Positions 1 through 64,000 are shown, counted from the stretch's first letter. The stretch is DNA of 64,000 nucleotides from Sarea resinae (GCA_026026165.1 JAPEUD010000102.1:1-64000); one strand, 5' to 3'. Notes: generated from the sequence alone by a model not told the origin. Numbers and translations: made by a program.

Positions 1-1300
1 GTCTCCTCGCTTTCTAGTCCGTAGATATGTGCTCTATCCAGGATTCGATCAAAGTAGAAGTCTTCCTGGAACGTCTGGCATGCTGATCCGGCTTCACCAG
101 GGATATCATGGCAGACAGTGGCTTGACTAAGTGTGTATGTCGGGCAGACCGGTGCGTAGGCCTAGAATCAGACCATGTCCTTTAGAAACAGTTCAAAGAA
201 GTAGAATTGCCGCCAAATCTTGTTATTAGGGGCTTGACTTTAGAGCCTTGCCGTTGTACTAGGGCTAAACAGATCTGAGGTGGTGTTGTGACCAAGCTTT
301 CGAAAACCCGCAGAATATCTAAGGTAGGATACGAAGTATCAGTCACTGTACTTCGTACAAAGTAAATTGTACAGAGGTTGTGAGATTTAGATAGGCACCC
401 TGCCCGCTCAATATTAGTAATCAAAATAAAACCCTTTTCATTGGGCTAGTCTAGCAACAGCTACGGTGGAAGAAAATTCTAGTCCTCTAGAAAGTAGCTC
501 TTTAATATCTTAAATGTTTACATTAACTGTTGAAGAGTATTAAGCTATTACGTGTTATGTGGTCGATTTCAAAAAATGCACAAATATACCTGACGTAGGT
601 AGAAGGAGAAATATAAAATCATAACAAGGGGCATTAGCTGGAGGTCGTGGGGGAGGCGCTTGGAGGCGCTTACCTTAGCCATGACGAGACGTAGAAGTGC
701 AACGCAGCCCTGGAGTATGAAAGAGTCTGCTTAAGGTATGTAGTACACGCTCGCGCATAGCAACGGATTTACTTCATACTTTGTCTGGCACCTGGCGCTC
801 TTTCTGCTTCTGACTTTGGTTTTCACGACTTCCCTTATACTCTGGTGATCTTCAGCGGTGTTATCTACTCCTGATCAGTTATTTGCCATTTCGCTCTCTA
901 CCACAGCTTTTCCTGTCGCGCTGTTCTAGTCAAGGCGTCTCTTGAAACAAACAAGATCTGTTTCGTCTGACGTTTAACTTACCCTTTCCTTGTTTATGTA
1001 TTTTCCATACCCTACAGATACCATACATGATTTATTGGAGCCTCCTTTGACGATTTAGCTCTGTCCATTACTTTACTGAAGATCTTTTGTCCTTGCCGTA
1101 GGCGCATCTACCTGTATAGTCCGATGCTTTTCCTATGTGCTGTTATACTCTAGGCTATCTTTCCTATCTTGATGCTTTCCTTATCAAAAATTTCTGCTCA
1201 TTTACAGTGCATCTCGATTAATTATCTACAATTCGTTCTCTCGTATGACTGCCTTGCTGAAAATTTATAGGAGCAGGCTTGACGCCTCCCGGTATCAGAA
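1..1300. other. Degenerate, TpA-rich sequence; probable RIP-mutated repeat or gene relic
   Basis: No credible ORF; frequent TAG/CTA/TA motifs and stops; no recognisable domain. Confidence 0.3.
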
Positions 1301-1767
1301 AAGCGATGATGTTACAAGTCCGCTCTTGCTTTACCCTATATGCCTACCCGTTTCAGGATTTGCGAAACTAACATACAAAGACTGCCTCTGACATAACCCG
1401 CTTGCCAGCGTGAGGTAGGTAAGGTTTCGCGATTTCGAAAGAGGTAGGGAAAAGGCATACCTAGTTAAAAGCCGCTAAAAGATTGTGGAGTAAGACAGAA
1501 CAGAAGGAGCGATAACTAGATTGAGACTCGCGATATGAATCACAGCACCTAATGCAGACGCGACAGGATAACGTTTCGCTTGAGGGTGATTGTAAGGACT
1601 ATAAGTATGGGCTCTGGCCGTAGCTTTGTTGTTTTCCTTTCCTTTTTCTAAGCAAAGATCAAAATGTACAGTAAGTGATCAACCTCTGTTCTGATACCAG
1701 CTTCGAACTGGCAACGCTTTGACAAAAGCATGTTTTGCTAACGCATCATGATGCTTTGAAGTCCTAA

Positions 1768-2419
1768 ATGGGATTCTATATGTTGGTGCCCCCCCTCCTT
1801 CGCCTTCCTCGCCCGCGCCGCCTGCGCCCCAAGCTCTGCTGGCAATACCCGCCCAGCCCGTCCCTCCTATCCTCGCGCTCCCATGCGTCCCCGCGCTTCC
1901 TCTCGGCCTTGTGCCCCCCCCAACACCACCACCAGTGCGTAAGTACATACCTTGCAGTCTACATCTTCTGGATGACATTACTAATCTCAGGCTTAAGCTG
2001 TTGCTGCCGCCACTGCTACTAGCACTGCTACTGCTAACAACCCCGCCGCCACCACCACCATCACCAACCCCACCAACACCACCACCACCACCACTAGCCC
2101 CGCCAATACCACCCTCAACAACCCCTGCCAAGCCTTGCGTAAGTCTCTAAAGCCTACATCCTCGGAGCTATATACTAACATTATCCTCTCAAATAGCGCC
2201 ACAACCCGACCGCACGAGTATGTCACAACCCCCTACCTTATACTTTTATCATCACTGACATTCTTTTCGTTAGGTGGCCGGTTGTGCTACCGCTGTCGTC
2301 GGCGGGGCCATGAGTCCCGGGACTGCAGGTTCCGGGCTCGGCGGGGCCGAGGAGGCCAAGGGGTTCGAGGGGGCCGGGTGGGCCGAGAGGGCCGGGGAGA
2401 AGGGGGGGAGAGGAGGTAG
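1768..2419 (+). pseudogene. Intron-containing low-complexity ORF ending in a CCHC zinc knuckle and RG-rich tail; in-frame stop
   Basis: CYRCRRRGHESRDC (CX2CX4HX4C) at ~2284-2325. Three GT..CTRAY..AG intron-like segments (1939-1990, 2139-2196, 2218-2273) join in frame. TAA at 1994-1996 may be a CAA>TAA change. Confidence 0.4.
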
Positions 2420-2647
2420 AGGGGGAAGAGGGGAAGAGGGGGAGGGCAGATGTTGTTATCAATATTGGAGGGAGAGGGAGGAGGAGAATTATTGTTATAG
2501 TGTTCGCTGACTACCATCAAGGCTCTCACATCAGCATATATTAATCAACATTCTTTCCTCACATCCATCTCACTCTTCAAGGTTTCCTCAATCCGTTGGT
2601 TCTCTTCTCTCCTCTCGTGACAACAGGTCTGTCGAAAACCGAGCACT

Positions 2648-2650
<3 letters not shown>

Positions 2651-2692
<42 letters not shown>
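2651..2692. repeat. (GA)n microsatellite, ~21 units
   Basis: Read directly from the sequence. Confidence 0.95.
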
Positions 2693-2695
<3 letters not shown>

Positions 2696-3705
2696 CGACT
2701 TTGGTTGTCTCCGCACCAAATACAAAAGACAGGGGAATATATGGTTGCAAGCAGCAAGCGACGCGCTAGGCGACTGCCGCGTCTTCTAATATCCAAGTCT
2801 GATTTCCAGTGCCCGGGTGTTTATTGTTGTTCCTAGAGAGCTGGAAGGTCATTCGATCTACGCAAGTAATGTCGATTAAAGAATCTAGGCAAGGTGGGCA
2901 GTAAGATCTTTAATAAGAGATTCGAGATCTCTAGTCTTCACAGTCTATGGATAAGGTGACTTTCTTTACACAGTAGAAGACAAGGCACACCGCGCACGTG
3001 TTGTGCAGAAAGCAGGCGTGGAAAAAAATCAAAGGGGTATCGTCTAAGAAGGGATGCTACAAATACAACAGAAAGGAGAGAAGATGATGACATGACGAGA
3101 ACGTGATAGAAGGGCTGGGGAAGTTGCAATGCCAAAATGCTCAATGAAAAAAGCGCGGAAATGGACTGAATCCGAATATGTCGAGTCTCCGGCGATGCTG
3201 CTAACCTGACTCATGCGTGCCGAGATGCCGAAAATGCTAGAGTGCGAAATGCCAGATTGCTAAAAGGCGGAGACGTAGGGGCGTGGAAAGAATATTGCTG
3301 ATGTTGATTCTCTGGAAACATCTTAAAGCGAATTGCCAGCCTCGCATTGCATCCCTGAACGTAGAATATTCTTGGGATGATTGATACCTGGAGCAGTGCA
3401 GCGGCTCGGACCAATCAATTGCCTTGCCCTCGTCCGTTGCGGGCTGATGTTTTGGTGGCTAGAAGATTCGAAGGGGTGATCAGCTCACGGCCACGGTGTA
3501 AGGATTACGCTGCAATTATTCGATGGTCGAGGGTGCCAGGTGACCAACGTATTCAGGTCCTTCCCTTCTTAGTAAGGTAGCCACCTACTCGCGATCCAGC
3601 TCCTCGCAACCCAGCCCATAGTCTTTGCACCCTGAGCCAAGGATGTCTATTTCCTCTGCGCGGCCTTGTTGGGTCTCCATACTCCATAGGAAGCGGATTT
3701 GCTCG

Positions 3706-6157
3706 TCAAGGTCCAGCAACCTGAATAGGGGCCCCGTATTCACCCTCAGGGAACCGCTCCATGGCCTCAACGTCATCCTGGCCCAGTCGAGCGATACCGA
3801 GATGATGAACCGCGTTTCCTTCTTTTCTTTCTTCTGTATGAACACCATAGACGAGGCGCCCGGACTCCCGTCGCATAATTTCCGAGGCGGGAATCAGGCT
3901 GCTTGCTTGTTCGGAGACGGTTCGGGATGTGACATATGCTTGTTTGCTCGGTAAGAATGATGGAGGGAGGAGAAGACGAAGGAAAGGGAACAAGATGAGG
4001 ACAGGAGTGACCTACGAGCTAATAACCGCGCCATAGTCACAGGACTTTTATCCACAATTACGACATTACTCGCAATCAGCGTGAGCACTAGTGTAAGCAC
4101 GATATGGCAGCCCCCAGTAATGGCCAACACGAGTATCGTATGGGGCCAATCGACCTCCAGACGCACGCCCTTCTGGTATGCAGTGGCGGGAATCTGCTGG
4201 TTGCTCTGGTCAAGGTTGACGATAATTGCTTGAGCAAACTGAGCAACTAAGCTTTCAATACCGGTGGTATCTTCGATATCTGCGGTACCTCGGACATCTG
4301 CGGTATCGTTGTTGCCATAGATTGCAAAGGGATCAGCCCAAAGATCGCTGTATGAATTAGCCTTGAGCTTAAATATGGCACGCAAGCCACGACTAGAGTG
4401 AAATGGTGTTTGAGGAGTTCACTAACGGCCAAGTTTGTTTCTGAAACTCGATTGGCCAACCACTGCCATCGAAGGCTATGCCAGCAGCTATAAGTTGAGC
4501 CATTTTAGCGGGAATGTTGAGTTTAGAATCGCTCCCCGCGTTGCTAACGTTCGAGATCGTAGTGTTGCATTCGAAAAAATGTGGTACACTGCCTATTCCT
4601 TCGCCACTTGACTGGAAGACGGAAATGTTTGAGCACCGACTGCCACAAGATCCCAAACTACCCTTAGAGTTTGAGAATATATAGGTGATAGTGCCATTGC
4701 CTGGAGGATTGGCGGTCCCGATATCCTTTTCGCGAGTCTCTTTGCGGTCGAAGATCGTTACCGTGCTTAGGTTGCCCGTGCCACCGGCCATGACTTTGTA
4801 GCTTGTGCACTCGGTACTTGCGTTAACGGTTCGATTGGACCGTTTGTAGTGGCCGCTCGAATAGCTCTGAGAGTAAAACTGGTAAGTGCAAACATTGCCG
4901 AGACACATGAATCCATCAGAGTAAGCTTCAACTGGCTGATTGAAATTGAGATCGATGAGAGATGCGCCGTACTGATTTGCAATCGCATGGGATAATCTGG
5001 AGGACGAAATATTCCTCGATGAGGTGCTACTGTTTGATGGACTGTTGAAATCCTTTAAGGCATTGAAGATATCTGTTGACATGCTGCTCCGGTACGATTT
5101 GGTGCTATTCGATGAGGGGTTCACGGGTTGCCACCAGTGTCCAGGTTTGAATTGGCTCAGATCAGCCACAAGATTGATTCCGTGGGGCATCTGAATTGAA
5201 TTCAATTGATATGTTAATCCGAGCATGGCTAAACCGACTTGCGCTGCCTGTAAAGGGTTAGATTTCAATACTTGATGATAAGCGCTTGCGGAGGTATACT
5301 ATATTCAGAATGACCTATGCAATTAGTCGCGGACGTTCTGGCAATCAGATATCAGACAGCCTACCCAGATGATGAATGCAAGGCGGAGTATAAGTGTTGT
5401 CTTCCTGCTGATGGCTAAGCTCAAGACCTCTCGTAACTGATCTAATTGTAAAATCTTATCGACCTACAGACGGTCAGAAAGCCTTTCCTCAGGATGGAGC
5501 GTTAGTATCTAACCTGTTCGAGATCGTAACCACGCCGCGACGACAATAGTTTCCACCTCAGAGCCGTCATTTGGCTCTTGAAGCCCGACTATACATGGGT
5601 TAGAGACTGTCGTACCTTGGATGAATGTTCATACCATAATATTCAACGAGAGAAGAATCGGCAAGCCCGTGATTAAGGCGTTGAAGAACAGTTTCTCGCC
5701 ACCTACGATAATGCTCTTCCTGCCGAACAGGTAAAGTGATAGGACTATAGCGGCTACCAGGATCCCGGTAATGACGGATTGGATCACCGTCGTCAGCAAG
5801 AGCCGGCTTCGCTGTTTCCTCATATCGAAATGTCGCGTAGTGTCCCAGTTACTCAGAGCAGCTGCTCCTGTCAGCGAGGCTTGAACCAAAGGCCAACAGA
5901 CTGTGCATAGGGGAAGACTCGCTCGTTTCGTGGAGTGCGCCATTGCTATCATTGCTATCATTGGCGTCCGCAGACCGGTCTTCAAGATCTTCACTCTCCT
6001 TAGGAACCCGGTCATCTTGGTCGCGACTCGGCGGGCGCTGCGCATCCACCAAAAAAACATCCTGGGAGCCAGGTGCAGTCTCATCATGCGGCCTGTCAGC
6101 CATGTCTGCTTCATCGAGCTCGAGAGCAGAGTATATGCCGGATCTGAAGTCGGCCAT
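3706..6157 (-). CDS. Uncharacterised multi-exon membrane protein (N-terminal TM helices, Cys/Ser/Thr-rich lumenal domain with N-x-S/T sites, C-terminal TM helix)
   Basis: Same-strand ORFs 5849-6274, 5629-6330, 4393-5268, 3894-4385 and 3706-3993 are linkable by introns. Hydrophobic stretches include VIQSVITGILVAAIVLSLYLF and TILVLAITGGCHIVLTLVLTLIA. Start could be 6274. Confidence 0.65.
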
Positions 6158-7569
6158 AGTGTCGAAAGGAGGGCTGAACCGCGAGCGCTCCTTCTGGGAA
6201 ATGCGTGGAATAAAAAGCACGACCCTTCTGCCGCCGTTGGGTCTCCTGGATGGCCTATGCCATGTGGAGGACATCTGGCTTCATGACGTTCGTTTTTCCA
6301 ATTTTGACAGGCGTGGGTTTTGGCCCCCAATTTGAGGCTGAGCTTTCGGGTCCCATTACCAGGTATGATGCATGATGCCGCCGATCCATGTCGCTAGCGA
6401 ATCCCCGCGAGCACCTGTTGCGCACCATGTCCACGATGCAAAGCCGGTAAGGCGTCCTACATGACGGGGGGCAATAGTGGCTATTCAGCTGCAAGCCAGT
6501 TGGATGACATGGCCGGAATAGAACCAGGAGTTGGGTTTGCTTCTGGACCTGATTGCTCCAAACCAAATCAGACAGCAGTCGACGACTGTCAATCGTTGGT
6601 GTTGTGGATGCCAAGATGCCCCGAATAGCTCTGGGTCGAGACAGGCGCGGATCGTCGAAGGCGCGTATTTCGTACTTGGTCCTGCGGTAAAGGCGGGAGT
6701 TCCCGACCCAAGTCAGGCGACTGAAAGACCCTTTGTCTCGTCTGCGCGCCCCTATCCACTCCGATTTTATATATCAGAATGGCAGCCGCGCCGCCCAGAT
6801 CGTCTTCGGAGCGCAATGCTGCGGCTCATGCTCGTGCTGATACTATCGACGCAGCTGGCTGCTCTTCAGGCCGAATCTTTAGCCGACTATCATTCCGTCA
6901 TTTTGCAGCGATTACTTGTTCCAGCTTTTGATGCATGCTTGATTGTCTGTTGGAACAAAGCCTTTCTGTGTTCCTGACATCGTGGGTAGGATGCTTGCTT
7001 TGTCTTTGTCCTTCCTAGAAGTCGGGAATGCTTTTGATGGCCATTGAATGATTCACCGAGAGGGAACATGGTGTGTTCTGTGATTGTTCTTCCATGAGAG
7101 GCGGGACGTCCTATGACGCTGCTTTTGTTAGAGTGGTCTAGTATCCAAACCTCTTTTTCTTTGACAAGGAGCAGACGAAACAGTGCTGCAGACAGAGCGA
7201 AATGGCTAAAGGAGCATGTAAACAGCCTGGTCTAGATCTCGTCCTTTGTTAGCGACAATGGAAGATCTTATTTTCCTCCCCAGCCAAAGACGAACAAAGT
7301 CTCGGGATTTTCATGTTCAGTCTGATAAAGCATCAATCGATGAATGCCATCATTAGACAACTCCACAGCTAGAGAACAATCCAAAGACATCACCACCTCT
7401 AATAAGGATTGAGAGGAAGCTTCCGCTGAACAGCACCGCCGCGTTGAGTCCGGCAAGAGAGTATATAAACCCAAGGATCATGCCTCAGAAATCGATTTTA
7501 AGGATCAGTTCTCTTCCCTCACAATACCAAACAATAAACACCATCTCGATCAGGAATCAACTCGTCAGA

Positions 7570-8274
7570 ATGTGCAACAAAACATCGGCATACTACCAGT
7601 CCTGCAAGCACACCGGTGAGAAATGGCTCGAGCCGTGCCAGGACTTTCCCAACTGCGACAATGTCTGCTACAAAGACACGGTCGTCAAGGGCTGGTGTGA
7701 GAAATGCTGCACTATCACCGTCGAGGAGGACCCCATCGAACCTACAGCTAACTATAAGTATAATAGGTATACAGGTGAGTATTGCACCTCCAACCCCGGT
7801 CAAAGCTATTCTGGACCTGGCAATCGCAGTCGCCCTGAGCCCCACACCCGTCCTGAGACTCGTTCCGGCCCCAAGCCCCGCAGCAGTCGTGAGACTCGTA
7901 GCCGCCAAGAAGGCCACAGCCGCCAGGAGGAACGCGCTCGTTACGAGGAACGCATTCGCTTCGAGGAACGCGCTCGCTATGAGGAACGCGCTCGTTACGA
8001 GGAACGTGCTTATTATGATCCTCGCAGCCGCAACGGCGGACGTACTTTCTACGACGGCCGTAGCCCTAGTGAGGAACGTGCTCGCGCCGAAGAACTTGCC
8101 CGCATCACAGAACAGGCCCGCCTGGACGAGCACGCTCGTATTAGAAATGACCGCGCTCGCTATGAGAATCTCAGCCGTCAGGAGGGCCGCAGTGACTTTG
8201 AAGACAGCCGCGGCGCCGCCGACTACGGTCGTGAGGACTATCGACGTCGTGCCGAGAGCCCTAGTCGCGACTAG
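7570..8274 (+). CDS. Small fungal protein: N-terminal Cys/His motif (MC..CKH..C..C..C..CEKC) plus charged EERARY repeats
   Basis: ATG at 7570, with TATAAA upstream at ~7463; open frame to 8274. Confidence 0.65.
   Translation: MCNKTSAYYQSCKHTGEKWLEPCQDFPNCDNVCYKDTVVKGWCEKCCTITVEEDPIEPTANYKYNRYTGEYCTSNPGQSYSGPGNRSRPEPHTRPETRSGPKPRSSRETRSRQEGHSRQEERARYEERIRFEERARYEERARYEERAYYDPRSRNGGRTFYDGRSPSEERARAEELARITEQARLDEHARIRNDRARYENLSRQEGRSDFEDSRGAADYGREDYRRRAESPSRD
7927..8013 (+). repeat. 18-bp coding tandem repeat (GAGGAACGCGCTCGTTAC-like, ~5 copies; EERARY)
   Basis: Read directly from the sequence. Confidence 0.85.
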
Positions 8275-8930
8275 AAGCTCTCAAAGCCGTCATGGTGCTC
8301 ATTGAACGGATGCTGCTTCTGCAGAAGCGGTCTGTTCTTGGCGATTACTGACATTCCGTAGGCACATGCTACTGTTAGAGTGAGCAAAGATGGCCACAGC
8401 TGGACTGGGTTGGGTAGGTTTCTTGAATGAATGTTTACATTTTGTTGTTCGAATGTATTGATTCATACAGCTTTCAAAGTGACGTGACATATGACAGTAA
8501 ATTGAGCTCCTTGATGACATCGATCTCTCCGACTGAGATTATCCTTGACCTTTACTGCTCAATGCATGGAAGCTGTCTGTTGGGGTGCGATCTTCGGCTG
8601 AGTTATCGACCTGCCACGTTTGGCAACGAGGGAAACGACGGAGAACGGAGCAGGAAACCGGGTCGGGGTCTCATCTCCTCCGGAGTAGGGGGTACTTCAT
8701 CTGTAGCAGTAATCGCCTAGGGGCATCATGTATCCTCACGCCCCAAGCGAGTCGTCCCTCTGCGCGCTTATGTCTTTCCGCCTTCGTGTCCAGATCCATC
8801 CAATCTACCTCACTTTTAGCTCTTTCATTTCTTGCACTTCCTTTCCACACGGCGCATATATTGGGCACTGGACCACGACGAATATCACGCTTCTCTACTA
8901 CCATCCAACACTTGCGACTTGTCCCTCACC

Positions 8931-9650
8931 ATGGCGCTCAATCCCCAAATGTAAGTTACTATCGCCAGAGCCTCTTGAGCTTACGTATCATCTGCCTAGA
9001 AGACCGACTAATCTCTGCCTCCAGCACCAACCTGGTCGTGATCCTGTTTCTCATGCAGGCATCGAAGAAGATCCCCTTCGACGACCCACTCGTCCTGAAT
9101 GGCGTCCGCGCCCTCTACGTTGTGTCTAATCTCATCATCGTGGCCGTATATCTGTATGTTGGACAGCAGATCAACAAGAAGAAAGGTGAGCAATGCGCGC
9201 CCACTAGCTTCCGAAGTCAATACTATTGCGTTGGAGCAATGATCACTGACAGATGGTCTAGATATGACCACGATGCGCTATGTTGAGCCTGCGCCGATGG
9301 GCTCGACTGAAGAGCCCAAGCTCATCATCACCACCCACCACGCCTACGACTTGCAACAACTCCGTGGGCTGTACAAATCCCAGCTCATGGGAGTAGGAAT
9401 GATGGCTGTGATGCACGTCTACTTCAAGTACACGAACCCGCTACTCATTCAATCCATCATCCCTCTGAAGGGCGCCTTCGAGGGGAATCTGGTCAAGATC
9501 CATCTGCTGGGCCAACCCGCTGTTGGAGACCTCAAGCGGCCATGGAAGGCGACCGGTGGCATGCCTGGCTTCGGGGGCGAGCCAAAGGCGGATAAGAAGA
9601 GCATCGAGAGTGCCGAGAAGAGCTTCAGGGGTGGGGCCAAGGAGGAGTGA
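8931..9650 (+). CDS. PHO88: Pho88/Snd3 ER membrane protein (3 exons)
   Basis: MALNPQ..TNLVVILFLMQASKKIPFDDP..YVEPAPMGS..YDLQQLR..MHVYFKYTNPLLIQSIIPLK..LKRPW; two GT-AG introns. Confidence 0.92.
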
Positions 9651-10163
9651 TGGGAACGGACACTGGGGGGCCTCGACGCTTTTACCGTTGCAAACATTTC
9701 ATCATTGATGCTTCAAACTCCGCGTCAATTGTGGGACGGGGGCTATTGCTTCCGCTGACGGAACAAATCTACGCTTGGTATATAGCGTTTCCTTACAGTA
9801 GACAATAATATATTCAATTCTAGAACAATGATGTCAGCCCTTCCAAGATGATATCTTCTCAACTTGTTGTTTCTTTTACTCTGGTGAACCTGACACATTT
9901 CCTTACCATGGTCTGCGGCTGCAGTCCTTTGTCCAAAAAGGGTTACTCTCATACTGTAGACTCCTGTGGGATGCTGCACCACGATGGTGATCGCCTCGGC
10001 TAATTCCGTCTCACTGCGTCACCAAAGATCTGTGGATCTTGCGCTTCAGAGCATCTACGATTATATTGCCACCCGAGAGGCTTGATTGAACTGCGAGTGG
10101 CCTCTTGATCAAGGGAATACTTCAACATTCCTCGAGCCTGACAAGAAATCCACCTGTTTCAAA

Positions 10164-11427
10164 ATGAGCGCTGATAGACGTGCAACGCCTCCCGCGGTGG
10201 GTGGAGCGGGTGGCCCTACTCGACCACCACTTACGCCAGAACAGGTCAAAAGAATCGTGAGTACCTATGATCGTTTCTAGCGGAATTTGGAAATGCTCAC
10301 ATGCCCAGGAAATCAACCGTCTCAAAGCAAAGGCACTGCGCGATCAGCGAGAAGCGGAAGCGCGCAAAGCCGGACAGCCATCTTCCATACAGCGTACGCC
10401 GAGCGGGTTTGTAGCCGGCCAGAAGAGGCCGTATGCCTCGATGGCAAGATCCAGCGTTCCATCTACGTTGAGAGATGCAGCCGCTCAGGAGGGAGGGGCT
10501 TCTAAAGGTGCAGCTGGGTCGGCGGGGTGGCAAGCGCGTCATGACGGCATTCAGCCGGCGCAGAAGTTCACCAAGTTCGTCGAATACGATTTCAGCAAGA
10601 TGACAGATACAAAGGGCGGCTTCTTGAGTGCCGAGGACGACCCGCATAACAGAGCCTTTCACTCGCTGGACGCGGACGGGAAACCGGCTCATATGACCTT
10701 GAGGGAGTGGGAGAGACATCAACTATTAAAATCACTACGAGACCAGAAGGCAGGACCTTTTGAGCCAGGTTTGAGTGTGCTGAAGAGGGAGGAGAACAAG
10801 ACGTGCACGGAATGCGGGAGTTTAGAGATTGATTGGAAGTGGGAAGAGTGTTTTGGATGCCAAGTCTGTAATGCATGCAAAGAGAAGCTGCCGGAAAAAT
10901 ACAGCCTGCTCACAAAGACGGAGGCAAGGGAGGATTATCTCCTTACGGATCGTGAGTTTCCGAGTCTCAAGTGTCTTGAAAGCCGATACCTAACAGTGAT
11001 CGTCATAGCCGAACTTCGCGATGCCGAACTGTTACCGCATCTGGAACGACCAAATCCCCACAAAGCCACCTGGAACAACATGATGCTCTACCTCCGATAT
11101 CAGGTCGAAGAGTATGCATTTTCTGACAAGAAATGGGGTTCACCGGAGGCACTGGATGCTGAGTTCACGAAGAGAGAGTCGGAGAAGAAGAAGAGGAAAG
11201 AGGACAAATTCCGGAGCAAGTTAAAGGAGTTGAAAAAGAAGACGCGAGTGGAGGCTTACCGGAGGAGTCGAAAGGCCGGAGCTGGTGGAGGGGAATTTGG
11301 GGATGACATAGCCAGTGGGGGAAAGCATCGCCATGAATGGGGCAGGACATTGGAGAACCCGGAGACGGGGGTGGGGGTAAAGTCTTGCATCGAGTGCGGC
11401 ATGGAAGTAGAGGAATTGGAGTTCTAG
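10164..11427 (+). CDS. RAD14: Nucleotide excision repair protein Rad14 (XPA homologue)
   Basis: LTPEQ..INRLKAKA, FVEYDFSKMTDTKGGFL, C4 finger CTEC..CNAC, YSLLTKTEAREDYLLTD, NPHKATWNNMMLYLRYQVEEYA, KKWGSPEALD; two introns. Confidence 0.95.
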
Positions 11428-12144
11428 AGCGAAGCATTGATCCGGCTTAGTAGACATATTTATGAAGCATCATGGATATCGCCTTCACAACGAAATGGAT
11501 GGCGATGCCCAAAAGTGCGTCACATGTTGCACGCGCTGGCCGTATGCAGCGCGCGTATTGATCCATGGATGGCCATGGCCGTGGATGGCAAAGGTGGACA
11601 ATGGACGCAGTAAGCGAGCGTGTACGGGTGTAGAGTAGCTGGCGGCTTGGAAGTTTAAGCTGCGAGCAGACGGGAGCACGAGAGCGACAGAGAACAATAA
11701 AGAAAGACAGGAGGTGCGAAGCAAGACCTTCCATCTCGTCGTACAGGGGAAGCGACAGCCCTCGTCATTGCCATCTCCAGCCATCATCGACAGGAGCCCC
11801 ATCAGCCTCCTCCCTCCCCGTCCTCACCATCACCCTCACCCTCGTTCTCCTAACGGAAGCGTCCGCCGATGAGCCCGTCCTACCAAGCTCGCTGCTACAG
11901 GACCAACTTCCTCCTCTCCATCAATCCCTCTCCTTCAGCATCGGGACTCGTCTAGACCTCTCCCTCGTTGCTCTTGATCGCATGCGATTCCGAGGCTTTT
12001 GGCGTCCCCAATCGCAGCGTATCTCTACCGTCAAAAAAGATACCTCCCGGACAGCTCTACTCGACGAGTAAGGGTCCAGTGGCGATCGACTAAGCACGCC
12101 AACCAGAAGTGTCGGGGACGTGGGCTTGGGGGTTGAATGTGCCG

Positions 12145-14934
12145 ATGGCTTGGCAATCACCCTCCGCCATGGCCAGCAATGGAGGACCTGTCGGCGGCAA
12201 TGGGGATGGAAGTAATGGGAATGGAGGACAGCCGCAGGGCACAGAGTATACGCTGCAAGGTACCTCATCCTGCATGCCATCTACACATCGGAATCATAGC
12301 ACAGGTGTCATCGGCTCGATCTGAGATATGTGCTTACTGACTATCGGCCAGGTGTCATGCGATTCCTGCAGACGGAATGGCACCGTCATGAACGAGATCG
12401 AAACGCATGGGAAATCGAACGAGCGGAGATGAAGGCTCGCATAGCGAAGATGGAAGGCGATAATCGATCTACCAAGAAGATGCAGGACTCGTTACGAAAA
12501 TACGTGCATATACTGGAGGTTGCCTTGAAGAAGGAGCGCGAGAAGGCCAAAACGCCTCCATCGCAGCAAGCTACAGAGGGCGAGGCTGCCGCAAAGGAAG
12601 GCAAAAAAGAACGAGGTAAGCCAAAGCCGAATGATACGAGAGGACATTGCGCTTCTAGTCGTCAGAACGAGTGTGAGATCTGAGTGCTGACGTACAATGA
12701 ATAGAGCCAGCTCCGAAAGCGCACAATTCGTTCCTCGACACCGACTCCGAACCGCAGTTTCTCGCCGAATTTCGACAAGACTCTCAGCGGGACAAGTCGC
12801 GAGTCTTTCTTGATAAATGTGTTCAGGAAATTACCTACCTCTTGAATCCGGTATCTCATCCACAACACCCCCCGATGAATCCGCATGAAATGTCCGGAAG
12901 CGCGGCCTTTGGGGGACCGCAGGGCCCGCAGCAAAACCTCGAGGAGATCTACCTCTCGCGACAGAGAGGCCAACCTGGCGTTGGAATGGCTCAATCATCG
13001 TCCAATCAGAGACAGCAGATGGGTCCAATTTCTGATTTGCAAGAAGCTGCCTCAGCATCGAACCAACCAGAAGCATCGTCATATCTCTCGCGAAATCTTT
13101 CCGATCAACAACCTCTACCCCAGGGACGACCGTTAGACGCGCTTGACAACCTACCACAACCACAATCGCAACAGACCCTCAATTTCCCTTCGGCGACGGA
13201 GGAGCAAGTTGAGAAGGTCACCCACAGCTACGACGAGTATGGCCGACCTTTACCTGCTCGGCAAGAAGATATCGAGACTGGCATTCCCGGCTTAGTCGAG
13301 GGAATGGGCAATCCAGATAATGAGGGCTGGAACTTTGACGAGCCAGCAGTTCTACAAGAACAGGAGCCGAATGCTGTATCGAGGCCTGACACCGACGCCT
13401 TTCCCAGCGCGAACCATATTACACCCAAATCTCCACCTCGCGCAGGACCCGGTTCGCATCACCGTCGGAAGAGCTCTAGTTCGAGTACCGCTGCACGACG
13501 ACGAATGAGCGATGGCTCACACGAGCTGCGAGAACTTTCGTCTGCCCAGAACATGAAGTCTGACTCTGCCAACTTCAAGGTCCGCTTTGCGCTTAGAGGG
13601 CACCTTGATGTTGTTCGGTCGGTCATCTTTACGGGTGGAGGTAGCCCTTCGGAGCCGGAAATCTGTACGGCTGGAGACGATGGCGTTATCAAGAGGTGGA
13701 TCATTCCAGCCACGTACGGAAGTTTTGGCTCTCATAGTGGAAGTATGAGCAATGATCTGGACGTCCAAAGTTATTTCACCCACCGTGGACATGAAGGAGT
13801 CGTCACTTCATTGGCCGCGTGTCCTGCTTCTCAGAACTTTTCTAATGGAGGAAGAGCCTTGGGCGATGGGTGGATATTCTCTGGTGGTCAAGACGCTACG
13901 GTGAGGGTGTGGGAGCGTGGCAGGGTGGATCCCAAGGCCACTCTCGATGGCCACACTGATGCGGTATGGACAGTTTGCGTTTTGCCTGCTTCTTGCGGTT
14001 CTGTTTTCGGACAGGACAGCGGCAACCATGGCGGCCCGGACCGAATTCTTTTGGCGTCTGGGTCTGCCGATGGCACAGTAAAGATCTGGGCCGTCAGTGC
14101 CCCTCCTCAGCTCTCCTCGCCCCAGACTGGCTCTCGAAGAGGTGTCGGCGGCAGTCGGCGTCACTCGGTGTCTTCGGGATCGAACTTCCCATCCTCACCT
14201 CAACCCAGCACGCCAACCGCCACTCCATTCCATTATACGCTTGTCCACACCATTCAAAGACCGAACACGACTTCTCCGACCTGTATAAGTCCTTTGTCTC
14301 TTACCGGCGATTCTTTCGTTGTCTCGTATACCGATGCCTCGGTCCTCATTTTTGATACCCGTACCGCGGAGGAGATTATCGGCATGGCGAGCTTGGAGAC
14401 CTATGATGATACCCCTGGCACCGGCGTAAACTCGGTGGTGGCTACCACCGTGGGCTTGGATGGCTCGTTGAGCATGGACTCCGGGCGTGGAGTCAGCGAA
14501 GATGAGAGCATGCTGCATGGCGCGACGGGCTCTTCGGGCGAGGTTGACGGCGTCGTCATCAGTGGTCACGAAGATCGTTACATTCGGTTCTTTGACGCCA
14601 ATAGTGGTAAGTTGGTTTTCTTTTGATTGTTGTATATGGCGAAACTAATACTCGTCTTTTTCTTCTCTCCACAGGCCAATGCACCTACAATATGCTCGCA
14701 CACCCGTCGGCCATCTCCTCGCTCTCGCTTTCCCCAGACGGTCGCGAATTGGTTTCGGCTGGGCACGACGCAAGCCTGCGCTTCTGGAGCCTGGAGAAAC
14801 GCAGCTGCATCCAGGAGATTACGAGTCATCGGCTGATGCGCGGCGAGGGCGTCTGCGCCGTGGTCTGGAGTCAGGATGGCAGATGGGTGGTCAGTGGTGG
14901 TGGCGATGGCGTTGTCAAGGTCTTTGCAAGATGA
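12145..14934 (+). CDS. Striatin family STRIPAK scaffold (Pro11/HAM-3/StrA-like): N-terminal striatin coiled coil plus C-terminal WD40 repeats
   Basis: [39 protein letters not shown] repeats ([43 protein letters not shown]); three introns. Confidence 0.93.
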
Positions 14935-15294
14935 TGTCGTTGTCATTGTAGTTGTGGGAAACGGTATCGATTCGAGCAGGCGGGCGGCCGGGAGAAGGAC
15001 CAGTTCGGCCTGCGATTACCTTTTTGTCTTGTCGTTTTGAGTGCGTATTTTTTCTTCTTGTGGCATCATCCATCATTCATCTTGAGCCGAAGCAGCCAAG
15101 GAAGCACAAATCCAGCCATCATTCATCCATTCATCCTGCGTACATGCGTACGTGCGTCCGTCTCTGCTCAGGGCAAGCATCATCGGAATCATCAATGTTG
15201 TTGTCGTCATTCCCTGAATGCATATCTCAATCTCAGTCAGGTTCAATTCTAATCGAAATCAATGGCCACTCTACCTCCCACCTAAAGTATCCAG

Positions 15295-16200
15295 CCATGC
15301 CTCCCTTCTCCCTCACCCTCTCCCTCACCCTCACCCTCTCCCTCTCCCTCTCCCTCTCCCTTCTCCCTCCCCGCTTCTCGCAGGTCCACATCTCCGCCCA
15401 AGGTATCTAACCTCGCTTTTCTCCCCGCCCTCTTCTTTCTCCTCCCTCCTGCCTCCTCTATTCTCCCTTCTCCCTTCTCCCCTTTCCCTTCCTCACCCTG
15501 CTCACCCCCCCTCTTATCTTCTGCCATTCTTTTCATCTCCTTTGCTCTTCACGTGCTGTTTTTATTTTCCCTTTTTTCCAGTCCTTTGTTGTGGTATTCC
15601 ATCTCACGCTTTGATTTCTCTGTCCTTTCTTTTTGTGTCCCTTTTCTTTCCTCTAGTCTTCTTTCTCTGTTCTTTTTCTCTTGGCATTTTGTGCCTTGTG
15701 TGTTGTGTGCTGTGCTGTTCTTGTGTTGTTCTTGTGTTGTTCTTGTCTCGTTCTTGTCTTCTGTATTGTCTTGCATATTTCTTGAGTAGAGTAGAGTAGA
15801 GTAGAGTAGGGTTCTTTTTCGTGGAGGTGGTTATCTGGCCCTGAACTCTAGCACTGGCACTCTCGCTCTCGCTCTCGCTCTCACTACTACTACTCTACCT
15901 ATACACAGGCATAAGCATCACCAGTATACGTATCGTATCCTATCCATCATTGTTTCTAGCAAGCTAAGAGATAGACATGGAAATTGGACAGGGGATGAGA
16001 TGAGATGAGATGGCTTTGTATTGTGTTCTCGAGTGGGGTTGATGAATCTGTTGAGGCATAGTTGGATGGAAGGGTGGTTGGATGCACGGTTGGGTGGGTG
16101 GATGGATAGATGAGCGGTTAGGTGGTTGGTTGGTAAATTGGGTGATTAGGTGGTTGGATGGATGGATGGGTGATTAGCTGGTTAGGCGCTTGGGTGCTTG
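15295..16200. repeat. Low-complexity/microsatellite-rich intergenic tract (CTCCCT, GTAGA, CTCG, GATGA, GGAT/GGTT arrays)
   Basis: Read directly; lies between the convergent striatin and GPI19 genes. Confidence 0.85.
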
Positions 16201-16611
16201 GTATCTGAAGCGATCGATGTAGCCTGTGAGCTGCATCTCCATTTCTTAGCGGAAGAGGTGGAAGGGCGAGGGGAGGAGAAAAGGGGGCCGGGATGGAACT
16301 TCTCTCACTAGCTACGGTGTTGTACGTCTTGGACGTCTTGTCCGTGTCGTACGTGTAGAAGCAACAGGTACAATAGGTGCAGGTGCAGGCATTTTACTGT
16401 GCTTGAGCCTGAACCTGAACGCGAAATACCCCTGCCGGGAGTGTGACCCGATGCGTGACTGGGCTGGGTGCTACAAGATTGATATATAGGTGCGGGTAGG
16501 GTAAAGGGGATTTATATCAAGGCGCTGTAGGTTTCTTGGCGGATTCCTTCTTCTTCTTCTTCTTCTCCTACGGAGAATTGAGATGGTGATGATGGGTAAT
16601 ACGCTGTCTAT

Positions 16612-18082
16612 CTACAGCACCAGTTCATCCGGCGAAAATCCATCGTCGTACCCCTTCCCTCCTGCTGCCGCTGCTGACGACGATACTCCGCCATCGCCGT
16701 CGCCGTTCATCTCATCCAGATCCATCTCGCGCCCGGACCCATATAGCACCTCGCACACGCCGCCGACCGGCACGTCCATGACCGCGTCTGTGCCCTCGCT
16801 CCACAGGGCCTTCCAGTCCAAGCCCCCGGCAAAAGATGGCGCGCCTGCTGCTGGGCCCGCGCCACCCGCGCCACCCGCGCCACCCGCATGACCGCCATTC
16901 GCCGCCGTGGTGGCAGTCGAGCTCACAGAGGAAAAAGACGGCTGTTCCACGATGCCGGCCACGGAGCCCCTCTTGCCCTTGTCCCGGTCGCGCGTGTTGC
17001 CGCTCCGGAGCACGCGGCCGCGCGAGTCGACCACGGCGATGTTGGCCGCCTCGTCGACCATGTTCTCGATGCTGTTCATCGGCAGCGTCAGGTAGCCCGT
17101 GTTGTAGCTCGCCAGCGCCACGTAGATGTATATCACGCTCGTCACGAGCTGCGCCGGGATCGCGAGCGACCACCATCGGTTCGGGTAGTAGTGGATGCCC
17201 AGGCGGTGCAGAAAGGGCGATGGTAGGTAAGACCATAGGAGATACATGACTTTTGAAAGGGAGCTGCATGTTAGTGGGATTTTGTTTGGGAGGGGTGGAA
17301 AAAGCAAATGACATACGGAAACCGAGCGAGGAGGCCAGGTAGAGGGCAAAGCCATAATACTCGTACGTGGGCACCTTGGGACTCGCGCGAGGTACGGTTG
17401 TTGCGGTGCGCGCGCTCTTCGCGAACGCCGCTTCCGTGTCGTTGGGCGTCTCGGCGTCCGAGCTGTCGGGGGTGGTGGGGCGTGATGTCGTGGCGCTGAA
17501 GGGCGGTCGCAGCAGGGACGTCAGGGAGGGTGAAGGAGGCAGCGGCGTCGGCGGACGGTTGTAAAAGGGCGGCGCAAACGCGTTGTGCGTTATCGTGTTG
17601 GAGCTTGTTGGAGGCCCGGGGTAGGGCAGAGATCGAGAGCGGGAGAGGTCATTTGGAGGAAGGGAGATGGAGGTGGTATTGTCGTTGGCGGTGGGATCTT
17701 CTGCGTCCGAGGACGACGAGGACGAGGAGTCGTTGCCCAGGGAGAATTGGGACTGGAATTCTATCTCGTCGTCTTCTTCCAATTCTTCCTCTTCTGCTTC
17801 GGCGCCTTCGCCTTCGGCCTGGTCAAGGATCGTGATCGGAGATGGCAGTGGGCGGTCGAGCTTCTCGGTTGCGCTGTGGCCTCGAACATGCTTGGCCTTT
17901 GTGTTGGCGGGGCTCTTGTCTTCTTCTTCGGGCGGCGGCGTTGCAGATGCTGATGCGGATGTTGATGATGCGGCGGTCTGGGCCTTGAGAGCTGTGAGGG
18001 TCGGCAAGACGGGCGCGGACAGCGATTGAGATACGGTGGGTCGCGTGGCAGCGTTCTTGTTCCCTCTGCTCTTGGGAGGCAT
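16612..18082 (-). CDS. GPI19: PIG-P/Gpi19 subunit of GPI-GlcNAc transferase with long disordered N-terminus
   Basis: PKVPTYEYYGFALYLASSLGF|MYLLWSYLPSPFLHRLGIHYYPNRWWSLAIP..TDAVMDVPVGGVCEVLY; one intron near 17250-17315. Confidence 0.88.
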
Positions 18083-18800
18083 CTTGATGGTGGATCTGCA
18101 GGACGGTGATGTGGGTGTGGTTTGAGATGCGGGTTGAGATGCGGTTTGAGATGTGATTTGATAATGGTGATGATGGCGTTTCGGTGTCGTGCGGCGGTAT
18201 CAGATGGATGGATAAGGCGGTGTGTTCCGAATGGGGTCATCCGCGGTCTGCGCACTCACTCACTGCAGCTCCCTATACTCTCCAATATATCCAATCCATT
18301 GAATATTCACACAGCTGGCACTCGACCCCACGACCGCCACCAATTGCCGTCTTCTCATCACCTCGTCCCGATGAATGAACGACCATGGAGAATGATGCAG
18401 CAGCGCGATCACATCACCCAAACCTCTCTGAAGATGCATTGCCCTGATCTCTCTGCGGTGGTCGCCGAAACTCGATTCCTTCTCGACTGCCGACTCGCAA
18501 ACTATGACTAAGAGCTGCTGCGACTACGGCAATGACCTGCCTAATCTGCTCCCGGGCCCCGCCAAGAGATGCCTGCCCCACGAGGGAAGCACGGCTGATC
18601 CGCGGAGACCAGCGAGACCAGCAAGACCCGCGAGACCAAATGCGATCGGATGCGATAAAGGACCTGGAACCTAAGGCATGCTCGAGGTCTTAGGGCACAC
18701 CTGGGGAACCTCAATTGATAAACAAGCCCGCCCCTCCCTACCTGCACCATTCGGTCTCTTCTCACGGCTTCGACTCTTTCCTCATTCCTCGCGCCCCAAA

Positions 18801-20289
18801 ATGCTCTCTCAACCATTGCTGCTGTTCCTGTCCCTGGGACTACCCCTCACGCAAGCCGCCGAGACCATCCTGGGCGCCTACATCTTCCACCGCCATGGAG
18901 ACCGCACCGACAAATCGCATCCACCGGCCAACTTGACCGATCTAGGCTATCGAGAAGTCTACACGTCCGGCCAATACTTTCGCGATCGATATGTCTCGTC
19001 GTCGGCGTCTGCGAAGATTGCTGGACTGAATTCGGATCTGGTGAAGAACTCGCAGCTCACCGTCTCTGCTCCCTCGGACACCGTCTTGATGAACTCGGCC
19101 CAAGGTTTTCTGCAGGGACTGTACCCACCTGTTGGTTCGACGCTGGGAACCCAGACGCTGCGAAATGGCACTACGGTCGAGGCGCCGCTGAACGGATACC
19201 AGCTGATTCCAATTAGCCAGGTCCAGGGCGGTTCCGGCAGCGAAAACTCGGCCTGGCTCCAGGGTTCGACAAATTGTGCAAAAGCAGAGGCCAGCTCGAA
19301 CGAGTACTTTTCCACGCCGGACTATCTCAAAATGTTGAATGAGACGCAAAGCTTCTATACCAGCTTGACGCCGATGATCAATGCGACGTTCACTGCAGAT
19401 GAAATCAATTTCAAGAACGCCTATACCAGTCCGTCAATCCCCCGATCCATACCGTTCTGGGCTAACCATGGCAGTCTTCGACCTTCTTTACGTTGCGTCC
19501 ATACATAACCAGACTATTCCCGCCCAAAACCTCCTGACCAACGAAACCCTCTTCCAAGCTCGAACTCTCGCAGATCACCATGAATACAACCTCGCCTTCA
19601 ACTCTACCGCTCCGATTCGCGCCGTCGGTGGCGCGACTCTGGCCGCACAGATCGTCAGCCAGCTCAACACCACCATCACCGGCCAAGGCAAGAGCAAACT
19701 CGGCATCCAATTCGGCGCGTACGGAAGCTTCCAGTCTTTCTTCGGCCTGGCAAACCTGACCTCCACCAACCCCGACTTCTTCGGCGTCCCCGACTATGCC
19801 TCGTCCATGATCTTCGAGCTCTACACCAACTCCTCCGCCACGCCCTTCCCCGACGCCAGCGAGATCAACGTGCGCTTTTTGTTCCACAACGGCACCACCT
19901 CCAACACGAGCGAACCAGCTGTGTATCCGCTCTTCGGCCAACAGGAGACCTCCCTGACATGGCAGGACTTCGCCGAGGGAATGGGTAAATTCTCTATCGG
20001 CACCCAGCAGGCATGGTGTTCGGCCTGCGGCAACACAACAGGCTCCTGTGCACCGAGCAGTACCAGCACTTCCGGCTCCGCATCGGCGACGGCCACGTCG
20101 TCCACTCATCACGGCAGCCACCTGTCGAATGCCGTGGCCGGGGTCATTGGTGCCATGGTCACCCTCGGCGTTATCTTCGGTCTCGAAGCGATCATTATGC
20201 TGCTAGGTGGATTGAGACTGGTCACCAAAAACCGACTTCGCGCGCCGGCAACTGCTGGGCAGGGGGATACGATAGTTGGAAAGGCATGA
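18801..20289 (+). CDS. Histidine acid phosphatase superfamily protein; signal peptide and C-terminal TM helix
   Basis: RHGDRT catalytic motif, N-terminal hydrophobic signal, Ser/Thr linker, AVAGVIGAMVTLGVIFG helix; one intron ~19429-19474. Confidence 0.88.
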
Positions 20290-20563
20290 TTTCTCTTTTC
20301 GTTGCTTATGCGTATGATTGATGTATATATGCATGATGATTTGTGGTCGTATAATACGTAATGTCATCTTCGTCTCCACCTCAATTGCCAGTCGATGTCT
20401 CCCAGAGCTTTTCGTCTACTGGTCTCATGGCACACGCCGCAATGTCCCATTTGCCTTCAATGTTCTTATGTAGACAGAAAGATCACGTCGATGACATATG
20501 TTGCGTTTACCGTGCAGATTTGAAAACCCGACTACTATCTTCGCTGTCAGAATCTCTCCCCGC

Positions 20564-21975
20564 CTACCAATCCGGTCCGTGAACGGCCTTCTGCCCCAAC
20601 GCCTCCCTCCGCGATACGCTTTCAGGGTCGAAATACGGTCTCTCGCCCAGACTGACGGCGCGCTGTCCCGTTCTGGGGCCCAAGCCCTCATAATCAAAAG
20701 TCGCCGCATGATAGACGCTCCGATTATCCCAGATGGCCAAATCATTCGGACTGGTCCAGCGATGGCGGACCTGCAGGTCGTGGTTCTCGACAATCAGGTC
20801 GACGAACGTGTCGAGCAGGTGCCTGCTCTCGCGCTCGCTCAGCCCGTTGATCTTCTGCACGTGCTGGCCGACGGCGAAGACGCTGCGCCAGCCCGTCACC
20901 GGGTTCGTGCGGATCACCGGATGCACGGCCGTCAGGTCCAGGCCGACGTTCTCGGGCGCCCCGCGCGGCCCCGCGTGGATCGCGAAGTTGTTCTCGCTGG
21001 CGGCGCGCGTGAAGGCTGGTTGTGCGTACGTGCCGTCGAGCGTGGAGAGGAATTTCTGGTAGGGTGGCGAGATGCGGTCGTAGAGCTCGTAGCCGGATGC
21101 CCAGAGCGTGTCTGGGGGGTTTTGGGTTAGCGCTACTGAAACCAGCCTTCCTTGTATGTAGCAGGGGGTGATGCATTAGATGTCGCCGCTCTTTATGGTT
21201 CTTATATCTTATAGAAAAGCAGATGGGCAGGAAAGGAAACCAGTGCCAAACGTACCTCCGCCGACCTTGGGCAGTTCCGTCAACCGTAGCAAGGCATAAT
21301 CGCTCGGCACCGGCTCGAACGTGATATCGCTATGCCACTGATCGCGATGCGATTGCTTGAGCGACCGGTACCGCGAGCTGAAGACCTTTTTGTTCTGCTC
21401 GGAGCTGATGACGCTGATCTCGTCGTCCTTGCCGCCGAACTCCCGGCTCGCATTGACGATCGGGTGGACGTGGAGGCCGGAGCTCGAAGGTTTGCCGGAG
21501 AGCTCGCCGAGGCGCTGGACCAGGGTTTTTTGGATGTCGTTGGTCAGGCCGTCTTGCGCGCGGAAGAAGACCACGCCGCGCTGCGAGACTGGTGGGAGCA
21601 TTGGGTTACTTTTTTTCTATCGAGAAACGGGGTAAGAAAAACCCTACTTGTGATGGCCAGATCGCGGATTAATTCGTCTGAGTTGGGGGCATTGAGCCAG
21701 TCCACGAGCTTGGCCTCGGGGTACTCTCGTCCGATGACGGGCGTCACGTCAAAGGATGCGAACTGATCGAGGGCACCGGTGAGCTGAAGCGGCTCTCGGT
21801 GAGGAGTCTGCTGCTTTGCTGATGCGCCATTGACTGAGTGTTGCTGATGTTCGGCCTCGTGGTGCTTGTCTGCAGACTCTGCGGAGCCGTTCAGTGAGAG
21901 GCGCGTGTCCTTTGTGTCTTCCTTCTTGGACTCGGGGGTAATTGCAGAGACGACAGTGTGAACGGCGGAAGCCAT
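20564..21975 (-). CDS. TauD/TfdA-family alpha-ketoglutarate-dependent (sulfonate) dioxygenase
   Basis: TPVIGREY, QRGVVFFRAQ, WHSDITFE (HxD), GGDTLWASGY across an intron, HPVIRTNPVTGW, WDNRSVYH. Confidence 0.92.
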
Positions 21976-23129
21976 GTTGCTCAATAATAATCAATCAACC
22001 TTGTGTAAAATGCAACTTGCTGGTTATAGAGAAAAAAGACTTATGAGATCGAGGTATGAGATAATTCCAGCTTGGCAATTGATTTGCGGGGCATTTCTAG
22101 TATATTAAATAGACCCGAGCGACATTAGCAATCAAGTGACGACGAAAGAGCATCGAATTGCATCAGAAGCGGCTTGATTGTGTGATCTGGAAACATCTGG
22201 AGAACATGTGCAGGATGCCATTGAATGCAAGCAATTCGGCGCCGCAGACCCCTGCTACCCCTCCTACCCCTCACTACACAGGGTTTTCGTGGGGGCTTCG
22301 ATGATGGTGGTGATGGTCAGCATTCATCCAGATAAAGCCAATGCATTGTCGAGCTGGAGGTGATCCAGATGGTGATCTCTAGACGAGAGGGGAGAGGGAG
22401 GGTGTGGTTAGCGATGGCGTTGATGCGACGTCGAATTACGAACTTTCGCGTGCAGCTGGAGATGCCCTGACGTCTCCTATCTCGCCCGTCTTCATGCCAC
22501 CAGGGGTCCAGGGGTCCACGGGGACTACAGATTGCCCCACGCGCCACGCGGAAACGCAAGACGGCCCGGATTCCATCTCTGACCGCCGGGGCGTACCAGA
22601 TCCGTCATCAGAACCCACTGAATCATTAGTGGCTGGTGGTTTTCGGACGTTGTAGACAGTGGACTTGTCGCACTTTCTTGGAGGGCTCGTGGTGCTGAGA
22701 GAAGGTGCACATGTTGAACGGAAGGCAGCATTTCATCTTCATTGCTTTTTGTCGAAGAGCGCCCGGTCCTGCTTGTTTCATTCTGCTTGCAAGATAGGGG
22801 ATATGTGTCGTGCTAAGATCAAGACGGGATGGCGTGCTCTGGTGTTTCTATGCTGCATCTAGACCTTGCTCGACTCTCTCCGGAGATCGACAGCGGCGTG
22901 CATTGCGTGCTTTGCGGGAGTTTGTCTGCCATGTGGCTTTCGAGCTTTTCCCTGGTCTCCAGTGCAATTCTCTACGTTCGATTGGACCTAGAGCTTTGGT
23001 ATCTATCTCTGTTCTTCTCTTACAGTGCCATCTTTATGATAAAAGTGATCGTCATGGAACGACTCCTTGGTTCCTTTCGAGACTACTCTTGATCATTCTC
23101 TACCCCTCATCTCCTGCCTTTGCATCGAC

Positions 23130-25882
23130 ATGGCTACAGTCATTCATCACCGACGTACTGGCATCTCAGAGGAGGAGTCGGGATCATCTTCCTCATCGCT
23201 ATCCCCACCAGACACCAAGGGAGGAAAGATCCCTTCAGTAGTCGAGACAATATCAGTCGACTCAGGCTTGGGTGTAGCCAAAGATGAGAGAAAGTTCTGG
23301 TTTCAAAGAGCAAGAGGCTACGACCGGAACGCCATCGCCACACAGCCGTCGGTGTTCGACGATCCGGACACGGCGAAACATTACGCCCCACGATCGGACT
23401 GGGAGAATCTGCACCGCTTCGATCCGTCTACGAGATGGACCTGGGGGGAAGAAAACAAGCTGATACGAAAGATCGACTTCAAGATTTTTATATTCGCTTG
23501 TCTCATGTTCATGTCGTTGGAGCTGGATCGTGCAAACCTGAGTTAGTGCGGCTCTGCTAATACAAAAGGGGCCCGCTGACATCTGAAAAGCCCAGGCTCT
23601 GACGGATAATTTTCTCAAAGATCTTCACTTGACTACCGACGGTTTTGCTCCCCTAGTTGTCCTATCTTGCCCCCTCTTGATCAAAAACTAAGAGTTGCGG
23701 AACAGACTATAATCTGGGCAACACCGTCTTCCGACTCTCGTTCTTGTGCGCCGAGCTCCCTTCGCAACTAGTATCGAAATGGATCGGGCCCGATCGATGG
23801 ATCCCCGGCCAGATGATCCTCTGGTCGATAGTGGCGACCGCCCAGTTCTGGCTCTCCGGTCGAAGTTCCTTTCTAGCGTGCCGGGCGCTTTTAGGAATCC
23901 TGCAGGGAGGATTCATTCCCGACGTAAGATGATCAGCCTTCCTCTCCTACAAACTTTCATTGATGGCGTGCTAGATGGTTCTGTACTTGTCCTACTTTTA
24001 TAAGCACTCAGAGGTAAGCGGGCCTACGCAGCTTTCGTGTACCTCACTATAAAAAACGAGTCTTGATACCTTTCTCAGCTCACCCTCCGTCTTGGTTTCT
24101 GGTGGACGGCCATGAACTTCGCCGACATCTTGGCAAGCTTCCTCGCGTACGGACTTTTACATCTCGGCGGCAGTGGCGGACACGCGGGTTGGCGTTGGCT
24201 CTTTCTCATCGAAGTAAGCGTCCGGTCGAATCTCTGATATTGACGACTTGCTAAGAAACGCCACGATAGGGCTTACTGACGCTTGTCATGGGGATCCTGG
24301 CCGTGGCTCTTATGCCGCCGAGCCCGACGCAGACGGCCAACTGGATCAGGGGCAAGAAGGGCTGGTTCACGTCGCGGTAAGCTCGTTTGAGACTTGTCTA
24401 CTCTCAATCAAACAAACAGCCAACCAAAAGCTCACGAGTGACAATGACACAGAGAAGAGACGATCATGGTCAACCGGATCATTCGAGAGGATCCGAGCAA
24501 GAGCTCGATGCATAATCGGCAGCCCATCACGCCCAAGCTCCTCTGGCAGAGTTTGCAGGACTACGACCTGTGGCCACTCTATATCATCGGATTGACGTTT
24601 CAAACTCCAACGAGTATGTTTTCCCCTATCTTTACTCATCTCTTTTTTGCCAAGGAGAACTACCAGACTGATATATTCGTATCTAGCAACTCCTTATCAA
24701 TATCTCCCGCTGTCCCTTCGAGGCCTCGGCTTCAACACCTTCCAAACAAATCTCCTCACGGTATATCCACCCCCCCGTCCGCTCCCCCTTCCGAAAACCC
24801 AAGACCCAGAACCTAAACAAAACCCTAGCATCAAGCACCCCCACTAATGAATATCCTCCCTTTCCACAGATCCCCTACAAAGTCCTCAGCATCATAACAA
24901 TGCTCCTCCTAACCTACATCTCGGAACTAACATCGCAGCCGTCGCTAATGGGCTTCCTCGCCCAAGTCTGGACCCTCCCCTTCCTGATCTACCTGTACAT
25001 CGTCGACATCAACAGCGTCAACAAGTGGGTGGCGTGGACGGTGATGACGCTGCTGCTGGGCTTCCCCAGCGCCCACGCCATCCAGGTCGGCTGGAACAGC
25101 CGCAACTCGAACTCGGTGCGCAGTCGCACTGTGAGCGCGGCCATCTATAATATGTGTGTGCAGGCTAGCTCGATTATTGCTAGCAATATCTATCGTTCTG
25201 GTATGTGTGTGCGTGTGTTTGCTTGCTGTATCCTGTCATCTCGTCTTGCCTTGACCGATTAGCTGTTCGTCTGTCTATCTTGTACGCTACCTAGCCTGTT
25301 GTCTTCAAGACTTCTCACGCCCCTTTGTCTCTTCTTCACCACCTTCTCTCTTCATATCCCCTCTCTTACCACCGCTACCACCATCACCACCATCCCTCGT
25401 CATCCTCATCATCTAGAAAAAAACCAGCCCCGCCCAGCCCAGCCCCTTCCGACCACTCCAATCTCATCCAGCAGATGAGCAAGACAACTAAACCCCCTTT
25501 TGCCCCCACCCCCCACCCCACCCACTTCACGCATCTGTCCCCCTTTCTCCTCTTTCCCCTTTCTCCTCTTCACATTCAAACTTGCCCACCCCAAATCCCT
25601 CCGCCCAATCCCTCCCATCCCCAAGCACCACACTCCACCTCCCTAACACACACAAACACAAAACCAGACGACGCCCCCCTCTACCACCGCGGCAACCGCG
25701 TGCTCCTCGCGCTCGCCATCACCAATCTCGCCATCTACGCCCTGACGAAGCTCTACTACATCCTGCGGAACCGGTCCCGCGACCGCGTCTGGGATGCCAT
25801 GACCCCCGACGAGAAAGAGACCTATTTGGCGACGACCGTGAGGAAGGGGAACAAGAGGCTGGATTTTAGGTTTGCGGCTTAG
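23130..25882 (+). CDS. MFS transporter, Dal5/allantoate-permease (ACS) family; many introns
   Basis: [88 protein letters not shown]. Confidence 0.9.
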
Positions 25883-26327
25883 CTTAGCTTGGGCTGGGTT
25901 TTAGGTGTGTTGCGGGGGTGGCGTGGTGGTGGTGGGGAGGGGAAGGAAGAGCATGGAGGTTGGATGGCGAGAGAGGGAGAGGGAGAGGGAGAGAGGGAGA
26001 AACACTGGGCGAAGAGACATACACGGAAAGACGAATGAAACGGCGCAAGTGGGTTGGGTTGGAACATAATGAGTACTTTCTCGATAGACTTTGAGAATAT
26101 CTCAGCGATGATTTGATAAGACGTGAAAATATGCTAGTACATAACCACCGACGTTCCTTCCACGAGCAAATTATCATCATTCCACTGCCATTGCTAGCTA
26201 CCTCGATAATAGCCAAAGAAAAAGAAGAAAGTAAAGGCCATCACTACTGCTCCCCTCTGATGAAGTCGTTATTTATTTATGCGTTCATTCATTCAGTCGT
26301 CATCCAGAACTCTCCCCGTGAACCACC

Positions 26328-38340: not shown

Positions 38341-39945
38341 CTAGCTCGACGAGGCCATCCGACTCGACACACGCATGCGCTTTCCAAACTGCCAGATCAA
38401 AAGGGGTGACGGGATCCCGATACACACGGCCACCAGCGCCAAGACGGTGCTGCCCCAGCCGTAGCCGAGTTTATCATACATATAAGGCGCGAAGAGCGGG
38501 AATCCGGTGCCGGGCAGATTGCGGATCAGCGTGACGGCGGCAATGGCGCTGGCGGCGTAGAGCGGGTAGCAGTCAACGATGTAGTTGTTGACGCTCTGCA
38601 TGATCATGATGACGCCGGCTGAGAAGATGAAGGACCCGATGTTCGGCATGATCCAGTGCAGCCGCGCCTGCGCGCTCCATCCGTACCAGAACAGTCCCGT
38701 CGGCACCAGCAGCGACGCGAGCGCCAGCATCGGCACGCGGAACTCGGGCTCGCCTTTGCCGCCGTTGCGTCGCTTGAGCCGCGTGTAGATGCGGTCGACG
38801 AGCATGCCGCAAAGGAAAGAACCGGCTAGATAGCCTAGCCCCAGAGAGACGTAGTTCAACGAGCCGATTCCGGTCGATTCGTGGTATCGCCCTGTCCAGA
38901 GCGTGGGGAAGGTGGAGTAGGTGAGATACATTAAGCCGTAGACATAGGCGAGATAAATTGCCAGGACCTGCACGATGGGCTGTGTGGCCAGAAGGCGGAG
39001 AGCCCGCAGTAGGTTCCTCCGAAGGAGGGCGCTAAACCCCTCCCTTCCGTCGCGGTCGAAAGGTGTACGGAGCCTAGTATTGCCGGTGGATTTGGCAAGC
39101 TGTCTTCGCCGTTTGTCCAGCAGTATGGGTGGGTAGGTCTCACGGAGAAAGACGGCGGCAAGGAACTGCAAGACCAGGTCGGCGATGGAAACAAAATAGA
39201 AGACCCAGCGCCATGACATGGATTGCGTGATAAACGCCCCGGCTATGGGACCCGTGGACGGCCCAAGCAAGGGAAAGATATTATAGATCGCAACCGCCAC
39301 GCCACGCTCCTCGGCACGGTAGCAGTCGCTGATGATGCCGGAGCCAACCTGCATTTTGTTATTACAACGTCATATCTATCAATTGGATGCGGTGTGACTT
39401 ACCACCAAAGGCGCGCTCCCACCAAATCCACCTAGGAATCGGAACGCTAACATCTCGCTCTTATTGCGTGCGAAGCCGGCCGCGGTGTTGAAGACGAGGT
39501 AGAAGAGGTTTCCCAATCGCAGCACAGGTGCTCGGCCGTACATCTCACTCAAAGGCCCGATCAAAAGAGGCCCGATGCCCATTCCAAGGATGAAGATGGA
39601 AAGAATCAGCTGCGACTCGATGGGTTTGTTGATATGAAGATCCTTTGCAATCTCATCGAGAGCTGGCGCTATCATGGACGATGTGGCGGGTGTGATGAAT
39701 CCGATCGCGCTGACCAGCACTGTCACCGTCAATTTGCGACCGCTCGACCAGTTTTTGGGGTACTCTGCGTCGTCTTCGGCAAAGTCGACGAGGTCTGGGT
39801 CGGTGCCAGCAATGGAGGGGGAAGATGTCGAGCTCTCTCCCAGCGGCGTCTCCGACTTCTCGGCTTCTTCCTTGACGGCCTCTTCGAGCAGCTTTGGTGG
39901 TGGTGATGTGGACTCCATCTCGAAGGGACGATTTCTTGAATCCAT
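38341..39945 (-). CDS. MFS multidrug efflux transporter, DHA1 family
   Basis: DDAEYPKNWS, GPLSEMYGRAPV, FRFLGGFGGSAPL|VGSGIISD, WRWVF, LRETYPP, PEFRVP, YAASAIAA, LGYGWG; one intron ~39352-39400. Confidence 0.92.
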
Positions 39946-41050
39946 GGATGATTCAGACAAGGTCGGGAGATTGTTTGCAAACCTATGTATTACGCACGCA
40001 CATACTCGTAGGACATTGTGCGGGCGTCAAGACCGCAGCGACGAATCCGAAAGATCAGTCGTCAAAGGCTCAACCACATGGCCGAGAATTGACCGATTGA
40101 TCAATCTCCCCTTGTTGGAGGCAGACTGGGCGGAAAGCGGGGGCGGCGCAGAAAATGGGGTTGCAGCAAGCTGGAGGCGAAGAATGAAATGAGGACGGCT
40201 GACGGGAATGCCAAGCTCGATGGCGACATCTGGTGAGAGTTGCGGCGAAGCTGGCGAAGCTGGCCAAGCTGGCCAAGCTGGCCAAGCTGGCAATCCCGAC
40301 AACCCGGACAAAGCCAGACAAGGCCAATCGAATTGATGATGCATGGGCCGTGCTCAAGTCAATCGCAGTACATAGTAGGAAGGCTGTACTGCCATAGCAG
40401 TTGCCATAGCAGGTGGGGTGGAAATTGGGGAGCACGACGAATACGAAAAGGATCGATCATGGATGGATGCACGCGCCGTCAAGGGTTGATCTCCAGATAC
40501 GATCAAGCATTCCCGGAAGGATCAAGGATAACGTGCATGATAGATCCTCCAGCTCTTTGTTCCCGTCAGGTACCCTCAGGTACCCTCAGGTACCTACCTC
40601 AAGTCGAGGAAGGATAAGGTACTCTACCTAAGGTAGGTACCTACTCGGTACCTGAGGGCTCCAAGTGTCGGACAACAAGCCCAAAGGGTAGCGGTCCCTC
40701 AAGGACTTGCCTGTCACTCGTCTACCGGCCATGTTGTATTCCGACACCAAGTAAGAGCTAAGAGGTACTAAGAGTACCAAGTACCTTACCTTAGTACCTA
40801 GGTAGCTTCCGCGTCTAAAGTAGGGTACTAGGTAGGGTGCTCGGGCTACCTAAGATGATGTACGCGGTACGATTGAATACAGCGGCACCCGACCTCCTTA
40901 GGAGGTTGATGCCAACGTAGTACGAAGTATCTTACTGGCGGGGTAAACCCAATGGACGGAAAGGCAGAATAGATGGATTTGGCTGTTGAGACATCTACTC
41001 AAGTAGCTACGGCATCGCCCCCCAAGAGAGGGTGTAGCTTGCCTGCAAAC

Positions 41051-42690
41051 TTATACATCTGTAGCGGGCACATCATCATGCCCAAGCTGGCTCGAGGTCC
41101 ACAGCGGCTCTGGTTCGACGAAGCTTGGATCGCCCACACCGAGAAAGCCCCCCTCTCGAGCCCAGTCGCTGGTCGTCCGGATCTCGAGCGTCTGCCACAC
41201 GTCCACCAATGCCTGTACCAGCTCGGTTTGCAGCTCGCTGTCGTGTCCCGGTGTGGGCGTGACGCGAAGTCTCTCCTGGCCAAAGGGAACAGTAGGGTAG
41301 TTGATCGCCTGAACGTAGATCGACCATCGGGCAAGCAGGAGGTCACTTGCCTTCTTGGCTAGCTCGGCGTCTCCAACGAGAAGAGGCAAGATGTGAGACG
41401 GATTGGGTATGATAGGGATATCCGCCTCCACCAACCTTGCCCGAAGTTGTCGCGTGTGTAGCTGTTGTAAGCGGCGATCTCCCATGTAACCCATCTGATA
41501 CTCAATCGCCGCCTGAGCGCCGGCCATATTCGCAGGTGGCAGCGATGTGGTAAAAATGAATCCAGGGGCGTAAGATCGGATAGTATCAACCAAATCGGCG
41601 TGCCCTGCAATATAGCCACCGACGCCTCCATAAGCCTTTCCAAGAGTCCCTGAGATAATATCGATCCGATCCATGACAGTCCCTTTGATTTGGTGGTTTT
41701 TGTGAGCATCAAAGTCCAAGTGCTCGGCGACGCCACCGCCGTGCGGTCCATACATGCCTACAGCATGAACCTCATCCAGAAATGTAATAGCACCATATCG
41801 TTCTGCCAAATCGCATATTTGTTCGATCGGAGCAACACTCCCGCTCATAGAATAGATAGATTCAAAAGCAACAATCTTTGGATCGGCAGGTGGGAGCGAT
41901 GCTAATTTGGCCTCAAGGTCATTGACGTCGTTGTGGGCAAAGATTATCTTTCTAACCCCAGAGTGTCTGATACCCTGGATCATCGAAGCGTGGTTCATAC
42001 TATCTGAGAGAATAGTGCAATTAGGAAGCTTAGAACCAAGGGTAGCCAGCGTAGCATCGTTTGCTACGTAGCAGGAGGAGAAAACCAAAGCAGCCTCCTT
42101 TCCGTGGAGCTTTGCACAGGTTGACTCGAGATCAAGCGCATGCTGGTTATGACCGGAAATGTTGCGGGTTCCACCAGCACCCGCTCCATAAGTCTGAAGA
42201 GTTTGGACCATTTTTTCGAGGACGCGCGGGTCCCGGCTCATGCCCAGATAGTCGTTAGAGCACCATACCGTGACACGGTCTTCACGATTGAATGAGTGGG
42301 CACGAGGGAATTCGGCCGCGAGACGATTGATGTTGTTGAACCGCCGATATGATTTGTCCTTTTTTTTGGCTTCCAAGTTTGACCAGTAAAAGTTGGCGTA
42401 GTCGAACTTGTTGCTTCGGGTGATCCCAAAGTCCTTAACTGCTTGCGTTGCTGAGGCTTCGAATATTGGTTCACTGGTTAAGCCTGCACTCCGTCAACAA
42501 CAGCCACAAACATATAAGTACAGAACTTACTAGCTCTTGCTTGAGCCCCATCGTTCAGATTGCGAGCTCCGGCTCCCTTTCTAGACGCAAATGCGGACAG
42601 TGTTTCGCCATGCCGCATTGAACATAAGCCATAGCCAACGCATTTGGATCGCAGCTTATTCGTGGAGGGAGAGGAGGCGATCCTGAACAT
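41051..42690 (-). CDS. HEM1: 5-aminolevulinate synthase (HEM1/hemA homologue, likely a second copy), ~530 aa
   Basis: Exon 42690-42531, intron 42530-42484, exon 42483-41051. Motifs: [67 protein letters not shown] (PLP Lys), [17 protein letters not shown]. Confidence 0.95.
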
Positions 42691-43984
42691 CTTGGTGGAA
42701 GGAGATAATTCGTATATGATAGTAGTGCTTCCCTCTAAGGTTCATGGCCAAATATGGGCTGCCGGAGTCTATCGAACATGGTCTAATATATGACCTCAGG
42801 ACTGGGGCTTCGATGGAAGCCCAGCGACTCAATCGAGGTCAGCGGATTCAGTCCCTTGTCTCTTCTCCGTGGCTTACCTAGACATATTATTGCGCTTCAC
42901 TAAAGGATATTGGTTGGAGATGACGGAAGAACTTTCAGGATTGAGACCTCGTAGATGAATATGCACACCGTAGTCCGAAATTAGGTCGCATCAGTGTCCT
43001 GAATACATCCCCTATACCCCATCCACAGGCCCGACTAATGTGCTCCGGCCAGTAAGTCTAAGGCGCTCACCTTCTACTTCCTCTCGTTCGTACTGATGTC
43101 TATGGAGCATGATCAATTTGGCGACATTTCCGTGGTGCATGAAGCGCCGTGCGCACGGGCCTTCCTGACCCGACGGCTGCACTTGCAGAACGGCCCTGCG
43201 GCTGGGCTCGCCTTGCAGATTACTGCGCAGTAGCTGTAGTGGACGGACGGAAGGCCCCGTATTGGGGGTGTTGGGGTTCAGCTCTGATCAGCCCCAATAG
43301 GTACTACATGGTATTCTGGACGGGAGAGCGGGAGGACGGGAACGGGCGCTCATCGAACACGCATCTAGATACTCCGAGCGCTTCGTGGGCAATCGCGGAA
43401 TACGCTCTCCAGCGCTCAAAAGCAGCAGGTAACACAAGTTCATCGCTTTAGGAAACCCGAACCCGTCCCAGGGCGCCAGGTAGGCGGTCCTCCCTCTCGG
43501 TGAACATGCATGTTCCTGTTCGTGATGCCTGATGCAAGGCCTGATGCAAGACCTGTGGAAGATTACAACAAGTCAGGGATTGCGCGTAATGCGGAGGCTG
43601 CTGATGATTACGCCGGCGGGACCAAGATGGTGACATTCTATCGTGCTTCAGCAGAAGAATGGTTGTTTGGGCGGTCAGAGATCGCCAGTGTTCATGCACT
43701 TCGCCGGTGTAAGTCTCCACGTGCCTACCTATCAATTGAACAGGGCTGATCTATGACTGCATGAAAAATCGACTGTGGCTTTTTGTTTGCAGACAAGAAG
43801 ATGCGATCCATAGAAATTCTCAGGCCAATTTCGATCAATAGTCCGATTTTCATGATTCTCTGGCACTCCCGACGGCTATCTTCATATCTTTCATATCTAT
43901 GCCATTTACTCTCGTCTTCCCAGTCCGTATTTACCACAAGGCCTCCATCAAACCCTACCCCAAAACAAAAGTTAGTGAGCAAAA

Positions 43985-45092
43985 ATGCCCGCCTCTCAGA
44001 TTGTTGGCTGCCGCAACCTGAATGCTGGCGTGGACTCATTATCAGATCTCATTCCGGGCTGCTTGCATTCCGGCTTTGGACATCCCCTAACGCGTTCCTG
44101 GCAGAGTGAACGTCAAATTTTGAAAGTAAGTGTGTCGAAATTACGCTGAATATGAATAGCAGATTATTAAGAGTAAGCAACAGTCTTCATTCATCTACCC
44201 AGTCTTCGTGTCCGACATCGACGACGAAGAAGTTTCCATCCCGCTCCTGCCTGACATCCCGCGACTTGGCATACTAAAGCTTGCTCCGCATCTTCAAAAG
44301 CTCGTCGAGATTGGCTTACGATCGGTGATCATCTTCGGTGTACTTAACGATCAAACAGCCAAAGACAGCTACGGGACAGCAGCAGATGACCCAAACGGAC
44401 CGGTTATCAAAGCGATTCGGACTATCCGCCAGCAATTCCCAGAGCTTTACGTCGTGGCCGACGTGTGCCTCTGCGAGTATTCCGATCATGGCCACTGTGG
44501 AATCCTTAACGAAGACGGGAGTATCAACAACCAAGCCTCCGTTGAGCGAATCTCAGATATCGCCATTGCATATGCCCGGGAAGGGTTGCATTGCCTAGCA
44601 CCCTCGGACATGAATGATGGCCGAATTCGAGCTATTAAGCTGAAGCTTCTTGAGGCAGGCATAGCCCACCAAATAACACTGATGGCTTATTCAGCCAAGT
44701 TCAGCAGCTGCCTCTACGGACCCTTTCGGGTGGCAGCAGGCTCGACTCCTTCATTTGGAGACCGTAAAGCCTACCAGCTTCCAAACGAGGGGCGTGGCTT
44801 GGCTCGTCGGGCTCTGGCAAGAGATATCCGAGAAGGCGCCGATATCATCATGGTGAAGCCGGCAGGAAGTTGTCTTGACATTGTGAGAAGTGCCAAGGAG
44901 ATTGGACAGGACCTTCCTGTGGCTGCGTATCAGGTCAGTGGAGAGTACGCGATGATTCATGCTGGAGCTGAAGCGGGCATTTTTGATCTGAAGGCTTCGG
45001 CTTTCGAGTCTATTGAAGCAATTTTGAGAGCTGGCGCGACAATCGTTATTAGCTACTTTACGCCAAACTTTTTGCGCTGGTTGGACGAGTGA
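43985..45092 (+). CDS. HEM2: Delta-aminolevulinate dehydratase / porphobilinogen synthase (Zn-dependent), ~349 aa
   Basis: Exon 43985-44125 (LHSGFGHPLTRSWQSERQ), intron 44126-44183, exon 44184-45092. Motifs: DVCLCEYSDHGHCG, APSDMNDGR, YSAKF..YGPFR, GDRKAYQLP, MVKP, AYQVSGEYAM. Confidence 0.95.
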
Positions 45093-46934
45093 TCGAGATG
45101 GGTTTCCTTCAGGATTCTTGTTTCTCTTTACTAGCCCGCCGAATTTCTAGAATCAAACTACGATGATCGAATTAAATTTCAATGCTCGAATCAAATTTCA
45201 GTGATCGAATCGAACGCTCTACATATACAGATATCTGAGCTTACAAACTCACAGACTGAGCCCGATGATGAGCGATTATATCAATAGTACACAGTAGTCT
45301 CTCTTCTACTCTTCCAACATTGGGTGCGTTTTCCTTAAGGTCCACGTTGCAGCTCGCAACGCTGGACCGCGGAAGGCCAGATCATCGACGCCAGGTAATT
45401 GGCGTAAACTTGGACATAAGCATCTACAACATGATGATTACGATGACGAACTACATCGAATGAGATTTTTTTCGGTCCCACCTAGATGGACTATCTAGAA
45501 ATCATCGCCGGTCGAAACGTCCTTTCACCAGCGGCTTTACGGTATACTATGAAGCCTAGGTAATTGAAAAAGGCGAATCGCATGCACTTGCCTTCTCAAT
45601 CCCGCTTCTTAACCCCCCCGCCCATCCCGTCAATCTCGACATTCAGCTCGATCAAGGCGCAATACGAGTTCTCTGATCTCCACTGCATGTCAGCTGTATT
45701 GCCACATGACAACATGAGATCACTTGAGGCAAATCAGAAAGGGTTTACCTCTCCTACCACCATGTCGGCTTGTCATTCTGGACCAAAGGATTCGGCGCCA
45801 CTGAGACAAAGCGGGAATGCTACAATTCTTCCACTGCCACGTCGTGATTCTAAACAGCACGACTGAGGCAAAGCACCAAGCTCATTATTCTCGTCAGCCG
45901 GCAGAGAGAGGTCTCTTCTAATGGAGGAATCGTCCACATAAAATCAACCTTAAAGCGGCACGAGGCCTTGTTTACGTGCGGCCCCCATGATAGTTGGTGG
46001 CGCGGAGATGTGTGCCTGCATGTTCGGGATATTCAGGACTCAGGGTCGAGGCGGGACTAACCGCAGACCAGCCGCCGCAACCCTTGCAATTCGATACCTG
46101 TCGGGAAACTGCTCCGTTCGGCGTGCGAGGATTACCTAGGTATTGCCAGTGGTGCTTCGATGCCTGGGAAGAGATTGGGAAGAAAGATCATGCGGGTGCC
46201 TTGGATCGGCGTCGGCGCAGCCTGGCCTTCATGTAAGACGGGGAGCTTTTCCGTCTACTCGGATGAGAGACGTTCCATCCAGGCCCCATCCAGACCGTAG
46301 ACCCCGGAAGGTTGGTCGATTATGATAATCCTCTTCCCTAAACCGAAGGTACGTTACTGAGATGTCGACGCGTGGGAATCGTCGGTTTGGTTCTCGGTCC
46401 ACACCCAGCATCTTCTAGGCAAGTCAGGAACAACATGATACGACATGCGCAGCTGGCAAGGTGAGGAGCTCTGCAACCTCAAGCAACTTGCCCAGAGATG
46501 ACGTTGCTGTAGCTGCTGCCGCTGCAAGGCGGATGGATTAGGGCCCGATAAGCTGCAGGACCCTGCAAGCCTCTCAATGCCCTCGATCTCCCCACCCCCC
46601 TCCACATCCGCCTCTGCAGCAGTACAACGCCATCGGCCGAGATACATGTCAGTTACAACTGGTACACGACAAGGATCGTTTGCTTCAAACGCAAGTCAGA
46701 GTCCTTCCGGCCGCCCAAGCATTCAAACAGCACCTCAGAGAGTGGAGGCCGTATAAGATGATGAAAGCAGCCGGCGCCCGAGGCGCCTCGTTCTTTGCTG
46801 AGCGTCCAGTCCCTCTGCGTTGTCTACTCGAAATACTTGCTTCCTCGAAGACCAGTCTACGACTGACCTTGTAGCTTTACATATTGCCTGTATATGGTTC
46901 ACGGCACTGCAAACCCTACAAATTGGGATTCATC

Positions 46935-49052
46935 ATGGCCGAGAGCCTAGGGCCCGAAGAGGGCACTACCTTACCTAATTCCTCCGTGGCCTACTTTGAG
47001 ATTGCTTACCCAAACTCGGGAGGTAAGTATCTATCTAGGTCGGACAACCAGCATGACGTTAACGGAGGAAACATAACAGAATATCTTGCCATCGTCAATT
47101 GGGCATGGAGCAGTCCTCCTAATTCTGAAGCTCGAACGCTGTTCCGATGTGTTGATATTGTTATCACCATGGCTCAGATCGCACCCTCCGACCAATGCGG
47201 AAAATCCGCTGGAATCAAGTGCCCTGCTATTCTGTACTCACTAGACCTTAGCAGCGGTCGCAGACGGAGATTGGACTATGGAGATGATACCAACCCTCTG
47301 GCCTGGCATTTCATGTTCGAAATTCCAGGTGGGCCGTATGGCCAGCTCCATCAATATGCAATGAAGTTGCTATTGCCAACGTCCAGTGGCTATATGTCAC
47401 GAGCGGATTTCCTTGAACGCCGGATGTTTGACAGTCAATTTGCCGCGCGTGTGGCGGGATTCTCGAAGCCCAGACAGTATTTCAAATCTCTTGATCTGAA
47501 GACTGGACTAGAAGTCTTTTTGAAAGCAATTTCCTCATCCGTCGGAGGGATACTGTTGGACCGTAAGTGGAGTCGATCAATCATCTCGTCTCTGCAAGCC
47601 TTGGAGTCCGAGCTCTTCAATAGAATATCTGGCCCATTCCTCGTGAAGGAGCCGATCACCAGAAAGATGCTCGCTCTGGTTGATGGTCGCCGCAGCTTCA
47701 CCGTCTCGGCAGCCGCAGAAGGCATATTTCGAGCAGCTCAAGCGCTTGATATTGGGCTGGTGGTACTTGACAAGCCTGGCCACTGGCTCCAATCTTCAGA
47801 CAATGCATATCTCCGCGATGTCTTCTTGCCAACCGATATTACGGTGGATGAGGACCTCCCACAACGTATCGTGCAGAGCATTCGCGATTATGGCGGGGTA
47901 ATCGATGGTATCACTACCTTCTCTGATCGATATCTTTACTCTACCGCTCGAGCAGCGGAAATCCTAGGCCTTCCAAGTTCGCCGTCCACAGCCTTTGCGA
48001 CTTGCACCGACAAGTATGAGACACGCAAGTTAGACCCCGACACGTGCCAGTTCTTCCGTATCAAGGGACTTAAAGATTTGGAAGCGCTTGCGGAGGACAG
48101 TACAACGGAACTACGCTTCCCTATGATTGTGAAACCGTGCAGTGGGACATCTTCAGAAGGGGTCTTCAAGGTCAATGACTATTCAGAGCTTTGCCTCGCC
48201 GTGGTGAACTTGACTTCCTCGGCAAAGATAACGGATAAGTATGGGTATGACGTGGTATTAGAGAGTTTTATAAGTGGCCCCGAAGTCGACGTCAATTTTG
48301 TTTTGGCAGACGGTGAGATTATCTTCTCCGAAATAAGTGACGACTTTCCCAGTCCAGGAGATTCAGAATCTGCCACCATGTCCGAAACTTTCGTCGATGT
48401 AGCCAACGTCATCCCATCGGCTCTACCAGCACAAGAACTCGACCTTCTCCAGTCAAAGGCCCACAGTATTTTGCGCCGTCTGGGGTTTGCCAATGGGGTT
48501 TTCCATGTGGAAGCCCGGGTCCGTAACTCAGCAATGAATTACATTGGGGCTGACGGCAGCATAGACCTCCATACAGAGACAGCGCACAACAGCAGCAACG
48601 GTACACCAACCGTCTTCTTGGTGGAAATTAATGCCCGCATGCCTGGGAACCAGGAAACAACCGCGATCGAGCGAGCCTACGGCATCGACTACTACCCAAT
48701 ATACATGCTTTCGGCAATGGGTGAAACGGATCGACTAAAAAAGATGGCAGCGCCATTTCGGAACGGTCCGCAATACTGGTGTCAAGTACTCCGCTTCCAT
48801 GGATTTCATGGAGGCACATGGAACTCGGACGATGCGTGCAAGGACTTGATCTCGCGCCGGCCAGAACTCCAAGAGAACATTTCTCATCATCGATGCCTGT
48901 TCAAAAGGGGTCAGGTGGTACCAGCCCCTACTATCAACGTTGTCGTCTTTGTCGCCTACTTCGTCCTATTCTCTCGAAGGAGCCGAGATCATCTTCTCCA
49001 GGTGGCAGAGGCTGTCCGGAGAGATTTTCATTATGACGTGATATCTTATTGA
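46935..49052 (+). CDS. Fungal ATP-grasp ligase (FsqD-like secondary-metabolism type)
   Basis: VVLDKPGHWLQ, IDGITTFSD, CTDKYETR, FPMIVKPCSGTSSEGVFKV, ESFISGPEVDVN, EISDDFPSPGD, GVFHVEAR, LVEINARMPG; possible in-frame intron 47023-47079. Confidence 0.85.
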   Translation: MAESLGPEEGTTLPNSSVAYFEIAYPNSGGKYLSRSDNQHDVNGGNITEYLAIVNWAWSSPPNSEARTLFRCVDIVITMAQIAPSDQCGKSAGIKCPAILYSLDLSSGRRRRLDYGDDTNPLAWHFMFEIPGGPYGQLHQYAMKLLLPTSSGYMSRADFLERRMFDSQFAARVAGFSKPRQYFKSLDLKTGLEVFLKAISSSVGGILLDRKWSRSIISSLQALESELFNRISGPFLVKEPITRKMLALVDGRRSFTVSAAAEGIFRAAQALDIGLVVLDKPGHWLQSSDNAYLRDVFLPTDITVDEDLPQRIVQSIRDYGGVIDGITTFSDRYLYSTARAAEILGLPSSPSTAFATCTDKYETRKLDPDTCQFFRIKGLKDLEALAEDSTTELRFPMIVKPCSGTSSEGVFKVNDYSELCLAVVNLTSSAKITDKYGYDVVLESFISGPEVDVNFVLADGEIIFSEISDDFPSPGDSESATMSETFVDVANVIPSALPAQELDLLQSKAHSILRRLGFANGVFHVEARVRNSAMNYIGADGSIDLHTETAHNSSNGTPTVFLVEINARMPGNQETTAIERAYGIDYYPIYMLSAMGETDRLKKMAAPFRNGPQYWCQVLRFHGFHGGTWNSDDACKDLISRRPELQENISHHRCLFKRGQVVPAPTINVVVFVAYFVLFSRRSRDHLLQVAEAVRRDFHYDVISY

Positions 49053-49419
49053 TTTCAAGACAGGGTTGCTAGTGCACAAATATTTGCGTCTTGACATAGC
49101 GGACATGCTGTCCATGATATTGTGTTTTTCATACCTACTTGCTATCCATCTACATACCTATTGAAATCCATATCTAAACTTCAACCAAAACTTCGGCTGC
49201 TTAAAGGCCGATCTTGGCCGTAGAGCGAGAGACCTTTGCCTTTGACATTACGGCTGCAAACCTTTTGCTGTATCGAGAGATTGATCAAGAAATTGATTTG
49301 CTAGCCCAGTCATTCGTTTTTCAGCATGGCTCTGTTAAAAGCCCGTGGAACTACTGATTGACGATCATGTCTATTCAAAGCCGGAGATCTCGGTGAAAGG
49401 GAAGCTGAACGGCCGGTGC

Positions 49420-50724
49420 TCAGGTGCTTGACGTGGTACTTGGAGCAGGGAGACCTTCTGGGGTTTTGACCAGTGCCAACAAGGCACCGCCGCCTAACTC
49501 CAAGATCCGCTTAGCAACAATGATACCCACTGCCTCGGCATCAACATCAGTCTTGACCAAGCCTGAGTGATGGGCCCGGATCTCAACCCCTCCTTGAGGA
49601 TGTAGCAATGTACCAATCAGATGAAGCACACCGGCTTGCCCATCAGTAGTAACGCTTGAATCCACAGATCCGCTGTGCAGAGAGCTCAGAACTGCAATTG
49701 GTGCGGAACAGCCACCTTGTAGATATCGCAATAGAGAACGCTCGGCGAGACATCGAACACGCGTTGGCCAGTGATCGATGGGTTTGATGAGCTCGAGTGT
49801 CTTCGTGTCGTTGGAGCGGATTTCGATCCCCAGAGATCCCTGTCCCACCGCATGTAGAAATGTGGGTGCTGAGAGACGCGCGGTGATACGGTGCTCGAGG
49901 TTCAAGCGTTCCAGGCCGGAAGTGGCGACGACGATCGCAGTGTACGGCGAGTCGCTGGCGTCCAGCTTCGCGATTCGAGAGTCCCTGAAGAACTTGTGTC
50001 AATGACGCAATGTGAGACAGCAAGGCACTTACACATTACCACGGCATTCCTGGACCAACAAGTGAGGACAGAAGTGCTTCAATTGCGCGGTGCGGCGAAC
50101 AGAGCTAGTTCCAACGACGGATCCGGAAGGCAGATCCTCCAAAGAGCGATATGGAAGGCCGGTCTTCACCACCAGTGCGTCTGTGGGATCGTTGCGGTGT
50201 GGAAAGACGCCAATAGCGCAGCCTTCTGGGAGGGCGGTCGGGACATCCTTTAGGCTGTGCACAATAATATCGATATCTCCCGCCAGCAGTCGTTCTTCGA
50301 TCTCCTTGGTCCACAGGCTTTTGGAGACGTCGGCCGAACTCTTGCCTGGCTTTGCGGCAAACTGTAGAAATGGAGTCGTCTTGTCCACGTCTCCTTGAAC
50401 AGCGTGCGTTGAGATGGGAAAGGAGAATCCATGATGCACCTTGAAGAGGGCTGCCGCTACGGACGAGGCCTGGATGAGGGCCATCTTCGACTTGCGGCTA
50501 CCGATGCGGAGAGATCCAAAGAGGCCGCTGGCTGGGCATTGCGTTGGGGGATGCAAGGCCTGATCGGATTGCAGTTCGACGTATTGCTTCATTGCATCCA
50601 TGTGCGAGAGAGCCGTCTCTGTCAACTCATGTTGCTCTGCGGCGCCGAGCGGATAGACGCCCGAGGCCGGTCTGTCATCACGCCCGTCGCCATCGCCATT
50701 GCCATTGCCATCTGGTTCAGCCAT
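49420..50724 (-). CDS. HEM3: Porphobilinogen deaminase / hydroxymethylbilane synthase (divergent)
   Basis: IGSRKSKMALIQ, LWTKEIE, IVHSLKDVPT (catalytic Asp), GTSSVRR, RGNV|DSRIAKLD, AVGQGSLGIE, ERSLLRYLQGGCSAP (cofactor Cys); intron ~50032-49985. Confidence 0.93.
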
Positions 50725-51055
50725 GTGACAATTGTGGAGGTGATGATTTGAGAAAGGTGTGTGTTGTGTGTTGTGTGTTGTGTTGTGCGTGGAGGGAGAA
50801 ATCCAGATCACGTCAAGCGACGCAATCAGGGAAGCGTCTTAGGAGACGTTCGACGATAAATCCATGGATGTCGGAAACACTGCCCTGGGAGGGACTTCCG
50901 ACCCCGACCCCCGCCCCACTCCGCGCCCTTCTTATCTACCTTAAGCTTACCTCGTATTTTAGACCTCCCGGCCACCACATCTAACCGCTTGAATCGATCT
51001 TGCTGCTCTTAGTCTCTCGCCTCTACAATTTTCTACGATGCCCCGGCTATGAACC

Positions 51056-52317
51056 ATGGGACAGTTCATCTATCTCCGGTTGAAAGGTGGGCCGCTCTCC
51101 AATGTGCTCGAGTAGCATAATTGATAACCCTTTTCTTAGGGATCGTCTATTTTGCCAGCTGCCGTACAGATGACGACGAGACGGTACTAGAACTTCTCAC
51201 TCGAAGGTTAGCTGCCGCATCTCCAGAATCTTCATTCATTGCTCTACATTCGAGCACTTCGCTTCAGTGGCACCAGCAAGACGACGTGGTCAACCCGTTT
51301 GGTGATGACTGAGAATCCTGCGTAGCTGCCGTGTGGATCGTCGATCTGGATTACGACATACTTGAACTTCGCAAAAAGGATGAACGTCGAAGGATTGCGC
51401 TTGGCCGAGTTCGCCAAGGTCTTCCAAGCTCTATTGCCGACCTCGAGCTTCATGATCCCCTCCCGTCGAGAAGACACGTGATGCACCTATGGCTATCGAA
51501 CCCAACCTGGAATCCAAAATGCGACGCAACAGCGAGACAAAAGGCGTTTACAGCTAGAATGCTAGAAGATTTCTCACACCAATGGAGGCATATATCGCGA
51601 AGTCAATACAATACGCACACCTTTCAAAAACTTGCCAATGCAATACTTCGCATTGCCACACTCGACTTTAGCGTGGTTGAGGTGGCTTCATCACGGTCAT
51701 CGACTCCCGGAGTGCTGGTGGAATTGAAAGACCTACCCTTTTGGGGGCCTCCTCAAGGACAAATCTTTCGCTGTGGTCGCGTATACGTCGTTCTTTTACA
51801 ACATCTTGAACGCGTCCTCCCTACTATCAATGGTGACCTTAGATCACGAATTTTGACTCATTCTTCGCATCCAACCAGAGACGATATGCAAAGCATTACG
51901 TATCTTGTCCTAACGATTCGAGAAATCTTGCTGTTAAAGACCGACACTGCCGACACTGCCAACACTGTCGAGGACAGGCTCTTGACCTACACCAACCCAG
52001 TGGCTTTCCTTGATGGGATTCATTCTCCGTCGGAGAAGGCATTGGAGTACTTGCTTATGGCAAATCCAACCTGCTCTCATTCTTCCATCCATGAGCTGCC
52101 CCTAGAGATACAAGACTTGATACTGAGTGCACTTTCGATAGGCCCTATCGAAGCAGCTCGAGTCGGTTGCATACTTGATCTTGGATCCTCTTTCGAATGG
52201 AAAACGGGCGGTCATGCTATCGAGAGGTAACCCAGATTTTCTGCACGGTCAATAGACAGCCCCGTCGAATCTCAGATCTGGCTTGATGGTTCCTTTACTG
52301 GGCTGGCATACGAGTAG
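51056..52317 (+). pseudogene. Disrupted fungal hypothetical gene with an F-box-like motif near the C-terminus
   Basis: ORFs 51121-51312 and 51331-52230 share a frame but are split by TGA 51310-51312. Coding-like sequence continues past TAA 52228-52230 (SPVESQIWLDGSFTGLAYE*). LPLEIQDLIL motif. Confidence 0.6.
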
Positions 52318-52903
52318 CTGCATCAGCCAGGAAGTCGCTCTTCAATGCACGTCGTGGTCAATCAGGTGCTTGCTATATATGGGACGAGCCGGTTCTTCCA
52401 AGTCGTTCGAGATCTCGGTGGCGAAGAAAGTCAACGCCGTCAAAGAACGCGCTCGATAAAGCCACCGACTACGATGTTCAAGACACGACACAGATTTCCA
52501 TGAAAGGAGGGCAAACCGATAACAAGGAATGGTGGGGGCTGTATGGCCACGTGGACGAGGAAGGAAATTCAACCAGACTGGATGAAATCTAGGCTCTCAG
52601 GGAATACATCCAGCCGACCAAGTAGATAGATCTAATGTACGTATGCGCCCCCGAAGCGCCGCGAGGGATGTTCTGGTATAATGTTTCGTTTGACGTGTCG
52701 GAGCTAAGAGAAGTTCAAGACGACGCAACGGCAATACCTAAGGTAGGTACGAAGTACTTTGAGGCAGGGCTCTGTCGAGCATTCCCGTTTGGTTTAGCGG
52801 CAGTGGAATCTTGAGTGTGTCATGACAAACTAACTAAACACCAACAAAATCCGTACGTCTCGACAACGAGTTCCTATCCTGATTGTAACACCCAAACAAA
52901 AGT

Positions 52904-53775
52904 ATGGCCTCAAATACTGCTGCATTCGACCTAGGGCCGCTTTACAGAGGTCCCTGGCAACAGTATACAAACAAAATCGGCCAAGTCTACTATCAGAATA
53001 CCGCTAATCGAGCGGTTCAATATGCGATACCGCGAGGTTGGGAGGATGCAGCTACTGTGAGTACGCTCCAAATCTTTGACCTGCCGTGCGATAATTTCCG
53101 CTAACCTTAGAAAAGGACAAATGGACCCGCGACGCTTCCAAAACATGGCCGCAATGGTAATACTCAGATCTCTGCATCAGCCGTGCTCCAGCAGTAGCAT
53201 GCTCGCCACGGGCAGATAGTTGACAACTCCATAGGAACAACGATCGGACTGGGAGAGCAGTTCTCATCGACCCGAATCCGCCACCTCCACAAACCTACCT
53301 CGACGACCCTGTCATTCGAGCGCATATTCTGTCACTGCAGCGTGCCCCCGAATCAGATGAGCATCTGTATCGAGTGCCTACGACAGAAGTTATCTGTATG
53401 CTTTTCCCGAGGCAGGAAGGGTATAGTGTCGTTGAGACCGGGGTCCAAACTTCGCTCCCGGTAATCACTGTCCTCGAGGTCTTTCGCAGGCCGGGGGGGA
53501 CATTGCATAATTACGAGCACCTAATTGTCGAGTGCAGAAAGATGGGGTGTACGGTCGCGGCCGCCGAGCCCGAGCTGCATGACGCTCTTGCGACTTGCAA
53601 TCATGAGAGTAAGAATATCTATGGACTGATTCAATGCGGCTTCCGTCTCCAATTCTACAAGCATGAGAATTTCACCTTTGGAAGGATTGGCCCAACAATG
53701 CATCTTGTAGATGACGCAAAGAAGGTCATGGAAATGCTCGAGCATCTGAAGGCCAATCCTTTACCAGGAATATGA
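52904..53775 (+). CDS. ~244-aa protein with N-terminal WW-like module(s) and a C-terminal domain of possible PD-(D/E)xK-like fold
   Basis: Exons 52904-53056, 53116-53156 and 53235-53775 join in frame. GPWQQYTNKIGQVYYQNTANRAVQYAIPRGW; LIVECRK..ELHDAL..YGLIQCGFRLQFY. Confidence 0.6.
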
Positions 53776-54541
53776 ATTTCTGCGAGCTGGTCACGAGGCA
53801 TAGAATTTCTACAGTTAGAGATTGATAGAATAGAGGCATGGTCGTTATGATAGACAACTGAGCAGAGCTAGAACAATTATGAATATTTCTCCCCAAGGCC
53901 ATTTAGATTTGCAGTGAAAAGGGGCTCTCTCTCGAAGTTGAATTGGCTACCTATATTTTAAGACGAGAAAGCTGTCGGAGCTCAAGGCATCAGTAGTGCC
54001 GCAATGGTCTGCGTTAAGGAAGGTTGTCTGCCTAAGAGCGATAGAGCCAAGCGAGCGGTGTAACAGAAGGCGCCCTGCCTCTCTGCCCGTATCAAGAGCT
54101 GTCGAGAAAAATCTATTACATTACATGCATCGAGAAATGGGTTTCGGTGGTTACTCGATAGCAATTCGTTTTTTCGGCGACCTCCGAAGCGCCGGCTTGC
54201 AAGACAAACATCAGGAACACGACCGCTATCGAAAAACAAAACATCGAGTGTTAGTAAGGACAACCATTCGTGGACCAGCAATTGGTCCCGCTCTAGCTGA
54301 GCGGATGTTGTGGCACATTGTGGAGAAGTGGGGAAGGAGATTCATCTCACGTGGGGAAAATCGATCGTAAGACCGCCTGACGGAGACCGTTAGAAAGCGT
54401 GTCGATCGGGGTCGAGGCCGTGATAAGAGAGCAACTTGACTACATCCAAATCCATTGATTATAGCACCTCTGAAAGTTCCCAAAAAGCGAGTTGTGTATC
54501 ATCTTCTCTGATCTCAGAAGCCGTTTGATTCAGGAGCAAAG

Positions 54542-56039
54542 ATGCTCTACACCCACGCTACCATCATCACGGTCGACAAGTCTCGGAGGATCATAGACGA
54601 CGGCGCCATCCAGGTCGAGTACAACCGGATTACAGACATTGGCAAGACCGAGACCTTGAAAGGAAAATATCCAGACGAAGAAGAATGTGACTTGACCGGT
54701 CGGATCATTGTCCCAGGCCTTGTATCAACTCACATACATACGGCTCAGACGTTGATTCGAGGCGCGGCCGATGATCTCGAACTGGTCTCATGGCTCTGCG
54801 AGAGGATCTGGGTGCTGCAAGGCAACTTTACTCCTGAGGATGGCTATGCTGCAGCACGTTTGAGCATCGGAGAAATGTTGAAGTCGGGAACAACGTGTTT
54901 CCTCGAGAGCATGGTAATCTCTCCCATCCCTTATCTTCCCGGTATCGAAGGATGAGGGTCTAACTCGCGATAGTTTGCCGACCGATATGGCTTTGATGGA
55001 CTATGTCGCGCAGTGGAAGAAAGCGGCATCCGGGGATGTCTCGGAAAGATTGTCATGGACGTTGCCAAGTACGCAAAAGATGACGGCTGGGCGATGCATC
55101 CCGGACTGGTTGAAGAAGGACAGAACTCATTGCTAGGAACTGTAAAGATGTGGGAAAAGTGGAACGGGAAAGCCAACGATCGGATCCGAGTCTGGTTTGG
55201 TGCAAGGACGCCGGGAGGGTATGTGTCTGTGGTCTCACACCTGTCTCATCTCGCTGATGGTCCGCAGAGTATCGGACGAACTCTACAGGGAAATGACGGC
55301 CATCTCCCGCAAAAGTTCCATCCCTATCACGATGCACTGCGCCGAAGTCCAAGCCGACCGCGACTTCTTCGCTTCCGTTTCGCACACGCCCATGTCATAT
55401 TGCGAGTCGGTCGGTCTACTTTCTCCCTCGACCGTTCTCGTCCATATGGTGCACCTCGACAACTCTGACATCAGAACGTTGTCCTCAACTGGCACTCACG
55501 TCGCGCACTGTCCCACATCCAACGCAAAATTGGCATCGGGGATCTGTCGAGTGCCCGAGCTCCAAAAAGCGGGTATCAATATAGGATTAGGCACGGATGG
55601 CGCGCCATGCAATAACACCTGTGATCTGTTCCAAGAGATGAAACTCGCCGCCATTATCCACAAGAGCATCTCTCATGATCCCACTGCAGTACCGGCGGAA
55701 TCTGTACTCGAAATGGCCACTATCAACGGAGCAAAAGCTCTGGGCTTAGACGATAGCATTGGCAGTTTGGAGGTCGGCAAAAAGGCGGACTTTGTCGCGA
55801 TCGATTTGAGGGCAATACATTTGCAACCCTGGTTCAGTGCGGTCAGTGCTGTGGTATACACGGCAACAGGAAGAGATGTCGACATTGTTGTGATAGACGG
55901 AAAGATGGTTGTAAAGGGTGGGCAGCTACTGACTCTGAATGAAGCGGACATTGTTACAGAGGCGAAGTGGAGAAGTAATAATATTCTACAGCGAGCAGGA
56001 CTACGAGAGAAAATAAAAGATCGGTGGCCTACTGTGTGA
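54542..56039 (+). CDS. Metal-dependent amidohydrolase, SsnA / MTA-SAH deaminase / AtzA-like
   Basis: PGLVSTHIH (HxH), EMLKSGTT, MHCAE, LVHMVHL, HCPTSNAKLASG, LGTDG, MATINGAKALG, GSLEVGKKAD; two introns. Confidence 0.92.
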
Positions 56040-57291
56040 ATTATCTCCGCTTCTTAAGTGTAAGAGCTAGGGTTTTAGCAGTTAATCAGTCGTTTTATTT
56101 TATTGTTTCTGTGAGGCGCGCTGCTATATAGTAGGCAAATAGGCATGGCGCGGATGAGCCGGGTTATAGTAGTCTTTTCAGCGCACGTAGGAGCAGGTTT
56201 GCCTATTTACTAGACCTTATATGTAGCTTCGCCAACTTATTTTTCCTCCTTTGCCTAGGATTCTGTTAGATCCGAACGTTCTCGTTCGGCAGACAACCAT
56301 TCTGCTTTAAGAGATTCTAACTGGGATTGAGAAGCATTCAGAGTTTGTGCCCTGTGCTGATCCTTATCCAGGGTTGTCTGCGTGGTACAGGTCGCTTAGG
56401 ATGAGAAACTCCCTGCCTGTGCCCGTGCTAATACTCGTTTTCTCGGCGGCTGAGATCTGTCGATTCCGGACATATCATTGTTTGAGATCTCTAACGCCTT
56501 ACATTTTGCAGAGCCTTCACTACCGGACACTGACTGTGCCTTTTGGCATTCTCGAATAACATATCGAACACATTCTGTTCTAATCGCAGAGATTGTTTCG
56601 CCTCGAAGCTGCAACTCTAGTGTGACTTTCGCTTCAACAAGACCAAATGCGAATGGGGCCATTGCATTTTAAAAGAGGTAAATCCTTTTGATCTTTCCAC
56701 AAGTTCAAAAAATGAGGTTAGACAGGGAAAATTGGGCGAGCGACGAGATCCGTTCCGTCTTGAGTTGTCTGTTCCTCGCGATCCTAATCAGCACCTCCCA
56801 CCCAGGCGAACTGCATATTGCCAGATTGTCGATATCGAATCATTGTTACCTGATCGGTCTTCAGCTCTGTTGCATTGAAGGTGCTGTGCGACCTCGCCAT
56901 TGTCGACGACATACAACTCCTCTGTCCTCGTCCTTGTTGTTGTCCTCATGTAGGACATCTCATGTACCACTTCATGGCTGGTGGAATAATCCTGATGAGC
57001 CCAATGCTGCCGAGTGTGACAGTTACGCAACTGACGAATGAGTCGGTACTCTTCACGCCGGACGCCGGGCGCCGAGCCACTCGGGAGGAAACAAGTCGGC
57101 GTCCAAACGAGCCAATCCCACGATATCCATGACGAGTATCTAAGGAATGAGAAACAGGTAATCAACGGCTGCGCACTCTATCGCTCCCCGCTTGCAGTCG
57201 GACGTTGCTTTACACTATTTCAGTCGAAGAGCTTCAAGAAAGAAATATCACGAATCTCTCAACTCGATATGAGGTTTGTGTTCCACTGAAT

Positions 57292-58309
57292 ATGTCGTCA
57301 AAGATAGATGTGCATCATCATTACTACCCTCCGTTTTCCGTTGAAGGCAAGTTTCCAATCCAATCCAGTCTGCTCCGATAAGAATCGATGGATGACCCTG
57401 GAAACAGCCATCAAGCGTGCCGGTGGCGACCCTTCGGGATGGTCCATTCCGTCGTGGACGCTTGATGCCGACAAGGCTATCAACAACGTCGTAGGGACCG
57501 CAACGACCATCCTGTCGCTGACGGCACCTGGTGCCCCTATCGAGAAAGACACGGCTGATGCCGCGCGCCTTGCACGTCAGGCCAACGAATACGCCGCGAA
57601 ATTGCGTGATGACGAGCCGACCAAGTATGGGTTCTTTGCCGCTTTGCCGTCAATCGTTGACACCAAGGAATCCCTCGAGGAGATCGCGTACGCGCTAGAC
57701 GTGCTCAAAGCGGACGGCGTCACCCTCTTCACGCGCTACGGTGAAGACAGTTACTATTTGGGCCACCCAAGCTTCCGACCCATCTGGGCCGAGCTGAACA
57801 GCCGGAAAGCCGTCGTCTTTGTCCATCCGACCCATGTCGACTTGAGCCTCGTCAACGAGCACTTGCCTCAACCGATGCTCGATTATCCCCACGAGACATG
57901 CCGAACGGCCATGGATCTCATTGTCAACAACAATATCAAAACCTACCCGGATTGCAAGATCATCCTCTCGCATGCCGGGGGAACCTTACCCTACCTCATC
58001 TACCGCGCCGCAGCCATGCTGCCATATACGCCGTGCGACATTGGAAAGTCGACCCAAGAGATTGTCGAGGAAGGGCGCTCATTTTATTTTGACACTGCCA
58101 TCTCCAGTAATAAGTATACGCTGGAGTTGCTCTTTGCGTTTGCAAAGCCCGGCCATATCCTGTTCGGATCTGACTTCCCAAACGCGCCGACGGAATCCAT
58201 TGAATATTTTACTTCGACGCTAGAGGAGCTCTGGGGTGATCACAGAGAAATCGAAAGGGATGCGGCGTTGGCTATTTTGCCGCGTTTGAGACAAAAGTTG
58301 ACGGGGTGA
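57292..58309 (+). CDS. Amidohydrolase_2-family decarboxylase (6-methylsalicylate/orsellinate decarboxylase-like)
   Basis: [14 protein letters not shown] intron 57347-57407, [57 protein letters not shown]. Confidence 0.88.
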
Positions 58310-58804
58310 TAATATATCTAATGGCTCAGTGATACGATTCTCTGATGAAACTAGATGCCAATGACGCAGAAAGTATTGAAAGAAGTAAGCTGTTCATGAA
58401 AGGAACGACAAAAGAAAAGTAGAGTGAAATGATAATATAACGGTCGAACTCTGATGCGAAAATCAACCCGGGGAAGAAACGTATTTACACGACGTTAGCT
58501 AATAAACCCTGGATTAGCTCGTAATGTAGACGATCTATCGGAGAGGCTCTGACTGACTCGCTCCTATGACCTTAGTGGTGCTCGTGATAATTGGCTTGGG
58601 CTCGTTGTTAGAAGAGGCTACATGGAACAGTTTGGAAGCTTGAGAGCGATCATGAAGTTGTCTGAGCGAATAGGCGACTACTCGTGCAAGAGCGGCGACG
58701 CGACAGCAATGCTCACTATTTCACCACCTTTCGAGGATCAATTCCGTTTCCCATCTGTCGGCATCGTACTTGCCTCTGCGACAGCTCCCTCTGACCGCTT
58801 CTCC

Positions 58805-59589
58805 TCACAAGCTTGCGAGCTGCCTGTTAACAGCATCCTTGTCCCAGATTCTATCTCCCCCTTCTCCTAGACCCGCCGGATCCATATTTGAGCAGGATGT
58901 TTCGAACCAGTCCATCTTTTCTATCTGATCTTGGGTCGGGCTTTGTGCTCTGTAGCTATCTCGCAACTCATTCCACCCATCTACACCACCCACATCCTCC
59001 GCACATGGATGCCCTTCCCCATCCCGACAGATGAATCCTGAAGTGCTGATATTCCTGACTTCGCCGGTGTCTTCTCGGCCCACAATTGTAATACAGTGAT
59101 CCCAGCGGTCCCCAAAATCGTACTCATACTCGATAGTGGCGTCTGCGAATGATCTGTCCTCGAAAAGCTCAGACAGTCGTGTTTGTAAAGCATGCTTTTC
59201 GGGGGTAGTCTCTAGTCCCAACGTGGCATTCATGTTGGCGCGGTGGATCAGATCGTTGCCACTGTCGTCGCTGATCCTAAGAGCGTTCTCGGCGGATTGT
59301 AGAAAGAGCGACGGCCGTAGGAGTCGTTCTGTCCACCAGCGCTTCGGTGAGGTTCGAGGAACTTGAAGGCATAGAGATGAGTGGTGGCCCAATTAAAAGC
59401 GATTTGTATGGCGCGGTGCAGCTCATCAAATGTAGCTGTTGGTGGACAAGACAATGTACGACTGATGGCGGGGTCTTCGATCTCTCCAGGACATAGGTCG
59501 ATCTTCAAGATATAGTTTCGAGGTAGCAAGTTTGGGGGCCGTGGGGGTCCGAAGACCCTCTTTCCGTTGATATGCGTCGCCGCGGACAT
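58805..59589 (-). pseudogene. MM3350-like / pRiA4b ORF3-like domain gene with an apparent 1-nt frameshift near 59280
   Basis: N-half RTLSCPPTATFDELHRAIQIAFNWATTHLYAF and C-half YEYDFGDRWDHCI..GHPCAEDVGGVDGW lie in different frames with no clear intron between them. Confidence 0.6.
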
Positions 59590-59891
59590 CCTTTTAATCG
59601 TCGCCTAGGAACTCTTAGGAACTGAGATTGATTACCGAGATGGTGTACTCTGGCTGCGGAGGGACAGGGACACTTGCTGAGTAAGGTAGTGAGTAGGTTG
59701 TTGATTGTTGACGCGGGAGCGCTGACTAGGGTGTGGGAGCGCGTTCGCTCAAAGCAGCGATAAGTGCCCGCATACCATAGTAGGGACGACTCGCTTGTGA
59801 ATTACGTTAAGTTTCTAGTACATTATTAAAAAATGTAAGAGGAGAGTAAAAGCCAGAAGGGAAATCTAATAAGTCTTTTTATTAGTTGCAA

Positions 59892-64000: not shown

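Follow-up and report, generated by a model that had tools for sequence, protein, structure and literature searches.

Fungal heme genes are, as a rule, dispersed, single-copy and engaged in housekeeping. Why, then, do three of them lie side by side with an amide ligase and a transporter in Sarea resinae? The question arises from a 64,000-nucleotide stretch of this fungus (GCA_026026165.1, JAPEUD010000102.1:1-64000), which is referred to here as the window. Its source genome is a metagenome bin. The features that the argument needs are the following:

38341..39945, minus strand: MFS transporter; two exons, one short intron near 39350-39400; starts MDSRNRP.
41051..42690, minus strand: 5-aminolevulinate synthase (ALAS), 530 aa (P0004); exon 1 42690-42529, intron 42528-42482, exon 2 42481-41051.
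42691..43984, no strand: divergent intergenic region of ~1.3 kb between the ALAS and PBG synthase starts, as given by the gene coordinates.
43985..45092, plus strand: porphobilinogen (PBG) synthase (ALAD), ~349 aa; exon 1 43985-44125, intron 44126-44183, exon 2 to 45092.
46935..49052, plus strand: ATP-grasp ligase, 686 aa (P0124); one 57-nt intron near 47022-47078.
49420..50724, minus strand: PBG deaminase/hydroxymethylbilane (HMB) synthase, 418 aa (P0166); exon 1 50724-50033, intron 50032-49985, exon 2 49984-49420.
59895-62228: gene with a fungal transcription-factor domain, 9 kb from the cluster.

The five genes, namely the MFS pump, ALAS, PBG synthase, ATP-grasp ligase and PBG deaminase, are intact and fill 38341-50724, from the final base of the MFS stop codon to the first base of the deaminase ATG. 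A preliminary description of this DNA had placed five adjacent intact genes on these strands and at these coordinates, and Pfam, NCBIfam and the spliced models bear it out. The models spliced from the DNA give 530, 686 and 418 residues for the ALAS, the ligase and the deaminase, which match the lengths of the deposited records, and no reading frame is broken in any of the three. In the protein search, the ALAS and the deaminase were 100% identical to their deposited records and the ligase 97%, the query ORF of the latter having run through an intron. The ALAS, PBG synthase and HMB synthase all exceed the curated NCBIfam equivalog cut-offs, and that enzymes for three consecutive pathway steps lie together within 10 kb is not due to chance. 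When sequencing runs were searched with the locus, one DNA run, possibly that from which the sequence derives, and no RNA run was found among the matches listed.

The ALAS is enzymatically regular. Aminotran_1_2 is found on ORF 41051-42493(-) with an E of 2e-69 (Pfam), and the protein reaches 604 bits with TIGR01821 against a cut-off of 338.6 (NCBIfam). It matches the yeast Hem1 structures with an E of 4e-176, and the GTLGK lysine motif and the glycine-rich motifs align; the equivalog model, PLP lysine and glycine-rich motifs that define the enzyme family are all present. What it lacks are the marks of a housekeeping HEM1 orthologue, that is, grouping by taxonomy, a long Cys-Pro N-terminus and a single copy. 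A second, canonical ALAS (P0076, 615 aa) is present on a 529-kb contig under the same organism name. It is 74% identical to the window copy, and its N-terminus begins MDAILRQS...MCPFL, as is typical of canonical ALAS. As the genome is a metagenome bin, the two copies could in principle stem from two organisms. The 74% identity to fungal HEM1, together with the passing of the equivalog model, argues against the ‘ALA-analogue’ synthase that had been suggested earlier.

In a careful tree of 32 rows, a branch with support of 100/99 separates four cluster-linked ALAS proteins (the window copy and three others) from the 28 housekeeping ALAS, and the housekeeping portion tracks taxonomy. The identical four-row clade was recovered by FastTree from 120 ALAS rows with a support of 100, and the AU test rejected a grouping of the window ALAS with the Sarea housekeeping ALAS (p 1e-6). 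The cluster copies sit on branches of 1.4-1.7, compared with a median of 0.2, and such lengths carry a risk of long-branch attraction. The N-termini differ as well. The two N-termini of cluster ALAS that are complete contain no Cys-Pro (CP) motif, whereas 66/66 full-length housekeeping proteins have one or more. The short N-terminal region of the window ALAS, devoid of this motif, is still basic and presequence-like.

The PBG synthase likewise carries what its family calls for. The ALAD domain lies on ORF 44160-45092(+) with an E of 8e-113 (Pfam), exon 2 alone reaches 331 bits with NF006762 against a cut-off of 297 (NCBIfam), and the match to yeast ALAD has an E of 1e-114. The Zn-type Cys triad DVCLCEYSDHGHCG and the active-site lysines of AKFS and VKP align to the yeast enzyme; the equivalog score, both active-site lysines and the fungal/animal-type zinc triad are thus all in place. 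An alternative acceptor for the intron is present at 44159. The protein is 67-73% identical to 12 fungal ALADs, which are 80-94% alike among themselves, and this gap points to a putative paralogue of HEM2. A metagenome scan with the PBG synthase gave at least 80 loci, of which 12 were fungal (L001-L012). Their ALADs are unlinked: neither ALAS, ATP-grasp nor deaminase was found on any of the 12 contigs, in 1.6-21 kb of DNA per locus. The shortest of these loci, from 1.6 kb upward, carry little weight. The remaining linked matches among the loci listed are bacterial hemC-hemB pairs, and the metagenome matches listed include no relative of the cluster-type ALAD.

The third enzyme, the deaminase, shows Porphobil_deam and Porphobil_deamC on ORF 49420-50838(-) (Pfam) and 273.8 bits with TIGR00212 against a cut-off of 164 (NCBIfam). 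Compared with human HMBS, it retains the RKS, HSLKD, SSVRR, RGN, GQG and GGCS motifs, and RKS, HSLKD, SSVRR, RGN and GGCS are invariant in the deaminase alignment. Along with the equivalog score, the cofactor cysteine, catalytic Asp and substrate-binding Arg of the HMB synthase family are present. It does not, however, group with the 320-360-aa fungal deaminases as a housekeeping HEM3 does. It belongs to a separate clade of seven rows (SH-aLRT 100), apart from 77 other rows. The clade members are 374-441 aa long, apart from two fragmentary rows of 202 and 225 aa, while the other 77 are mostly 320-360 aa. In the protein search, identity falls from 61-71% to at most 55%, the latter with housekeeping proteins. 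An N-terminal extension of ~75 aa with a PPxxCPA motif is conserved in P0166-P0169. The AF2 model of the long deaminase has a pLDDT of 52.7, too low for use. We take the three heme genes for additional, diverged copies that are separate from the housekeeping ones. The second ALAS copy, the trees and the AU test establish this for the ALAS; for the deaminase and the PBG synthase it is strongly indicated. The duplicated, non-housekeeping early heme genes of the preliminary description are supported to this extent.

In the ligase, ATPgrasp_N (PF18130) and ATP-grasp_4 (PF13535) are found on ORF 46875-49052(+) above the Pfam cut-offs, and the intron is backed by orthologue alignment; no NCBIfam model was passed. 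The protein consists of an N-terminal domain (about residues 1-220) and an L-amino-acid-ligase-like catalytic module (221-686). Its AF2 model (pLDDT 89.8) superimposes on 3vot_B with a Z of 35.6 and an rmsd of 2.9 over 387 aligned residues, on RizA with a Z of 30.3 and on BacD with a Z of 29.5, and Foldseek matches it to ATP-grasp structures with an E of 2e-26. As modelled, residues 221-686 have the L-amino-acid-ligase fold. The ligase shares this ATP-grasp fold with the bacterial L-amino acid ligases BL00235 (3vot), RizA (4wd3) and BacD/YwfE (3vmm), which are without its extra 220-residue N-terminal domain, and its identity to L-amino acid ligases of known structure is only 17-21%. Because of the fold, the Pfam domains, and the E-x-N metal motif and conserved lysines, which are retained, the expected chemistry is the formation of an acyl phosphate and then of an amide. 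In full-length searches, no PDB match covers residues 1-220, as the catalytic module fills the match lists. The E-64 ATP-grasp enzyme Cp1B, considered as a relative, was absent from the PDB sequence search with the ligase; according to the paper on Cp1B, no sequence identity can be detected between it and the other ATP-grasp enzymes that have been characterised. A predicted complex of the ligase with deaminase residues 1-300 scored 0.04, which gives no answer and is evidence neither way.

The nearest whole-length neighbours of the ligase in the Atlas are clusters named after the animal carnosine synthase CARNS1. The name ‘carnosine synthase 1’ is assigned automatically and provides leads only; the TM scores, both given without alignment or E-value, are 0.82 for a fungal cluster and, over residues 7-681, 0.63 for a chordate one. 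Close relatives are few. Orthologue-level identity (53-75%) is seen in 3/38 ATP-grasp matches, the next best being 44%, and among the 150 representatives listed only one 50%-identity representative is more than 50% identical to the ligase. As for its first ~120 residues, the Talaromyces stipitatus orthologue is the only one of the same 150 whose alignment includes the beginning (query residue 18); for seven others the alignment sets in at residues 42-92, and for all remaining ones at residue 100 or beyond. Judged from these sequence matches, the window-type ATP-grasp subfamily appears to be rare and to occur almost only with cluster-type heme genes.

The ATP-grasp linkage, when sought elsewhere, recurs in another fungal class. 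T. stipitatus, which belongs to a different class from S. resinae, has EED11429 (ALAS), EED11430 (ATP-grasp) and EED11431 (deaminase) as consecutive accessions on one 96,371-bp contig, with no PBG synthase between the ALAS and the ATP-grasp. The adjacency of ALAS, ATP-grasp and deaminase is thereby shown to be conserved in T. stipitatus. Two ENA proteins, an ALAS (P0022) and an ATP-grasp (P0126), come from contigs of equal size (30,899) and probably lie on one contig. For the long-form deaminases of Scytalidium lignicola and Geopyxis carbonaria, no cluster-type ALAS or ATP-grasp orthologue was found among the matches listed; thus, either the set is not always complete or its partners were missed by the searches.

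The five-gene locus falls outside the core-enzyme definition of a fungal secondary-metabolite cluster. As had been described earlier, the window holds no PKS or NRPS core, and a terpene core is likewise absent: the 124 ORFs of at least 110 aa outside the five genes include no PKS, NRPS, terpene synthase or DMATS core. Neither these nor the 73 ORFs of 50-109 aa around the cluster contain UROS, UROD or another heme gene, and there is no ABC domain in the 64 kb. The pump, a putative DHA1 transporter, shows MFS_1 on both exons of ORF 38341-40026(-), with E values of 6e-27 and 6e-16 (Pfam). The divergent intergenic region is presumed to be a shared promoter of the ALAS and the PBG synthase. No promoter words at k = 8-10 were common to four upstream regions beyond chance; seven 7-mers are common to the four, a figure without a control.

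A heme-gene cluster in a fungus is, however, not without precedent. Zhang, Rokas and Slot described the VLB ‘porphyrin’ cluster of Microsporum gypseum/Nannizzia gypsea in 2012, with a product not known, and in their survey of 128 fungal genomes heme-gene linkage is reported from one species only and called unique (PMC3408471). VLB resembles the Sarea cluster in its extra PBG deaminase (VLB-3), PBG synthase (VLB-5) and ALAS (VLB-6/9) near a transporter, and the order of VLB-3 deaminase, VLB-4 (to which the main text assigns no function), VLB-5 PBG synthase, VLB-6 ALAS and VLB-7 pump is comparable to deaminase, ATP-grasp, PBG synthase, ALAS and pump in Sarea. The NRPS, ABC pump, Zn2Cys6 regulator and two ALAS genes are features of VLB only; Sarea has the ALAS, PBG synthase, deaminase and transporter, but no NRPS in 64 kb, no ABC pump and no in-cluster Zn2Cys6 regulator, and has the ATP-grasp ligase and the MFS pump instead. 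The Sarea cluster had been put forward as a candidate for novelty. Since VLB was reported in 2012 (PMC3408471), the Sarea cluster is to be taken as a variant of an already reported, uncharacterised cluster type. No ATP-grasp, cluster-type ALAS or deaminase of N. gypsea was found among the matches listed, and no N. gypsea ATP-grasp that could be VLB-4 is in the top 10 representatives (Teratosphaeria, Glonium, Rutstroemia and Chaetomidium among them). Literature searches on the five-gene set, the T. stipitatus locus tags and follow-ups of the 2012 paper, as well as on fungal carnosine-synthase-like enzymes and fungal uroporphyrin metabolites, returned nothing relevant beyond PMC3408471.

Bacterial comparisons are looser. 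The alaremycin cluster of Streptomyces sp. A012304 is also specialised, with an ALAS-family enzyme, an MFS exporter and a tie to porphyrin metabolism (PMC12006855, PMC9356726). It had been likened to the Sarea locus as a set of ALAS homologue, PBG synthase and MFS; its genes, however, are almA/almB/almC/almE, with an N-acetyltransferase and an oxidoreductase but no PBG synthase, deaminase or ATP-grasp, and the analogy to an antimetabolite cluster is thus weaker than was claimed. AlmA condenses L-serine and not glycine, whereas the window enzyme is, by its score, a true ALAS. In Streptomyces, the C5N (2-amino-3-hydroxycyclopentenone) cassette combines an ALAS paralogue with ATP-dependent amide-forming enzymes, which are ANL-type ligases and not ATP-grasp; to our knowledge it has neither PBG synthase nor deaminase. 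Tolyporphin clusters, like the putative one of Sarea, serve a specialised tetrapyrrole and have their own early hem copies, but they are bacterial, their product is known, genes for later pathway steps and for tailoring are included, and they hold no ATP-grasp that we know of. Such clusters are described from cyanobacteria (PMC10459692, PMC8401325).

The best explanation is an accessory cluster, spread across fungal classes, in which diverged early tetrapyrrole enzymes, an ATP-grasp amide ligase and MFS export would yield a specialised pyrrole-based product, a reading that we hold to be evenly poised between right and wrong. The cluster ALAS would condense glycine and succinyl-CoA to ALA, probably free of heme feedback; the PBG synthase would join two ALA into porphobilinogen, and the long-form deaminase would convert this to hydroxymethylbilane. 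As the cluster is without a uroporphyrinogen-III synthase, the bilane, if no other enzyme used it, would self-close to uroporphyrinogen I. The ATP-grasp enzyme may act on one pathway intermediate, turning a carboxylate into an acyl phosphate and then linking it through an amide bond to an amine or amino acid, and the MFS pump would export the product. Beyond the three canonical reactions, we infer the chemistry, the substrate of the ligase, the loss of heme feedback and the export. We know of no ATP-grasp enzyme in any known tetrapyrrole pathway, which counts against this explanation. So do the lack of common promoter words, the long branches of the cluster copies, the metagenome-bin origin of the two ALAS and the long-form deaminases for which no cluster-type ALAS or ATP-grasp was among the matches listed. 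A narrower form of the explanation, tentative and on the doubtful side, is that the product in two or more fungal classes is a specialised oligopyrrole, or a type-I porphyrin, whose carboxylate side chains are capped with amino acids by the carnosine-synthase-like ATP-grasp. Here, the long-form HMB synthase would hand the unstable bilane, or porphobilinogen, to the ligase, and the exported product could be a pigment, photosensitiser or metal ligand.

Other readings explain parts of the evidence. The paralogues could be a conditionally expressed, feedback-insensitive second entry to heme or siroheme, used for example under high hemoprotein demand, with housekeeping UROS continuing the pathway and the ligase and pump as unrelated neighbours. 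That the three enzymes are canonical in their catalytic residues and score above the equivalog cut-offs, that the cluster ALAS is free of the CP motifs of its housekeeping counterparts and that the ligase is the sole tailoring enzyme adjoining the heme genes all agree with this. Yet it is unlikely: the T. stipitatus orthologue of the ligase also sits between ALAS and deaminase, and one probably accompanies ALAS on the ENA contig; the subfamily is apparently rare and seen almost only beside these paralogues; and the conserved 75-aa extension gained by the deaminase would be needless for such a role. A plain chance linkage of the ordinary HEM1, HEM2 and HEM3 in the Sarea lineage is extremely improbable. 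The enzymes are indeed intact and canonical, but a canonical 615-aa ALAS exists under the same organism name and each of the three proteins stands apart from its housekeeping counterparts, the ALAS by the AU test as well.

The ligase may instead join ALA to an amino acid and so give a pseudo-dipeptide or antimetabolite, the PBG synthase and deaminase being self-protection or compensation copies, an altered form of the antimetabolite model of the preliminary description. Carnosine synthase follows an omega-amino acid logic, in which histidine is coupled to beta-alanine or GABA, and ALA belongs to the omega-amino acids as well; fungal clusters commonly contain an additional copy of the target for self-resistance. 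The nearest Atlas neighbours in structure and features, the animal enzyme included, also bear the carnosine synthase name, but these automatic names are leads only. Two successive downstream enzymes as resistance copies would be unusual, T. stipitatus keeps the deaminase and not the PBG synthase beside the ligase, and the alaremycin precedent is without PBG synthase. This reading is accordingly held to be quite improbable.

If the accessory cluster makes a modified porphyrin or oligopyrrole, this would open a new class of fungal natural product, with fluorescent pigments, photosensitisers and metal ligands as candidate roles, and would be the first known role of an ATP-grasp enzyme in tetrapyrrole tailoring. 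With the capped oligopyrrole, if true, fungi would have their first dedicated pathway to a tetrapyrrole natural product, by a type of tetrapyrrole tailoring without a known example in any organism. A diverged heme-gene block with an amide ligase also points to chemistry that lies outside the scope of cluster finders based on core enzymes. T. stipitatus ATCC 10500 is culturable and sequenced, and the question is thus directly testable; the outcome would bear on the dermatophyte cluster of 2012 too. Separately, a natural ALAS without Cys-Pro motifs is of interest for the overproduction of ALA or heme in fungal cell factories.

The five genes constitute a real and intact accessory early-tetrapyrrole cluster that carries a rare ATP-grasp ligase and is kept across fungal classes. 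The sequence of the window is fungal; it has spliced genes and a G+C content of about 52%. The stop-to-stop frames of the 38.3-50.9 kb region were scanned with Pfam, and the following genes were found:

38341-39945 (-), MFS transporter
41051-42690 (-), ALAS-type aminotransferase
43985-45092 (+), porphobilinogen (PBG) synthase
46935-49052 (+), ATP-grasp protein
49420-50724 (-), PBG deaminase

With splice sites taken from the DNA, the models of the ALA synthase (ALAS), ATP-grasp protein and deaminase came to 530, 686 and 418 aa, which are the lengths of the deposited proteins P0004, P0124 and P0166 matched in protein searches. Thus, the five adjacent genes and their strands stand as first described. 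All three pathway enzymes score above their NCBIfam equivalog cut-offs (ALAS, 604 bits against 338.6; PBG synthase, 331 against 297; deaminase, 273.8 against 164), and catalytic motifs are retained in alignments with yeast Hem1, yeast ALAD and human HMBS, respectively. The three canonical reactions predicted from these sequences are, therefore, well supported.

The preliminary description took the ALAS to be an extra, non-housekeeping copy, and this was upheld by a second protein, by two trees and by a topology test. A second ALAS named Sarea resinae (P0076; 615 aa, on a 529-kb contig) is 74% identical to the window ALAS, whose own source name is 'MAG: ... [Sarea resinae]'. P0076 has the canonical fungal N-terminus with Cys-Pro motifs, while that of the window protein is shorter, basic and devoid of them. 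Among the 120 ALAS listed, at least one such motif is present in all 66 complete long N-termini and at least two in 64 of these; both complete cluster-type copies have none. In a FastTree phylogeny of all 120 rows, the window copy forms a four-row clade with the JGI, T. stipitatus and ENA proteins (support 100). An IQ-TREE analysis of 32 rows (88 were left out) separated these four from 28 named housekeeping proteins by a 100/99 branch, with a tool warning of long branches on two cluster-type copies. The housekeeping part tracks taxonomy, the Sarea copy being placed with Sarcosagium and Chaenotheca; the window copy, in keeping with the gene-tree check proposed earlier, lies outside it. The AU test rejected (p 1e-6) a topology in which the window ALAS and the JGI protein paired with it join the Sarea housekeeping copy, the group having been chosen after the tree was seen. 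It is highly improbable that these are housekeeping heme genes that merely happen to be linked.

The deaminase also belongs to a separate group. Five full-length matches of 374-441 aa are 61-71% identical to the window protein, and another two, both of them fragments, stand at 62-64%; for deaminases of the typical length (320-360 aa), the figure is at most 55%. A tree was built from the 84 rows that remained after 36 shorter ones were removed, namely the rows of at least 300 aa and the two fragments; the window protein falls inside a seven-row clade with an SH-aLRT of 100. The long forms share a conserved N-terminal extension of about 75 residues ending in the motif PPxxCPA, and all catalytic residues are invariant among those aligned. 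The Cys-Pro of this motif is invariant in all five long forms of the alignment (A3), at residues ~60-70 of P0166 (window 50500-50724, -). The long deaminases carry in their extension a Cys-Pro of the kind that housekeeping ALAS carries and cluster ALAS has lost; a site for sensing heme or porphyrin may have been transferred in this way from one enzyme to the other.

For the PBG synthase, relatives were sought in metagenome contigs. The 12 fungal proteins among the matches listed are 80-94% identical to one another and 67-73% identical to the window protein, a distance consistent with a diverged paralogue, though not in itself proof of a second copy. None of these 12 loci had an ALAS, ATP-grasp or deaminase gene nearby. 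These unlinked fungal loci contrast with the bacterial contigs (L014-L080), many of which show the usual hemC-hemB neighbourhood, the deaminase gene lying 1-3 kb upstream of that for PBG synthase. In the window, the gap between PBG synthase and ATP-grasp genes (45093-46934, 1.8 kb) is long for an intergenic region, and no Pfam family was found in the 20 small ORFs scanned there, one ORF overlapping the ATP-grasp start being left out.

The AF2 model of the ligase is confident (pLDDT 89.8). Its residues 221-686 superpose on the L-amino acid ligase 3vot_B (Z 35.6, rmsd 2.9, 387 aligned) and also match RizA (Z 30.3) and BacD (Z 29.5); 3vot is detected by sequence as well (phmmer E 8e-15), and the structure search gave a Foldseek E of 2e-26. 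Alignment of 37 family members shows that they retain the conserved lysines as well as the E-x-N motif. For the N-terminal domain of about 220 residues, the structure and sequence match lists contain no PDB match. Neighbours in the ESM Atlas include Ascomycota clusters, one automatically named 'carnosine synthase 1' (TM 0.82), and a carnosine synthase cluster from chordates (TM 0.63 across residues 7-681); this model-based neighbourhood may serve as a lead. The family has 241 representatives at E <=1e-30. Among those listed, the T. stipitatus protein is the sole one above 50% identity and alone aligns from the query start (residue 18), the others starting at residues 42-92 (seven) or at residue 100 or beyond.

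Among 38 ATP-grasp matches, the orthologue-level ones besides the protein itself were from JGI (75%), ENA (54%) and T. stipitatus (53%), identity dropping to 44% in the next match. In T. stipitatus ATCC 10500, a cluster-type ALAS (EED11429), the ATP-grasp protein (EED11430, TSTA_080410) and a long deaminase (EED11431) lie on one 96,371-bp contig, and their consecutive accessions indicate adjacency. Linkage of the ATP-grasp gene outside Sarea is thereby supported for this trio. Since Sarea belongs to Sareomycetes and Talaromyces to Eurotiomycetes, the trio has been kept across classes. For the ENA ALAS and the ENA ATP-grasp protein alike, the longest contig is given as 30,899 bp, which suggests that they share it; the contigs of the three JGI proteins differ in length, and no linkage can be derived. 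Against a strict five-gene unit, the consecutive accessions leave no room for a PBG synthase between ALAS and ATP-grasp genes in T. stipitatus, and the long deaminases of Scytalidium and Geopyxis had no matching ALAS or ATP-grasp protein among the matches listed.

Pfam scans covered 124 of the 150 window ORFs of at least 110 aa (the other 26 lie inside the cluster region, whose main frames had their own scan). The smaller ORFs (50-109 aa) number 151, of which 73 were scanned, the remainder being 52 located at 22-26.6 kb and 26 that overlap larger ORFs. No PKS, NRPS or terpene core was found in these ORFs, in agreement with the preliminary description, nor was any further heme gene, including uroporphyrinogen-III synthase (UROS). 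Thus, the encoded pathway ends at hydroxymethylbilane (HMB).

We give about an even chance to a second ALA > PBG > HMB pathway followed by ATP-grasp amide formation and export, in which the chemistry past the canonical reactions is conjectural. Cys-Pro motifs have an established role in animal ALAS, and the cluster ALAS, being without them, would no longer be subject to control by heme. The long deaminase would yield free HMB, which without UROS cyclises to uroporphyrinogen I. The ATP-grasp enzyme might convert a carboxylate into an amide, be it that of ALA, PBG, the bilane or the porphyrinogen, and the MFS pump would export the product. The same ALAS could instead serve a feedback-free heme booster, with the ATP-grasp enzyme, accompanied by ALAS and deaminase in Talaromyces too, and the pump as unrelated neighbours; this is unlikely. 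Somewhat less likely still is an ALA pseudo-dipeptide, with the extra PBG synthase and deaminase as protective enzyme copies. The alaremycin analogy drawn earlier is weakened, the cluster being given as almA/B/C/E without a PBG synthase (PMC12006855; PMC9356726).

An early-tetrapyrrole cluster of this kind has been reported once before and never characterised, and the ATP-grasp version is a variant of it. In the 2012 paper, the Microsporum gypseum VLB cluster comprises a PBG deaminase, a PBG synthase and two ALAS genes, and an NRPS, a Zn2Cys6 regulator and an ABC pump also belong to it; it has no known product and is described as unique in 128 genomes (PMC3408471). Its order of deaminase, VLB-4 (unnamed in that text), PBG synthase, ALAS and pump parallels that of the window (PMC3408471). 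No follow-up of the VLB cluster and no report of an ATP-grasp form was found in the literature.

Other features of the surroundings are as follows:

20567-21616 (-), TauD-family Fe/2-oxoglutarate dioxygenase, upstream of the cluster
31292-33022 (-), FMO/Baeyer-Villiger-type flavin monooxygenase, upstream of the cluster
51313-52227 (+), 305-aa frame without a Pfam family, adjoining the deaminase
54512-56036 (+), Amidohydro_1 gene
57308-58306 (+), Amidohydro_2 gene
58808-59604 (-), PRiA4_ORF3-domain gene
59895-62228 (-), fungal transcription-factor-domain gene
62929-64000 (+), second MFS gene, running past the window end

There is also a low-complexity flanking ORF of 549 aa. The C-terminal LPLEIQDLILSAL of the 305-aa frame resembles what we take to be an F-box-like motif. 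No tie to the cluster was seen for the flanking ORFs or for the TauD, FMO, amidohydrolase, transcription-factor or second MFS genes; the two amidohydrolase, PRiA4_ORF3, transcription-factor-domain and MFS genes at 54512-64000 form a possible second small cluster. An unbroken 1050-aa frame at 26331-29480 (-) bears a CHAT (caspase-like) domain at its C-terminal end (E 2e-32). Ordinary conserved genes (Pho88, XPA/Rad14, striatin and PIG-P) occupy 8549-17520, and thus the cluster adjoins the core genome rather than forming an isolated island.
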